Source of the DNA: an uncultured virus (IMG/VR IMGVR_UViG_3300033148_004664)
Taxonomy: Duplodnaviria > Heunggongvirae > Uroviricota > Caudoviricetes
Reading direction: 5' to 3' (one strand)
DNA length: 64,000 nt
IMG/VR virus record: IMGVR_UViG_3300033148_004664
The translations under genes were made by a program, and so were the position numbers. How positions within the stretch are numbered: the first letter of the stretch is position 1; every line of letters begins with the position of its first letter. Below, piece after piece: positions 1 through 64,000 of this stretch. The notes under the pieces are model-generated. The model saw only the letters and a program-made list of their open reading frames with translations, did no database searches and had not been told where the DNA came from.

Positions 1-852
1 TTATTGGCGTTTGTTGGGGACGATAATATTGTACATACTACATATAAAATTCATGGAACGGTTACAGGTCGTTTAGCGAGTGAAAACCCGAATCTACAAA
101 ATCAACCGAAAGATAATTTAATTCGCCATTTCTTTGTAGCACGTCCAGGACATAAATTTATTATATGCGATTATAAAGCCGCGGAAGTTCGAGCGGTTTG
201 TTACATGGCGAAAGATGCAACATTACTTGATAGATTACTCCCGGGGCGAAATATACATATAGAAACGGCGTGTAGCATTTTCGGTGTTTCTCCTGAGGAA
301 GTAACGCCGGATATGAAAACAGCGGCGAAGGCGGTTACGTTCGGAGTGTTGTACGGACGCGGTCCTGATAGTCTTGCGGAGGCGTTGAACATTACGTATG
401 AAGAAGCACAGAATTATATCGACCAGTTTTTCAAAATGTATTCCAATGTCAGGAAATTCGTTGATAGGTGTAAACACAGGGCCAAGAATGGTATTCCTAT
501 AGAAAATCCATTCGGACGGAAACGTCGTTTATATCTTGATTATTATTTACAAACTAATGATAAGAGGAGGGTCAGTGATGCGTTACGACAAGCTGTAAAT
601 ACGCCGGTTCAAGCTACCGCATCCGATATAGTTTGTCGGCAGTTTATTAAATGTATGAAATATATACGGGAACACAATTTACCAGTTAATGTTTGTTTAT
701 TTGTTCATGATGAATTGGTTTTTGAGGTTCCCGATTCGTTGGTTGATGAGATGAAAGAGTTGTTACCTAAAATCTTGTTGTTCAAATTTCCTAATAGCGG
801 TCTTGAATTTCCTGTTGATGTAATTGTTTCTGAGCGTTGGACTAAAGAATAA
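1..852 (+). CDS. polA: DNA polymerase family A, C-terminal part (5' end lies upstream of the window)
   Basis: TGRLAS..PNLQN, motif A DYKAAEVR, motif B KAVTFGVLYG, N.PVQATASD, motif C VHDELVFE. Confidence 0.95.
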   Translation, partial: LLAFVGDDNIVHTTYKIHGTVTGRLASENPNLQNQPKDNLIRHFFVARPGHKFIICDYKAAEVRAVCYMAKDATLLDRLLPGRNIHIETACSIFGVSPEEVTPDMKTAAKAVTFGVLYGRGPDSLAEALNITYEEAQNYIDQFFKMYSNVRKFVDRCKHRAKNGIPIENPFGRKRRLYLDYYLQTNDKRRVSDALRQAVNTPVQATASDIVCRQFIKCMKYIREHNLPVNVCLFVHDELVFEVPDSLVDEMKELLPKILLFKFPNSGLEFPVDVIVSERWTKE

Positions 853-855
853 GGA

Positions 856-1503
856 GTGGGCGAGATGCTTATAACTTTTTCAGGAGCACACGGTACTGGT
901 AAGACGTGGTTGAAGGAACATTTAATCAAGTACATAAAGGATAACAAGTTATTTAATGGAGAAGTTTTGGGTATTGATGGGATAACGCGTAGTTTATTTC
1001 ATGAGGGGAAAATATCGGGACATAGTAAGAAAGCTACGGCAAAAGATCAAATTGAGATATTCAAGGAAATTTTTCTTACTTTGACGGATGATACTGTTGT
1101 ATATTCTGATAGACACTTGTATGTGAGTGCAAGAGGATTTTTTGATTTATATGCTTATACAGAGTGGTTGAGTGAATACGGAGACGGAGAAGAATATTTG
1201 AGATTTACACAGTTGTCTAATATGTTTCGTATTCTACTCACATCGTTTTATACGCATGATGCTCTATGCGGATTTTATGTTCCGATAACGGAAGAGATAC
1301 ACGATGATAATTTCAGAGAAGTTGATTCTGAGTATCAGAAACAGATAGATGAATTTATTGTAGATACGTTTGAACCTTTGTCCGTTTACAGTAATAACTG
1401 TTCTCGTAGTTTTTCATCATTATTTTCTTTAACTGGAGACAGAGAATCTATGTTGAAACAAGCAAGTGAAATAGTAGAAACTCTATTACTTCCGTGGAGG
1501 TAA
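856..1503 (+). CDS. P-loop nucleotide kinase (thymidylate kinase/AAA_28-like)
   Basis: N-terminal Walker A GAHGTGKT; RGFFDLYAY and QKQID segments resemble phage dNMP kinases. Confidence 0.65.
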   Translation: MGEMLITFSGAHGTGKTWLKEHLIKYIKDNKLFNGEVLGIDGITRSLFHEGKISGHSKKATAKDQIEIFKEIFLTLTDDTVVYSDRHLYVSARGFFDLYAYTEWLSEYGDGEEYLRFTQLSNMFRILLTSFYTHDALCGFYVPITEEIHDDNFREVDSEYQKQIDEFIVDTFEPLSVYSNNCSRSFSSLFSLTGDRESMLKQASEIVETLLLPWR

Positions 1504-1508
1504 GGATT

Positions 1509-1946
1509 ATGGCTAACATTGTTTTGTACGAAGATTGTTTTGTTGAAGGGTTAGACGACGAAACGAAGGAATTTTTACTTGAATTTGTTAATGATGAGAT
1601 CATTGAAGTCACAAAATTTTGTGATACCATTGGGAAGGATATGCGGTTCATAATTGATGGGTTTGTCAAGGATAAACGGACGTTTATGATTGTATACATC
1701 CCAAAACATGAGAAATTTACATTGTTTAGAGATGTAGAAGCTACTGTCTTTTTACCATCCGACAATGCTGAAGGTAAATTATTACATAGTGATTATGAGG
1801 ATAAGAATGGAAAACCTCGTAATATAATTTCCAGATGCGAATACGATTGTGTTGTTGTACAATGTTATTACTTAGGTGAACTCGTATATTTTGACCCCAA
1901 ATATGCCTCTCGGAAGGAGATTAATGATGCAAGTGACACAGATTAA
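1509..1946 (+). CDS. hypothetical protein
   Basis: ORF within operon; GGAGG/AAGGA upstream of ATG 1509. Confidence 0.6.
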   Translation: MANIVLYEDCFVEGLDDETKEFLLEFVNDEIIEVTKFCDTIGKDMRFIIDGFVKDKRTFMIVYIPKHEKFTLFRDVEATVFLPSDNAEGKLLHSDYEDKNGKPRNIISRCEYDCVVVQCYYLGELVYFDPKYASRKEINDASDTD

Positions 1947-2229
1947 AGTCGGGCATGAGCGAACAGTATTTCAAGAACCGTATTGTAGCGAGAAATATTC
2001 AGTTGAGTTAATGGTTGATGTCAGTGCGGAAAATCTTTCTGAATCGGAAAATATACAGGATGCAATTGAGCAAGTAAAAACGGAGGTTTACGAGGCTGTT
2101 TCTTCGTTCATAGAGCGATTCGCACCTAATGTTAAACCTTATGAGGATTTGAGAACTATCACAAATTATCCGGCAAGTTGTCAACAAAGTTCAATTGATT
2201 TAGATATACCAGAAACGGATTTGGAGTAA
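1924..2229 (+). CDS. hypothetical protein
   Basis: AAGGAG upstream of ATG 1924; overlaps previous stop. Confidence 0.6.
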   Translation: MMQVTQIKVGHERTVFQEPYCSEKYSVELMVDVSAENLSESENIQDAIEQVKTEVYEAVSSFIERFAPNVKPYEDLRTITNYPASCQQSSIDLDIPETDLE

Positions 2230-2232
2230 ATT

Positions 2233-2937
2233 ATGAAAAACGATATAATTGATAGGTTCGATCAAACATCACCTTACAAGAAATATAGGGATAGATTTAT
2301 ATCATATGATCTTCTTTTAGGTGATAAGCGGGATGATCCTGTAGCCGTTTCGGCTATGTTGGATGAATTACCCGCTGTATATGAGTATTTTTCAGAATTA
2401 TTGTCTATATCAGAAGATTATTTGAGTACATTAGAGGAACAGTATGATGCTTTAACTTCTGATATGAGAGAAATCGTAATTGAGCTTCTTAACAAGGAAC
2501 GTCAACATGATAAAAGTAAAAAATCGCCGACGATTGATGATATTAAAGGTCGGTTTAATATTATCTTTAATAAATTCAGTTCGTATCAAAACATATCAGA
2601 ACGCAAACAGGAAATAATTTCGTATTATAAAGAATATATTTTATTTTGGGTCACGAAAAATGAGGAGGGGGAAATAAATGTAGTTGAACAGAATTCTTTA
2701 GCTGAGATGTTGTTTAATAAATTGACGGAATATATCGAATTGAAGAACAAGTTACGTGAGTCCAAACGACAAACTCTTTTATTGAAAGGGAGGGTAAAAG
2801 CGTTACAGATGCGTAAAGACACATTAATTACACAAGTGAGTCTATTACGAGACATGATGGAGCGTGGATTACATTTTTACGGCAATTCACAAAGACAGAA
2901 CGAGTTTGATGATCTTGAAACATCATTCAGTCTTTAA
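2233..2937 (+). CDS. coiled-coil protein, possibly UvsY-like recombination mediator
   Basis: Helical coiled-coil pattern; sits just before SSB and RecA (function inferred from context). Confidence 0.4.
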   Translation: MKNDIIDRFDQTSPYKKYRDRFISYDLLLGDKRDDPVAVSAMLDELPAVYEYFSELLSISEDYLSTLEEQYDALTSDMREIVIELLNKERQHDKSKKSPTIDDIKGRFNIIFNKFSSYQNISERKQEIISYYKEYILFWVTKNEEGEINVVEQNSLAEMLFNKLTEYIELKNKLRESKRQTLLLKGRVKALQMRKDTLITQVSLLRDMMERGLHFYGNSQRQNEFDDLETSFSL

Positions 2938-2955
2938 TAACAGGGAGGTATTACG

Positions 2956-3849
2956 ATGGATGAGAGAACCAGACAGGAAATTTTGGAAGCAAAACGGCGG
3001 CAGGAAAAAATTCGTGAACGTGCGGGCGGTTCGTTCAATAGTGTTATTGATGTTAGAGACCTTGATCCTAACAGGGATTATGTTTTTGCTCTGCTGTCAT
3101 TATTGCCCGGGGTTGGAGCAGCGCATTGGTTTACGCCGGTCGGGGAATCTCAAATAAAACGATTTAATTGTTGTGCGAATCTCATGGAGGATGACAGTTA
3201 TGGAGATAATCCCAAGGTTTGCCCGGCGTGTTATGCAGCGGTGAATAAGCTCGTGGACATAGATATGTATCAAGGGCATTACAACGGGCCGCAAATACTG
3301 ATTTATTATCCTGCTGTTATCGGTTCGGTAATTCTTTACGAAACCGAAGACGGTACGATGAAACGTAAAATTGATTGGTCTACCCCGGGACCGTGTATTT
3401 TCTCTGTTAGACCAAGTATCAATAATATCATAGCCAATTACTTGGGCAATGTTGATTATTATGATGGAGATATACGGGCATATCTGTGGAAATTTGATCA
3501 ATCCGGCAATGGATTTGATAAGTACAAAGGCACTCAACCATTTGTAAAGCAGACAAAGATTATCCCTACTCCTAAAGAAATAATTGATAACAGGGATAAA
3601 ATACTTGAGCAGTTGCCTTCTATGAAAGAACTGCTCAAACCGACTTCGCCGGAAGAGATGGCGGATGCACTCGGTATTTCTATGGATGAAATACAGGAGA
3701 TAGAAACTACACCGAAGCCAGTTTCTAACAAAAAAGGAAATACTACTCCCAATTCTCCATCTGAGGTTGCTGGCAATAACACATCTATTCCTGAAGACGA
3801 AGTCGATGATGAGGGATTCTTCACTTTTGAAGATGATATTCCTTTTTAA
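2956..3849 (+). CDS. single-stranded DNA-binding protein (phage type)
   Basis: Acidic tail ending EDDIPF; Cys/His cluster (HWF..CC..CPAC); adjacent to recA; RBS GGGAGG. Confidence 0.7.
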   Translation: MDERTRQEILEAKRRQEKIRERAGGSFNSVIDVRDLDPNRDYVFALLSLLPGVGAAHWFTPVGESQIKRFNCCANLMEDDSYGDNPKVCPACYAAVNKLVDIDMYQGHYNGPQILIYYPAVIGSVILYETEDGTMKRKIDWSTPGPCIFSVRPSINNIIANYLGNVDYYDGDIRAYLWKFDQSGNGFDKYKGTQPFVKQTKIIPTPKEIIDNRDKILEQLPSMKELLKPTSPEEMADALGISMDEIQEIETTPKPVSNKKGNTTPNSPSEVAGNNTSIPEDEVDDEGFFTFEDDIPF

Positions 3850-3867
3850 GAGAAGGGGAAATGTAAT

Positions 3868-4845
3868 ATGAGTAATAATATTGAAGATGCAATAAAAACT
3901 GTTCGTAAAAAATTCGGTGAATCCAGTGTATTTGTTATGTCTGATAAGCGAGGGGAGTCAATCCCCTCGCTATCAACAGGTAATGTGCTTTTGGATGAGG
4001 CTATAGGTGTCGGAGGGTATCCATGTGGTCGGATTGTAGAGATATTCGGTGCGGAAGGTTCCGGGAAATCTTCTTTAGCCCTGATAGGAGTATCTCAAGC
4101 ACAACAACATGGAGGAGTAGCGGCGTATATTGATGCGGAACATGCTTTGGATCCTCTGTATGCCAAAGCATTAGGTGTTGATATAGACAACCTTTTAATT
4201 TCCCAGCCTACTACAGCTGAAGAGGCGTTACAATTATACGATTTTTATTTAAAAGAAGATCTTGTTAATATAGTTGTATTGGATTCCGTTGCCGCACTTG
4301 TACCGCAGGCCGAGTTGGAAGGGGATGTTGGAGATTCTTATGTAGCTGTTGTAGCACGTATGATGTCGCAGGCTCTTCGGAAAATAAAAGGAAGTGTTAA
4401 TAAGACAAAAACTGTGGCATTATTTATTAATCAGACACGTACTCGAATAGGTGGATATGGTTTCGGCGATGATCAAGTGACCCCGGGCGGTAAAGCATTA
4501 AAATTTTATTCGTCATTACGTTTGAAAATTTCACGAATAGGTTATGAAAAGGATGGTGATACTATTATTGGGAGTAAAATGCGGATTCAAATTATTAAAA
4601 ACAAAGTAGCTCCGCCTTACAGGGCGGTAGAAACAACATTGTTTTTCGATCGCGGATTTGATACTGTGTATGATTTTCTTGATAAGTGGGTGGCGGCTGG
4701 TGTTGTTAAAAAATCCGGCACATGGTATTCGTATAAGGATACTAAATTAGGTCAGGGTAAACGTGGAGTATCGAATTTTTTACGATCTAATGATTCTACA
4801 TTGAACTCTATTATGGAGGATTACAGGGGATTATGCAGAAAATAA
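3868..4845 (+). CDS. recA: RecA recombinase
   Basis: GRIVEIFGAEGSGKS, YIDAEHALDP, DSVAALVP, ARMMSQALRK, TPGGKALKFY, KNKVAPP. Confidence 0.97.
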   Translation: MSNNIEDAIKTVRKKFGESSVFVMSDKRGESIPSLSTGNVLLDEAIGVGGYPCGRIVEIFGAEGSGKSSLALIGVSQAQQHGGVAAYIDAEHALDPLYAKALGVDIDNLLISQPTTAEEALQLYDFYLKEDLVNIVVLDSVAALVPQAELEGDVGDSYVAVVARMMSQALRKIKGSVNKTKTVALFINQTRTRIGGYGFGDDQVTPGGKALKFYSSLRLKISRIGYEKDGDTIIGSKMRIQIIKNKVAPPYRAVETTLFFDRGFDTVYDFLDKWVAAGVVKKSGTWYSYKDTKLGQGKRGVSNFLRSNDSTLNSIMEDYRGLCRK

Positions 4846-6002
4846 AGAAATTGCAAATACACAATTTCCAGAGCCATGCTGATAGTGTATTAGATTTTTC
4901 CGATGGATTGAATATTATATTAGGCGAATCTCAAGCGGGTAAAACTTCTATTTTCAGGAGTCTTGTTAAATTAGTGCGTGATGAACCTTTAGGAGGTGAT
5001 TTTGTTAGTCATTGGGGTAATAAATGTTCTGTGACGATTGAAGGGAATGATGGAACAAAAGTTACACGAGAGATTCAAATACGACGTGATAATACTGGTC
5101 GTGCGAAGGTTGATAAGCATTCATACATAGTAGAGCAACCAAATGGAGGACGTGAGTTATATACGGGGTTCAACAGAACTATACCGGATGAAGTTAAAAA
5201 TGCTATCGGGTTTCCGTTGATTACTGTAGGAGATAATGATATTGATTTACATTTTGCTGGACAACATGACGCATATTTTCTTGTATTGAAATCTCATGCT
5301 TCTTTAAGAGTGAAGTTGTTTAGTTATTTATCGCATAATGATGTTATAGAACAGGCACGAAGTTTATTGCGCACTTCGATCCGTAGTTTGAAATCTCTCG
5401 TGAAAGATGATGAGCAACAGTTACAAGAATTGGAAAGTTCAATAGATGAGTTGAGAACATTTAAGAAATCTCAACCATTGTTGAAAGATGCCGGCAAGCA
5501 TTTGAGTGAAGTACAGAAACTATATGAGTTACTTGAGCAGTGTAACAATTATAAACGTGTACAAAGTAGGATAGAACGATTAGATTCTTTGATACAACGT
5601 TTGAATTCTTATGTAGTCATTCTGGATTCTTCATTCAGTGAAGCAGATGAGAAAAGAAAAGAATATGATTCTTGGGTGGATCTATGGAGAAAATTCAAAG
5701 ATGTATCTTACACTTTGAATGCGATACCAGAGCTTTCTACTTTATCTGATTCTTTGAATGATACGGAGGATTTAGTTAAACGGGGAATACAGAAAAGTAA
5801 AGATTTGGAAGAACATTTGTATCGGTTAAAAAGAGTTCGAGACGATATTAGTTCTTCTGCGAATATAGCAGAGCATAATATTAATCAGTTGAATAATGTC
5901 AAGAATGACTTTATTTCATTACTACAGGAAACACAGACATGTCCTGTGTGTTACTCACCGATAACCGAAGAAGAGATAAAACGAATAACGGAGCGGATAT
6001 GA
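4833..6002 (+). CDS. SbcC/Rad50-like ATPase, N-terminal half
   Basis: IHNFQSH, Walker A GESQAGKTS, coiled coil, zinc hook CPVC near C-terminus; no Walker B. Confidence 0.85.
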   Translation: MQKIKKLQIHNFQSHADSVLDFSDGLNIILGESQAGKTSIFRSLVKLVRDEPLGGDFVSHWGNKCSVTIEGNDGTKVTREIQIRRDNTGRAKVDKHSYIVEQPNGGRELYTGFNRTIPDEVKNAIGFPLITVGDNDIDLHFAGQHDAYFLVLKSHASLRVKLFSYLSHNDVIEQARSLLRTSIRSLKSLVKDDEQQLQELESSIDELRTFKKSQPLLKDAGKHLSEVQKLYELLEQCNNYKRVQSRIERLDSLIQRLNSYVVILDSSFSEADEKRKEYDSWVDLWRKFKDVSYTLNAIPELSTLSDSLNDTEDLVKRGIQKSKDLEEHLYRLKRVRDDISSSANIAEHNINQLNNVKNDFISLLQETQTCPVCYSPITEEEIKRITERI

Positions 6003-6003
6003 A

Positions 6004-6975
6004 ATGAAATTCATTCATTTTACAGACTTACATTGTAAAGGTTCAACCCCACGTAGTAGGAAAGATGACTATTTTCTTACGGTAAAACAAAAACTTGATT
6101 TCGTTGTTTCACGAGCCAACGAGGAAAAAGTAAATGCAATACTATGTTCCGGCGATTTATTCGACACAGAGGTTGTATCCGACGGTATAAAGAATGATAT
6201 TATTTCTATATTAAAAAAATCTAAAGTGCCGATATATACTTGTTTGGGTTCTCATGATATTTCTTCATACAACTTAAATACGATCCGACGTACTACAATA
6301 GGGGTATTGGCGAATATTGGTTTACTCGATATTTTGAATGAACCGGTTGTTTTGAGTGATGGAGATATTAGCGTGGGAGTTGTCGGAAAACATCATACGT
6401 TTGGTATTGACGATTCTCCTGACAATTATAAGTTACCTACTGAGTGTGATGATATTAAGGTAAATTATTGGATACAGTTGGTTCATGGAATGATTGTTCC
6501 CGATAAGATGCCTTTTTGTGATTATACTCTGGTAGATGATTTACCAGTAGATTCAATCGGTGATATAATGTTATGCGGGCACTATCACCCGGGGTTTGAA
6601 CAGACAAGAACTACTTCTACTGGAAGAAAAATATCTATTTATAATCCTGGGAGTTTGATGCGAAAAGAACATACTGATCGAAGTCCCAAGATATATCTTA
6701 TTACTCTTGATAATTTTGGGTATGAAATACGATCTATTAATGTGCCGCATATTCGTGATGTTTTTGTGGAGACATCAACAACTTTTTCTGAAGATGAAAG
6801 ATCTGCTCGGATGGCGGCGTTCTTGAGTGATTTAAAGAAGCACGTCGAGTTATCTTTAGGGGGTGATATAAAAGAGGTGATACGTTCTGTAGGAAAACAG
6901 CAGGGAAAATCACAGGAAGTTATTAATTATTTGTTGACGTTGATACATGATATTGAGGCGTCTGAGTACAAATAG
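6004..6975 (+). CDS. sbcD: SbcD/Mre11-like metallophosphoesterase nuclease
   Basis: DLH, GDLFD, GSHD, HG, GHYH, NPGSL motifs. Confidence 0.88.
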   Translation: MKFIHFTDLHCKGSTPRSRKDDYFLTVKQKLDFVVSRANEEKVNAILCSGDLFDTEVVSDGIKNDIISILKKSKVPIYTCLGSHDISSYNLNTIRRTTIGVLANIGLLDILNEPVVLSDGDISVGVVGKHHTFGIDDSPDNYKLPTECDDIKVNYWIQLVHGMIVPDKMPFCDYTLVDDLPVDSIGDIMLCGHYHPGFEQTRTTSTGRKISIYNPGSLMRKEHTDRSPKIYLITLDNFGYEIRSINVPHIRDVFVETSTTFSEDERSARMAAFLSDLKKHVELSLGGDIKEVIRSVGKQQGKSQEVINYLLTLIHDIEASEYK

Positions 6976-6987
6976 GAGGAATTAAAA

Positions 6988-7254
6988 ATGAATACTGTTG
7001 TGTCGCAGTTTGAGTCTTACAAGAATAAGATTGAAAAACTGAAAATGGATTTGGCGCGTTTGGAAGAACAGAAAAGACATTTACAAGAAGAACAGGAAAA
7101 ACTTGAGGATCTATTGCGGGAACGCGGGTATTCCGTAGATGATATTGATGAATTAATCGCTTCTATTGAAAAAGAAATAGAGCATTATAAAGAAGTGATT
7201 GAGGAAAATATTTCCAAAGCGGAGGCTATTATAAATGAAGCACTTGATAAGTAA
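6988..7254 (+). CDS. short coiled-coil protein, probable SbcC-associated subunit
   Basis: Heptad pattern; lies between sbcD and SbcC C-terminal half; RBS GGAGG. Confidence 0.6.
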   Translation: MNTVVSQFESYKNKIEKLKMDLARLEEQKRHLQEEQEKLEDLLRERGYSVDDIDELIASIEKEIEHYKEVIEENISKAEAIINEALDK

Positions 7255-7870
7255 ATATAATAGTTTAATATCAACATATAAGACATTGAACGGGAAGTTA
7301 GAAGAGCGCGAGAGCAGAAAAGAACAATTATCACAACGTGTTGAAGGCAACAAGAAAAAGTTACATTTATATGAGGATGCGATAGAGGTTGCCGAAACTG
7401 TCGGTCGTTTATATCAAGAACAGGTTTTTGGAAGAATTGATGCATTAGTTACGCAAGCATTAAGAGCTATTTTCGATGATGATTCATGGGAATTTCACAC
7501 ACGTATTGAATATAAACGTGGACAGCCGGAGGCATATTTTGAGCCTACGCATTATGAACACGGTAAGAGAATACATGGAGATTTATTGTTCGTAAACGGC
7601 GGAGGTGTATCGGATGTTATCAGTTGTGCTTTGAGATTAATTATTGCAGAGATAGCTGGTATTCAGGGGGCGATTTTCTTCGATGAACCGGCACGCATGT
7701 TATCTGGGGGTTATATGTCTAATTTTGCTCGATTTTTGAAAGATTACTCCGAAAAAACCGGCCGGCAGATAATACTTATAACACATTCATCGGATATAGC
7801 GTCTGTCGCGGATAAGAGTTTTTATGTTTCACAAGATCATACGGGCAAGAGTATTGTATCGGTAATGTGA
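7235..7870 (+). CDS. SbcC/Rad50-like ATPase, C-terminal half
   Basis: Signature-like NGGG, Walker B FFDEP, H-loop IILITH. Confidence 0.85.
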   Translation: MKHLISKYNSLISTYKTLNGKLEERESRKEQLSQRVEGNKKKLHLYEDAIEVAETVGRLYQEQVFGRIDALVTQALRAIFDDDSWEFHTRIEYKRGQPEAYFEPTHYEHGKRIHGDLLFVNGGGVSDVISCALRLIIAEIAGIQGAIFFDEPARMLSGGYMSNFARFLKDYSEKTGRQIILITHSSDIASVADKSFYVSQDHTGKSIVSVM

Positions 7871-7885
7871 AGGAGGCGGTTTGTT

Positions 7886-8227
7886 ATGATGTTAAAAATA
7901 AAGACGGATACGGGAGGGTGGTGGGTGCTTGATAATGTAGAAAGTGTCTCTTACATGAACGGTGTTAATGCTTATTACGAAGATGACATAGATGAAAGCG
8001 ACCAACCTTGCATTAAACTGTATTCCAACTCAATGTTGCATCAAGAAGAAATAAAGGAACCTCCAGATTTTAATTTTATTGATATGACTACACGTCGAAT
8101 TAATGATTCGTTAATTCCATGTAAGTATATAATAATCACTATGATGGATGGTACTAAGAAGACAGTGGTATTTAGCCACGTAGCATATTTATTAAATAAT
8201 AATGGTAGAACCATTGATAAATTATAG
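7886..8227 (+). CDS. hypothetical phage protein
   Basis: RBS GGAGG; C-terminal AYLLNNNGRTIDKL. Confidence 0.65.
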   Translation: MMLKIKTDTGGWWVLDNVESVSYMNGVNAYYEDDIDESDQPCIKLYSNSMLHQEEIKEPPDFNFIDMTTRRINDSLIPCKYIIITMMDGTKKTVVFSHVAYLLNNNGRTIDKL

Positions 8228-8416
8228 CTTTTTTTATTGTTTATAAATATTGCATAATAAAAAATATTTGATATTTTAATAAAAAAGTGTATTATGTATT
8301 TCGTACCTATAAAATAGATATTAATAAAGTGTTTGGATATTATAGTTTAATCGTATATTAATATATGAAACGGCTGTTTATTTTTTAATAATTAAACGGG
8401 AATGGAGGTTTTGCTG
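8228..8416 (+). promoter_or_regulatory. AT-rich intergenic region, probable promoter(s) for the virion gene block
   Basis: ~190 nt non-coding and very AT-rich; TTGCAT at 8250, several TATTAT/TATATT elements. Confidence 0.45.
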
Positions 8417-9205
8417 ATGAAATTTATTGAAGTAAACCCGCGAGACCGCAGGAATACGAATTCGTTTAAGGAGCAATTATATATTTTAGGTCGTGGGTTG
8501 GTAGAGGCACAAAAGAGGGCGAAAGAACTTTCTCAACGTAAGCCGGATAGATTGCTTAAACGTATCGCACTTGCAAGCGGTAAATTTAAGCGATTAGGTT
8601 TTGAAGTTTATGAACAAATTCAGGGAGATGACCCAGGGAGTATCTGGTTTGTTCAGGCTGATCCTGATACTAACGAGGAATGGCTCGTGAAAGAGACGGA
8701 TTCTGATGAGGAAATTGTTCGTAATGTTGTTTCGGAATTTATGGCTAATTCTAAACCTATAAAGATACGAGCACAGGACGTGGCAAACCAATTTCCTGGA
8801 CGTGGAGACGAAGAACTTGAGCGTAATCCTATGGAATGGGTGACCGAATCTGATGAAGACGAGGAAAAAAGCGAAGAAGAAGCAGAAGAAGACGAAGAAT
8901 TAAAAGATGAAGAGGATACTGAAGAAGAAGACGAATTACCTTTTGATCTTTCCGATATTCCTGGCTCTGAACGGGATGCTTTCAATGAGGTATCGGAAGA
9001 GTTTGGAGAGGACGATGACATTAGTATTGATTTAAGTCCAGAGGACAAGAAAGTTACCGTTGATTTTCCACCGAATAAACCAACTACTACCCCGATACCA
9101 GAAGATATGAAAGAAACGGAGCAGGTTTTTAATCCAGAAAAGCCGTTCAATCGAAAATTTAATAGGCCCAGTGAGCAAGAAGAGCCTTCGCCGGAGGTGT
9201 TTTAA
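8417..9205 (+). CDS. acidic probable virion/scaffold-like protein
   Basis: RBS GGAGGT; long E/D-rich tract; first gene of the putative structural block. Confidence 0.55.
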   Translation: MKFIEVNPRDRRNTNSFKEQLYILGRGLVEAQKRAKELSQRKPDRLLKRIALASGKFKRLGFEVYEQIQGDDPGSIWFVQADPDTNEEWLVKETDSDEEIVRNVVSEFMANSKPIKIRAQDVANQFPGRGDEELERNPMEWVTESDEDEEKSEEEAEEDEELKDEEDTEEEDELPFDLSDIPGSERDAFNEVSEEFGEDDDISIDLSPEDKKVTVDFPPNKPTTTPIPEDMKETEQVFNPEKPFNRKFNRPSEQEEPSPEVF

Positions 9206-10321
9206 ATGAGTGTTGGGTTATATGCTAAACCACAATATCGTAAATCCAAAAATAAACTGCCTAAATGGTTGAATACTTCGGATTTTGTCAAGGAAGAAGA
9301 AGCACATTTAAATTTATCTTTTGCCAGTACAAATGAAAGTATTATCGTGCCCGGTACACGAGTGAAACTTGCGAAGGCTATTCATTTGAATGCTGGGGAT
9401 ATTCCTGCCGGAACACATGGAATAGTTACTAAAACTGATGGTATTACTCATGTAGTTAAATTTGCCAATCGAGTTATACAAGAAGTCAATAATGATGAGA
9501 TAATTGTTGTTGGTCAGCAAAGACAGAAAGAATCTTTTCGTGTGCCGAATAGAAAACGTGTTGTGAACAATAATAAATATGTCGATAGATACGTTTTGCA
9601 AAAAATGGCTGACAAACTTGAACGGTTGGCTAATTCTGTTGGTATGTATGCACCCGAAGTGCGGTTACTGCGTAGTTACAGAGACACGCACGATCAACAT
9701 GTTACTTCCGCGGATTTTGCTATTGAGTACCGAGACAAGAATGATATTCGTAATGTTGTAACTACTAAGGTAGTTTTTGACAGATTAAACAATTCCATCA
9801 GTCTTCCCGATTCGTTTACTACATCTTCTGGCAAACAGATTAATTTTGATAAAAAGGCGGTAGAGGAATTATCAGAGGGGCGTGTATTTGAGCCTCTTGA
9901 GCCCAAATATCCGCCTCAAGACTTTCATTATGTACATTATGATCCTGCACGTTATGGAGAAGCCTCTGTTGATGTGCGTAAACATCGAATGAAATATAGT
10001 GCTTCATTTTCATTTGATTCACCCTTAGCACAGCGAGTGATAGACGAATTATTCTCTGCCGATTCGGAATCAATTTCTGCAAAGCAAGGTGGCACAGAGC
10101 ACAAGTTCGAATCAGGAAAGTATAGAGATACGGACACGGGACTTCCAGATAGGACTGAGGCTGATGATTATGATAGTGTGCAGGCATTTTCTGATTCTGT
10201 AAGGGACTTTCATACTATGGAAGGGCGTGATGAAGAGAAGACTAAACGAGAACGGATAGAAGATAAAACTTTTACGGAAACAACAGCGACTTTTGATCCA
10301 TATAAGCATTTTGTTAAATAG
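9206..10321 (+). CDS. hypothetical protein, probable virion component
   Basis: 371-aa ORF abutting previous gene; SH3/KOW-like segment PGTRVKL..GTHGIV. Confidence 0.55.
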   Translation: MSVGLYAKPQYRKSKNKLPKWLNTSDFVKEEEAHLNLSFASTNESIIVPGTRVKLAKAIHLNAGDIPAGTHGIVTKTDGITHVVKFANRVIQEVNNDEIIVVGQQRQKESFRVPNRKRVVNNNKYVDRYVLQKMADKLERLANSVGMYAPEVRLLRSYRDTHDQHVTSADFAIEYRDKNDIRNVVTTKVVFDRLNNSISLPDSFTTSSGKQINFDKKAVEELSEGRVFEPLEPKYPPQDFHYVHYDPARYGEASVDVRKHRMKYSASFSFDSPLAQRVIDELFSADSESISAKQGGTEHKFESGKYRDTDTGLPDRTEADDYDSVQAFSDSVRDFHTMEGRDEEKTKRERIEDKTFTETTATFDPYKHFVK

Positions 10322-10333
10322 GAGGATTTTGTT

Positions 10334-10570
10334 ATGAGTATTGAGCGTACAATTGGTAATTTAGAGCACAGAGTGGCGCGTCTTGAAGCTGAACAGACAA
10401 CTAATCCCGATGTTATTTTGGATAAAGTTTTCAAAGATGATGTCAAGGAGCAGTTGAATAACCTGCTGAAGTTCGTTGAGGGGTTATCTAATCGTGTGTA
10501 TGCATTGGAGCAATTAGTACGTGAAAAAGATTCAACGCAATCGACTAAACGTAGTACCCGTAAAAAGTAA
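10334..10570 (+). CDS. small coiled-coil protein
   Basis: RBS GGAGG; LEHRVARLE and LSNRVYALE repeats. Confidence 0.6.
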   Translation: MSIERTIGNLEHRVARLEAEQTTNPDVILDKVFKDDVKEQLNNLLKFVEGLSNRVYALEQLVREKDSTQSTKRSTRKK

Positions 10571-10582
10571 GGAGTGATAAGT

Positions 10583-10774
10583 ATGCCAGCACCTTGGGTT
10601 ATGGATGAGGATATATGGGATAAGGCCAAGAAAGCCGTGGATAAGAAAAAATATCCGGGAGAACGTTATTGGCGTGTGGTTACTGATGTGTATAAGAATA
10701 TGGGTGGCCGAATAAAACGTAAACGCAAATCAAGTAAATATGACGAGATATTGACTAAGTATAGTAAGAAATAA
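10583..10774 (+). CDS. small basic phage protein
   Basis: WDKAKKAV..YWRVVTDVYKNMGG; RBS AAGGAG. Confidence 0.6.
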   Translation: MPAPWVMDEDIWDKAKKAVDKKKYPGERYWRVVTDVYKNMGGRIKRKRKSSKYDEILTKYSKK

Positions 10775-10799
10775 GAGATACGGGGGTTGATGGATCAGT

Positions 10800-13091
10800 A
10801 TGATTGTTATTCCACCTTTACCATTTGTAAAGTATAGTTTAGGTTTATATAAACAGCGACGAGTTGTAGCGGTCGATAATCCAACATATAATGAAATAAA
10901 GAACGCACTTGAAAATATAGATGATCTTTCTGAGATTGAAGTTATCCCTTACCGACCTGATTTTATAAATACAATCAGAGAGATAAGTTTAAACTATTTG
11001 GAATCGCATGATCTTGAAGGTTTGGCATCGTTCATAGAAGAAGTGATGAATGATGTTGAGTCCGTTCAGGGGTTGCGATATTTATTTGAACTTGACGATA
11101 TACGAGAAGTATTTGGGTATATACTTGGATCGTATACTTTCGCTACACAAGGGAATACAGAATTTGATTTACAGTTATTCGATGTTATACATAAACGCTT
11201 CCCCGCAATATCCGTATTGATGCAGACACACGATCCCGAACTTGCAGAAGCTTATGCAGAATATAGGCAGATGTCGAGAAGTGAGATAGCATCTGAAATA
11301 TTCAGAGAAGATTATACGGCTGACAAATTATTGAAAAGTATTGCCGGTTTTGATTTTGTTGAAATGTTGGGTTATTATGAATTAATGGCGTTTTTGAAGT
11401 CGTTGGGGACTTCTTGGGTGTTTTATGACAAGGATAAACAGCGCAATTTAGTTCGGGCATTACAGAAAGCCGTTTTAAAACTTAATACTTTTGATGAATT
11501 AATGAATATTCTTGATAACGGAGCGGCTGCTATTCTGACGGATTTGTCTAATGAGGAGGATATACCGTTTTTCGGTGAAGTACAAAGAAAACTCGGTAAC
11601 TTCATGTTAAAGATGAATATAAAGACTTTAGATGAATTCTTGGCTTTGGGACGAAGAGTTGGCTCTTCTATGTATGCCGATATTGACCCGTATTTAAACC
11701 AACTGCAACGAGTATTTGAAGATTTTTATCCTAAAATAAAGAATAAATATTCATTACTCGATTTATATTATTCATTCTATGAACTTGATGAGACTGGTAG
11801 AAACATTCTTTCTCCCGTTCGTTGTGCATTGCCGTTAGATGAATTACTGGATAGGTACAGAAAAGAATTACAAGCTCCTAATTATACAAAAGATACTATG
11901 TCTGTAAAAGAACTTGTTAAACAAACAGACGAAGTAAATAATGAAATTTACCCTACTGATACTAAAGGGGCCGATAGAGTACTGGCTGCATTGAACACTT
12001 TATTGGAAGAACCGAGTACTGCTTCTCGAAAGGATATAGGTTTATATTTAACGGGAAGCATTCTTTCTTTTGCGAAAGAAAAATTAAGTGAATTCATTGC
12101 ACGATTACGGAATCAATTAAATGCAGGCGACACTATCAGTAAAAATGAATTTCTCAATTATTTGAATCGTGCACAAGTTCCACCTACTGTTGAAAAGAAC
12201 TTTTTCCCGTCGTTTGTTGAGCAGTTGGATGAACAGATAACGAAAGAAGATATTGAGAAAATTCGAGATTTTTATGTAAAATGGCTTGGATCCGATATTA
12301 ATAAATACAAAAACAAATTCAAGCCGTTTCCTTATGAATTCAAAGGAAATGGAGGAATACAAAATCAGTGGGATTATACGACTGGTAATCATTCTCTTTT
12401 TACCATACGTTTATATTTGAATGAAGGACCCGCTGTTCAGTCTCTTGGCATGAGTGTAAAGGAGATGAGTGAATTATATAATTATTTCGGGTTACATGTT
12501 TCGGATAGACCTGGGTGTTTGGGATGGATAACTGTTGAACAGTATGTGGATAGGGATACCGATGATCGTGTTTGGATGGTTTATGAATTCCAATCCGATG
12601 CTTGTCAGCAAACTTCCAAAATAAAAGAATTGGTGGCACAGTATCCAGATAAGAAGGAAAAGTTACAGAGATTGAGAAATATATTAGAGCAACATATATG
12701 TAAAAGTTGGCGTTATATGTTGATGAATAAGTTATTAAAATTAGCTAAGTCTAATAATGTTAAGAAAATATTAATGCCTACTTATGTGAATGGAAACAAA
12801 GGTACTACTCCTAATTGGGCAAAGGGTATGAGATTGATTTATGATAGAACAGCGAAAGATTATGGAGGGGTTTTTGACGAACGAGAGATAACTCCAGGCT
12901 TTGCTTATGCTTTTGCCCCATTTGGATTCTATGTTATAAATGTAGATTCTTTTGACCAGTCTAAATTTGCACGTAGACTCTTTTTGAATATGTTACGATA
13001 CGGAGGTTGTTCTGCATGCCAGAAACGAGAGACTTTGAGTTTAAAAAGAAGGAAAGAGCGTTACTCCAAGCGTTGGAACAACGTGATTTGA
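10800..13091 (+). CDS. large probable internal virion protein with an EFQSD motif
   Basis: 763 aa; LGWI..VWMVYEFQSD resembles the E-x-Q-S-D domain I recall from large phage virion proteins. Confidence 0.5.
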   Translation: MIVIPPLPFVKYSLGLYKQRRVVAVDNPTYNEIKNALENIDDLSEIEVIPYRPDFINTIREISLNYLESHDLEGLASFIEEVMNDVESVQGLRYLFELDDIREVFGYILGSYTFATQGNTEFDLQLFDVIHKRFPAISVLMQTHDPELAEAYAEYRQMSRSEIASEIFREDYTADKLLKSIAGFDFVEMLGYYELMAFLKSLGTSWVFYDKDKQRNLVRALQKAVLKLNTFDELMNILDNGAAAILTDLSNEEDIPFFGEVQRKLGNFMLKMNIKTLDEFLALGRRVGSSMYADIDPYLNQLQRVFEDFYPKIKNKYSLLDLYYSFYELDETGRNILSPVRCALPLDELLDRYRKELQAPNYTKDTMSVKELVKQTDEVNNEIYPTDTKGADRVLAALNTLLEEPSTASRKDIGLYLTGSILSFAKEKLSEFIARLRNQLNAGDTISKNEFLNYLNRAQVPPTVEKNFFPSFVEQLDEQITKEDIEKIRDFYVKWLGSDINKYKNKFKPFPYEFKGNGGIQNQWDYTTGNHSLFTIRLYLNEGPAVQSLGMSVKEMSELYNYFGLHVSDRPGCLGWITVEQYVDRDTDDRVWMVYEFQSDACQQTSKIKELVAQYPDKKEKLQRLRNILEQHICKSWRYMLMNKLLKLAKSNNVKKILMPTYVNGNKGTTPNWAKGMRLIYDRTAKDYGGVFDEREITPGFAYAFAPFGFYVINVDSFDQSKFARRLFLNMLRYGGCSACQKRETLSLKRRKERYSKRWNNVI

Positions 13092-13897
13092 AAAAAATCC
13101 GCGAATTATACGCCGAAGGTATTACTGTAAACGATATAGATTTACTTCCATATCTTGATGAAACTATACCTGATGTTAAAGATAAAGCAAAATTAGAGAA
13201 ATTAAGAGAAGAGGCGAAAAAAAGAGTAGATAAGAAAGTTGCTTTTCTTGCTCTTTTAGGTTTACGGAATGATTATGTATTTCCTCCGTGGTCGAGGGCG
13301 GCTGGCAAGCCTTTTGAATCTGTAGCTGAAGGCACTAATCGAACTGCTTTTATTTATCGTCATATTGGTTCTGATACTATTTATATTCGTCCCCTAAAAC
13401 AGGGCGAATCTGCTGTTGATAGAGCCGACAGAGGACAGGCAGCTGTTTTTGTTAAAGATGTTAATGGACCGGAAGTAAAAAATTTTTTACAGAATTATAC
13501 TGGGAATAAACGTTTTGTTATTGATGGTACATTAGATTACAGTAATCAACCTGAATACAATAGATTACCCGAAAAGTTGGATATTTACGGTTCTCTTATA
13601 CTCGGACCCTCTTTTACAGAATTGCCAGACGAATTAAATGTAATGAATATACTTGATATTTCGCAGACTTCAATACGTGAAATACCTCCTCATGTTTCTA
13701 TTATCGGAGGCGGAATATATTTACCAGAAGATTTTCCTGAACAAAATCCAGCAGTAATAGCAGCGAAAATTCGAGGGTTTTTGGCAAGATTCAAAGTTCA
13801 TTATGTTCCAAGAGGGCAAAAACCTAATTATGTAGAACTCCGGCAAGAAGAGGAGCAGAGTGAACAGAAGCAGAACGAAGAAGAACAGAATGAATAA
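13016..13897 (+). CDS. hypothetical protein with LRR-like C-terminal repeats
   Basis: RBS GGAGGT before ATG 13016; LPEKLDIYGSL / LPDELNVMNILDISQTSIREIP repeats. Confidence 0.6.
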   Translation: MPETRDFEFKKKERALLQALEQRDLKKIRELYAEGITVNDIDLLPYLDETIPDVKDKAKLEKLREEAKKRVDKKVAFLALLGLRNDYVFPPWSRAAGKPFESVAEGTNRTAFIYRHIGSDTIYIRPLKQGESAVDRADRGQAAVFVKDVNGPEVKNFLQNYTGNKRFVIDGTLDYSNQPEYNRLPEKLDIYGSLILGPSFTELPDELNVMNILDISQTSIREIPPHVSIIGGGIYLPEDFPEQNPAVIAAKIRGFLARFKVHYVPRGQKPNYVELRQEEEQSEQKQNEEEQNE

Positions 13898-13927
13898 GAT
13901 TTTTAGTGGAAAGGGGTATTTTTTAAT

Positions 13928-14452
13928 ATGAATGAGTACGATGAACTTTTTCGTAGTGGAAACGTGTCTGATGTATTCAGAAATTTTGTAGATTCGTTTT
14001 TGTCTGTCTATGAAACTACTTATACCGAGGCGAATCCTGATGGATACGCAGCCATGAAAGAGGATGGCGATCTTGTGGCACGAAGTGTTATTGATGCATG
14101 GAAAAACACGACTACTATAAAAATAGATAAAGATATGATGCGGTATTTATATTCTTCATTGGAACGGAATGATTGGCAAATGTCTACTGATTTTGATGGG
14201 TGGTTTAACAATCTTTCCGAAGCGTATCCTGAAGTGATAGAAACTGGTTCTGAAGATATAGAAACAACCAGTGAAGAATTTGATGTAGATTTTTTATTGA
14301 ATGATATTATGGGCGGTGAAGAATTTTCTATAAAAACTTCTGATGATTTATTAGATGCGATGAATCGTTTAGAAACGATGCCAGAAGGAGAAGAAAAAGA
14401 TCGTTTACGAGAAGAGATAGAACAGGCTAAACGCAGATTAGGTTGGAGGTAA
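13928..14452 (+). CDS. acidic hypothetical protein, paralog of the N-terminal domain of the next gene
   Basis: Shares LETMPEGEEK with 14465..15379. Confidence 0.65.
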   Translation: MNEYDELFRSGNVSDVFRNFVDSFLSVYETTYTEANPDGYAAMKEDGDLVARSVIDAWKNTTTIKIDKDMMRYLYSSLERNDWQMSTDFDGWFNNLSEAYPEVIETGSEDIETTSEEFDVDFLLNDIMGGEEFSIKTSDDLLDAMNRLETMPEGEEKDRLREEIEQAKRRLGWR

Positions 14453-14464
14453 AAAATAAAAATT

Positions 14465-15379
14465 ATGAATAATTACGGTCCTGAATATGAAAAAGAGTTT
14501 TTGGATTATATGGATGAATTTATTAGTGTATTTACGGAAACATTCATTCGGTTTCGTAACGTTACTATCGAAGAGACAGCGGAATTTTTGCGTAAACATC
14601 CAGATAGTGTGTTATTGCCAGCATTTCGGGATTGGTATGATCAAACAAAAAGTATTATAACTAATTCATTAATGGAGAAATTACATTCCAAATTGAAATT
14701 GACGGGATGGAATATTCCATCTAATTTAGAGACTTTTGTTGATAAATATCATAGAGCATTGCCTAATATCGTAGAAGCGTATGTTCAACGATTAGATGAA
14801 GAACCGGATTTAGATTCGTTAATTGATTCTATTTTAGAAAATCCGTATGAGATTCGTTCTTTAGACGATTATTTGGAATATAAGAAGAAGTTGGAAACGA
14901 TGCCGGAAGGGGAAGAAAAGAAAAAACTGCAACAGGCATTGGATATGTATAAACGTGTGAATCAGCGTAGATGGAGCGGCGTTTTTGCTCGGCGGAAAGT
15001 GATTGCTAATGCGGCGGCGAAATTGGCGGATGATTATGAGAACGAATTGAATGATGAGGAATTAACTTTAGAATTGAATTTTGAGAACGAAGTTGCTTTA
15101 CTTGCAAGTATTTTGTGGAGATTGTGTTATCCCGAAGACCCCGTTGAAGATGAAACGGTTGTGAGTCTTTGGAGAGATGTTTTAACAGATGTTTCCGACC
15201 CAGGAAAATTACATAAAACTTTACGTTCTTATGTAGCACAACGCTTGTTGGATTTGGGAAGAGTTCAGACGACCGCCGAAGCGGAAGATCAGGCGGAATC
15301 ATTATTGATAGATTCCGACTATTATGAGGATTTATTGCGAGATCTATATAGTTTCGCAGGGGGAATAGAGAATGAGTAA
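14465..15379 (+). CDS. acidic hypothetical protein, probable virion component
   Basis: LETMPEGEEK; two-domain layout joined by RRKVIANAA. Confidence 0.6.
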   Translation: MNNYGPEYEKEFLDYMDEFISVFTETFIRFRNVTIEETAEFLRKHPDSVLLPAFRDWYDQTKSIITNSLMEKLHSKLKLTGWNIPSNLETFVDKYHRALPNIVEAYVQRLDEEPDLDSLIDSILENPYEIRSLDDYLEYKKKLETMPEGEEKKKLQQALDMYKRVNQRRWSGVFARRKVIANAAAKLADDYENELNDEELTLELNFENEVALLASILWRLCYPEDPVEDETVVSLWRDVLTDVSDPGKLHKTLRSYVAQRLLDLGRVQTTAEAEDQAESLLIDSDYYEDLLRDLYSFAGGIENE

Positions 15380-17141
15380 TGTAATTGTTACTCCAACACA
15401 GATAATTGCGGCATTAGATTATTATTCTGAAATGGATGATACTGACAGTATTGTTGGTGAATTACATAAACTCGCGCGTAGTATAAAAGACAACGGCATT
15501 TATGCGAGTACATTGTCTTTATCTATAGATACTATAACTGGTTTTATTTATGATGCAATTGATTCATTAAAGAACGGAAACGAAGTGGATAATACGCTTG
15601 CTAATTTATCCGCACGTATAAGTGCGGCATTTAACGGTATAGAAACAAATGTAAAGGTGGGGAATGTAATGGAATCACAAATAACATTGTATAATCCAAG
15701 TTTTGATCCAGGTATGGATACGAGTACTTGTGTTGAGGTTGACGGTAAGTTAATAGGATTGGCTTTTTCTGTTAATGGTATTCAGAAATTGTTAAGTAAT
15801 GCGGGGGTGCATGTAACGGATGATTTAATTATGAATGTAGCGTCTGAGAATGGGGTGATTATAGCTGGAGATGATGATTCGGTATATACGCCGAAAGAAT
15901 ACGCCGACGCTTTGAAACGAGTATATGCAAATAAGTTGAATGAGAAGATTTCTTCTGGAACTAATATCACTTGGAAACAGTTGATAGATGGATATTATGC
16001 ATTGTCTCGTGTAAAAACAGCACAAGATATTTATCTTGACAATAAGAGCGATTCTGAATTGAAAACAATGTTATTGGATCTTGTTGAACGATACAAAACC
16101 CCTCCTGTGTTTGATATATCCAAGATTGATTTCATGACTCGTGAGGAGTTAATAGATGCTATACATAAACAGCATAAGGCGTCTCTTGTACGCAAAGCTT
16201 CTCTTGAAGATGATAAAATAATTGATGATTTGATAGAGGAAGGTATTGATTATTTTGAAGTGAGAGTTTTAGATGGTTTCGGTGATGAATTGCCTGATCT
16301 TGATGAAGATACTATTCGCGAACACTTGATTGAAGGACATGGATTTATTGAGACTGCGGACGAGGATATTTCGTTGGAGTATAATTCAAGGGATGGGGCA
16401 GTTGTTACATCTGATTCTGAGGAAATAAAAGAGTTTTTTGAGCCAGAAGAGTTGGATGAAGCTATAGATTTCTTTTTGAATTTGTTATCGCGTAAAACAT
16501 TACATCGGGAAGCCGCCAAATTACCTCCTGATGAATTATCAAAAAGACCGTCGCAAGAGGAATTGGAATGGGCACGTAGAACGATAGCTGAAGGGAAAAA
16601 GGCTTTACAGGCGTTGGATGATGCTATTAATACAGCAATAGAATCTATAGAACGTGAATTACAGATCAACAGACAGGAAATTAATAAGGATTTAGAGCGT
16701 GCTTATACTATAGTTTTACGGAAACTGTATAACCATAAGAAATTAAAGAGAATGAAGATTGCAGAGAATTTATATGCCACGATCGAATTGGTTGCCAAGG
16801 GAGGCAACCCGTCTATAGCCAAACTGCGACAGTTGATAGTGGATGAGTTGAAAGTGGATCAGAATACTGCTAAACGTTTACAGGATATGGCTAAAACTCC
16901 TGTTCGTGGTGAAGCGCAACTTATCATAAAGGATCTTGAACGTGGTGCGGAAGAATATACAGGTACGTATTATGAAACCGAGCCGCCCAAGAAGAGTTCA
17001 AGTATAGATACTACGTCTGCATTTGAAGATATACAAGCAATTCAAGTATTGGAATGGGTGGATACATTTACTGAAGTAATAGATTCTATTGAGACTAAAT
17101 GGGAAACTTTGTATGACGAAGTTTCTTCACAAGCGGCTTGA
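15372..17141 (+). CDS. large hypothetical protein, probable head/core component
   Basis: 589 aa; modular, with VKTAQD, VRKASL and HREAAK linkers. Confidence 0.55.
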   Translation: MSNVIVTPTQIIAALDYYSEMDDTDSIVGELHKLARSIKDNGIYASTLSLSIDTITGFIYDAIDSLKNGNEVDNTLANLSARISAAFNGIETNVKVGNVMESQITLYNPSFDPGMDTSTCVEVDGKLIGLAFSVNGIQKLLSNAGVHVTDDLIMNVASENGVIIAGDDDSVYTPKEYADALKRVYANKLNEKISSGTNITWKQLIDGYYALSRVKTAQDIYLDNKSDSELKTMLLDLVERYKTPPVFDISKIDFMTREELIDAIHKQHKASLVRKASLEDDKIIDDLIEEGIDYFEVRVLDGFGDELPDLDEDTIREHLIEGHGFIETADEDISLEYNSRDGAVVTSDSEEIKEFFEPEELDEAIDFFLNLLSRKTLHREAAKLPPDELSKRPSQEELEWARRTIAEGKKALQALDDAINTAIESIERELQINRQEINKDLERAYTIVLRKLYNHKKLKRMKIAENLYATIELVAKGGNPSIAKLRQLIVDELKVDQNTAKRLQDMAKTPVRGEAQLIIKDLERGAEEYTGTYYETEPPKKSSSIDTTSAFEDIQAIQVLEWVDTFTEVIDSIETKWETLYDEVSSQAA

Positions 17142-18148
17142 ACATAAAACTTTTTAGTAGAGGGACTCTACAAGTTATGAAAAATAATTCTTCTAAAAGA
17201 CAAGAAGTAACGAGAAAGAAATGTCCTCGTTGCGGTCGGTTAATTACACCAAATAATTATAAGAAGCATATCGCAACTTGCGATGGTGGGTTTACTCTTA
17301 GAAGTTCAAATCTAAGAGAATATTTGTTCCGTAATATTATTAAGAACAATCCAAATTGCCCTGTATGTAATCATAAATTTGTTACTGCCATCACGAAGGC
17401 TATTTTGCAAGGTGAGTCTTATTCCACGATATTAAATAAATATAATAAGTATAAAGACCAACCCAAACTTACCGCACAACATCTATCCAAACACAAAAAA
17501 CATTTGAATTTAGATACCGCGGCTATAATAGAGCGTGCAAGAAGTACTTTAATTCTTGACAGTTCTAAAGGAGGTACTACTGACTATGAGGGAAACAAGC
17601 GATTTCATTATATGAAGGCTATCGCTCAAGCTATTGTCGACAAGAACAAACAGTTAGATAGTCTTGTGTTGAGTCAGCTTGCCAAATTAGAAATAACAAG
17701 TGTATTGTTTCGTCAGGTTTTATCAGATGCACGTGAAAAACAAACTATCAGGCCGAAATTAGCAGAGTTATATTTGAAGTTTCAAGAGTCGTTTGATCGT
17801 ACCCAACTAAAACTTCTTGAAATTTATAAAGGCATACCTAATATTTCTGAAGCGAATGTTAGTGTTAAACTATTATGGACACTTATTTATAGTATGCAAC
17901 GTGATGTTTTACGTATATTAGTTGAACAGATTCCTGATATGGAATTGAAGCATTCTATTTCTACATCAATAGGGGAATTGTTTGATAGAACCAATGAACA
18001 ATTAAGGGATATTATCAAGGAAGCAAGTGTTACGCCTGACAATCCAATGGAGGCATTAGTTGATCATTTTGAGTCGGCTTCTTATACTGTAATAGAGACG
18101 ATGGAGGATAAAGTACCGAATGAAGAACAAGATATTGCCGGACAATAG
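17138..18148 (+). CDS. zinc-finger protein, candidate terminase small subunit
   Basis: CPRC..HIATC and CPVC..H..H; two genes upstream of TerL (function inferred). Confidence 0.4.
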   Translation: MNIKLFSRGTLQVMKNNSSKRQEVTRKKCPRCGRLITPNNYKKHIATCDGGFTLRSSNLREYLFRNIIKNNPNCPVCNHKFVTAITKAILQGESYSTILNKYNKYKDQPKLTAQHLSKHKKHLNLDTAAIIERARSTLILDSSKGGTTDYEGNKRFHYMKAIAQAIVDKNKQLDSLVLSQLAKLEITSVLFRQVLSDAREKQTIRPKLAELYLKFQESFDRTQLKLLEIYKGIPNISEANVSVKLLWTLIYSMQRDVLRILVEQIPDMELKHSISTSIGELFDRTNEQLRDIIKEASVTPDNPMEALVDHFESASYTVIETMEDKVPNEEQDIAGQ

Positions 18149-18821
18149 AGACGATTTATACGCGGCGTATATGAAGGCGGGGGATATAAATACTCTTGCT
18201 TCTATGTATGAATTGCCTTTATGGTTTGTAAAATATGAATTGTGGTATTATGATATTATTGATGATGCTCCGCCTATTATCGATGAATCTCAATCGCGTT
18301 GGCCGGTAGAACAGTTACGTAAAGACTTGCGAATATATAAAACAGTTAGAGGACTTGCATCGCATTATAACTGCGATATGATGGTAGTCAGAGAATCTTT
18401 GTTGGTGACTGGAATTTTTCCTAAAGTATGGAAACGACGAACACGTAATTGGGTTAAATCGGATATTATTAACGATATAAATAATTGTTCGTCTATAAGG
18501 GAATTACTGCAAAAATATAATTGTTCAAGAAGTACGTTTGTAAATGTGTGTAAGAAATTTAATATTGATATTCCAAAAGAGAAATTATTTTGCACAACGG
18601 AAGAGAGCTTTACGAAAGAACAACTACAGGCTCTTTATGATGAATACGGTTCAATAACTAAAGTAGCAGAAGTATGTAATTGTAGTGTATATAAAGTTTG
18701 GTATTGGATGAATAAGTTGGGTGTTTGTTATAATGCTATAGAATCTGATACAAAAACAGAATTGAAACATAAACGTATTTTGGCGAATCAGCAGTTGGCG
18801 GTGAACGAACATGTCGAATAA
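18120..18821 (+). CDS. multi-HTH DNA-binding protein
   Basis: Repeated HTH-like units: TVRGLASHYNC, SIRELLQKYNCSRST, SITKVAEVCNCSVYKV. Confidence 0.7.
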   Translation: MKNKILPDNRDDLYAAYMKAGDINTLASMYELPLWFVKYELWYYDIIDDAPPIIDESQSRWPVEQLRKDLRIYKTVRGLASHYNCDMMVVRESLLVTGIFPKVWKRRTRNWVKSDIINDINNCSSIRELLQKYNCSRSTFVNVCKKFNIDIPKEKLFCTTEESFTKEQLQALYDEYGSITKVAEVCNCSVYKVWYWMNKLGVCYNAIESDTKTELKHKRILANQQLAVNEHVE

Positions 18822-20781
18822 AGTACTGTCTATAGTTGAGGATGATGAGATCCCATTAATAAGCATGGTTGAAACAGCGAAACAATATTGTAAATCGGCT
18901 GACCTTGGGATGCCGTTTACCGATATTGAAGTGGTGGATATAATAGAATTTTGTGAGAGTCCCGATTGGGGTAATTTGAAGTTATATCCTGCTCAATCGC
19001 TGTTTTTTAAGATTGCTTATAAATTGTGGGATAAGTACCCGTTTACAGAAGATGAACTTGCTTTGGTTGAACTTGAGAAAAATAGATGGGGGATTGATCT
19101 ATTATCGCGGTGTCATAATGAATCTTTGAATCATTTTATGTTCATAACCGGCCGTCGCGGTTTGAAAAGTTCTACTATATCTTTTTTAATGAGTTACGAG
19201 GCTTATCGATTAATAAGTTTGAGGTGTCCGCAGAAACATTATGGAATTGTGGAAGATGAGGAAATTTACATAACAAACTGTGCTTCGAGTGAAGATCAAG
19301 CAAAGACAATATTTAATATGGCTAATGATAGAATTAAGAGTATAAAATTTTTTAATAAGTATATAGACCCGGGGTTGGATAGTTCTACTGAATTGGCTCT
19401 ATTCACGCCAGCGGATTTAGAGAAGATCGCTCGAATTGAAAAAGAAAATGCAACAATACCGCGAGGGAAGGCGTATTTGAAACAGAATATTCCTCATGGT
19501 TCTATTCGTTTGAAATCAATACCGACGTCAGCACGAACCGCAAGGTCGCGTGGTTCTATTGTTACGGTATTGGATGAGTTTGCCCATTTTCCACGTGCCA
19601 AAGCAATCAAACAAGGACAGGCAGACCCGCGTGATTTAGTAGGAGCAAATCATACGGATATTGCTGTTTATCGTGCTTTGGAACCGGCGGCCGCAACATT
19701 TGGGAATGATTTCAAAATATTTATTATAAGTTCTCCTTTGGATCAATCGGGACACTGTTTTTATTTATACAATTTATGGAAAGATTCGCCTACCAAATAT
19801 GTACAGCAATTTGCTACATGGGAAGTAAATCCGAATATAACGAGAGATGGAGATTTAGTATCGGAAGCCTTCGAATCCGACCCTTTAAGTGCGAGAATGG
19901 AATGGGGGGCGGAATTTGTAAAAAGTGCAAATCCATTATTCAGTGAATCTGTTGTGGAATCTCTTGTAAATCCAGCGAGAGTATATAATACATCGTATAG
20001 TACAAAAGGACATTATATTATAACATTGGATCCGGCAAAGGGAAGCGACCCCGATAGTGATACGTATGCTGTTGCTTGGGGGCATATTGAAACTTATCAA
20101 GACGGATCGGTTAAATACATTGTGGATGGTATGAGAGGATTCAGGCCTGAATCTGTTTTTGATGCTGCGAGTGGTGTCAGCGTGATAAATCCTATTGATC
20201 CGAGTGTTGTTGATGAATTTGTGTTGAATCTTGCAAAATCTTTACGTGTAGTTGTCGGAGTATTTTTTGATCAATATGAATCAACACGAGCAATTTCCTT
20301 ATACCGTCGGTATCGTTTGCCAGCAGCGGAAACAGTTTTTACGTCTCAGTACAAGAGAGAAATGTATTCGAATTTAATTGAGGCTTGTAATAAAGGATTA
20401 GTTGAGGTTTACGGCAATCCAGGACCGAACGGGGAAGGAGATTGGGAACTTGAGATGTTTAAATTGGAAATGTTATATTTACAGAAGGTAGTATCTGGCA
20501 ACAATATCAGTTACAAACACCCCGATAGTGGTCCGGTTGTAACCGACGATTTTGCCGATGCTGTTGCGAACTTAATACATCAATTGATTCGTTATAAAGA
20601 GCTTGGTTCTACATATATGCAGGATTTGGTCAAAAAAGCCACAGGACCGATTAGTATAGGAGGTACAGTAAAGCCTATATTGGGTTCTGGAGTACATATA
20701 CCCATGAATAAATTACATCGCACGCAAGTACAGCGTGTACAAGAGAGTTTACGATCAAGAATAGGAGGACGCCGTGGATAA
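18811..20781 (+). CDS. terL: terminase large subunit
   Basis: Walker A GRRGLKS, Walker B VLDEFAHF, coupling motif ISSP, nuclease acidic residues TLDPA, FDQY, DDFADA. Confidence 0.88.
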   Translation: MSNKVLSIVEDDEIPLISMVETAKQYCKSADLGMPFTDIEVVDIIEFCESPDWGNLKLYPAQSLFFKIAYKLWDKYPFTEDELALVELEKNRWGIDLLSRCHNESLNHFMFITGRRGLKSSTISFLMSYEAYRLISLRCPQKHYGIVEDEEIYITNCASSEDQAKTIFNMANDRIKSIKFFNKYIDPGLDSSTELALFTPADLEKIARIEKENATIPRGKAYLKQNIPHGSIRLKSIPTSARTARSRGSIVTVLDEFAHFPRAKAIKQGQADPRDLVGANHTDIAVYRALEPAAATFGNDFKIFIISSPLDQSGHCFYLYNLWKDSPTKYVQQFATWEVNPNITRDGDLVSEAFESDPLSARMEWGAEFVKSANPLFSESVVESLVNPARVYNTSYSTKGHYIITLDPAKGSDPDSDTYAVAWGHIETYQDGSVKYIVDGMRGFRPESVFDAASGVSVINPIDPSVVDEFVLNLAKSLRVVVGVFFDQYESTRAISLYRRYRLPAAETVFTSQYKREMYSNLIEACNKGLVEVYGNPGPNGEGDWELEMFKLEMLYLQKVVSGNNISYKHPDSGPVVTDDFADAVANLIHQLIRYKELGSTYMQDLVKKATGPISIGGTVKPILGSGVHIPMNKLHRTQVQRVQESLRSRIGGRRG

Positions 20782-21394
20782 TTATATTCCTGATTCGGTT
20801 TTAATCAATTTTTTACGAGATGGAGAAGAAATTGAAGTTTATATTGATGAACAACTTGTTCCAGGTAAAATATCGCAGTTATCTATTACTTACAATGGGT
20901 TTTCCAAGCCTAATGTAACTATAGTTACTGGTAGTGATGAAGGAACGAAAGGATCTTTGGAGGAATTAAAGGACTTTGATTTTCCGATGGAAGAACCGTC
21001 TGAAGAGACAAAGTCTATTTTACCGCCTTCTGACTCCTTGAATCCTTCTCCATCTGGCATTGAACCGATGTCTGATAGAGTTGTTTGTGAGAACGAGCAT
21101 ATAGACATCTTAAATCAATTCAATCCTGAGCGGGTATCAAGACAGTTAAAGGAGACGGATGAAAATTATAGACCTATGCGTTCTGTTACGATTAGAAGTG
21201 ATGCTTGTTCAATTACGGACACTGAATCTGTACGCAGTTTGTTACAAGATTTAGCCGTAAAAGAGGCACAGGTATTCAATGATTATTCTGATTCTAAAAT
21301 TAGATTAATATCTCCACCTACATTCGTGTTTGGAGAGGATGAAGAAGGAGTGTATATAGAAGAGAAAATAGTTTTTTATGAAAGGACTGGTTAA
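20774..21394 (+). CDS. hypothetical protein
   Basis: GTG start with GGAGG, overlaps terL stop. Confidence 0.65.
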   Translation: MDNYIPDSVLINFLRDGEEIEVYIDEQLVPGKISQLSITYNGFSKPNVTIVTGSDEGTKGSLEELKDFDFPMEEPSEETKSILPPSDSLNPSPSGIEPMSDRVVCENEHIDILNQFNPERVSRQLKETDENYRPMRSVTIRSDACSITDTESVRSLLQDLAVKEAQVFNDYSDSKIRLISPPTFVFGEDEEGVYIEEKIVFYERTG

Positions 21395-21415
21395 TTTGAG
21401 AGGAGTGATCAACCG

Positions 21416-21580
21416 GTGTCATATTCTAAGGGAGACAGAGAGAAAATAGATGAAGCGTTACGTGAATTTGATAGACATCAGTTTGCGGATTTAACTATTA
21501 CGAAACATAATGGAAAGATTATGGGATTTCGTATTCATGCAGAAAAACGTTTTGTCGGTAAACCAAAGGAGGCGAAATAA
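21416..21580 (+). CDS. small YezD/DUF2292-like protein (54 aa, not in the ORF track)
   Basis: Hand translation MSYSKGDREKIDEALREFDRHQFADLTITKHNGKIMGFRIHAEKRF...; AGGAG upstream; fills the gap up to the next ATG. Confidence 0.55.
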   Translation: MSYSKGDREKIDEALREFDRHQFADLTITKHNGKIMGFRIHAEKRFVGKPKEAK

Positions 21581-21808
21581 ATGTCAGATAAGAATCTTAC
21601 TGAGATAAAAATGGTTCGAACGAGAGATGATAAGGGGGTTGAATGGGCGGAAGTAACAAGCAAGGATGGAGTTTTCCACACCCGATTAGAGGTTACAGCA
21701 TATATTAATCTTTTATTACACGGTAAAGATGTTGTATATTATAATGCAGAGATAATGGAAGATGGGACTTTTAAAATTCATCCGCCCATTTTAGATAGGG
21801 ATTGGTAA
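21581..21808 (+). CDS. hypothetical protein
   Basis: RBS AAGGAGG. Confidence 0.65.
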   Translation: MSDKNLTEIKMVRTRDDKGVEWAEVTSKDGVFHTRLEVTAYINLLLHGKDVVYYNAEIMEDGTFKIHPPILDRDW

Positions 21809-21842
21809 AAAAATATTCACCCGTTTTTTAGTGGAGGTACAA

Positions 21843-22169
21843 ATGAATACGAAAGCACGGCTCGATTCGATTAAGAAAAAGCGTGTAAATATTCATGGTT
21901 GGTTGCATAAAGATTCTAAAAATAATACAATTTATGTATCTCGGTACAAGAATGCTTCAGATCATGTGCAAATACAGCCTGTATCATTATCGTTGGTTGT
22001 GTCTATAAATAATAATAAATTGAAGGGGGTTTTACGAAACGGTGAGATGGTGGATATAGTAGTAAAATCTCAAAAAGATAAAGATTGGATTCGTCCGGTT
22101 TTAGTGTATACTGATTGTAAGCAGGATGAAATCGATGTATGTTGGTTTATTCATGATGTTTGTTTTTGA
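21843..22169 (+). CDS. hypothetical protein
   Basis: GGAGGT before ATG 21843. Confidence 0.6.
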   Translation: MNTKARLDSIKKKRVNIHGWLHKDSKNNTIYVSRYKNASDHVQIQPVSLSLVVSINNNKLKGVLRNGEMVDIVVKSQKDKDWIRPVLVYTDCKQDEIDVCWFIHDVCF

Positions 22170-22185
22170 TATGGGGTATTAAACT

Positions 22186-22404
22186 ATGGAAATTGATAGG
22201 TTCAAATATGAATCATCTTTAATGTTCCGTCGCATAGGAGGAGAATTGACTAATGTAGAAGCATTACTGCGAAACATATTTTTTAACATTGAATCTTCGG
22301 ATGATTATTCTGAGTTCGGTGCTGAAATAGACCAAGCTATTGTAGCTGTGAGGAACTGTAAACGTTCTTTGTTGATGTTAGAAGAACTTACATTAAACCT
22401 TTAA
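22186..22404 (+). CDS. hypothetical protein
   Basis: 72-aa ORF in operon. Confidence 0.55.
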   Translation: MEIDRFKYESSLMFRRIGGELTNVEALLRNIFFNIESSDDYSEFGAEIDQAIVAVRNCKRSLLMLEELTLNL

Positions 22405-22419
22405 TACTGGAGGATTAAA

Positions 22420-23364
22420 ATGCACAAGGAAAACGTTGTTTTAAATCAGACGCAATCTACGAAAAATGATACTGAAGATTGTGGAAAAGAAATTATTTTT
22501 TATTTGCCGAGAGATTATATCAAGGGTGCAAATATTGAAAGCGACGGAGCTATTGAAGGTCTTATACGTACATTATCATATTATAAGCAATGGTTGAGTA
22601 ATTACATAAATGCTCATGGAAGTAAGGTTACGTCTTCTCGGGTAGAAGCAGACTATAAGCAATGGTTAAGTGCTTATATAACTGCCCTTGGGTATAAAAT
22701 TGCGTTTTGTTGGATAGATACGAACGATATTATTACGTGTTCTGATTCTGAATTGTATAAGTCCATGCAATCTGATTATTACACATATATAAAAGAGGGG
22801 GGTTCTGTTACGCCTGATTTAGTGATAACAGAGATGGTTTTATCGAACATTCGATGTGAAAACTTGTATAAATCTAATAAGGAATTAAATGATATTATTT
22901 GGTTGATGGCGAAAAGCATATCCGAGGATTATAGCAATTTAGACTTGTTGATGCTTTGTTTTTTACCGAGTGGTTATAAGTTTTTCTCGGATTTGATGAG
23001 TGAAATTAAAATTCCTTGTGATATTTCTTTTATTACTATTGATCACAAGTATGATACTGATACAGACAGTTTGCTTGCACAGATTATATCACGAGATCAT
23101 ACCAATGATTTGTTTAAAGACAAGGATGTTTTGTTTGTTGATGTACTGTCTAATTCAGGACGATTGTACAATATGCTGCGAATGTTCTATTTGGAACAGG
23201 GAGCACGAAGTGTGAAAACAGCAGTATTGTTTGAATATGAAGATGTAGAATTACATTGTGAATATGTGGGAGAAAAGATAAAAAGTTCCGTCAATCTTGT
23301 TGGATACGGAATAGGTTCTAATCGTTATTTGAATAATAGAGATTATATATTAAAAATTTCATAG
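22420..23364 (+). CDS. degenerate hypoxanthine phosphoribosyltransferase-fold protein with N-terminal extension
   Basis: KDVLFVDVLSNSG..GARSVKTAVL..YVGEKI..LVGYGIG follows the HPRT C-terminal pattern; PRPP loop altered. Confidence 0.65.
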   Translation: MHKENVVLNQTQSTKNDTEDCGKEIIFYLPRDYIKGANIESDGAIEGLIRTLSYYKQWLSNYINAHGSKVTSSRVEADYKQWLSAYITALGYKIAFCWIDTNDIITCSDSELYKSMQSDYYTYIKEGGSVTPDLVITEMVLSNIRCENLYKSNKELNDIIWLMAKSISEDYSNLDLLMLCFLPSGYKFFSDLMSEIKIPCDISFITIDHKYDTDTDSLLAQIISRDHTNDLFKDKDVLFVDVLSNSGRLYNMLRMFYLEQGARSVKTAVLFEYEDVELHCEYVGEKIKSSVNLVGYGIGSNRYLNNRDYILKIS

Positions 23365-23374
23365 GAGTTTTGTC

Positions 23375-23710
23375 GTGAGTACTAATATTAATCTTTTAAA
23401 AGAATACGACGCGTTAATGTCGTTATTTCCTGAAGAAACTTACCCCTCTTTGAATAGATCTGCCAATCAATTGTATGATTTATTTAAGGAACGGTTGGAG
23501 CAAGTGGGTATGCATTCGGTTGATTCTTGTAAGAAAAATGGATGCGACCGTTGTTCCGAGTGGATAGTAGATTCTTACAAGGATTTGCCGGAAAATAGAC
23601 AGCAATTGTTTCATCTTATTACGATGTTGGTGGCTATTATAATGGAGCGAGTAGCTACTTATTACAGGGATTTATTCTATACGACGTTACCTCCTCAAGG
23701 GAATTGTTGA
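23375..23710 (+). CDS. hypothetical protein
   Basis: GTG start with AGGAG; H..C..C..C cluster. Confidence 0.55.
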   Translation: MSTNINLLKEYDALMSLFPEETYPSLNRSANQLYDLFKERLEQVGMHSVDSCKKNGCDRCSEWIVDSYKDLPENRQQLFHLITMLVAIIMERVATYYRDLFYTTLPPQGNC

Positions 23711-23713
23711 ACT

Positions 23714-24751
23714 ATGGATAAATTATATGATTATAAATACTATGTTGATTTTAATGAGACGGAACCATATAAAATAGTTACGACTTGTGTGCACCCAGGT
23801 TTTCAGAGCGGGCTGAATATGTTGCCATATAAGTGGTATTATATGGATGCACCTATTCCGCCGTATAAAACTTCATATTGGCTTGAAGATTATGGGAGAG
23901 GTATATTCCCTAATGTGTGCACTCGGTTTAATTTAGAGGATTTGGATAAATTGAATCCAGATTGTATTTTATTAAACACTGCGGATCAGTTGGTATGGTG
24001 GGCTGATAATATTGGGTATAAATATCCCGTTATTTATCTTTATCATTGCTATGGAAATCCTTTAGGGGATGCAATAGTAAAACGAGGTAATAATAGAGAG
24101 AAGATTTTGAAATTGGTTGATGGTAATATTATTTATCATAATTATGATATATTTCTTAAAAATCCGGCATCTCCACGAGCTAAATTTTTTGTTGAGCATA
24201 TTGTTGACACAAATGCTGTGGAGGCTGTAAAATTTCGTGCTCCTCCTATATTTTTATGCATAGACACGCCTCTTAAGTCTGTTGAAGCGAATATACTGTC
24301 AGAGTTAGGTAAAATAGTTGAATTGCATTATGTGGGGGAATACGAACAAGCACTACCTAATGTCATTAAACATGAAGTCGTCAGCAATTGGTCGGATTTA
24401 CTGAAGATATTCCACGCATGTTCTGTTTTTATTACTGTTCGTGCTCTCAATGCATTTTCTACAGCAGCAATAGAAGCAATGTCAATGGGTATGCCTGTTA
24501 TTGTTCCCAATACATTTGGTTGGAGATATTTTGGTGAGCCCGACAAGTATGTGCTTAAATATAATGGGTATAATGATATTATTCCGAGAGTTAAATATTT
24601 TCTTGATAATCTTGGTCGTTTGTGGTGGGAGTTGAGAAATAACGCTTATTCCCTTTTACAATCGCGATACAATGTGCAAAATCAATTGGATAGATGGAAT
24701 ACATTTCTAAGTAGTATATTACGAAAGAAGGCAGTTAGATTTAGTGTGTAG
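23714..24751 (+). CDS. glycosyltransferase, GT-B fold (GT4-like)
   Basis: FSTAAIEAMSMGMPVI motif. Confidence 0.8.
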   Translation: MDKLYDYKYYVDFNETEPYKIVTTCVHPGFQSGLNMLPYKWYYMDAPIPPYKTSYWLEDYGRGIFPNVCTRFNLEDLDKLNPDCILLNTADQLVWWADNIGYKYPVIYLYHCYGNPLGDAIVKRGNNREKILKLVDGNIIYHNYDIFLKNPASPRAKFFVEHIVDTNAVEAVKFRAPPIFLCIDTPLKSVEANILSELGKIVELHYVGEYEQALPNVIKHEVVSNWSDLLKIFHACSVFITVRALNAFSTAAIEAMSMGMPVIVPNTFGWRYFGEPDKYVLKYNGYNDIIPRVKYFLDNLGRLWWELRNNAYSLLQSRYNVQNQLDRWNTFLSSILRKKAVRFSV

Positions 24752-24759
24752 GTGATTAT

Positions 24760-25713
24760 ATGACAGGTGTTATGATTTTCTATCCTGAGTACAAAGATAA
24801 TTATTTGTATGAAGGAGTTTATATGAAGTTATGGAGGGCTTTAGCAGAACATTTTAATTGGAGAATAGTACATGATGCTGATGTAGATCCTGATAAATAT
24901 AAAGAAGATATATTTTTTCTTTTTAAGATCCCACAACATGAATCTAAATTAAGACACAGGAAATTAATTAAATTATCTAATGATAGGTTTTTATTTTGTT
25001 TCACATCAGAACTACATCATGAGAATAAATCGACATTAAATGATTATTTTAAAGCAATGTACGAACGAGCGGATTTAATTTTTAGCCCTTGTAAAGAAGC
25101 GTTCGAGAAAATGAATCCCGAACTCGTCCATAAATTCAGATGGTTACCTCATTATATAGATGAGGAAATATATAAATCATTACCGTTTAATAAGAATCCT
25201 AAACGTAAATGTTTATTGTCTGGTGCAATTTGTGCGGCTTATCCGATACGAGTTTTGTTGCGGAATAGCTCAAGTCCTTTAATTGATTGGTTACCACATC
25301 CTGGTTATTCTTATAAGGGTACAGAGGATAAAAATGATGGTTTCAAAGTAGCTAAAAATTATGCACAAAAATTGAATGAGTATTTGTGTGTTATTTCTAC
25401 ATCGTCTATTTATCATTATGCTTTACGTAAATATTTAGAAGTGCCAGCATCAGGAGCATTATTGCTTGGAGACACAACAGAAGATTTAATATTGATGGGG
25501 TTTGAGGCATACAAACATTATATACCAATAAATAAAAGTAATGTACTTGGTATTATACATAAGGTGGTAGCAAACCCAGATGAGTATGAACAAATAAGAC
25601 GACAAGGACGTGAGTTGGTTTTTCAACGACATACAGTAACTCATAGGTTCAAAGAGATGAAAACTATATTAGAGGAGTATATAAATGGACGATCCGAGAC
25701 CTTACGTGTATAA
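24760..25713 (+). CDS. glycosyltransferase, CgeB/Glyco_trans_1_2-like
   Basis: KYLEVPASGALLL..IRRQGRELVFQRHT. Confidence 0.8.
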   Translation: MTGVMIFYPEYKDNYLYEGVYMKLWRALAEHFNWRIVHDADVDPDKYKEDIFFLFKIPQHESKLRHRKLIKLSNDRFLFCFTSELHHENKSTLNDYFKAMYERADLIFSPCKEAFEKMNPELVHKFRWLPHYIDEEIYKSLPFNKNPKRKCLLSGAICAAYPIRVLLRNSSSPLIDWLPHPGYSYKGTEDKNDGFKVAKNYAQKLNEYLCVISTSSIYHYALRKYLEVPASGALLLGDTTEDLILMGFEAYKHYIPINKSNVLGIIHKVVANPDEYEQIRRQGRELVFQRHTVTHRFKEMKTILEEYINGRSETLRV

Positions 25714-26821
25714 ATATTGGGAACAGTTGATGGATTATTTGGAGCATGATGCTTCTGTTTTCTTTAGTAAAGATGTTTTATACCCCCGTCAATTCGAGAT
25801 TCATTTGCCATCTAATCATAAAGTTGCATGTAATTTGAATTGCGGTCATTGTGCGGGTAAGTATTTCATTAAAGATCTCGGTAATTGGGAATTGACTCTA
25901 TTAGAATTGCTCAATAATATAAAAGGTAAAATACCTTTTCATATCTATGGAGGGGCTTACACCGAACCTTTGTTGAATCCGTATTATATGACATTTCTTG
26001 CTACAACAAAGAAGTACGGTAATCATTTTGGTATTCATACGAATGGCGCAGTACTATACGATTTAGAAGAAGGATTGGGATGGTTGACGGAGTTGAATCG
26101 TATTTCTACCGATGAGATAGATTATTTATCGGTTGCTATAGATGGGGGGTTCTCTTGGTCATGGGGAAAAGTTAAAGGTATGAAAAATATTCAAGTATTT
26201 AACAAAATTTTACTTGCTTTGAAACAAGCAGTAGACATACGAGATAAGAACAATGGAAAAGGACATGCTATTCGTTTATGCTATCTCATAACACCTGATA
26301 ATGAAAGTGAAGAGAACATTGCGTCAATAGTTGCTTTCGCTAAATCCGTCGGGTTGGACAGCTTGCGTTTTTCTATTCCTTTTTATAACTATAATAAAAC
26401 GTTTTATGAAGTAAGAGAATATAAACGGGTGATAGAACAGCCGAAAGATGAAATATACAGAAAGATGCTACAACCTTATTTATCTAAATCAAAAGACGAA
26501 AAGCCGTATATTTTCTATACAGGTCCCGAATTCACTGATATTGATAAGTTTGATTTTGATAAATGCGTTTATTATGCATATCAAATAACATGCGGTGCTG
26601 ACGGATATTTTTACAAATGTTCTACGGTGGCTACTCCTACTGCGAAACATTGTCGTTTAGGTAGTTGTACATCAGATGTAAATGAGTTTGAACAAATTTT
26701 ATTGAAAAATGCAGACCCGAATTGGGATTGCCAGCGTATGTGTTTCAACAAGAACTTGAGATGTAATAGAATGGGGTTGGAAATAAACAGATCATATAAA
26801 GAACTCATACAAGGGGGGTGA
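25685..26821 (+). CDS. radical SAM enzyme with C-terminal Cys-rich domain
   Basis: CNLNCGHC, GG..EPLL, TNG, ADGYFYKC. Confidence 0.88.
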   Translation: MDDPRPYVYKYWEQLMDYLEHDASVFFSKDVLYPRQFEIHLPSNHKVACNLNCGHCAGKYFIKDLGNWELTLLELLNNIKGKIPFHIYGGAYTEPLLNPYYMTFLATTKKYGNHFGIHTNGAVLYDLEEGLGWLTELNRISTDEIDYLSVAIDGGFSWSWGKVKGMKNIQVFNKILLALKQAVDIRDKNNGKGHAIRLCYLITPDNESEENIASIVAFAKSVGLDSLRFSIPFYNYNKTFYEVREYKRVIEQPKDEIYRKMLQPYLSKSKDEKPYIFYTGPEFTDIDKFDFDKCVYYAYQITCGADGYFYKCSTVATPTAKHCRLGSCTSDVNEFEQILLKNADPNWDCQRMCFNKNLRCNRMGLEINRSYKELIQGG

Positions 26822-27708
26822 TTTGGGTGCAAAACAATGTAGCTTTAATAGGACGCGGTTATTGGGGAAGAATATTGCATAAGTACATACCAGAATTTTT
26901 TGATTTGCGTTATGTAGTAGGGTCTGATTTTGATCTAAATCAAATATGGGATGATGCAAGTATTACTACTGTCTTTATTGCTACTCCTCCTACAACTCAT
27001 TATTCTTTAGTGAAGCAATCGTTATTGAGTGATAAAAATGTATTTGTCGCCAAACCTTTATCTTTGAGGATAGGACAAGCACGAGAGTTGAAACGGTTGG
27101 CAAAAGAACGAAATAAAACCCTCTTTGTTGATTATACTCAGCGGTTTTCGCCTACAATACTAAAAGCTAAACAATATACAGATATTTTAGGAGAAATTAA
27201 TTATATTGATATGATGACTACGCAATTGTCTAAATTGAAGGAAGTTGATGTTTATTGGACATTAGCATCTCATCATTTGTCTATTTTGGATTATTTTGTA
27301 CCAATAAAGAATATAAGAACTCTTACTTTTTATGATTATGTTCGAGACGGTTCTATGTGTGTAACTGGTTCGTTGTTATTTGACCAAGGTCGTATTTTTG
27401 TTAGTACGCGCTATCATAAAAAGCAGTTTAAATTTACAGTTTATGGCAATTCTTATGCGTTGACTTGTGATTTATTCAAGGAGCCTACTTTTGAATTCGT
27501 TGAGTATAGAACTGGGTTAAAATATGCTGATGGAGTTAGTTTAGTAAAAACAATAAATAAGGCTAATTTTGATGAGCGGAATAATGTGCGTAGGAGTATT
27601 TCTGCTTTTGTTGATAATATGAAAAACGATGATCTATCCAATTTGAATATGGCAATAGAAGTAACGCGGTTATTATGTAGAAGAACATATAAAGGAATGA
27701 AATCATGA
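26818..27708 (+). CDS. Gfo/Idh/MocA-family oxidoreductase
   Basis: LIGRGYWG, IATPPTTH, VFVAKPL (EKP variant). Confidence 0.85.
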   Translation: MIWVQNNVALIGRGYWGRILHKYIPEFFDLRYVVGSDFDLNQIWDDASITTVFIATPPTTHYSLVKQSLLSDKNVFVAKPLSLRIGQARELKRLAKERNKTLFVDYTQRFSPTILKAKQYTDILGEINYIDMMTTQLSKLKEVDVYWTLASHHLSILDYFVPIKNIRTLTFYDYVRDGSMCVTGSLLFDQGRIFVSTRYHKKQFKFTVYGNSYALTCDLFKEPTFEFVEYRTGLKYADGVSLVKTINKANFDERNNVRRSISAFVDNMKNDDLSNLNMAIEVTRLLCRRTYKGMKS

Positions 27709-28496
27709 GTTATACAGGACATTCTGATTATGCACCTCCATTAATAGCCGAGAATTGGGCTTTGAATCATAAGGAATACGACGATAAAGTTACAACGTGT
27801 TCTTCATTTCCTGTGTATGTTTATTTATCTATTAGTTCTAAATGTAATATGAACCCGCGTTGTAGAATGTGTTTAACGGGAACTGATGGCGAATTTATTG
27901 ATCCGATTGTATTAGAAAGATTGAAAGAAAGTTTGTTCAAGAAATCATTGCACATCATTCTTAGTGTTGATGGAGAACCGACGATTCATCCAGAGTTTGA
28001 GGATATTTTAGATTCAATTGATGGATATGTATCATTACAGACTAATGGAATGAAACCGTTGTCTTTTTATGAAAGAATTGTTCCAAAATTGCGATATATC
28101 AGATTTTCTGTAGATGCTGCAACTGCAGAAACTTTCAAATTGATACGTAATGATCGATTTGATCATTTGTTGGATGTAATTAAGTTGGCAGTGAAAATAC
28201 GTGATGAAAACGATTTATATTTGACAATAGCTTTAGATTATGTTGTGATGCAAACAAACAAACACGAAATGCTTGATTTTTGTAAACTTGCGGTTGATTT
28301 GAACGTAAATGATGTGATGTTTACGCCGATTCATAAATTAGATTGTTATCCTCAACCAATAACAATAAATGGTTATACTTTTGATTATAAAAAGGAACTT
28401 ATATCTGAAAAAGAATATAGAAAATTTGTTGATAAATGTAATAATTTTATGTCTGATTATCCTGAGGTTAAGGTGTTTTACAATGTTTCTTTATAA
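27705..28496 (+). CDS. radical SAM enzyme lacking a SPASM domain
   Basis: CNMNPRCRMC (CX5CX2C), GEPTIHP, TNG, SVDAATAETF..IR. Confidence 0.85.
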   Translation: MSYTGHSDYAPPLIAENWALNHKEYDDKVTTCSSFPVYVYLSISSKCNMNPRCRMCLTGTDGEFIDPIVLERLKESLFKKSLHIILSVDGEPTIHPEFEDILDSIDGYVSLQTNGMKPLSFYERIVPKLRYIRFSVDAATAETFKLIRNDRFDHLLDVIKLAVKIRDENDLYLTIALDYVVMQTNKHEMLDFCKLAVDLNVNDVMFTPIHKLDCYPQPITINGYTFDYKKELISEKEYRKFVDKCNNFMSDYPEVKVFYNVSL

Positions 28497-28773
28497 ATAT
28501 TTTACTCCGTGTCATAAATTATGGCAAGAAATAATGATCAGAGCTAATGGTGATGTATATTTTTGTTGTTTGAATAAATATCCAATAGGGAATTTGCGCG
28601 AACAAACCTTTGAAGAAATATGGAACGGCCCTATTGCTACAGAAGCACGCTGTCTTATGGCGGAAGGTAAATGTCCAGATATTTGTAATGTACCAGCTTG
28701 TACTTACTACGCAGAAATAAATTCCATGAAGGAGAATTCTGATGTTAATAGGAGCGATGATAATACTGAATGA
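28483..28773 (+). CDS. stand-alone SPASM/twitch Fe-S domain protein
   Basis: C..LW..IRANGDVYFCC..IGNLREQTFEEIWNG..C..C; AAGGTG before ATG 28483. Confidence 0.8.
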   Translation: MFLYKYFTPCHKLWQEIMIRANGDVYFCCLNKYPIGNLREQTFEEIWNGPIATEARCLMAEGKCPDICNVPACTYYAEINSMKENSDVNRSDDNTE

Positions 28774-29458
28774 GGAATCTTATATTGTTAGGTGCTTAGA
28801 TTCCTTTTATGATTCAGTGGATTCTATTATTATATTGGATGGTGGGTCTACTGATAAAACTCTTGATTTAATACGGTCGTATGATTTAGTTCAACAGTAT
28901 AAATTTCCTTTTGACGAATTGCAGTATGGAAAGAGGCGGGACCTAAAAATACATATTCATGAAAATAAGTGGGATAGAAATAATCCTGCAATGTTTAGAG
29001 ACCAGAGGAACTTGTTACTGGATTTGATACGACGAGAATACAAATCTATTGATAATGAACTTTGGGTATTAATGTTGGATGCCGATGAGTACTTATCTGA
29101 CGGTTTGGTTTCTTTTATTAAGAATAAACGTTATATTGACCTGCATAATAATTTTGAGGCGGAGATTATTGCTTTCAAGAGAAGATGGTGGGTTTACAAG
29201 GAAAGTGTAAATGAACCAGAAGTGTCTTTTGATGAAGTATCTGGCGGGACATATCCGAAAGGGACAATTGATTATCAACCGCGTCTTTTTCTGTTACAAG
29301 ATAAACATTCATTTATTGATCCTATTCATGAGATAATCAAACCGTTAGATAAAGTTTTCAAGGTAGAAGATGAAGATATTTATTTGATACATTCTAAAAC
29401 ATTTGATAAATATTCTAAACAGGGAAAATATTATTGTGATATTCAACGTAGATTATAA
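28742..29458 (+). CDS. glycosyltransferase family 2
   Basis: NEE..I.RCLDS, DGGSTDKT, LDADE, IHE. Confidence 0.88.
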   Translation: MLIGAMIILNEESYIVRCLDSFYDSVDSIIILDGGSTDKTLDLIRSYDLVQQYKFPFDELQYGKRRDLKIHIHENKWDRNNPAMFRDQRNLLLDLIRREYKSIDNELWVLMLDADEYLSDGLVSFIKNKRYIDLHNNFEAEIIAFKRRWWVYKESVNEPEVSFDEVSGGTYPKGTIDYQPRLFLLQDKHSFIDPIHEIIKPLDKVFKVEDEDIYLIHSKTFDKYSKQGKYYCDIQRRL

Positions 29459-29470
29459 TAGAGGTTTATT

Positions 29471-30103
29471 ATGGTTTTGGTGCCTTTTTCAGATGGATCT
29501 TGCATGTATTGTCACGAAACATATAATATTAATGGAATTGATATTTTCGGTATTTTGACTAAAGGAGACATAAATAGTTTATTATCTATAGGAAAGCAAT
29601 TAAAACCAAGAAGCAAAGTTTTGGAGATAGGTACTTTTTTGGGAATGTCTGCGTTTTTGCTTTTGCATGGGTCTGATTACTCTGTGGATATTTATTGTGT
29701 TGATAGTTGGGATACAAAAGGAATGGAAACGGTATTTGATGATTCTATTTACAAAGAACAAGAATTGGATCCTATTGAAATGGGTGAAAAAATATATGAT
29801 AAATTCTTGGAACTGAAAAAATTAATTGATGTTAAAAATCAATTACATATTATGAAAATGCAGACAAAGTATGCTTTTTCTGTTTTGAAAAATTCTGTTT
29901 TCGATCTTATTTTTATTGATGGAGCACATGAATATGAGGATGTTGTTTTTGATATAAAAAATAGTTTATCTTTGTTGAAGACAGGCGGCATTTTAATTGG
30001 ACATGATTTTCAAGCTGATACTGTAAAAAACGCTGTCAATGATTGTATTGACAGTAGGATTAAGACTTTGCCGGATCTTTTATGGATATATGAAAAGAAT
30101 TAA
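29471..30103 (+). CDS. class I SAM-dependent methyltransferase (Methyltransf_24-like)
   Basis: VLEIGTFLGMS, FDLIFIDGAHEY, GGILIGHD. Confidence 0.88.
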   Translation: MVLVPFSDGSCMYCHETYNINGIDIFGILTKGDINSLLSIGKQLKPRSKVLEIGTFLGMSAFLLLHGSDYSVDIYCVDSWDTKGMETVFDDSIYKEQELDPIEMGEKIYDKFLELKKLIDVKNQLHIMKMQTKYAFSVLKNSVFDLIFIDGAHEYEDVVFDIKNSLSLLKTGGILIGHDFQADTVKNAVNDCIDSRIKTLPDLLWIYEKN

Positions 30104-30119
30104 TATGTAGGATTTTACA

Positions 30120-31013
30120 ATGATAGAACTTGTAATGTTTTCTTCTAATGAATTGCGTTTTATTAGAACGGCTTTAGCTTGTATGAAAAGTGTTGATGCT
30201 GGTGTTGATATTGATTTAATTACTGTAGTAAATGTGAATGGTTATAAGCAAGAAGAGCATGAATATTTACAAAGCAGAACTGATATAGATAGAGTGCTTG
30301 ATTATAGACAACCAAATGTTTTTGAGTGGATAGATAAAGCTATAGATAAATTTATATACGAAGATGCTGAAGGAGATTATTTATTTATTCTTCATCCAGA
30401 TTGTTTTCCAGTGAAGTCTGGTTGGGCGGCGAAGCAAATAGAAACTGCAAGTAACTATGGAATTGGTGGATTTCTTTTTTATGATTTTGATTTTTCTTCT
30501 TCATTATCGTATGTTGAGGAGATAGATATTTTAAGTGCTGCAATTGCTCTCGATGTTTCTTATATAAAAAGGAACAACTTAAGTTTTCATGTGTATCCGC
30601 TTAATAGATTATACCCCGTAGTTACATATAAAGATTATATTTTAGGGATATGCTACCCCGATAAGAATTATAGATTAATAGGAAGTGGATTATGGGTGGC
30701 CATCCATTCAATTTTACAAGGAGGAAAGCCTATTATTATTGAAGATAATGATATTGATTTGTTTAAGCATTGGTTTCTTCATTGTAGGCACGGCAGTTTG
30801 TTGTTGAATTCTGGTATTCATCCTTTATATCCGAAGCATTTACCTTTTTATAGCAAAGATAGATTTAAACTCTATATCAAGCCTTTATATGACGTTCTTT
30901 TTTCGGAGGAATGGAGAAATTTAAATATTTATGAAAAAGTTAAATCGGATAGTTGTCCAGACGTTTTAAAATATGATAGGTTTGTCTCAGACTTTGAACT
31001 TGAGTCTTTTTGA
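30120..31013 (+). CDS. HPDCFP-family protein 1 (possible divergent GT-A fold)
   Basis: IELVMFSSNELRF..VNVNG..EEHEY..RVLDYR..LHPDCFP, shared with three paralogs. Confidence 0.6.
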   Translation: MIELVMFSSNELRFIRTALACMKSVDAGVDIDLITVVNVNGYKQEEHEYLQSRTDIDRVLDYRQPNVFEWIDKAIDKFIYEDAEGDYLFILHPDCFPVKSGWAAKQIETASNYGIGGFLFYDFDFSSSLSYVEEIDILSAAIALDVSYIKRNNLSFHVYPLNRLYPVVTYKDYILGICYPDKNYRLIGSGLWVAIHSILQGGKPIIIEDNDIDLFKHWFLHCRHGSLLLNSGIHPLYPKHLPFYSKDRFKLYIKPLYDVLFSEEWRNLNIYEKVKSDSCPDVLKYDRFVSDFELESF

Positions 31014-31035
31014 TATTAATTTATGGAGGATAATT

Positions 31036-32088
31036 ATGATTGTTGATTCTTATTTTGAATTTAAAATGTTGAAACACCAAGATATAGTTGAAGCTATTAG
31101 GAAGAATAAGACGTTACCGTTAAAACATGTTACTGTTTTTGTTACAAATATTTGCAATCAAAATTGTTCTTTTTGTTTTTTTGGACGAGGGAATGACGGA
31201 GTGAATGCAGTGGAAGGGTTTATGTCTTTAGACGGGGAATTTCTTTCTGGTTTAGTGGAATCTTTTGTTTCTTTAGGTGTAAAAGCGGTAACAATTTCAG
31301 GAGGGGAGCCAACGTTAAACATATATTTGAAATCTTTTGTAGAAGATCTCATTAATAATAATATTCATGTAGGTTTAGTTACTAATGGCACAAATATACA
31401 GATTTTAGGTGACGATATACATGATATTACTTGGTTAAGATTTAGTATAAATGGTTCAGATGCAGAGGCATATAGTAAAGCTCATGGGGTGCCAAAAGAG
31501 ATCTATGATAAAATATTTCTTAATTTAGAGCGTGCGATAAATTATAAGTTGTCTCCAAACATAGGAGTTAATTTTATTCTTTTGCAGAATAATTATTCAA
31601 ATCTTGATTCTTTTGTGTCTAATATAAAAAATCTTGGAGTGCGCAATATTAGGTTCACTATTCCTGCATTTCTTTTGAAGGAAACAACGGATATTCATAT
31701 TTATGATATTATATCTCGTATTGATGATTTACGTAGTAAATATGAGAGTGATACTTTCAGGATATATGACAATTTATATTCAAAGTGTCGCAGTTTGTCT
31801 CATGAAGTGCAGGATTATGATATTTGTTTTACGGCAAAGATGTCAGCTGTTATTACTTATGATAGAAGAGTTTTTACGTGTTGTAGAACCATAGGATTAG
31901 ATGTTGGTTTAATAGGGGAAATTAAAAATCAATCTTTTGAATCTTTTTGGCTGTCTGATGAAACACAAGAATATATAAAACAATTTTCTCCACGTGATTG
32001 TTGTAAATTTAGATGTATGTTGTATGACCAAAATAAAATATATAATTATATTTTTTCTGAAATATTTGGTGATGATTATTTCATATAA
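31036..32088 (+). CDS. radical SAM/SPASM enzyme
   Basis: CNQNCSFC, SGGEPT, VTNG, VFTCC..IGEI; GGAGG before ATG 31036. Confidence 0.88.
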   Translation: MIVDSYFEFKMLKHQDIVEAIRKNKTLPLKHVTVFVTNICNQNCSFCFFGRGNDGVNAVEGFMSLDGEFLSGLVESFVSLGVKAVTISGGEPTLNIYLKSFVEDLINNNIHVGLVTNGTNIQILGDDIHDITWLRFSINGSDAEAYSKAHGVPKEIYDKIFLNLERAINYKLSPNIGVNFILLQNNYSNLDSFVSNIKNLGVRNIRFTIPAFLLKETTDIHIYDIISRIDDLRSKYESDTFRIYDNLYSKCRSLSHEVQDYDICFTAKMSAVITYDRRVFTCCRTIGLDVGLIGEIKNQSFESFWLSDETQEYIKQFSPRDCCKFRCMLYDQNKIYNYIFSEIFGDDYFI

Positions 32089-32109
32089 TTGAGAATAGGG
32101 GTGTATATT

Positions 32110-32988
32110 ATGGTAGAATTAGTTATATTATCGTCAAATGAATTAAGATATGTAAGAACTTTATTGGCTTGTCTTAAAGCAGTAAATCCTGGTATTGATA
32201 TTGACTTAGTAACTTTAGTTAATGTAAATGGGTTTTTAAAAGAAGAACATGAATATTACAAAAATAGACCAGATATAGATAGAGTACTTGATTATAGAAG
32301 TTTGGGTGAATATCAATATATGGAACAAATAACGGATTATTTTTTAAGAAATGACGCTAAAGGAGATTTTGTATTAAGATTACATCCAGATTGTTTTCCG
32401 ATAAAAGATAATTGGGCTGTTCCTTTGTTAGATAGAGCAAAGAAATATGGAGTAGGAGGATATTGTGCTTTGTTTGATAGTTCAGAAGAGCAAGGTATTA
32501 ATATTTCTTCTCAAGTTATAATGTTTAATGTCAAATATATTTGTGATAATGAGTTAAGCACTTTATGTTTCTTTTTACGGGAAAATGAACCTATTGTTAT
32601 GTACGAAAATTATGAATTGCGTCTTTGGTTTAAAAGTATAAATAAGTTTTTTATTGAAAGTGATCTTGGTATTGTCATATATTCAGTATTAGATGGTGGT
32701 AAACCTATTATTTTGGTTCCTGATAATGTTGACTTAATATCTAATTATTTTTTGCATATTCGATTTGGAAGTATTGTAGCAAACTCTTCGTATCATCCAC
32801 TAAGTAATTTTTATATTTCAATATTTGATACTAATACAATGCATATAAGGTTGGCCGAATTGCATGAGTTATATACTTCTAAAAAATATTCCTATTTAGA
32901 TGTTTATAATAAAGTGAAATCAGATGGATGTCCTAAGGAACTACGACAAGATATTTATACAGTGTTGTATGAAATGGAACCGTTTTAA
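32110..32988 (+). CDS. HPDCFP-family protein 2
   Basis: VELVILSSNELRY..LHPDCFP..EMEPF. Confidence 0.6.
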   Translation: MVELVILSSNELRYVRTLLACLKAVNPGIDIDLVTLVNVNGFLKEEHEYYKNRPDIDRVLDYRSLGEYQYMEQITDYFLRNDAKGDFVLRLHPDCFPIKDNWAVPLLDRAKKYGVGGYCALFDSSEEQGINISSQVIMFNVKYICDNELSTLCFFLRENEPIVMYENYELRLWFKSINKFFIESDLGIVIYSVLDGGKPIILVPDNVDLISNYFLHIRFGSIVANSSYHPLSNFYISIFDTNTMHIRLAELHELYTSKKYSYLDVYNKVKSDGCPKELRQDIYTVLYEMEPF

Positions 32989-33011
32989 TTGTTATGGTTA
33001 GGAGGTATTGC

Positions 33012-34052
33012 ATGTTTGGTTATGATATTTATGCAAGTGAAAAATTAATTAAAAATGTTGATATTGTACAAAATCTTATTAAGCAACAAGATTTACCATT
33101 GATCCATGTACAGATATATTTAACCAATCAATGTAACCAATGTTGTAAACATTGTTTCTTTTATAGTTCGTCATATAAGGAAAAACATAAATATTTAGAT
33201 ACGGAGCAAAATATTAACTATGACATAATAAATCGGTTACCCGAAGATCTTTTTGCGTTGGGGGTTAAGGGTGTGTCTTTATCCGGTGGTGAGCCTGGGT
33301 TATATCCATTCTTCAGATCTTTTGTAGATGATTTAATTAAATATGATATAAAGGTAGGATTGGTTACCAATGGTTATACTTTATCTTTTGTTCATAATGA
33401 TTTTTCTTGGGTGAGGGTGAGTATCAATGGGTATGATAGAGAAACTTATAGAGAACAGCATAACATAGATGAATATAATAAGCGATTATGTGAATTAGAG
33501 GAATTTATACGAAATAACCCAGATGTTTACACAGGTGTTTCTTTTATATATTTTGATTCGTGGGATAAATATAAGGTTATGTCTCATATTGCACGATTGA
33601 AAAATATTGGATGTGCATCTATACGTTTTGGATTTTATTATCCATTTATTAATGGAAAATTACAGTTAGATTGGGATTTTATGGAATCTTTAAATAATGA
33701 TATACAGGAGTTAAAATCATTATATGAAGATGATTCTTTCGCAATAATAAATATGATTAAAACAAGACTTTCTATTATAAATAAACCAGTCAAGAAATGT
33801 TACTACAAGTATATATCAACACAACTTACACCTCCTAATCGTGTTTATCCTTGTTGCGGTTTGATGTACAATGAAAAATATTTGATAGGGGAAATCAATT
33901 CATCTTTCAAAGATTTTTGGGAACAATCAGAAACGAAAAAACGATTGGCAGAAGTATACGGCGATTCTTGTGAGCAATTTTGTATTTCCTACTATAAAAA
34001 TGAATTAATGGATTTTATTGCAACAAAAAGTATTCATGACGTTTTTATTTAA
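33012..34052 (+). CDS. radical SAM/SPASM enzyme, paralog of 31036..32088
   Basis: CNQCCKHC, SGGEP, VTNG, VYPCC..IGEI; GGAGGT before ATG 33012. Confidence 0.88.
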   Translation: MFGYDIYASEKLIKNVDIVQNLIKQQDLPLIHVQIYLTNQCNQCCKHCFFYSSSYKEKHKYLDTEQNINYDIINRLPEDLFALGVKGVSLSGGEPGLYPFFRSFVDDLIKYDIKVGLVTNGYTLSFVHNDFSWVRVSINGYDRETYREQHNIDEYNKRLCELEEFIRNNPDVYTGVSFIYFDSWDKYKVMSHIARLKNIGCASIRFGFYYPFINGKLQLDWDFMESLNNDIQELKSLYEDDSFAIINMIKTRLSIINKPVKKCYYKYISTQLTPPNRVYPCCGLMYNEKYLIGEINSSFKDFWEQSETKKRLAEVYGDSCEQFCISYYKNELMDFIATKSIHDVFI

Positions 34053-34069
34053 TTGAGAGGTATTAAATT

Positions 34070-35422
34070 ATGAAAACTTATACATATGATTTATTTACAC
34101 TTTGTAAACCTTTTCTTGAAAGACAAGAAACAATATATCCAGAAGAAGTGCCTTATACATTTATCAAAACAAATATGAAAAGGTGGGCTGAAGATGATGT
34201 AGATGAAGAACCGCTTGTGAGTATAATTATCTTGACGAAAGACAATCTTGAGTATTTACGAGCTTGTTTGGCTTCGATTGAACGATTTACAACTGATATA
34301 CCAGTAGAAATTATAATTGTAAGTAATTGTGTTAAAAAGAAAACACAAGATTATTTGGATTCTTCGGGGTATAAAATCATATATCGTGATGATGAGTTTA
34401 ATTTTGCTCGGTATAACAATAAAGGTGCTTCAATCGCACGAGGAAAATATCTGGTATTTCTGAACGATGATACTGTTGTTACACCGAATTGGCTAAAATA
34501 CCCTGTAGAAATATTAGAAGAAGATGAAGAAATAGGAGTCTGTGGGGTAAAAGTATTGGATTACAAAGGTCAATTGAGTCACATGGGGATCGCAATCAAT
34601 CAGCCGGGTGACTTTTTCAGTTCTCATCCTTTTGCGGGTTATAATCCTGATATTCCGTTTGCAAATGAGTATCGTTTTGTCAAAGCTGTATCTGGTGTAT
34701 GTCTGATTACTTCTCAAGAAGTTTTTAATTCCGTCGGCGGGTTTATGACTAATTACCGGGGAGGGTATTTTGAAGATCTTGATTTTTGTTTGAGAGTAGA
34801 ATCTACCACAGATAAAAAGGTGTTATATGTACCAGATTCAGTAATATTCCATGCGGGAAGTATTTCTTTCAGTCGATTACAGAATAAGATGCAAATATTT
34901 CATGAAGCCGAAAGAGCTTTCAGGGAACAATGGTCTTCGTTGGAAGAAAATAATTCATATCGGTTTACACGTCCTCGTTATTTATATAAGAAAAGTAAGG
35001 ATAGATTAATTATCCGTAACGCCCACATGTTTACTGCTGGTGGCGGCGAGCAACTGGTGTTGAATCTAATTCGTACTTTTCGTGATGATTTTCATATAGA
35101 ATTACAAGTACATAAAGTATCCCGTGATCTGTTTGAGCGATTGGAGTCTTTATTGAATGCTGATTTATATGGTATTGATATAGAAAATATCAACCCCGAC
35201 AGATCATGTAAGGTATTCATCAATACTGAACATGGGAGTGCTTATGGAGGACAACCATCCTATATATCTCTGTATTACACGATGTTTCCTGTAATAAAAG
35301 AACAATTGGATTTTTTGGCTTTTTATGATGCGTTTGTCGGTATTTCTAATTTTTCTTGTTCTCATATAAAAGATCGATGGCATAGACATCCTCATCTGAT
35401 TTATCCTGTTGTCATCGGTTGA
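34070..35422 (+). CDS. GT2 glycosyltransferase fused to the N-terminal half of a GT4
   Basis: VSIIIL, FNFARYNNKG, FLNDD, FEDLDFCLR; then GGGEQ..ISNFS..IYPV. Confidence 0.88.
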   Translation: MKTYTYDLFTLCKPFLERQETIYPEEVPYTFIKTNMKRWAEDDVDEEPLVSIIILTKDNLEYLRACLASIERFTTDIPVEIIIVSNCVKKKTQDYLDSSGYKIIYRDDEFNFARYNNKGASIARGKYLVFLNDDTVVTPNWLKYPVEILEEDEEIGVCGVKVLDYKGQLSHMGIAINQPGDFFSSHPFAGYNPDIPFANEYRFVKAVSGVCLITSQEVFNSVGGFMTNYRGGYFEDLDFCLRVESTTDKKVLYVPDSVIFHAGSISFSRLQNKMQIFHEAERAFREQWSSLEENNSYRFTRPRYLYKKSKDRLIIRNAHMFTAGGGEQLVLNLIRTFRDDFHIELQVHKVSRDLFERLESLLNADLYGIDIENINPDRSCKVFINTEHGSAYGGQPSYISLYYTMFPVIKEQLDFLAFYDAFVGISNFSCSHIKDRWHRHPHLIYPVVIG

Positions 35423-36020
35423 TCTGCAAAGAAAAGATCCTATAATTTTGTCTGTAGGGCGGTTTTTCCAAGAAGGACATAAAAAGAATCATGATTTTAT
35501 GCTGAAACTATTTCATAGAATGAAACTCAATGGCTGGACATTAATTCTGGCAGGTTCTTCTTTGAATCGTCCTGAAGATATTAAATATATAGAATCATTA
35601 CATTCTTATATAAAATTGAATAATGTCAATGCAGAATTGAGGGTAAATATTCCTCGAAAGGAATTATTGTCTTTATATAAGCGTGCTTCTATTTATTGGC
35701 ACGCTACTGGTTTCGGAGCAACTCGTCCTGATGACTATGAACACTTCGGTATAACTGTCGGAGAAGCTATGTTAGGCGGGTGTATTCCTATAGTACATAA
35801 TAAAGGAGGAGTGCCGGAAATTTTAGGTGAATCGTTTAACCATTTTATGTGGAATACACCGAAAGACTTAAAGAAAATAACACATTCTGTTTTGAAACAG
35901 GAAGGGGATTTGGTTTTTAACACTACACGAGAATCTTTATGTAGGCGAGTTAAAAATAGGTTTTCATTTGATATTTTCGCACAAAAATGGAGAGAATTAG
36001 TTTATGATTTATTATATTGA
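35409..36020 (+). CDS. GT4 C-terminal domain (apparent continuation of the previous gene in another frame)
   Basis: ILSVGRFF..KK, EHFGITVGEAM..GCIPIV..GGVPEI; TTG start with no clear RBS. Confidence 0.8.
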   Translation: MSSVDLQRKDPIILSVGRFFQEGHKKNHDFMLKLFHRMKLNGWTLILAGSSLNRPEDIKYIESLHSYIKLNNVNAELRVNIPRKELLSLYKRASIYWHATGFGATRPDDYEHFGITVGEAMLGGCIPIVHNKGGVPEILGESFNHFMWNTPKDLKKITHSVLKQEGDLVFNTTRESLCRRVKNRFSFDIFAQKWRELVYDLLY

Positions 36021-36037
36021 CAATTGGGGGTTTTACA

Positions 36038-36895
36038 ATGATTGATTTAGTAATGTTTTATTCAAACGAGTTACGTTTTGTACGGACATTATTGGCTTGT
36101 TTGAAACAAGTACCTGTTGGGATTAATATTGATTCAGTTACATTGGTTAATGTAAATGGGATACATGAGGAAGAGCATGAATATTTGAAATCTCGACCAG
36201 ATATAACAAGAGTATTAGATTACAGAAAAGAGGGAGAATATCAATGGTTTGGTAATGTATTGGATCGATTTATTTACAATGATGTTATATCCGATTATGT
36301 ATTATTGATGCATCCTGACTGTTTTCCGATAAGAAAAAACTGGGGGAGAATATTGTATGAACGGGTAATAAAAAGTGATATAGCTGGTTTCCCCCAAATA
36401 ATTGTAGATGGAATCAATTTATATTCAAATGCTTGTATGATAAATCCTAATTTTATCACTACGAATAAGTTATCGTTTAATTATCAATATGTTTGTAGGA
36501 CTGATGAAACTATTAGATATAAAAACTATATGTTAGGGGTTTGTCATAGAGATCGAATGGATTACAAACTTTTAGATATTGGTACAATAGCTTGTGGAAA
36601 GGCAATTGAAGAAGGAAAAGACCCTTTTATAATGAAGCCATTATATAACTATTTTGTTTTTGGTGTAATTGGTCATGTTATTATGAATGCGGATATACAT
36701 CCAAATTTCCCTAATGGATTTCCTCATAATTTAACGGATAAAGCAAGAAGAGAATTTTTGCGTCCATTGTTTGATTTGTATTATAGAAAAAAATATCGCA
36801 ATTTAAATTTAAACACTATTGTATCGCAAGATGATTGCCCTGAAAATCTGCGTTCTGATTTATTTACTCAATTATATGAAATATTACCATTTTAA
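36038..36895 (+). CDS. HPDCFP-family protein 3
   Basis: IDLVMFYSNELRF..MHPDCFP..EILPF. Confidence 0.6.
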   Translation: MIDLVMFYSNELRFVRTLLACLKQVPVGINIDSVTLVNVNGIHEEEHEYLKSRPDITRVLDYRKEGEYQWFGNVLDRFIYNDVISDYVLLMHPDCFPIRKNWGRILYERVIKSDIAGFPQIIVDGINLYSNACMINPNFITTNKLSFNYQYVCRTDETIRYKNYMLGVCHRDRMDYKLLDIGTIACGKAIEEGKDPFIMKPLYNYFVFGVIGHVIMNADIHPNFPNGFPHNLTDKARREFLRPLFDLYYRKKYRNLNLNTIVSQDDCPENLRSDLFTQLYEILPF

Positions 36896-36912
36896 GAATG
36901 GAGAAGAATAAA

Positions 36913-37788
36913 ATGGGAACAGATAAATACGTTATTGATTTGGTAATATTTTATTCAAATGAATTTAGGTGTTTGCGAACATTATTGGCTTGTTTGAAAC
37001 AAGTACCTGCTGGCATTAATATTGATTCAGTTACATTGGTTAATGTAAATGGGATACATGAGGAAGAACATGAATATTTGAAATCTCGACCGGATATAAC
37101 AAGAGTATTAGATTACAGGAAAGAAGGGGAATATCAGTGGCATGGATATGTGTTAGATAGATTTATGCAAAAGGATGTTAGATCTAATCATGTATTATTT
37201 ATTCATCCAGATTGTTTCCCAATAAAAGAGAATTGGGGGAATATATTATATGAACAATTATTGGATAATTATATAATTGGATTTCCTTCTATTGTAGATA
37301 ATACTATTGTATTGAATACAGCGGTTTTTATGGTTGAATCTTTTTTTATACAGAATAATTCAATTTCATTAAGCAATGTTGTCGAACCTATAGAATCTCC
37401 TGTTTTTGTTTACAAAAATTACGATGTTGGGGAATGTCGTAAAGATAGAGATGATCGTTTGTTTGATACTGGGACAATGGCATGTATAGAAGCATTGAAA
37501 GTTTCTGCTGATCCCTTTTTGAATTGTGATGTATCTGATTATTTTATTCATTGTTTCCATGCATCGTTAATATTTAATGATAATATGCATCCGCACTATT
37601 CGAAGACAGATTTTCCTACTAATCTTTCTAATGATTACAAACGATATGTATTACAACCGTTATATGATTTATATTTTGATAAGAAGTATAAAGGATATAA
37701 AATATATGAAACTGTTTCAAACGACGATTGTCTTGATGATTTGAGATCTGATATTTTTACGGACTTATTTAATCTTGAACCGTTTTAA
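36913..37788 (+). CDS. HPDCFP-family protein 4
   Basis: IDLVIFYSNEFR..IHPDCFP..NLEPF; 5' region nearly identical to paralog 3 at DNA level. Confidence 0.6.
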   Translation: MGTDKYVIDLVIFYSNEFRCLRTLLACLKQVPAGINIDSVTLVNVNGIHEEEHEYLKSRPDITRVLDYRKEGEYQWHGYVLDRFMQKDVRSNHVLFIHPDCFPIKENWGNILYEQLLDNYIIGFPSIVDNTIVLNTAVFMVESFFIQNNSISLSNVVEPIESPVFVYKNYDVGECRKDRDDRLFDTGTMACIEALKVSADPFLNCDVSDYFIHCFHASLIFNDNMHPHYSKTDFPTNLSNDYKRYVLQPLYDLYFDKKYKGYKIYETVSNDDCLDDLRSDIFTDLFNLEPF

Positions 37789-37802
37789 GAGGAGGTGAAT
37801 TA

Positions 37803-37967
37803 ATGTCCGCCCAAGTTAATTTGAACAACAAAGTTGTTGAGATCCCCGACGAAATGCGAACGCCGTGTCAAGTGTGGACAAGAGTTGTAGGATACTATCG
37901 GCCAGTAACAGAATTTAACCGAGGGAAGAAAACCGAACATTCTGATCGGGTGTATTTCAACGTGTAA
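37803..37967 (+). CDS. stand-alone glycyl-radical domain of class III ribonucleotide reductase (54 aa, not in the ORF track)
   Basis: Hand translation MSAQVNLNNKVVEIPDEMRTPCQVWTRVVGYYRPVTEFNRGKKTEHSDRVYFNV; RBS AGGAGGTG; RVxGY and F/WNxGK..E..DR are the NrdD C-terminal signature. Confidence 0.9.
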   Translation: MSAQVNLNNKVVEIPDEMRTPCQVWTRVVGYYRPVTEFNRGKKTEHSDRVYFNV

Positions 37968-37983
37968 TTTGTTGTTGATTCGG

Positions 37984-38021
37984 AAAAGGCGTAAATATTT
38001 TTCTTATTTACGCCTTTTTTT
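37984..38021 (+). terminator. Rho-independent terminator
   Basis: AAAAGGCGTAAATA / TATTTACGCCTTTT stem with 7-nt loop, ending in a T tract. Confidence 0.85.
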
Positions 38022-38083
38022 ATTGTTTTTGGTCCGAAAAAGTTGTATATTATCAATGAACGTAAGATAGGAGGAGTAATCCG

Positions 38084-38338
38084 ATGGCACTTTCCGAATT
38101 TATGGATGTATTGAGACAGGCGGCTCGTGAACGTCGTGTGTGCGAACTTGATTATTACAGTGAATTGAAAGATGAAGAAACATTTGATAGATTAGTGGAA
38201 CCTTATGAAATCAAAGGAGGGTATTTCTGGGCGTATGATATTAACGATGGCAGCATAAAGAGATTTACTGTTGAGGGGGTTACTGGATTACGCTTAACGG
38301 AACAACGTTTTTCGCCTCGGTGGCCTATTAAAATATAA
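38084..38338 (+). CDS. stand-alone WYL-domain protein
   Basis: ELDYYS..RLVEPYEI..YFWAYD..IKRFTVEGV; RBS GGAGGAG. Confidence 0.8.
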   Translation: MALSEFMDVLRQAARERRVCELDYYSELKDEETFDRLVEPYEIKGGYFWAYDINDGSIKRFTVEGVTGLRLTEQRFSPRWPIKI

Positions 38339-38344
38339 TAAAGT

Positions 38345-38431
38345 GCTGGGGTGGTGAAACTGGTAGACACGCGAGACTTAAAATCTCGTGAGGGTAACCT
38401 CATGCGGGTTCGATTCCCGCCCTCAGCACCA
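38345..38431 (+). tRNA. tRNA-Leu (anticodon UAA)
   Basis: Acceptor stem GCTGGGG/CCTCAGC, anticodon arm CGAGA-CTTAAAA-TCTCG, long variable arm, GGTTCGATTCC T-loop, encoded CCA. Confidence 0.96.
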
Positions 38432-38447
38432 AAAAGGAGGACATAAA

Positions 38448-38645
38448 ATGTTACTTTCGACTACTGTATTAGAAGGGTTAAAAAGTATTAAAATGAACGT
38501 TAAAACTTTATTGTATGATTGTTATCATTTTGTTGGTACTGCAGAGGAATATGAGAAAATGGTAGAAGAAAATCTTGAATCTCTTGTGTCTCAGATAGAC
38601 AATCTTATCAACATGATTAGTGAGTCTTTATCTGATTCCGAATAA
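38448..38645 (+). CDS. hypothetical protein (65 aa)
   Basis: AAGGAGG just after the tRNA CCA; ATG 38448. Confidence 0.6.
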   Translation: MLLSTTVLEGLKSIKMNVKTLLYDCYHFVGTAEEYEKMVEENLESLVSQIDNLINMISESLSDSE

Positions 38646-39335
38646 TTTAAAACTCTTCATTCCCACCTCCTGTACAAAGTCGGGGATTGTTATTTCATCC
38701 CCGACTTTTTTTAGTTCTTCATCTGTCACACCGTTTGATTGGAATTTTTGGATATAATATGTTGACACATTCAACGCCTGTAATTGACTGATTATTTCTA
38801 TTAGGTCATCGTAATCGAGTAATGCAGGATGAAATGTGGTTCGTACTTCGTATTCTATCTCGCTTTGTGTGAGTATTTTAATTGTTTTAATTACATTTTC
38901 GTAAGGAATGTTGCTACGAGTAACATTTTTATGTTTGTTTGAGGGACTTTTCAAATCCACTGCAACATAATCTATGATGTTTTTTGTTATCATTTCTTGG
39001 ATTGTATCAGGATTAGATCCGTTTGTATGCAAACACGTTTGGTATCCTATTGATTTTAGGTATTCAAACAGCTGAGGCAATTCTTGGTAGATAGTAGGTT
39101 CGCCGCCGGAAATAACAACACCGTCAACAAGTCGTTTACGATGTAATAATTCGGTTATTACTTCTTCATGAGGTATCAAGGTTACTTTTGAGTCTTTAAG
39201 TATGGCATTATGACAATAGGGGCAGTTGAAATTGCATCCAACTACAAAGAGAGTAATTGCAGGATGATTAGGGAAATCGTTTAATGTCGTACCTCTTATA
39301 CCACCTATACGTATTTTTTCGGGGAAAGTAATCAT
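38628..39335 (-). CDS. nrdG: anaerobic ribonucleotide reductase activating enzyme
   Basis: GCNFNCPYCHN, GVVISGGEPT, TNGS, YEVRTT; coupled to nrdD. Confidence 0.92.
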   Translation of the reverse strand: MITFPEKIRIGGIRGTTLNDFPNHPAITLFVVGCNFNCPYCHNAILKDSKVTLIPHEEVITELLHRKRLVDGVVISGGEPTIYQELPQLFEYLKSIGYQTCLHTNGSNPDTIQEMITKNIIDYVAVDLKSPSNKHKNVTRSNIPYENVIKTIKILTQSEIEYEVRTTFHPALLDYDDLIEIISQLQALNVSTYYIQKFQSNGVTDEELKKVGDEITIPDFVQEVGMKSFKLFGIR

Positions 39336-41341
39336 TCTTTATTCTCCTGTTTTGACAATAGTTCTTCAGCTTTTTCTTTATCACAAATAGGACAATATTT
39401 ATGTTCGCCGCTTATATAGCCATGTTTAGGGCAAATAGAAAATGTCGGAGTAAGTGTCAAATAGGGTATTCTGAAGTTTGTTACTATGTTTTTTACTAAT
39501 CTTTTACATACTTCCCCTGTCAGATTGGTTTCGTTCAAATACGCGTGGAATACAGAACCCCCTGTGTATTTTCTTAATAATTCTTCTTGATGGGTTAGAG
39601 CTTCAAAAATGTCGTCAGTATAACCTACAGGTAGTTGACTGGAGTTGGTGTAGTAGGTATCACCTTCGCCGGCTTGTATTATATCGGGGTAACGTTTTTT
39701 GTCTTCACGTGCAAATCTGTAGGAAGTAGATTCGGCAGGGGTGGCTTCAAGATTAAATAGCATTTTTGTTTCTTCCTGGAATTGTATTGAGCGTTCTCGA
39801 ATATGATTTAAGAGTTTACAGGCAAATTTGTGACCGAATTCATCACCTATATTATGTTCGTCATTCGTGAAATTCCTGATACATTCGTTTATCCCGTTTA
39901 CTCCGATAGTTAAAAAGTGATTATCAAACCCGCGAAGGTATCGTTTTGTATAAGGGAATAATCCTTTATCGTATAAACGTTGAATCACCTTTTTCTTCAA
40001 CACCAACGATTCTTTCGCAATATTTAGAAGATAATCCAATTCCTTATAGAAAGAATCCTCGTCATTTTTATGAAGATACCCGATTCGAGCACAGTTTATT
40101 GTTACGACACCGACCGAACCTGTTTGCTCGGCGGAACCGAATAGACCGTTTCCACGTCTTTGTAATTCTCTCAAATCCAACTGAAGACGGCAACACATAC
40201 TGCGAATATGAGATGGGTCAAGATCTGAATTTATGAAATTTTGGAAATAGAAAGAGCCGTATTTTGCGGTTTCATTGAAAAGCGTTTGTGTCAAAGAGCT
40301 TTCCCATGGAAATTCTTCGGTTATATTAACTGTTGGAATTGGGAATGTAAAAGGTTGACCGGCCGCATCACCTTCAGTAAGTACTTCCATAAATGCACGG
40401 TCTATCATTTCCATTTCTTTTTGTAAATCACCGTAAGTGAAATCTACTTCTTTTCCTCCTACTTTGGGGTGTTGCCACCTCAAGTCCGTTGGGCAAGTCC
40501 AGTCTAATGTAACGTTTGTGAATGGAGTTTGCGTGCCCCATCTTGAAGGCACATTCAAGTTATAAATAAATTCTTGTATACTTTGCTTGACTTCTTTATA
40601 GTTTAATTTATCCGCTCTTACAAATGGTGCAAGATATGTATCAAAGGAACTGAATGCTTGAGCTCCAGCCCATTCATTTTGTAGTGTACCGAGGAAATTT
40701 ACCATTTGCCCCACAGCACTTGACAGGTGTTTGGGAGGAAGAGCAGCTATCTTACCTGGTACGTTATTAAATCCTTCTTCAAGTAATTGTCGTAACGACC
40801 AACCGGCACAGTAGGCCGTAAGCATATCAAGGTCATGTATATGAATAGAGCCTTCTCTATGAGCTTCACCTATATTGGGGGGATATACATGATTCAGCCA
40901 ATAATTGGCGGTAACTTTTCCTGCTATGTTTATAACCAATCCACCAAGTGAAAATCCGAAATTTGCATTTGCATTTACACGCCAATCTGTTCGCTCAAGA
41001 TATTCATTCATTGATTCAACGGCATCTATTAATGCTTTTGTATCGCTTCGTATTTTTCTGTGTTGATCTCTATAAATAATATATGCTTTTGCCGTTTGTG
41101 TGTATTCTGAATCGATCAAAACTAATTCTACAATGTCTTGTATGTCTTCGACATTCATTAATTTTTTTCTCATTTTTGCTTGTTTATTAATGAGACGTAG
41201 AACTTTTTTTGTTAATATTTCTGCGGTATTGTCTGAGAATTCGCCTGTTGCTTCGCCTGCTTTCTTAATAGCGGTTTTTATTCTTGTCGGATCGAAAGAG
41301 ACGATTTTACCTTCTCGATTACGAATACGTTCAATATTCAT
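39332..41341 (-). CDS. nrdD: class III ribonucleotide reductase with ATP cone, lacking the glycyl-radical C-terminus
   Basis: ATP cone, IHIHDL, YCAGW, QNEWAGAQ, FTFPIPT, SMCCRL, EATPAES, CPKHGY..CPIC then stop; no RxxGY motif. Confidence 0.95.
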   Translation of the reverse strand: MNIERIRNREGKIVSFDPTRIKTAIKKAGEATGEFSDNTAEILTKKVLRLINKQAKMRKKLMNVEDIQDIVELVLIDSEYTQTAKAYIIYRDQHRKIRSDTKALIDAVESMNEYLERTDWRVNANANFGFSLGGLVINIAGKVTANYWLNHVYPPNIGEAHREGSIHIHDLDMLTAYCAGWSLRQLLEEGFNNVPGKIAALPPKHLSSAVGQMVNFLGTLQNEWAGAQAFSSFDTYLAPFVRADKLNYKEVKQSIQEFIYNLNVPSRWGTQTPFTNVTLDWTCPTDLRWQHPKVGGKEVDFTYGDLQKEMEMIDRAFMEVLTEGDAAGQPFTFPIPTVNITEEFPWESSLTQTLFNETAKYGSFYFQNFINSDLDPSHIRSMCCRLQLDLRELQRRGNGLFGSAEQTGSVGVVTINCARIGYLHKNDEDSFYKELDYLLNIAKESLVLKKKVIQRLYDKGLFPYTKRYLRGFDNHFLTIGVNGINECIRNFTNDEHNIGDEFGHKFACKLLNHIRERSIQFQEETKMLFNLEATPAESTSYRFAREDKKRYPDIIQAGEGDTYYTNSSQLPVGYTDDIFEALTHQEELLRKYTGGSVFHAYLNETNLTGEVCKRLVKNIVTNFRIPYLTLTPTFSICPKHGYISGEHKYCPICDKEKAEELLSKQENKE

Positions 41342-41516
41342 AGTTTATTGCTCCTTTTGTTTTTGATTTTTTATTTGATAGTGTAGCAATAAAATATACA
41401 ACAAATATACTCAACTCAAAACAAAAAAAATACGATTTGTTGATTTTTTACGCTGTAAAAAAGTATTTACATAATAAATTTTAGTTTTATATTATATTTG
41501 TAAAAAGGAGAATATC
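41342..41516. promoter_or_regulatory. divergent promoter region (nrdD versus portal block)
   Basis: AT-rich gap between divergent genes; TTTACA(41466)-18 nt-TATTAT(41490) on + strand. Confidence 0.5.
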
Positions 41517-42437
41517 ATGAATAATCAACCGCAAGTAGGAATGAATGTTTACAATCAAACCGACAATACTGTTTACACGATAAAAGAACAACTTCCAGAG
41601 GGCGCATATTTATTGACTACTGAAGATGGAATGGAGGAATATTACGTGCCGGAGGAAACTTTTTCAGAAGATGTTTTCAAGCCAGTTATGGAACCTCGAC
41701 AGAAAATGGCTGTATCGGAAGTAATTGACGAATTACTTCCAAATGAAGAGGATGTAGACGGAAATCTTGTATCAAAATTTTCTGAATATTTAATGAGATT
41801 CTATGACAAAAAATCTATTGATGATATTTTCAGTGATTTTGTAGCAAAATACAACATTACTGACCCAAGTGTGATAACTAAATTAAAATCGGTTGTTTTC
41901 GATTTGGGAGGACGCACCCCTACTATTACAGCCTCAACTGTCCCGGTTATTATGCACATTGCTGTTGATAAAGTGCCTAAAGCAATTGCGGCGTTATTAA
42001 AAGATGATGAGGCATGTTCTGTACTGTTGTACTCACGAGACCCCGGGTACGATTTAGTTGTTATAGGATTAAAGGAAGAAACTGAAAATTTATTACAGAT
42101 AGAAGGCGTTTATATTGAACAGATGAAAGTGCAAGCAATGCCTCAAACAGGTAAGTATTCATACGCGGAAGAAGCAACTCGTAAATTCGGTGTAGCGTTA
42201 ACCTTACCAGATAAACGATTGTTGGATTTTTATGTTGACTATGTAGGTTTGGATGGATATGAGGCACAAAATTTACTTTCTGATTGGACAACTAAATCTG
42301 GAATGTCGTTCAAGGAATTTTTGAAGAAACATGCGTATAATTATTTAAATAGTAAATTAGATAAAGAATTAGAGTTAGAAGTAGAAGAAATTGAAATTGG
42401 AGGATTATTTGACGATGACGAACTTTTACGAGAATGA
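41517..42437 (+). CDS. hypothetical protein, probable virion component
   Basis: RBS AAGGAG; in the portal operon. Confidence 0.6.
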   Translation: MNNQPQVGMNVYNQTDNTVYTIKEQLPEGAYLLTTEDGMEEYYVPEETFSEDVFKPVMEPRQKMAVSEVIDELLPNEEDVDGNLVSKFSEYLMRFYDKKSIDDIFSDFVAKYNITDPSVITKLKSVVFDLGGRTPTITASTVPVIMHIAVDKVPKAIAALLKDDEACSVLLYSRDPGYDLVVIGLKEETENLLQIEGVYIEQMKVQAMPQTGKYSYAEEATRKFGVALTLPDKRLLDFYVDYVGLDGYEAQNLLSDWTTKSGMSFKEFLKKHAYNYLNSKLDKELELEVEEIEIGGLFDDDELLRE

Positions 42438-42720
42438 GAGCAAACTTTATGCTGATGCGATTAATCATCCTATTAAGCATGTACGTGCCGCAAAAATCAA
42501 CAAGAATTCGCAGGCATACAAAAAATTGATGGCAGCTATTGAGAATGTGCCCCCTGAAGATAGAGACTTGAATGCTTTGGCGTTGTTACTTGCGGGAGAT
42601 GTTTACTATTTATCTCCTAATGACATAGAATTCCATTTGAAGCATGAAACTCCTATAGGAGTAATGCTCGTTCGTGATGCGGAGCAGATGGAACGATTGA
42701 TGCACCAGCGCAATAAATAA
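42415..42720 (+). CDS. hypothetical protein
   Basis: GGAGG upstream; exact start uncertain. Confidence 0.55.
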   Translation: MTNFYENESKLYADAINHPIKHVRAAKINKNSQAYKKLMAAIENVPPEDRDLNALALLLAGDVYYLSPNDIEFHLKHETPIGVMLVRDAEQMERLMHQRNK

Positions 42721-42730
42721 AGGAGAATAT

Positions 42731-43369
42731 ATGGCTACAATAATAATTGCACGTCCAAGATTTGATGCGGCAACTACGTTTCTATTTGAATGGGCGGATG
42801 ATGTTATTGATTATATTAAACAGAACAGAGTAGCGGGAGATAGATTAGTTGACATACAACGTAGTGCTGTTACACGAGATCGTATTACTACTGTATTAAA
42901 TTCAAATAGAGACAATAATGGTCTTTATTTTCATTTTGATCATGGGCAATACAAAGAACTTATAGGTCATAATAGAGACATAGTTATTGATATGGATAAT
43001 GCGGGTATTCTAAAAGGATACGGAGTATATGCTTTCGCTTGCGAATCCGCCCGTATATTGGGGCGGGAAGCGGTCAAGGCGGGAGCGCGTTGTTATTTGG
43101 GATATAAGGAGCCGTTCGGCTTTATTATTACTAAATTAGATGATTTCAGACGTGTTGCAGTTGAACCGGCTATTGCTTTGGTTGCCGGTAAGACATTTGC
43201 AGAAGCACGTGATATTGTTGTTGATTTGCTATCATCGTTATTGAATAAATATTATCAAGAGTATCTTGAAACAGGCGATTTAACTGCTTATTTAGGTGCA
43301 TTGTGGGCATACAAGGATTTGAAAGCAGTTGAATTGTTAGGAGATCCAACAGTTAAATTAAAGAGGTAG
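42731..43369 (+). CDS. clan CD cysteine peptidase-like protein (caspase/gingipain C25 fold)
   Basis: YFHFDHG (His-Gly), YAFACES (Ala-Cys), YLGY, terminal LLGDP. Confidence 0.65.
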   Translation: MATIIIARPRFDAATTFLFEWADDVIDYIKQNRVAGDRLVDIQRSAVTRDRITTVLNSNRDNNGLYFHFDHGQYKELIGHNRDIVIDMDNAGILKGYGVYAFACESARILGREAVKAGARCYLGYKEPFGFIITKLDDFRRVAVEPAIALVAGKTFAEARDIVVDLLSSLLNKYYQEYLETGDLTAYLGALWAYKDLKAVELLGDPTVKLKR

Positions 43370-43380
43370 GGGAATATGTT

Positions 43381-43797
43381 ATGAGGAACGATAAACTTAT
43401 TGATTCAGACAAAATACAAGCGTTGGGAGAGTTCGACGTTTGTACTTCGTGCGCTCTTAAATTGCGTGCCGGAAATGATTTGTTTACTATACTCAATCCT
43501 CGTATATCGACGGGGAAATGTTATTTCTGCGGCAAAGAGCGGGTATTGAGACGAGTAGCTACGGACAATTTAATGAAGGCGGCACGTTTCACTGTTAAAC
43601 GTGCTGAAGTGTATCCGATTAGGAAAATCGTGAAAATAGTGGGTGCGCCGAAACGATATGAATCTGTTATCGGAGAAACGGCAGAAATTATCGGTAAGAA
43701 TATGACGCGAATGGGGCCACGATATAAATTAATGTTGGGGGATGGACATATAATTCCTGTATATTTCAAACATAATGATTTAGAGCCAATCGACTAA
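43381..43797 (+). CDS. hypothetical protein with zinc ribbon and SH3-like domain
   Basis: CTSC..CYFC; C-terminal IVKIVG..GETAEII. Confidence 0.55.
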   Translation: MRNDKLIDSDKIQALGEFDVCTSCALKLRAGNDLFTILNPRISTGKCYFCGKERVLRRVATDNLMKAARFTVKRAEVYPIRKIVKIVGAPKRYESVIGETAEIIGKNMTRMGPRYKLMLGDGHIIPVYFKHNDLEPID

Positions 43798-43815
43798 TCA
43801 TAGGGGGGTAATATC

Positions 43816-45807
43816 GTGTTTAGATATGTAGCTGACAATATCGGTGGGTCATTGATTACTGATAATTTAGAGGAACATTTTAACACATTACGTGAATCAG
43901 ATGCACGTTTTGTTGTTCAAGATGCTGGAAGTTATAAAGGAAAGGTGCATTATGGAACTATGCTCGGCCCCGCTCCTCGCCCTATGATAAAAACAGCGAG
44001 CGTGGATTATAAGAAAACAACACCGCTTATACAAGACCCACGTACATCATTTTTGGCATTACAAGTACCGGAAGACAGAGTAATTTTAAATCAGTTATAC
44101 CGGTACTACGATGCTACGGATCCCATTATACAGAACGCTCATAGACTGCATACGGAATTCCCGCTTGCCAATATGATGCTTGCCGATTGTGGAGATCCAG
44201 CGGTACAAAAACATTTCGAGGAGGTTTGGTACGATAGGATTCAAGGGCCGACTTTGTTGTTAGATATTGGTATTGAATATAATAGATTGGGGAATGTTGT
44301 TCTATTCGGTGCTTGGAATGCTACTGATTTGATGTGGGATAAGTTGGCGTTATTGAATATTGATAATATTAAAATTGAGGATACATGGTTGGCACAGCGA
44401 CCTTTGATTAAATTGATTCCTGATGAGAATTTGAAAAAGATCGTTAATACACAGCGACCGTGGTCTTTGTATAAACAGTTACATCCTGAAATTATCAAAT
44501 ATGTCAGGCTTCATAAGGAAATTCCGCTTGATCCTGCTAATGTATGGCATATAACGTATAATCGTGCACCTTATGAGGTATGGGGCGATCCTCCAGTAAA
44601 ATCCTTACTGAAATTACTATTTTATGAAACGAAGTTAATGGACGCTCAAATAGCAATAGCGATGCGTCATATCGTGCCTATTACGCTGGTTAGGGTTGGA
44701 AGCGAGAAAGCGGGCTGGTTGCCTGATGAATCAGAACTTGCCGACATACAGGAGTTATTGGCGGCACGCGAGCTTGATCCGAATATGTCTATAATTTATC
44801 ATTACGGATTAAACATTGATTATATAGGTGCAACTGGCAAAGTATTACCTGTTCAGCAAGAGCTTACTCGTATTGATGAATTAAAATTAATGGGATTAGG
44901 TATCAGCAAAGCATTTCTTGGAGGTGAAGGCGGACCGACATACAGTAATGCATCAGTAGCTCTTGCTGTTTTAAGACAGCGATACCTTCATATTACTCGT
45001 AAGTTCAGTCAGTTTGTGGAAAAGGGATTATTCCAACCTATTGCTGACGCTTGTGGTTTTTACAAAACCGAGAAAACTGTTGTCGGTGCTGCCGGAGCAC
45101 GTCGCGTAACATATGGTGATATAAGTAAAGAAGCAAATGAATTAAGAAAACAATTCAAGGAATCTTCTATTAGAGATTTTAAAGATAACCAAGAATTCAA
45201 AGAGTTTTTGATAGCAAGAGCTGTTGAACGATTGAAAAAGGCAGCACGAGAGAATCGTCAATACGTTTTTCCGAAATTGGATTGGAATTTGATCACGTTA
45301 GCGGGAGATATTGATTGGCGTAGATGGGTTTCGGAATTCAACAGTAAATTCCAGACCGAGAACGGCTTGCCTCTTGTTAGTGAATCTACACTGTATAGAT
45401 TGTTACAGCTTGACGAGATGTCGGAACGCAAGAATGTTATACGTGAAGCTCGTGAGCGTAAGATCCGGCTTGAGATGCTTCGCCGTGAAGGTATTCCTGT
45501 TCAAACTCAGAATCAAGCCGGTTTAGGTGGTGAATTGCCTTTCATGGGGGGCGGAGGTGGTGGATTTGAATTGCCTCCAATAGGGGGCGAAGAAGGCGGT
45601 CCGACTATGGAAGAACCGTTGGGAACACCTGGTATGATGGGAGAGGAATTACCGACTGGAGGGGGTTTAGGTGAAGTTGGTTTACCTGAATCACCAGCTT
45701 CGCAGGATTCTGAGCACATTACGAAGACCGCCTCAAAAGATCCTGTATTAGATATACTTGAGCAGGAGATAGCAACGGACTTGCAAAAAGAAATAAAAGG
45801 AGATTAA
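43816..45807 (+). CDS. probable portal protein
   Basis: DPIIQNA..HTEFP, GNVVLF, WGDP.V, LMGLGIS..FLGG..TYSNASV, Gly/Pro/Glu-rich tail typical of large-phage portals. Confidence 0.7.
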   Translation: MFRYVADNIGGSLITDNLEEHFNTLRESDARFVVQDAGSYKGKVHYGTMLGPAPRPMIKTASVDYKKTTPLIQDPRTSFLALQVPEDRVILNQLYRYYDATDPIIQNAHRLHTEFPLANMMLADCGDPAVQKHFEEVWYDRIQGPTLLLDIGIEYNRLGNVVLFGAWNATDLMWDKLALLNIDNIKIEDTWLAQRPLIKLIPDENLKKIVNTQRPWSLYKQLHPEIIKYVRLHKEIPLDPANVWHITYNRAPYEVWGDPPVKSLLKLLFYETKLMDAQIAIAMRHIVPITLVRVGSEKAGWLPDESELADIQELLAARELDPNMSIIYHYGLNIDYIGATGKVLPVQQELTRIDELKLMGLGISKAFLGGEGGPTYSNASVALAVLRQRYLHITRKFSQFVEKGLFQPIADACGFYKTEKTVVGAAGARRVTYGDISKEANELRKQFKESSIRDFKDNQEFKEFLIARAVERLKKAARENRQYVFPKLDWNLITLAGDIDWRRWVSEFNSKFQTENGLPLVSESTLYRLLQLDEMSERKNVIREARERKIRLEMLRREGIPVQTQNQAGLGGELPFMGGGGGGFELPPIGGEEGGPTMEEPLGTPGMMGEELPTGGGLGEVGLPESPASQDSEHITKTASKDPVLDILEQEIATDLQKEIKGD

Positions 45808-45810
45808 AAA

Positions 45811-46260
45811 ATGAGTAAAATTAATGAATTTAATAATCAAACTTTACCCGATAATGAAGAAGAATTAAGACATTTATTTATGTGCGATAAATTAATTTTT
45901 AATGGCGACCTTAATTTTTCTGATTTATTTTCATTAAAAAATAGATCAATAATTTATTCGCCGATTAATTTAATCGTTAATGGAAATCTTGATGTGAGTT
46001 GGTGTAAGTTTTTAAGATCTCCTCAAAAATTAATTGTTAATGGTTCGGTTAATTTATCGTTTTCGGATTTTGTAATTCCGAGCGGAAGTATAATTACAGA
46101 AGATGTTATAGCTTATGGAGTTACAAATATTAATGAGATTAATATCGGCGGTAATATTTATGGTATTAATGAAACACGTCGTTGGTTTAATGATCCTGAA
46201 ATTCTTCGAGATGTTTATCTTGGCAATGCAAAAATTAATATTAATATTTGTTATGTGTAA
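45811..46260 (+). CDS. short beta-solenoid/LRR-like repeat protein
   Basis: LIFNGDLNFS / LIVNGNLDVS / LIVNGSVNLS repeats. Confidence 0.6.
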   Translation: MSKINEFNNQTLPDNEEELRHLFMCDKLIFNGDLNFSDLFSLKNRSIIYSPINLIVNGNLDVSWCKFLRSPQKLIVNGSVNLSFSDFVIPSGSIITEDVIAYGVTNINEINIGGNIYGINETRRWFNDPEILRDVYLGNAKININICYV

Positions 46261-46279
46261 TTAAAAGGGGATTAAATTA

Positions 46280-47137
46280 ATGTTAAAGTTATCAAGAAGA
46301 GAAGAGGATTTTGATTCGTTAAATATGCTTAAGGGCAGACCTTTTCAAGGTGCTCCAGTATTAGTTCAAAGTATTCTTCGCGACTACAAAATTTACGATA
46401 AATTATGTTTACGTAATTTTTGCTTATCCGATGAGGGAATGAGAATAGATAGGGATAATCCTAATTGGACTGAAGTTTTAGATTTAATAGTTTTTGCAAT
46501 AGAAGAGGGAATTATTACTCTCAAGGAATATCTAAACGAATATGGCGATGAAAAGAAATTTTTAATATGTTTATTGCGAAGATACAGTGATGCCGAGATT
46601 AGAGCTTTAACAAAAAATTATCCTGAATTTCGTGATAAGTATTACTATATACTTAAACCATTACATACAGTGATTCGGTGTTTGAGTAGTAAAGAACCCG
46701 CTACTTTACTTTTGGACGATAATTATTCTGTCGGAGATCTTGTTTGTGAAGTTATACAGAATGGTTATGCGAATGTAAGAGATCTGTTTGATATAAAAAG
46801 AGATGGAAACTATTTTATATATTTTTTAGAATCTATGTATAATGATAGTGAAAAGAACCATACTTGTTTAGCCGATAAAGCAGAAGAAGAAGGAATTTTT
46901 GAAGAGCTTGAAAATGACAAGATAAATTTGTTATTGCGGTGTTGTAAAGATGATAATTATGAACAAGCTAAATTGTTAATAGAATCTTTTTTCATGTATT
47001 CTGTTGAAGATTTGGAGGAAGTATATAAGATATGTTTATATTACGGGATTAGAGGAAAGGCGGCACAATATATTGAAGAGAAATTAGGATCGCGTGCTAT
47101 AGATGTACAATATGAACTTGGTTTATTGGATTATTGA
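46280..47137 (+). CDS. leader-tagged protein 1 (family A)
   Basis: Starts MLKLSRREEDFDSLN. Confidence 0.75.
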   Translation: MLKLSRREEDFDSLNMLKGRPFQGAPVLVQSILRDYKIYDKLCLRNFCLSDEGMRIDRDNPNWTEVLDLIVFAIEEGIITLKEYLNEYGDEKKFLICLLRRYSDAEIRALTKNYPEFRDKYYYILKPLHTVIRCLSSKEPATLLLDDNYSVGDLVCEVIQNGYANVRDLFDIKRDGNYFIYFLESMYNDSEKNHTCLADKAEEEGIFEELENDKINLLLRCCKDDNYEQAKLLIESFFMYSVEDLEEVYKICLYYGIRGKAAQYIEEKLGSRAIDVQYELGLLDY

Positions 47138-47154
47138 CACAAAAGGTTTTTGCT

Positions 47155-48072
47155 ATGTTAAAGTTATCAAGAAGAGAAGAAGATTTTGACTCATTAAATC
47201 AATATAATCAATTTTATGGTAAAACGGAAATAGGTAAGATATTAAAAAAGTATAGTATCTTTAGTGAGCCGGGATTGAGATCGTTTTGTTTGAATGAGCT
47301 TGGAGGAACGGTTCGTGATAAATTTCTTAGTATTGAGGAATTATGTCTTATAGTTTATGCTATTGAAATCGGGACTATAACATTAGAAGAATATATTGAT
47401 ACTTATGAAGGAGATGAAGATTTTTTAAATAAAAAATTTATGGATTATTATGAACTTTATAAGGATGTTATAAATGATATAATAAATAAAAAAACTGATA
47501 TAACCGATGCTGTTTTTAGTGTTTTTCCTAAACGTTTAGTAAAAGCATTTGATCTTTATGACATATCTCTTGAAAAAGAAGAGATCGTTGATTTTTGTTA
47601 TGATATTCTTTATAGTTATCCAGAGACTTATATAGATGATTCTTATACATACGCGGAATTTATTGTTGATTGTTTAAAATACGGATTAATATCTGTTCGG
47701 GATCTTGTTGTTGGTGCATTTGATCCTCTTCTTTTATTACAGTTTATAGATGATCTTTCTGAAGATTCTTACGAGTGGGGATTCATATATAGGAGAATGT
47801 GGGATGAAGGGGTGTTTGATTATCTTAAGAAACATAGGATGGCATTATTAAAAAAGGCAATTGAGTCTCGTAGTACTTATGATGTTAAGACTCTTTTAGA
47901 GAACTTGAAATACACCGATGAAGAGCTGCGAGGTATTTATTTAGACCTTCTTTTGGAGAAGCATTTTCAAAAGAAGAGTGATATTATAAATATGATTGAA
48001 TCTGAATTAAGCCCTGCAATTGCGGAAGAAGTATGGGAAGAAATTTACGGATCTTATTACGATGAAGATTAA
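47155..48072 (+). CDS. leader-tagged protein 2 (family A)
   Basis: Starts MLKLSRREEDFDSLNQYNQF at ATG 47155. Confidence 0.75.
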   Translation: MLKLSRREEDFDSLNQYNQFYGKTEIGKILKKYSIFSEPGLRSFCLNELGGTVRDKFLSIEELCLIVYAIEIGTITLEEYIDTYEGDEDFLNKKFMDYYELYKDVINDIINKKTDITDAVFSVFPKRLVKAFDLYDISLEKEEIVDFCYDILYSYPETYIDDSYTYAEFIVDCLKYGLISVRDLVVGAFDPLLLLQFIDDLSEDSYEWGFIYRRMWDEGVFDYLKKHRMALLKKAIESRSTYDVKTLLENLKYTDEELRGIYLDLLLEKHFQKKSDIINMIESELSPAIAEEVWEEIYGSYYDED

Positions 48073-48085
48073 GGAGTTTATTGTT

Positions 48086-48922
48086 ATGGCGAGATTTGTT
48101 GTTACAGCGAGAAGGGAAGAGGATTTTAATTTCAGGTTTGAGCGGGATTTCATGGATATTATAGATTTATTATGGGAAATTCTATATGAAGATGACCCAA
48201 CCGAATTAAAAAGATTTTTAGAATATTACAAATATGAGTTACCAGGTTCCGTTCTATACCAAGCGTTAGGTTGGGCGACTAATAACGTAAGTGATATAAA
48301 TACCGTATATTCTTTAATAGATACGTTAAAAGAATTAGATATGCAATTATACTCTCTCAATTTTTATAGTTTATTGTTTTATAAACAAAATGTTCCTGAA
48401 TTTGATCTTCAATATATAAAAGACATGGTATCACAATTTAGTATAAACGATGTGTTTAAAATTGCTTTGAGTAATAAATCTATTAGAATAATAAAACTAT
48501 TATTCAAAGAGAAATTTTTACGACATACAAAGAAGAATCATGATGCTGCTCTGTCTACATTTGCAGACAATAAATCTTTGTTGTTGCGATTAGTGATGGA
48601 TGCAAATATTGTTCCCATAGGAGAATGCGGAGAGTTTCTTGTTAATATTTACAAAAAATATAAAGATCCTGAATTTATATCATTTTTAATACATAGAGGA
48701 AGAAGATTAGAAATATCCCCTGAATATCTATACGAGTTCGTAGATTTATGCGTCCCCTGTAAACTGTTAACTAACTTGATTTTTATCTCTGGAATCAGTG
48801 ATTCACAGTTACAAAGTTTATTGGAATACAACAGCGAAAGTACTTATGAACGATCGTCGGAATGTATTGATGAAATCGATAATTGTATCCAGCGAATACT
48901 AACAGAGTACGAAGGTGAGTAG
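48086..48922 (+). CDS. leader-tagged protein 3 (variant leader, unrelated body)
   Basis: AAGGAG then MARFVVTARREEDFNF. Confidence 0.7.
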   Translation: MARFVVTARREEDFNFRFERDFMDIIDLLWEILYEDDPTELKRFLEYYKYELPGSVLYQALGWATNNVSDINTVYSLIDTLKELDMQLYSLNFYSLLFYKQNVPEFDLQYIKDMVSQFSINDVFKIALSNKSIRIIKLLFKEKFLRHTKKNHDAALSTFADNKSLLLRLVMDANIVPIGECGEFLVNIYKKYKDPEFISFLIHRGRRLEISPEYLYEFVDLCVPCKLLTNLIFISGISDSQLQSLLEYNSESTYERSSECIDEIDNCIQRILTEYEGE

Positions 48923-48927
48923 TTACT

Positions 48928-49788
48928 ATGTTAAAATTATCAAGAAGAGAAGAGGATTTTGATTCGTTGAATCAGTATAATCAGTTTTTAGATAAAACGA
49001 TTATAGGTAAAATACTTAAAAAATATAATATTTATAGTGATCAGGGGTTGAGATATTTTTGTTTGAATGAGCTTGGAGGGGGAGACAGTGTTTTTAAATT
49101 TCGACTTCGTCTTGAAGAATTATGTCTTGTAGTTTATGCTATTAAAACTGGAGTTATAACATTAAAAGAGTATGTTGATACATATAATGGAGATGAAGAT
49201 TTTTTCAATTACAGGTTTCTTAATCAATATAAAATTCATAAAAACTTTATAGACGAAGTGATGAAGAATGTATACGAAGGCAAGGAACTTAACGAACTAT
49301 TTATTTCTCTTCCTTCTTCTGCCGAATACGATTATAGGTTAGAAAAAATACCAATTGTATTAAAACAATATAATATACCGTTCAGACGAAGTGCAGTTGC
49401 TGAATTTTGCAGAAAATTAATATATGAAAACAATCGACCGAATGAATTTATATATAAAACTCTTCTTACTAATGCAGAATTTATCGTTTTGTGTATAAGA
49501 GGCGGTGTAATAGAACCTACGGATTTGGTTCCTGATCAACCTTTTGATTCTATATATTTTATCAGTTTTGTTGATAAGGCTTGGGGTTCATTCGAAGATG
49601 ATGAAGAATCGCTATCAATACAAAATTTTTTAAACCATGTCGGAGAAATTACTGGAATATACGACATGTTTTTTACGCATAAAGATGATATTTTTAAGGA
49701 AATTATTGATAAGAACGACATAAAAACAATACATTTACTTTTATATTCAGACATCATAAATCATGAGGACAAATTGAAGTTATTATGA
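48928..49788 (+). CDS. leader-tagged protein 4 (family A)
   Basis: MLKLSRREEDFDSLNQYNQF; N-terminal ~90 aa close to 47155. Confidence 0.75.
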   Translation: MLKLSRREEDFDSLNQYNQFLDKTIIGKILKKYNIYSDQGLRYFCLNELGGGDSVFKFRLRLEELCLVVYAIKTGVITLKEYVDTYNGDEDFFNYRFLNQYKIHKNFIDEVMKNVYEGKELNELFISLPSSAEYDYRLEKIPIVLKQYNIPFRRSAVAEFCRKLIYENNRPNEFIYKTLLTNAEFIVLCIRGGVIEPTDLVPDQPFDSIYFISFVDKAWGSFEDDEESLSIQNFLNHVGEITGIYDMFFTHKDDIFKEIIDKNDIKTIHLLLYSDIINHEDKLKLL

Positions 49789-49851
49789 TAAGAAAACTTT
49801 GTTAACTTACAAGAAAAAATATAAAGTTTAAATAAAAAAGGAGATTTTTCC

Positions 49852-50811
49852 GTGTTAAAGTTATCAAGAAAAGAAGAGGATTTTGATCATTTATCTATGT
49901 TTCGCTGGTTTTTCAATGAGACAGAGATAGGTAAACTATTAAAAAAATGGGATATATTTAACGAGGAAGAATTGAGGGCATTATGTTTGGAGGAGGAATT
50001 GAGTGGTAGGTATCGGTATGAACCTCTATCGTTGGAAGGAGCTTTTCTTGTGGCTTATTCTATTGAGTCGGGTATTATAACTTTTGATGAGTATGTTGAT
50101 TCTTACCAAGGGTCTTTATCCGATTTTTGTAACTTTTTCTTGCTGCAGTTAAGAGGAAAGGAATTGGATTACATAAGGTCTTTAGTAGAAAGAGATCCTG
50201 AATTAAGAGGAGAGCCTTGTATAGAAGTGTTTTTAGTTTTACCGGAAAGCTATTTAGTAGTTATTTCTTGTTATGGTAGAGAATTGAGCAAGGAAGATAT
50301 TACTTCATTCTGTTATGATTCAATATATGGAGGTACTGATCCTTTTGAAAATTACTCTTATATTCTTGGTGGTTCATCTCGTCTTACGAATGCGGAGATT
50401 ATAATATTCTTTATAGAGTCCGGTTTAGTAAATCCTAAAGATTTAGTACCGGAACCGAGGTTCTTATTAGATACTCTTGGGTTTTTAGATTATATCAGGG
50501 GATTAATAGGTCATCCTACATTTTATGAGTATTTTAATAAACTGGGACATGAATACGGGATATATAAATTGATTAAAGATAACAAGGAAGAAATAATACA
50601 GCATATTATTGAATCGGGTTCTCAAGTAGATGCTGAATTATTACTTGAGTCCGGTCTTTTGACTGAAGAAGATATAGAATATTTTTACAAGCAAATTTTG
50701 ATGAATGAGAAAAGTCTACCAATATTATCAATGGTTGTTGGAAGGTACTTGGATGCAGATATAATAGAGGAAACAAGTAATGAGGTTTTTGGCTTGGATG
50801 AAAATGAATAA
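49852..50811 (+). CDS. leader-tagged protein 5 (family A)
   Basis: GTG start, MLKLSRKEEDFDHL; TEIGKLLKK, LTNAEII. Confidence 0.75.
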   Translation: MLKLSRKEEDFDHLSMFRWFFNETEIGKLLKKWDIFNEEELRALCLEEELSGRYRYEPLSLEGAFLVAYSIESGIITFDEYVDSYQGSLSDFCNFFLLQLRGKELDYIRSLVERDPELRGEPCIEVFLVLPESYLVVISCYGRELSKEDITSFCYDSIYGGTDPFENYSYILGGSSRLTNAEIIIFFIESGLVNPKDLVPEPRFLLDTLGFLDYIRGLIGHPTFYEYFNKLGHEYGIYKLIKDNKEEIIQHIIESGSQVDAELLLESGLLTEEDIEYFYKQILMNEKSLPILSMVVGRYLDADIIEETSNEVFGLDENE

Positions 50812-50831
50812 GAGGAGGATTATTTTAAACA

Positions 50832-51524
50832 ATGTTACGACTCAGTAGAAGAGAAGAGGATTTTGATCATTTATATAAGAAAAGGGAAGATCTTACCTTT
50901 CGTTTTGTTGCTTCCGATACTCTATTAGAGATAATGGAAGACTATGATTTGACTACGAAAGAAGATGTACTTTCTTTTTGCTATAATGGTTTTTATAATC
51001 TTTTAAAGAGTGACGATTTAAACAAGGATATAGATGTCTCGGTTGCTATATTAGAATGCATGGATATAAATTTAATTTCTATCGATACTCTTTTCAGTCA
51101 TAAAGAAGGTCATTCTAACAGCGAATTCATAATGTATCTCGGGCGGTTTATGTATATAGTAGATTCTTATTTGGATACATCAAAAACGACATATATTTTA
51201 AATGAATTTCAAGAATCAACAACTTTCTACGATATGTTGTCTTTTGATTTGTTGTTAGAGATATACAATAAATACGGAACTGCAGAGGATATTTATATAA
51301 TATTACATTATTTTGGAATATATTCTCAGGAATTACTTTATATCTATACTGAAGTAAGAGGATTAATTGAAGAAGGAAATAGTAAATATTACGGGATGTT
51401 GGAATCAATAGTAAAGTGTATAGAAGAGCGGGGACTTGTATCTGAAAAACGTAAAATAGATAGACTTGTAGAGCAATTAGAGGAAAAAGACGAAGGAGAA
51501 AACACTGATGTTGAAACTCAGTAG
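50832..51524 (+). CDS. leader-tagged protein 6
   Basis: MLRLSRREEDFDHL; RBS AGGAGG. Confidence 0.75.
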   Translation: MLRLSRREEDFDHLYKKREDLTFRFVASDTLLEIMEDYDLTTKEDVLSFCYNGFYNLLKSDDLNKDIDVSVAILECMDINLISIDTLFSHKEGHSNSEFIMYLGRFMYIVDSYLDTSKTTYILNEFQESTTFYDMLSFDLLLEIYNKYGTAEDIYIILHYFGIYSQELLYIYTEVRGLIEEGNSKYYGMLESIVKCIEERGLVSEKRKIDRLVEQLEEKDEGENTDVETQ

Positions 51525-52497
51525 AAGAGAAGAGGATTTTGAAAGTTTACACTTCAAGAGGAATCAAGCATACTTCAGTCAATTACTCTCTTCTGTTCGA
51601 CATTGTGATCATGAACATCTTAGTACATTATTACGTAACTATATCAAAGAATCATTATCGTCGGACGAAATAGCACAGTTATTAGGCGAAGTATCATGTC
51701 CGAGAACACTCGCAGTGTTACTTGATTATATCAATATGATAGACCTTAAATATAATATACCGTATTTTCCCCAATATGTACTTTTGGATTATATAAAAAA
51801 CAAGTATTACAATCCGGATACACTTCAACTTGTTTTAATGGGGTTCAGACGGGGGATAAAAAGTGATGTATCAAATATCTTATCTTCTCTACTGACGGCC
51901 GCGGTAAACAACAAGGATTACTTTGCATTGGATGCAATAGTAGACGAGTTCGATTTAGAGGAAAATTCTTACTTTTTCCTCTCTGCTTTAAATGAAGCGG
52001 GACAAAACAACGATTTCAAGATTCTCAAATATATCATAGAAAAATTCGATGTAGATGTTAGATCCTTATCGGAAGAATACTACCATGTGTTTTTACCTAT
52101 TACATCTGCTATAAGAAACGAAAATATAGAAATGGTTAATTATCTTCTTGATAGAGGAGTTGTTGTAGATAGAGATCTCTATGTCGGATTGTTTGATTTG
52201 GCTGCTTTAAAAAATGATTATTCTATAATTGATACTCTTTATAAGAGAGATTTGACTAAATTAAATATTTTATTATACGAAGCGGCTATATCCAACCATT
52301 TCGAGATAATAGATTACTTATTAGATAAATATAACATAGACTTAAGCACTCCCGAATTCCAAAACACTTCCGAATTCCAAGAGAATCAAGACATAGAAGC
52401 GGTTTTTAATATAGCTGTATCGGAAGGAAAAGAACGTACCGTAAAAAATATTTTAGAACATGGATATACACCCAAAAGAAACTATAAAAAACGCTGA
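51508..52497 (+). CDS. leader-tagged protein 7, ankyrin-repeat-like
   Basis: MLKLSRREEDFESL; PITSAIRNENIEMVNYLLDRG, AAISNHFEIIDYLL. Confidence 0.75.
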   Translation: MLKLSRREEDFESLHFKRNQAYFSQLLSSVRHCDHEHLSTLLRNYIKESLSSDEIAQLLGEVSCPRTLAVLLDYINMIDLKYNIPYFPQYVLLDYIKNKYYNPDTLQLVLMGFRRGIKSDVSNILSSLLTAAVNNKDYFALDAIVDEFDLEENSYFFLSALNEAGQNNDFKILKYIIEKFDVDVRSLSEEYYHVFLPITSAIRNENIEMVNYLLDRGVVVDRDLYVGLFDLAALKNDYSIIDTLYKRDLTKLNILLYEAAISNHFEIIDYLLDKYNIDLSTPEFQNTSEFQENQDIEAVFNIAVSEGKERTVKNILEHGYTPKRNYKKR

Positions 52498-52535
52498 ATC
52501 AAAAAATAGATATACAATAATACCGGAGGCATTCA

Positions 52536-52844
52536 ATGGAAAATAAAAAAGGAAGAGTAAAATCCGACCCGAATGACTTATTGATTCAAGGAGTACGCGA
52601 GAATAATATAAAACTCGTCAAAAAAGCATTACTCAACGGAGCGGATGTCAATATCTATAACGACCTTCCACTCAGATTAGCTTTAATGTATAATAACTAC
52701 GAATTGACTAAACTACTTCTTGAATACGGTGCAAACCCTCACGTAGGAAATGATATATTATATACACTATATGAACCTCCGTTTCAGGAAAAAGTAAACC
52801 CTGAAAACGATAGAATTTACAGGTTACTTCTTAAATATAGATGA
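52536..52844 (+). CDS. ankyrin repeat protein
   Basis: LVKKALLNGADVN, PLRLALMYNNYELTKLLLEYGANPH. Confidence 0.85.
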   Translation: MENKKGRVKSDPNDLLIQGVRENNIKLVKKALLNGADVNIYNDLPLRLALMYNNYELTKLLLEYGANPHVGNDILYTLYEPPFQEKVNPENDRIYRLLLKYR

Positions 52845-52897
52845 TTAACGCCGGCAATTCCAGCCAATTACTTACTGAATAACCTGTAAAACAAACC

Positions 52898-52934
52898 TTA
52901 ATAGTTTATTATATATAATATAATAAACTATTAA
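52898..52934. repeat. perfect 17-bp inverted repeat with 3-nt spacer
   Basis: TTAATAGTTTATTATAT-ATA-ATATAATAAACTATTAA. Confidence 0.9.
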
Positions 52935-52958
52935 TTAAACAGAAGGTGGTATTGATAT

Positions 52959-53513
52959 ATGAATACTGTAAAAAATATTGTATTAAAACAATCGGTAGAT
53001 ATTAAAAAATCTATATTTATGCTCTTATTAACTGGTCTATCAGTAACTAACGTAGCAAAAGAACTGAATATAGACGCGGATACAGTAGAGGATGTTATTA
53101 ATGAAGTTAAAGTAGATCCTAACAGTTTTCAAGAATTTGTATCTACATACTCAAGAGAATCAATATACGATACATCAGACAAGAAAGCACCTATATTCGT
53201 ATCCGCTACTATTTATCATGCTACCGAACACCAAACCGATTCGACACCGATGATAACGGCGGACAACACGGATTTAAATAACATAGATATAAACAAGTAC
53301 AAAATAATCGCCGTATCGAGAGATCTGTTATATATAAACGGCGGTCCTTTGAAATTCGGAGATACTGTATTAGTTACGGGAGCCGGACCTATGGATGGTA
53401 TATGGCATGTACATGATGTTATGAACGCACGATATACCAACCATATAGATTTTCTTGTTGATTCTTCTGTTAAAAGCGGTAGATGGGAGAATGTTGAATT
53501 AACGATTTTATGA
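52959..53513 (+). CDS. 3D-domain (MltA/RlpA-like) protein with N-terminal HTH-like segment
   Basis: ATIY..QTDSTPMITA, IIAVSRDL, FGDTV, VHDVMNARY..IDF; N-terminal GLSVTNVAKELNIDADTV. Confidence 0.8.
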   Translation: MNTVKNIVLKQSVDIKKSIFMLLLTGLSVTNVAKELNIDADTVEDVINEVKVDPNSFQEFVSTYSRESIYDTSDKKAPIFVSATIYHATEHQTDSTPMITADNTDLNNIDINKYKIIAVSRDLLYINGGPLKFGDTVLVTGAGPMDGIWHVHDVMNARYTNHIDFLVDSSVKSGRWENVELTIL

Positions 53514-53526
53514 GGTGGGTATAAAC

Positions 53527-54324
53527 ATGTTGCGATTATCAAGAAGAGAAGAAGATTTCGATTCGTTAAGGAATAGAGCTTTATATACCCTTGATGAATT
53601 CTTGGTTTTCTTGGCGGAGAAATATAAAGAATTACCGAATCATGTCTATAAGGATATGGTATTAGGAAATTTAATAAAGGAATATCCCCTTACTCAATCT
53701 CTTGATGAAATTGTAGACAGAATTCATGCGTTGGGTTACAATTTCCTTATCCCCGCATTCTTAAGAGCTTTTAATGCAAATAAAGAACAATATTTTAAAA
53801 TTATGTTAGAAAGCCTTATGCAACCTAATGCTCCTATGGATGATTATGATAATTATTTCAGGGATATTCATTGGGTGGATTTTTTGAAATATTTGGAAAA
53901 TTATATAGAAACAAGTGAGTCCTTTACGTTCGATAAGGCTTGTATATTATTAGAGAATCTCATTAGAAGTAATTATTATACACAACCGATAAACGCTGTA
54001 TTGAAACGGTTCAAATCGGATTTTGAAAACGAACCGAGGAAATTATATGAAATAGCATTACTTCATGATCACGGATATATGTTGCTCAATCCTATAGGGG
54101 AAGTTTTTGGGGATGAGATGTTTGATAAGTTTTTATCTTTTGCATCTGAAGAAACATCTTATAAATATGAAGGACTTCTTTTCTCCAGCATTCAATGGAT
54201 ATTTGATTATTGTAATTATGAACCAAGTAACGAGTTTTTAGAAAAAATCATAGAGAATTGTAAGAGTAGGTCGTTGTTGGCATTACTGAGATTCTATAAG
54301 AAAAAACCTGATGGAGAAGATTAA
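53527..54324 (+). CDS. leader-tagged protein 8 (unrelated body)
   Basis: MLRLSRREEDFDSL at ATG 53527. Confidence 0.75.
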   Translation: MLRLSRREEDFDSLRNRALYTLDEFLVFLAEKYKELPNHVYKDMVLGNLIKEYPLTQSLDEIVDRIHALGYNFLIPAFLRAFNANKEQYFKIMLESLMQPNAPMDDYDNYFRDIHWVDFLKYLENYIETSESFTFDKACILLENLIRSNYYTQPINAVLKRFKSDFENEPRKLYEIALLHDHGYMLLNPIGEVFGDEMFDKFLSFASEETSYKYEGLLFSSIQWIFDYCNYEPSNEFLEKIIENCKSRSLLALLRFYKKKPDGED

Positions 54325-55520
54325 TGGAAGAATTTGATTACAGTTCTCATCCTAATATTGTTTATCCATCTTTAAGTTGGATTAATGATGCATGGAATGA
54401 TATAGCAGATAGCGTAATTACAGATAGAACATATATAGAGAGTATTTTAGAACGTTCTTTGCTTAATCTCAAATTCGACGTGTGGAAATTGTTAAGCACA
54501 TTGTACAGTCGGCGATTATACACAGTATTTGATATTATATTAGATTACTTGGATAAGAATGATATAGAGACGAAATTTACTGGTGGTCTTGTTGATTTAT
54601 GGGCTAACGTATGTAAAGATGCCCCGATACAGTTTTTAGAAAGACTGTTAGATATTATTTTTGTGACTGTACCGGCAGGATATAAAGTTATTTTCAAGCA
54701 TATACCGGATCGCGGAGCGGATTTTATACGCGAGTATCTTGGAATGTTGGAAGATTTTAATCAAATACCTAATGAATACTCAGAAAAAATTTGGTTATTC
54801 GATCTTTTGAAACAATATCCTTTTGTTGTTATAGATTTCGTAAAGAAACATAATATTAAGTTGGTATGGAATAAATCTGATATTGTAGATTTAATAGACC
54901 GATTTCAATCGCGTAAAATATCTGTTGAGGAATTCAGTGAGATATTACGTGTTTTAGGAATAAGGACTGAATCTTTTATAGCGGAACTTCGTGCTTTCAT
55001 GAGTTATAATCGATCGCCGGGTGAAGATTTATTGACATATATTGTGTTCAGAAACATTCAGTTTTACGGTCGCCCCCCTTTACCTAATGAATGTGTGACT
55101 CATCAAGACTTAGATAATTTTAAGATTTCTATAGAATCGGGTGATGAGGAAGGAATAAAAGAGTTTTTCAAGAAGATAGAGCCTTTTAATGTAGATGGTC
55201 GTATCTTGGTAAAGGAAATAATACCTCAATTACATGTTGTTTTACGTAAAGATAACGTACACATTTTCAAGCTGTTAATGGATTATATAACGATAGATTC
55301 TTTTTATGCAGAATTTTTGCGTTATGCCGAAGTCATATGTACTTATGATAGTTATAAGATAGGAAAATATTTATTATCTGAGTGGGAAAATTCTTCTTAC
55401 ATAAAAATTAATTTTTGGAACAAAGTAAAATGGGAGGCTTATCGTAATAGGAACTGGAAATTTTTAGATTTAATTCGTAACTATGAAGAGTTTTTGTACG
55501 AAGATTACTATAACACATAA
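54324..55520 (+). CDS. helical repeat protein, family B copy 1
   Basis: MEEFDYSSHPNIVYPSLSWI, identical start to next gene. Confidence 0.75.
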   Translation: MEEFDYSSHPNIVYPSLSWINDAWNDIADSVITDRTYIESILERSLLNLKFDVWKLLSTLYSRRLYTVFDIILDYLDKNDIETKFTGGLVDLWANVCKDAPIQFLERLLDIIFVTVPAGYKVIFKHIPDRGADFIREYLGMLEDFNQIPNEYSEKIWLFDLLKQYPFVVIDFVKKHNIKLVWNKSDIVDLIDRFQSRKISVEEFSEILRVLGIRTESFIAELRAFMSYNRSPGEDLLTYIVFRNIQFYGRPPLPNECVTHQDLDNFKISIESGDEEGIKEFFKKIEPFNVDGRILVKEIIPQLHVVLRKDNVHIFKLLMDYITIDSFYAEFLRYAEVICTYDSYKIGKYLLSEWENSSYIKINFWNKVKWEAYRNRNWKFLDLIRNYEEFLYEDYYNT

Positions 55521-55533
55521 AAGGAATATTGAT

Positions 55534-56730
55534 ATGGAAGAATTTGATTACAGTTCTCATCCTAATATTGTTTATCCATCTTTAAGTTGGATTGCTGATG
55601 TATGGAATGATATAATAGAAGGTCATGGGACTATAGATAGAACATATATAGAGAGTATTTTAGAACGATCTCTGCTTAATCTTTCATTTGATGTATGGGG
55701 ACTGTTAAACTCGTTGTATAGCTATAAATTATATACAGTATTTAATATTATATTAGATTACTTGGATGAGAATGATATAGAGACGAAATTTACTGATGGT
55801 CTTGTGTATTTATGGACTAACGCATGTAAGAATGCACCTATACAGTTTTTGGAGCATTTATTGACTATTGTTTTCGCTACTGTACCAGAAGGATATAAGG
55901 TTGTTTACAGACATTTGCCGGTTCGTGGGGAAGATTTTGTACGTGAATATCTTGAGATGATGGGAGATTTTTATATCATACCGAAAAAGGGTTCCGAAGA
56001 GAATATTTGGTTGATTATTTTACTGAAACAATATCCGTCTATTGTTATAGATTTCATAAAGAAATATAACATCGAGTTATCATATAATAAGTCTGATATT
56101 ATAGATTTAATACAACGAGTTCAATCGCGTAAAACATCTGTTGAGGAATTCAGTGAGATATTACGTGTTTTAGGAATAAGATCTGAAAAGGATATAGCGA
56201 GTATTCGTAGTTACATGAGTCGTTCAATGAATGTGAATGAAGATGTATTAACGGATATAGTATTACATTATATTGAGCATTACGGACGCCCACCTTTACC
56301 GGAAGAATGCATAACTCATCAAGATTTCGACGAATTCACAGAAGCAATCGAAAACGGAGACAAAGATGGGATAAAACGATTTTTTGACAAGTTGAATTAT
56401 TCCAGATATAGAAATACATATACTTTATTGAAATCTATAATACCTCAAGTTGTATTTATTATAAACAAAGATGATGTAGATACTTTTAAAGTATTAATAG
56501 ATTACACGGGTTTAGATAATTTTTATTTGGTTTTTCTTTATATGCCGGAAGTTTTATGTGGTAATTACAAAATAAGTGAGTATCTACTTTCGGAGTGGGA
56601 AAATACTCCGCGTGTCAAATTTGATTTTTGGAAGAGAATATGGCACGTGACTAAACTCAATAAGAACGATGATTATCTTACTTTCCTTTCTGAATATAAA
56701 GAATTGTTTGAGGAAGAAACATTATTATGA
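55534..56730 (+). CDS. helical repeat protein, family B copy 2
   Basis: Colinear paralog of 54324..55520; ATG 55534. Confidence 0.75.
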   Translation: MEEFDYSSHPNIVYPSLSWIADVWNDIIEGHGTIDRTYIESILERSLLNLSFDVWGLLNSLYSYKLYTVFNIILDYLDENDIETKFTDGLVYLWTNACKNAPIQFLEHLLTIVFATVPEGYKVVYRHLPVRGEDFVREYLEMMGDFYIIPKKGSEENIWLIILLKQYPSIVIDFIKKYNIELSYNKSDIIDLIQRVQSRKTSVEEFSEILRVLGIRSEKDIASIRSYMSRSMNVNEDVLTDIVLHYIEHYGRPPLPEECITHQDFDEFTEAIENGDKDGIKRFFDKLNYSRYRNTYTLLKSIIPQVVFIINKDDVDTFKVLIDYTGLDNFYLVFLYMPEVLCGNYKISEYLLSEWENTPRVKFDFWKRIWHVTKLNKNDDYLTFLSEYKELFEEETLL

Positions 56731-56750
56731 ACTGAATAGAGAGGGGAAAC

Positions 56751-57542
56751 ATGAGATTAAAACTAAGCAGACGCGAAGAAGAATTCAATAAAATCATTGA
56801 CCCTTATGTAGCGATGACTTGTGAAGATCTAATGAATTACTTTACAACAGTATGTTCCGAGAGCGATACGGAACGCTTGCGTGATGATCCGTTGGTATTA
56901 AAAGGAATTGATGCGTTGTTAGACAAGTGTCATGATAACATACGGTTTTTATTGACTGAATCTATAAATGATGACGATAATGAAGTATTCTACTTGATAA
57001 TACGCGGGTTAATGGAACGTAGAGATGCTTATTTATTCGATGTCAACTTTTTAGTTTCGCGTGTTTGTGCAAAGAGTGCTTATAAATGTTTCAAAGAGTT
57101 GTTGTCAATATTGGAAGGAGATTTGTCTTTCTTATACGTTACGATCGAATATTATTCAACGGATTGTACATTTATACGAAAATGTACTGATTTGTTGATG
57201 GAACGCGGAGTTCCGTTAAGAGCGCGTATATTTGAGGCTTCTAATGGAGCGTGGTTTTTACAGCAGTTCTTGATAAAGTTGATTAATTGCTATGAGAGCG
57301 TTACACCAATAATTTCGTTGTTAAGAAGTAGTGAGGGTATTTCGTTACCGCTGAATTTCTTTTCGTTGCTTGTTATGGAAAGTGATGTTATAAAAGATGA
57401 AACAAGGATTACAGTCGATGATTTCAATTCGTTATTATCGTACTACAAAGGTTCTTATGATGAATTATACAGAAGTTTAGGGACTTATTTGAAAGAGAAC
57501 GGGAGATCTGATTTAATAGCCGTTCTACAAGAAAGGATGTGA
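56751..57542 (+). CDS. leader-tagged protein 9 (unrelated body)
   Basis: MRLKLSRREEEFNK. Confidence 0.75.
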   Translation: MRLKLSRREEEFNKIIDPYVAMTCEDLMNYFTTVCSESDTERLRDDPLVLKGIDALLDKCHDNIRFLLTESINDDDNEVFYLIIRGLMERRDAYLFDVNFLVSRVCAKSAYKCFKELLSILEGDLSFLYVTIEYYSTDCTFIRKCTDLLMERGVPLRARIFEASNGAWFLQQFLIKLINCYESVTPIISLLRSSEGISLPLNFFSLLVMESDVIKDETRITVDDFNSLLSYYKGSYDELYRSLGTYLKENGRSDLIAVLQERM

Positions 57543-57549
57543 AAATAGG

Positions 57550-58299
57550 ATGTTAGATTTACGTTTTGCATACAATTTACCGCAAGAGCTTTCTGATTAT
57601 AGTGGAGAAGATTTAATGACACCCGAAGAGATAGCAAATCATCCATTGGGCAAAGTTTTATTTGATAGAGATAAAATCACTCCTGAATTTATTGAAAACA
57701 AGAAAGTAACTGAGAGATGGATATTCGCTTTTGCGTTCGATGTTTTTAAAAAATTTGATGGTTGGAGTATAGTAAATAGTACTTTTTTAGGAGAAGGTTT
57801 TGATACTGTAGAATTACCAGAAGTAACAGATATTCCTGTCAAAGAACATATATATGTACCAGGTATAGTAGATGGGTTTATACAACGTAGTGTTTATTTG
57901 AGAAACAATGACCCCTGTTACATAGGATTTTTGTATGGTGCGTTAGTACGAAGAGAGAAAAGGTATAATTTTTCGGATGGGTATAAAGCTATTGTCATGG
58001 ATTTAATCGATAATAATATTCCAGAATTCGGTGATTACTTATTTGATCTTATGGATAAGTATGATAATGTAATAGCGTATGTAATTGATAACGAACCATT
58101 TGTTCCCATTGATTTATTGGAGTATCTTGTACTAAGCTGGTTCGTTCTTAATGATTACCCAGACGAATTTTTCAAAGTCATGAAATTAGACTCACTTAGA
58201 GCTGTGTGTCAAAGATACGCAAAAGACTACCCCGCAGTTTGGGAAGATTTTCGTGAACTTGAGCTTATACGATGGCTTGAGAAATTTGTTTGGAGATAA
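57550..58299 (+). CDS. family C copy 1 (MLDLRFA leader)
   Basis: MLDLRFA..LMTPEEIANHPLGKVLFD..WLEK. Confidence 0.75.
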   Translation: MLDLRFAYNLPQELSDYSGEDLMTPEEIANHPLGKVLFDRDKITPEFIENKKVTERWIFAFAFDVFKKFDGWSIVNSTFLGEGFDTVELPEVTDIPVKEHIYVPGIVDGFIQRSVYLRNNDPCYIGFLYGALVRREKRYNFSDGYKAIVMDLIDNNIPEFGDYLFDLMDKYDNVIAYVIDNEPFVPIDLLEYLVLSWFVLNDYPDEFFKVMKLDSLRAVCQRYAKDYPAVWEDFRELELIRWLEKFVWR

Positions 58300-58333
58300 T
58301 AGAGGTTATATTGAGAAAGGATGTGAAAATAGA

Positions 58334-59107
58334 ATGTTAGATTTACGTTTTGCACAAGAAGAAGATATTGATCAAGTTAATACTTCAGAAGAAGAAACCA
58401 GCGGGCAGGAACAAACAGAAACGAATTTAATGACTCCTGAGGAAATAGCTAATCATCCATTAGGTAAAGTTTTATTTGATGTTAATAAACTTACTCCTGA
58501 GTTTATTGAGGTTAATAATATTAATGAGAATTGGTTGATCTCACAAGCAAAGGAAATTTTATTATCACAATGGTATTATAATATCAATGATGCCATTAAT
58601 GGTGACGTTTTTGTTACTCTGCCTCAAATTGTTGTTGGTTCGCCATTTAAACAAGAGATTGATGTTGTTGCTTTACTTGATGGCTTAATTCAATATAAGC
58701 ATAAACCGCGTGCTTTGGGGATGGACGCACTTGCTTTTTTCTATGCTGCTGTTGCAATGTACAGAGAACGTTATTCCAACGAAATAACGAGGTATCTTCA
58801 TGACTTAATTGTGAGTAATATTGATACTTTTACGTCTTACTTGTTTGGTTTTATGTTGAAGAATAACGGTCAGTTTGCTCGTTTAGTAGAGAAAGCCAAA
58901 TGGATACCCCACGAATTTTATGTGAAATTATTTCAACAAGTGTTAGGTCTTGCAAAAAGAAACCCACAAGGATTTTACAATCTTATAACTTCCAGAGGAT
59001 TTATTTTATTGATTAAGCGGTGTCGTAAAGTAGATCCTGAGCTTTATGAAAATATGCGTAAATTTGAATTCATGAAATGGCTTGAGAAAAATGTTTTGAA
59101 AGAATAA
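58334..59107 (+). CDS. family C copy 2 (MLDLRFA leader)
   Basis: MLDLRFAQEED..LMTPEEIANHPLGKVLFD..WLEK; ATG 58334. Confidence 0.75.
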   Translation: MLDLRFAQEEDIDQVNTSEEETSGQEQTETNLMTPEEIANHPLGKVLFDVNKLTPEFIEVNNINENWLISQAKEILLSQWYYNINDAINGDVFVTLPQIVVGSPFKQEIDVVALLDGLIQYKHKPRALGMDALAFFYAAVAMYRERYSNEITRYLHDLIVSNIDTFTSYLFGFMLKNNGQFARLVEKAKWIPHEFYVKLFQQVLGLAKRNPQGFYNLITSRGFILLIKRCRKVDPELYENMRKFEFMKWLEKNVLKE

Positions 59108-59110
59108 TTA

Positions 59111-61039
59111 ATGTTTGGAAATAATAAGATGGAAAGAGAAGAGTTCAATAAAGATAAAAGTTTTTATTACACGGAAAGCGATAGTATAAGATTGGCATTA
59201 GAGGATATATTCAACGATCCTTCTGTCGATAGGGATTATGCTCTTAAATTCATCCGAGGAGCAATACGATCCCCCGATATTTCTGTTTGGTATTTATTGA
59301 GTAAACTAATTGAAGATTATCCTCACAGGACTGATCTGTTTCATATAGTTGTACAAGAAGCTTTGGATGAATATTCAGGGGTGGGGCTGACGAAGGAAGA
59401 ATTTTATGAAAAAGCATATTCATGTTGGTTTACATTGATAGGAAGAACGACGACTACTCCAGAACAGCTACGATTATTGGCTGAGTTGATTATGGAAACA
59501 GTCCCTGGTGGGAAAAATATTCTTCTTAATCCTGATAGATTGATAACAGATAGTTTATTAGATGTTTACATGGATATATTAGAGACTTTCATTGTAATCC
59601 CTGAGCATATTAATATTAATGAAGCAAGAATTCTGATTGATTTTTTGAGAGTAGATTTCAAAAAGGGTGTAGAGTTCATTATGAAACACAATATACATTT
59701 CATGATGAACTCAGAAGTGTTTTCTACAATATTTTTCGCTTTACGTGTTGATAATGTTGACATAAGGTTGATAAGGGACTTTTTGAATTACGCTGTTATT
59801 ACACAAGAAGATGCTTTGGATTGGGCCGAGCAGTGTAAATGCAACATTTATATTGAAAACATACCGTTATATTTTATGCTTATCCATCTTAGCGAGACCG
59901 GAAAACTCCCTGACGATTCGGAGCTTTTGACTCAAGAAACATTAGAAACTTTTTTACAAGATATTATTCATGGTAGTACGGAAAAAGTAGATAAATTTTT
60001 AAGTGAAATAAATCAATACGATAAACCATTGATAGAGCAAATTATACTAAATCGTTTCTTTAAAGATCCTGACGGCCTGTTTTTCGTATTGGAGAATGAT
60101 GATGTAAAGATATTAGAGACACTTTTTAAAGTTGTAGATATTGATTCGTTTTATGAAAAGTTCAATGAATCCAACTCTTCTCAAGAAATTATTTCTTTTA
60201 TTAAGAATAAATGTTTCAATATTTATAAGTATTTACTTGAGACAAGTGAAGAGACGCATGAGTATAAAAGTTTTTGGGATAACGCTCTTTACTTTTCTAT
60301 TATTTATAAAGAACCTGAAGTATTTGATTTTATCGCAGATTATTACTATCCAAAACAAGAAACATCTACTATTTCGTTTGGACTGAAAACTTTAATTAAT
60401 TATTACTTAGATGTAAATTCTCTTGATATTTTATTCTATTACCTTGATACGATTAAAGAAAAAAGTAAGAAGTTTAGTGATCATTTAGTTAAGACAATAT
60501 CTACTATATCGAAAACGTTCAACGATTTGAGTTGGACGGCGTCTTTCCTTGAAACAGCTATGGATAGATACAATATCTCGTGTTTATCTTTTTATGAACT
60601 GAATGCGTTATTGGTCGAAATAATATGGGATCGTACTGAGGAATCTATAAACCAAGACGAGTTGAAATTGTTCTGGGATAAACGGTGTGAGTTGAAAGAT
60701 TACGATATAGATAGTCTTTTACTTGATTCTTTAATAATTGGTTCAATAGACTTGTTTGATTTCATAGCGAAGAACAGCGATTTTTATAACAGAGATTCAC
60801 GCGAGTATTTTATAAAAACTCTCTTGGCTGAAATTATTAGGTCTCCTTCTTACATAAAAGGATTGAAGAGATTTTATGATTCTCCTAAAATACCGAGGGA
60901 TTTAAAAGATGAGATTTTGAGAGTTGTTGTTGAACAAGGACCGAAAAAGAGTATTTACTTGTTACCGAGAGATTATATGCCGTCGGACAAAGATTTGAGA
61001 GAAAAAGTAGAGAATCTTAGACAGCAAGAGGAAATATGA
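59111..61039 (+). CDS. large helical repeat protein, distantly similar to family B
   Basis: GKLPDD..LLTQE..DDV..L..IDSFY..FW parallels GRPPLP..THQD..DDV..DSFY..FW in family B. Confidence 0.7.
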   Translation: MFGNNKMEREEFNKDKSFYYTESDSIRLALEDIFNDPSVDRDYALKFIRGAIRSPDISVWYLLSKLIEDYPHRTDLFHIVVQEALDEYSGVGLTKEEFYEKAYSCWFTLIGRTTTTPEQLRLLAELIMETVPGGKNILLNPDRLITDSLLDVYMDILETFIVIPEHININEARILIDFLRVDFKKGVEFIMKHNIHFMMNSEVFSTIFFALRVDNVDIRLIRDFLNYAVITQEDALDWAEQCKCNIYIENIPLYFMLIHLSETGKLPDDSELLTQETLETFLQDIIHGSTEKVDKFLSEINQYDKPLIEQIILNRFFKDPDGLFFVLENDDVKILETLFKVVDIDSFYEKFNESNSSQEIISFIKNKCFNIYKYLLETSEETHEYKSFWDNALYFSIIYKEPEVFDFIADYYYPKQETSTISFGLKTLINYYLDVNSLDILFYYLDTIKEKSKKFSDHLVKTISTISKTFNDLSWTASFLETAMDRYNISCLSFYELNALLVEIIWDRTEESINQDELKLFWDKRCELKDYDIDSLLLDSLIIGSIDLFDFIAKNSDFYNRDSREYFIKTLLAEIIRSPSYIKGLKRFYDSPKIPRDLKDEILRVVVEQGPKKSIYLLPRDYMPSDKDLREKVENLRQQEEI

Positions 61040-61040
61040 T

Positions 61041-62891
61041 ATGGAAGAATATTCTGACAATTTGTATTCACGTGATTCGTTATACAGGGCGATAGATGGT
61101 AACGAATTAGATATAGGGTATTTGAATAAATTAATAGATTCGTTGGTAACGACCGGGGAAGTGGATTTAGAAAAGTTATCGTCTTACTTCTTAGAAAGAG
61201 CTTATGAGACAGGAACGACTGTTGTTCATATGGTTATTATAAAATATGTATCCGGACATGTAAGTCAAAAAGAAGATTCGGCCTTAGCAACAGCGTTTTT
61301 AATCAGTAATATTTGTAAATATGGTGATGAGCGGGGACTCTATTACGCTCTTTCAAAAATAGCCAAAAAAGATGAAGGACAATTGTTACACATTTTCAGC
61401 CCATTATTAGCCAATAACCAAAGCATTATTCCGTTCGAACGTATTATTGATATTTTTATTGCTTCCGGTTTTACTCCATCGGCGACTAATGAATTAAATT
61501 GGAATGAATTTATTAAAAATTGTCTTATAATAGTATCCGATATAAGACCTATTTTCCGGTTATTACTGAATAAAAAAGAAGGATTTAAAATTCATACACA
61601 GACGATAAATGCAATGTGTACCGCTGTGAAAGAAGGAAAAGCGAGTCAAGAAGAATTTGTTAATTTTATAATTCGTTCCGCCGATATAGATTCAACGCCT
61701 TACCGTTATTTTACGAGAACCAGCGAATCTCTGATTTATACTAATTATGTTTTGGGGTATTTAATGAATCATGATCACCTGCCGGATGATGCTTTCCTGT
61801 TTACAGACGATAATATAGAAAAAACCTTTTTAGAAGGAAACAAAGAAGAAATAGATTATTTGATAAAAAGATATAAAAATGTAAAAAGCTTGTTCATGTC
61901 GGAATCCGATTTTTACGGTTATTGTTTATTGTATATAGAACAAGATGACCCGGAAAAATTCGATAATTTTATACAAGTAATTAATTTTGAGGATTTAATT
62001 GAAAAGTATACAGCTAAAATAACAGCAAAAATCGTAGAGCATTCCAGCTTTAATATAATAAATTATTTCAGAACTAAAGATGTTAAACTCTCGTTTTGGA
62101 GACGTATATTGGATAATTGTATCAAGAAACACAATACTGACGTATTTGATTATGTGCTGTCATTTATACGTTATGATATTCAAGGAGATGCTATAGACGT
62201 ATTCGGGGGTAGTTTATATGATACAATTGTTTTTGAAGGAGAAGACTATACAAATCCAAGTGATATGCGTAACTTATTAGATTTTATAGATATATTAATA
62301 TCTTATGATATTTATCCTACACAAGAAGAAGACAAAAACACTGTTTTGACAGTAGTAATACACGCCGTTAATAATACTGAAGAGTTAAATGAATACATAA
62401 ATAAACTTCAATTGAAGTGGCTTGATTGGTTTAACCTTGAGCTGATCTTGACACGTAGAATACAGTTGGGGATCACGTTGAAAGATCTGCGTGAATATCT
62501 TGATATGTTGCCGGAAGAAAGTAACATATTTGGTGAATTCCCATTGTTTTCTGTCGCTATACAATCCGGCAATCCCCATTTAGTAAAAATATTACTTTCT
62601 AAGTTACAGGTAGATAAACACAAATTAAACTACCTTTTAGAGGAACTTATTAGGTCTTCTGCTAAAGACGTGAGATTGATTAAGTATGTATTACAAGAAA
62701 TACCCGAAAAAGATTTAGCGGATTTAATTATAACTTATAGTAGAAGTATACCAGGTAATACTCTCATATCGAAAAAAGCATTAATGATATTAGACAATTA
62801 TGATTTTTCTGAAGATGAAAAGAACAGAATTTTGAGTTCGTTATCGGAATTTCAATTGGATTGGTTTAAGGAACATTTATACGGAGATTGA
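61041..62891 (+). CDS. large helical repeat protein with degenerate ankyrin-like units
   Basis: HLPDD..FTDD..DD..FW pattern; AIQSGNPHLVKILL. Confidence 0.7.
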   Translation: MEEYSDNLYSRDSLYRAIDGNELDIGYLNKLIDSLVTTGEVDLEKLSSYFLERAYETGTTVVHMVIIKYVSGHVSQKEDSALATAFLISNICKYGDERGLYYALSKIAKKDEGQLLHIFSPLLANNQSIIPFERIIDIFIASGFTPSATNELNWNEFIKNCLIIVSDIRPIFRLLLNKKEGFKIHTQTINAMCTAVKEGKASQEEFVNFIIRSADIDSTPYRYFTRTSESLIYTNYVLGYLMNHDHLPDDAFLFTDDNIEKTFLEGNKEEIDYLIKRYKNVKSLFMSESDFYGYCLLYIEQDDPEKFDNFIQVINFEDLIEKYTAKITAKIVEHSSFNIINYFRTKDVKLSFWRRILDNCIKKHNTDVFDYVLSFIRYDIQGDAIDVFGGSLYDTIVFEGEDYTNPSDMRNLLDFIDILISYDIYPTQEEDKNTVLTVVIHAVNNTEELNEYINKLQLKWLDWFNLELILTRRIQLGITLKDLREYLDMLPEESNIFGEFPLFSVAIQSGNPHLVKILLSKLQVDKHKLNYLLEELIRSSAKDVRLIKYVLQEIPEKDLADLIITYSRSIPGNTLISKKALMILDNYDFSEDEKNRILSSLSEFQLDWFKEHLYGD

Positions 62892-62893
62892 TT

Positions 62894-64000
62894 ATGGAAA
62901 ACGACGATTTGATGGGTAGGTATTATGATTATTATAATCAGCATAATTTCTACGAAAGATTAACTGAAATGTTGGATGAGGCTATTACTGATCCTTCTGT
63001 CTCTGAAGAATATTTGATTGCCCTTTTACAAAGACTTGGTACGTTGCCTATCCATACAAGGGTTATAAATAAAGCTGTTATACTAAACAATGTTTCGTTT
63101 TTTGAATTGTTGTTGAAAGAAAAAGAACTCGGATATGCTGATGAGACTAATAACTTTTTTTGGGAAAGAGTTATCCTCAAATCTTTAAAAGAAGAAAGAG
63201 AGGATATTGTAAAATTAATTTTTTCGTATAAAAGACAAGATGATGATTTATTGAAAATAGTTTTTAAATCTGTTTTTGCTCCACAGACGTATTTTGGTGA
63301 AGTAGGGATGCACGGGAAGAAGACGTTTGTAAAAGTTGTTGTGGATTTGAATATCTCTTTGCCATCTATTGGTGCGGAGTATGATCACGCTATTTTGAAA
63401 GAGACAATAGAGATTGTTTATTACACAGATATAAACTTACTTTTTGAATTCTTGGATTTAATTGAGGGATTTAAAATAACATTACCTACAGTAAATATGT
63501 TATTGAGCTATGATAAAGAAAAAATGATTTCGGTTTTTTCCGCGGAAGATTTATTTATACTATTCAATCGTTATCTACAAAATTTATCTAATACGGTTAT
63601 AGAATCATTATTTGGGCTTTGTTTAAGTTATAACTTTAAAAAGGGAATTATTGCTTCGTTATGGTTATATGATGATTCATTGAAGGGCGTGATAGATGAA
63701 TCATCAGATTATGATACTATTTTAACGGCTGCGATTTCTGCAGGTCTGTTTTTGAAATTAGATAACGATAAAGTTAGTGGAATATCACTTTACAGCCGAC
63801 GAATATTGAATCGTCTATTGGAAAATTGTACAGACAAAGATATAGTCATAGAATTTTTAAATAATTCGGAAGGATTTGAATTGTCTTTTGTAGATTGTGA
63901 TAACTTGATAATGAAAGATGATATTGATCTTACACCACAACAATTATTTGGTTTGTTGAAATTCTGTCCTGAGTTTGATGTGGGAGTAAAAACCTATTTC
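62894..64000 (+). CDS. helical repeat protein, runs off the window end (not in the ORF track)
   Basis: GGAG then ATG 62894: MENDDLMGRYY..AITDPSVSEEYL, similar to FNDPSVDRDY in 59111; frame appears to stay open to the edge. Confidence 0.65.
   Translation, partial: MENDDLMGRYYDYYNQHNFYERLTEMLDEAITDPSVSEEYLIALLQRLGTLPIHTRVINKAVILNNVSFFELLLKEKELGYADETNNFFWERVILKSLKEEREDIVKLIFSYKRQDDDLLKIVFKSVFAPQTYFGEVGMHGKKTFVKVVVDLNISLPSIGAEYDHAILKETIEIVYYTDINLLFEFLDLIEGFKITLPTVNMLLSYDKEKMISVFSAEDLFILFNRYLQNLSNTVIESLFGLCLSYNFKKGIIASLWLYDDSLKGVIDESSDYDTILTAAISAGLFLKLDNDKVSGISLYSRRILNRLLENCTDKDIVIEFLNNSEGFELSFVDCDNLIMKDDIDLTPQQLFGLLKFCPEFDVGVKTYF

Follow-up and report, generated by a model that had tools for sequence, protein, structure and literature searches.

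Gene content of the region

The window analysed here is a 64-kb stretch of a 135,734-bp contig from an uncultured virus, which was found in hydrothermal-vent samples. The features of interest, all on the + strand, are a predicted caspase-fold gene, the portal gene and an array of genes, nine of which begin with all or part of one short peptide, termed the leader.

42731-43369, +, predicted caspase-fold (CHAT / Peptidase_C25-like) protein, 212 aa, from its ESM Atlas model; two genes upstream of the portal
43816-45807, +, portal protein, 663 aa (phrog_16240, E 1.3e-48)
45811-46260, +, protein of unknown function without leader, 149 aa, between portal and array
46280-47137, +, leader gene, family A, 285 aa (leader 46280-46324)
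47155-48072, +, leader gene, family A, 305 aa (leader 47155-47199); AlphaFold2 model all-alpha
48086-48922, +, partial-leader gene (MARFVVTA-RREEDF), singleton body, 278 aa
48928-49788, +, leader gene, family A, 286 aa
49852-50811, +, leader gene, family A, 319 aa, GTG start
50832-51524, +, leader gene, short member of family A, 230 aa
51508-52497, +, leader gene, ankyrin-repeat body, 329 aa (Pfam Ank_3, Ank_2)
52536-52844, +, small ankyrin protein without leader, 102 aa (Pfam Ank 32.7 bits, cut-off 21.1)
52959-53513, +, protein without leader, 184 aa (phrog_21574, function unknown)
53527-54324, +, leader gene, singleton body, 265 aa; ESM Atlas model pTM 0.72
54324-55520 and 55531-56730, +, two family B paralogs beginning MEEFDY
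56751-57542, +, leader gene, variant MRLKLSRREEEF (begins MRLKLS), singleton body, 263 aa
57550-58299 and 58334-59107, +, two family C paralogs beginning MLDLRFA
59111-61039 and 61041-62891, +, two long family B members

The gene at 43816 had been called a probable portal in the earlier note, and its PHROG match confirms this. The protein is 32.6% identical to the portal (gp14) of Bacillus phage G over 72% of its length. The gene starts with GTG behind a GGGGGG ribosome-binding site, and the product ends in a Gly/Glu-rich tail of 103 residues. The array begins with the second gene after the portal, 473 nt past its stop codon. It was previously taken to end at 57542; the paralog-rich region in fact continues to at least 62891 with members of families B and C.

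The leader genes form a tightly packed, co-directional block adjoining the portal, with gaps that are mostly 0–35 nt (three measure 39–115 nt). The common orientation means little, since nearly the whole window is coded on one strand. Terminator-like sites numbered 9, against 7.6 expected, and no strong terminator stands out. The best promoter-like site before the block (41466-41495) is sigma-70-like and is uninformative on timing. Genes for the major capsid protein, a scaffold and a canonical prohead protease, gp21-type or otherwise, were not found in the window, and therefore no partner of the leader can be named. When the phage G capsid protein was used as query, the best 120 of 2591 matches were all 74–100% identical to phage G, and the capsid protein of the present phage was not among them. 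Searches of the window with PADLOC and NCBIfam gave nothing useful.

A leader conserved at the peptide level

The whole window, scanned in six frames with L[KR]LSR[RK]EE[DE]F, gave eight matches, all on the + strand and all at the first residues of ORFs (starts at 46280, 47155, 48928, 49852 (GTG), 50832, 51508, 53527 and 56751). The pattern R[RK]EE[DE]F added one more, at 48086 (MARFVVTARREEDF), and the leader occurred nowhere else in the six frames of the window; these are the eight full copies and the partial one originally described. The consensus on the eight tandem genes is M-(R)-L-[KR]-L-S-R-[RK]-E-E-[DE]-F, and a longer form across the array reads M-L-[KR]-L-S-R-[RK]-E-E-[DE]-F-[DEN]-x-[LI]. 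A degenerate 33-nt back-translation matched six times, compared with no match in each of 100 dinucleotide-preserving shuffles.

The partial leader of 48086 scored 9.6 bits with the leader HMM (null fraction at or above this score, 0.0005). More degenerate leaders were sought with an unbiased leader HMM, and none of the candidates was significant: the portal N-terminus (LEEHFNTL) scored -1.8 bits (null fraction 0.095), 59111 -2.4 bits (0.14) and 58334 -2.6 bits (0.15). The motif L.?R[RK]E in the portal tail was likewise not significant (3 observed, 1.29 expected). An acidic-aromatic core was present in 15 of the 19 ORFs from 45811 onward and in none of the 52 upstream, by a pattern that was set after seeing the data, as was the looser leader pattern EE.F[DN].[LIV].

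The leader is conserved as a peptide and is under selection at that level, as the earlier note had argued from its codon usage. Ser is encoded by TCA, AGT or AGC, Leu by TTA, TTG, CTC or CTA, Arg by AGA or CGC, Glu by GAA or GAG, and Phe by TTT or TTC. Over codons 2–11, pS was 0.63 and pN 0.12 (28 pairs), which puts synonymous change near saturation. In some pairs of leaders, tracts of about 26 nt are identical. Every leader-gene start is preceded by a Shine-Dalgarno-like GGAG or GAGG, and beyond this ribosome-binding site no conservation of the upstream DNA was found. The comparison of leader with body divergence, an idea of the earlier note, showed 9–15 of 15 leader residues identical in all 55 pairs (60–100%) against body identities of 19–47%. 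The Ser before the twin arginine is invariant or nearly so, and the residues after S-R-R are E-E-D-F-D-S-L-N. No hydrophobic stretch follows the leader, in agreement with the previous view that it is not a Sec signal.

In the AlphaFold2 models of 47155 (whole-model pLDDT 82.9) and 51508 (79.3), pLDDT was below 50 for residues 1–12 of the former and residues 1–4 and 6–8 of the latter. The leader is the lowest-confidence, unpacked part of both models and, because of this low confidence, seems to lie outside the fold, although it opens helix 1 in both (residues 6–20 and 5–31, respectively).

The bodies behind the leader

The leader proteins are 230–329 aa long (27–38 kDa) and acidic (pI 4.4–5.0, net charge -12 to -34); within the block, only the product of 52536 is basic (pI 8.8). 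Their bodies fall into five groups with undetectable sequence similarity between them. Body-only HMMs linked 50832 to family A (E 1.2e-7), a correction to the earlier note, and gave no other match between groups below 1e-3; hhalign between the groups gave nothing above 10.5% probability. The bodies had been described as unrelated, which holds for detectable similarity and is too strong otherwise, as all are acidic and all three modelled bodies have all-alpha repeat folds. For these same reasons the bodies may be very old paralogs, and duplication and divergence from one ancestor appears as likely as movement of a tag onto unrelated genes.

The array looks like a multigene family that evolves fast and encodes acidic proteins built of helical repeats. 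Among these, 51508 is a true ankyrin protein (Ank_3 48.8 bits, cut-off 22.3; Ank_2 44.1 bits, cut-off 27.3), and its leader is encoded within the 3' end of 50832. In a Pfam scan at E up to 10, none of 15 other array proteins had an Ank-clan match above the gathering score; 61041 had a sub-threshold match to Ank_2 (23.3 bits). Judged from its predicted structure, the body of 53527 looks like a HEAT/TPR-type alpha-solenoid. The family A model had no match at E ≤ 0.001 in a Foldseek search of PDB and BFVD, and its best VIA hit (Z 6.0) lay among generic helical repeats, with no nameable fold family. A two-copy complex prediction for 47155 scored 0.00 in a run without controls, which counts neither for nor against binding. 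The MEEFDY start of the first two family B paralogs could be a leader that has been shortened, but its profile score is not significant. The long family B member 59111 carries REEFNK, at a distance from Met1 equal to that in 56751.

Relatives in other contigs

Three proteins of other contigs also carry the leader. P0010 keeps 14 of 15 leader residues on a body that is 47% identical (over aligned positions) to that of 51508, and P0012 and P0003 are leader-bearing members of family A. P0002, from another contig, is a near-identical copy of 48928. One relative's contig bears the label Candidatus Odinarchaeia MAG.

The leader DNA pattern gave no match in the viral, metagenome and genome contig collections; this pattern fixes Leu2 as TTR and so misses CTN variants, and the window's own contig evidently lies outside these collections. 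No match was obtained for the portal query in the viral contig collection, for the P0010 query in the metagenome contig collection, or by blastn in phages for the DNA from the portal to 46280. A word search with residues 1–40 of 51508 returned only the query and is uninformative.

A 777-nt metagenome contig from run X1 (depth 4.82) joins position 49866 in frame to 50847, an exact leader-to-leader deletion of 49852. Another joint, in X3 (46249 to 52904), was set aside, having 21 letters on one side and a palindrome at its end.

A predicted caspase-fold protein

The ESM Atlas model of the 42731-43369 product (pTM 0.93) matches CHAT and Peptidase_C25 clusters with TM 0.68–0.75, which meets the bar for naming, and unnamed clusters, mostly viral, with TM 0.84–0.88. 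In clan CD caspase-fold peptidases, His-Gly and Ala-Cys are each preceded by a hydrophobic strand. The product contains H71-G72 and A103-C104, which we take to be this dyad pattern. The assignment comes from one structure comparison of predicted models and a dyad pattern, with no sequence-profile support; searches of Pfam, PHROGs, PADLOC and PDB sequences, and of phages by tblastn, gave no match. A literature search found no paper that treats clan CD together with phage head maturation, and another on caspase-like or CHAT proteases and phage capsids gave none about head maturation. From its predicted fold, the protein is a candidate processing protease.

Possible roles of the leader

The data support a tag-like leader, because it is conserved as a peptide, precedes five dissimilar body groups, is in a low-confidence state on two bodies and is retained on proteins of other contigs. 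This much of the address tag originally proposed can be kept. Even if nothing is packaged, a near-frozen 15-residue peptide on bodies diverged past recognition represents a functional short motif.

By analogy with the capsid targeting sequence (CTS) of T4, the leader may be a head-targeting propeptide, which is our preferred explanation and a tentative one, held with somewhat less than even confidence. As an exposed address tag it would dock all the proteins to a single partner in the prohead during assembly, and we infer that the docked proteins would enter the head and reach the host cell together with the DNA. The variable repeat bodies would then bind various targets in the host, for example those of defence or take-over. 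The conserved 5' coding stretch might double as a recombination handle for the gain and loss of cassettes.

Neither the T4 motif [LI]-x-E nor the [AGS]-x-E of giant phages, as given in the available parts of PMC5694885 and PMC9026906, is present in the leader. In M-L-K-L-S-R-R-E-E-D-F, residues 8 and 9 are Glu, but Arg would then occupy P3. The likeliest processing site would be the invariant basic-acidic junction R6-[RK]7 | E8-E9, possibly cut by the caspase-fold protein of 42731-43369. That the leader is a propeptide cut at R-[RK] | E-E by the phage's own CHAT/C25-like protease beside the portal is a long shot; family B proteins, with their M-E-E-F-D start, would then mimic the already-cut end. 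Under this same reading, the ankyrin- and HEAT-like cargo could target eukaryote-like machinery of an archaeal host, given the vent samples and the relative labelled Odinarchaeia. Cargo loading and processing would in that case use a clan CD cysteine protease, as opposed to the serine prohead proteases described in the accessible text of PMC9026906 and PMC5694885.

The leader could instead be a short linear motif for a common partner outside the virion, such as a hub protein of the host, a factor for phage replication or take-over, or a chaperone or protease (as a degron or timing signal), the proteins being made in the cell and left unpackaged. We regard this as a real possibility, on balance an unlikely one. 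The evidence for a tag-like leader applies to it equally, the bodies are acidic repeat proteins of a protein-binding kind, the leader has no head cleavage motif, and hypervariable tandem arrays are typical of host take-over genes. However, the array lies directly behind the portal in a compact co-directional block with a caspase-fold protein nearby, and, within the consulted portions of PMC9026906, PMC12373910 and PMC9024508, the N-terminal peptides common to many dissimilar phage proteins are head-targeting signals. It is rather unlikely that the array is one old paralog family with the leader as its slowest-evolving structural helix, e.g. a folding cap, and no addressing role. The acidity of all members, the all-alpha repeats and similar size of those modelled, and the position of the leader at the start of helix 1 would fit such an origin, and family B could represent descent with a decaying N-terminus, REEFNK of 59111 standing at the positions seen in 56751. 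Yet the leader is unpacked and lowest in confidence in both models, 60–100% identity over 15 residues beside undetectable body similarity would be an extreme contrast for a cap, and 48086 retains only RREEDF behind a different N-terminus.

Conservation mainly at the nucleic-acid level, as a handle for recombination or gene conversion or as a translation-initiation element, is improbable. The X1 joint, which removes 49852 exactly and in frame between two leaders, and the tracts of about 26 nt point in this direction, but the high pS, with Ser, Leu and Arg codons from different families at unchanged residues, argues against it; gene conversion would homogenise the codons, and the upstream DNA is unconserved beyond the ribosome-binding site. 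An export signal is highly improbable: S-R-R recalls a Tat motif, but no h-region follows it and the proteins are acidic and soluble-looking. A Tat signal peptide in particular is contradicted by E-E-D-F-D-S-L-N in place of the hydrophobic h-region.

Comparison with known systems

Encapsulins dock diverse cargo inside an HK97-fold shell by means of a short conserved peptide at one terminus; these cargo-loading peptides are usually C-terminal and come from bacterial compartments. Among phages, the N-terminal 30 residues of P1 DarB suffice to direct a reporter to the inside of the capsid, and P1 injects anti-restriction proteins, according to the available part of PMC9024508. As described there, the Dar proteins have no common consensus, whereas one consensus stands on many genes here. 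MuF-fused polymorphic toxins combine a constant N-terminal head-associated module with variable C-terminal parts beside portal and terminase genes (PMC3482391, in part). MuF is a whole domain, compared with the 11–15-residue peptide of this array, and was not found in the window.

In the accessible sections of PMC5694885, gp53 and gp54 of SPN3US are reported to have identical 15 N-terminal residues on bodies 34% identical, likened by the authors to the T4 CTS, and a 20-member paralog family (gp138-154 and others) is placed wholly in the head. Tandem paralog arrays are common to that phiKZ-like phage and the present large phage; there is no sequence relation to the leader proteins (no PHROG match), and the SPN3US paralogs were seen in the head, whereas our array is known from its genes. 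SPN3US propeptides are mostly 111–254 residues long and cut at A-x-E-type sites (PMC10052503, in part).

T4 offers a close parallel, as described in the sources consulted. The first 10 residues of IPIII form the CTS and suffice for packaging, and Ip1-3 share only this leader (PMC9026906, PMC12373910). The T-even internal proteins comprise Ip1-3, at least 10 Ips in relatives, and Alt, and the injected cargo blocks host restriction (PMC9026906, PMC12373910, PMC3012670). In both systems a short N-terminal peptide is the sole common part of dissimilar, non-conserved proteins in variable loci; here an N-terminal peptide of 10–20 residues precedes five body groups on eight genes in full and one in part. 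The leader differs from the CTS in sequence and has no [LI]-x-E site. Its cargo would be acidic, 27–38 kDa and built of helical repeats, unlike the T4 internal proteins, described as small and basic in the consulted part of PMC9026906, and its eight to nine tandem genes lie directly behind the portal. If the head-targeting reading is correct, this phage lineage would hold a second natural, sequence-distinct capsid-loading signal. Its ready-made cargo would number at least eight proteins of an unusual class, namely acidic ankyrin- or HEAT-like binders. Such a system would be relevant to the way phages diversify the counter-defence proteins they inject, and to engineered protein delivery with phages that do not belong to the T4 group.

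Conservation of the N-terminal leader

Nine proteins of the tandem array at 46280-57542 begin with all or part of a common leader, which probably serves as some kind of docking peptide. In a six-frame scan of the window, L[KR]LSR[RK]EE[DE]F was matched eight times, always at the first residues of a plus-strand ORF (46280, 47155, 48928, 49852 with a GTG start, 50832, 51508, 53527 and 56751, each named by its start coordinate). The shorter core R[RK]EE[DE]F adds ORF 48086, which carries RREEDF, confirming the shared leader described in an earlier note. A degenerate DNA pattern for the leader had six matches in the window and none in any of 100 shuffles. R6-[RK]7 and the E8-E9 after it vary least, and 48086 retains just this stretch after a different N-terminus.

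Eleven leader proteins were compared, eight from the window and three from other contigs. Their first 15 residues were identical at 9-15 of 15 positions in all 55 pairs, whereas the bodies (the remainder of each protein) were 19-47% identical over aligned positions, with most pairs at the level of unrelated sequences. Since the leader is kept despite codon change while the bodies diverge to this extent, it is the peptide and not the DNA that is conserved. The same note had claimed variable leader codons with conservation at the peptide level, and this was borne out by leader codons 2-11 (28 pairs, pooled), with a pS of 0.63 against a pN of 0.12, the latter inflated by the serine codons TCA, AGT and AGC. 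A GGAG/GAGG-type ribosome-binding site precedes each leader-gene start, and apart from this site the upstream DNA of the leader genes could not be aligned.

The two genes of family C (57550 and 58334) have about 20 nt of upstream DNA and the first seven codons in common (57520-57552 and 58304-58336). Unlike the case of the leader genes, this likeness is a DNA-level duplication.

Grouping and folds of the bodies

With the first 20 residues removed, BLASTP placed 46280, 47155, 48928 and 49852 in family A, 54324, 55531, 59111 and 61041 in family B, and the above pair in family C. In a database of 71 proteins, a body-only HMM of family A also picked 50832 (E 1.2e-7), and body-only HMMs gave no further match between groups below 1e-3; the nearest were family B to 62888 (0.0029) and the ankyrin pair to 48086 (0.019). 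The best hhalign probability between body groups was 10.5%. Because all three methods keep the groups apart, the leader stands on five groups without detectable similarity, namely family A (five genes), 48086, 51508, 53527 and 56751.

It does not follow that these are obviously different kinds of protein, and the earlier description of the bodies as unrelated holds only at the level of sequence similarity. ORF 51508 is an ankyrin-repeat protein (Pfam), and the ESM Atlas model of 53527 (pTM 0.72) resembles HEAT/TPR solenoids (TM 0.4-0.55). The AlphaFold2 model of 47155 is all-alpha (pLDDT 82.9, pTM 0.73) and matched nothing specific in PDB or BFVD; in VIA the highest Z was 6.0, among helical repeats. 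All but one of the array proteins are acidic (pI 4.4-5.3). With acidic bodies that are helical-repeat proteins where modelled, the bodies may form an ancient family descended from a single repeat-protein ancestor; transfer of the tag to genes without a common origin is equally plausible.

The AlphaFold2 models of two different bodies bear on the leader itself. Residues 1-12 of 47155 have pLDDT <50 and lie within a low-confidence helix (6-20), and in 51508 residues 1-4 and 6-8 have pLDDT <50, where the long first helix (5-31) begins as a free end. In both models the leader is the least confident part and is predicted not to pack against the fold.

Distribution and strain variation

A profile of the leader region, searched against 1.84 billion representative proteins, gave nine hits at E <= 0.001. 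Four were proteins of the window itself, and a fifth was a 60-residue fragment of 49852. P0010, on a 7,133-bp contig, has a body that agrees with the ankyrin protein 51508 at 47% of aligned positions, and P0012 is related to family A and comes from a 3,898-bp contig labelled by NCBI as a Candidatus Odinarchaeia MAG. The remaining two were unrelated repeat proteins. A word-based search found P0003, which is also related to family A and carries the leader. Several leader-bearing window proteins were missing from the matches; the library is incomplete and thus gives little support to the leader's absence elsewhere on the contig. Searches of IMG/VR contigs, JGI metagenome contigs and 185,579 prokaryote genomes with the leader DNA pattern gave no match. 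From these searches, the tag appears to be restricted to a narrow lineage.

Parts of the locus were found in three DNA runs from three studies, labelled as hydrothermal-vent metagenomes, which cover 21, 19 and 11 of 30 locus bins, mostly at >=95% identity; one of these runs may come from the sample that yielded the window. The host may be an archaeon, or an anaerobe of the vents, and the Odinarchaeia binning of a 3.9-kb contig is weak evidence on this point.

In one of these runs (X1), position 49866 is fused to 50847 on a 777-nt contig with a depth of 4.82 and 203 letters on the shorter side of the joint. The fusion passes in frame from the Ser5 codon of 49852 to the Arg6 codon of 50832, with exactly one cassette gone. 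The array content thus differs between strains, and this leader-to-leader joint makes the leader coding stretch a site of cassette loss as well; presumably cassettes are also gained there. Such recombination does not account for the conservation of the peptide, because the leaders have diverged at synonymous sites.

Genome setting, portal and a candidate caspase-fold protein

The window lies within a 135,734-bp contig of a large uncultured tailed phage, and nearly all of its genes are on the plus strand. Besides the features below, a DNA polymerase fragment, a UvsX-like recombinase and SbcCD-like nuclease subunits were identified.

Features of the window around the array
18120-18821, HNH endonuclease-like gene, directly before and overlapping the terminase gene
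18811-20781, terminase large subunit
about 22.4-37.8 kb, block of glycosyltransferases, radical SAM enzymes, a methyltransferase, an oxidoreductase and a phosphoribosyltransferase
38345-38431, plus strand, tRNA-Leu (anticodon TAA), adjoining the NrdG/NrdD pair
38628-41341, minus strand, NrdG/NrdD pair
42731-43369, 212-aa caspase-fold candidate, two genes before the portal (Atlas model, pTM 0.93)
43816-45807, plus strand, portal (phrog_16240, E 1.3e-48)

The block at 22.4-37.8 kb could be a DNA- or glycan-modification cluster. Interleaved with its enzyme genes are four paralogs, 37-54% identical and with an N-terminal motif in common (30120-31013, 32089-32988, 36017-36895 and 36898-37788).

Among 50,697 phage records the closest portal, from Bacillus phage G, was 32.6% identical across 72% of the query. 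When the 71 window ORFs were compared by tblastn with the first 28.8 kb of phage G, the portal was the sole clear match, with two weak ones (E 0.002 and 0.099). Residues 561-663 of the portal (45496-45807) form a 103-residue Gly/Glu/Pro-rich tail, probably disordered, after an L-R-R-E motif, and residues 18-25 (LEEHFNTL) look like the leader core; neither motif was significant in unbiased tests.

The array starts 473 nt past the portal stop, with one 149-aa gene between. From 41517 to 62891 the intergenic gaps are mostly 0-35 nt, with three of 39-115 nt, and terminator-like sites are about as frequent as chance predicts (9 found, 7.6 expected). Upstream of the block, the strongest promoter-like sequence lies at 41466-41495. 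The array is presumably co-transcribed with the portal. The widest internal gap of the array (115 nt, before gene 52959) holds a 33-nt AT-rich palindrome (52900-52932), which may serve as a terminator or promoter or in recombination.

The protein encoded at 42731-43369 had no sequence-profile match in any library searched. Its model resembles CHAT and Peptidase_C25 clusters (TM 0.68-0.75) and, at 0.84-0.88, unnamed and mostly viral clusters. His71-Gly72 and Ala103-Cys104, in the expected order, each follow a hydrophobic stretch, which we take to be the clan CD pattern. Clan CD enzymes often cleave after Arg or Lys. Cleavage of the leader by this candidate at the constant R6-[RK]7 / E8-E9 stretch is no more than a lead.

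Comparison with known systems

Ten N-terminal residues suffice for the packaging of T4 IPIII, gp21 cuts the propeptide after Glu, and the internal proteins co-purify with the scaffold gp22, as described in PMC9026906. Ip1-3 are reported to be alike in the leader only, each blocking a different GmrSD nuclease, and T4 relatives to have at least 10 Ips (PMC12373910). In SPN3US, according to PMC5694885, the first 15 residues of gp53 and gp54 are the same and their bodies 34% identical, and the head contains a 20-member paralog family. The first 30 residues of P1 DarB send a reporter into the capsid (PMC9024508).

In contrast to the T4 internal proteins, the leader of the present array is without the T4 cleavage motif and its cargo is not small and basic. 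On paper the array would work like the T4, SPN3US and P1 systems, and targeting to the phage head by such an address tag is, tentatively and at somewhat less than even odds, the best specific mechanism for the leader.
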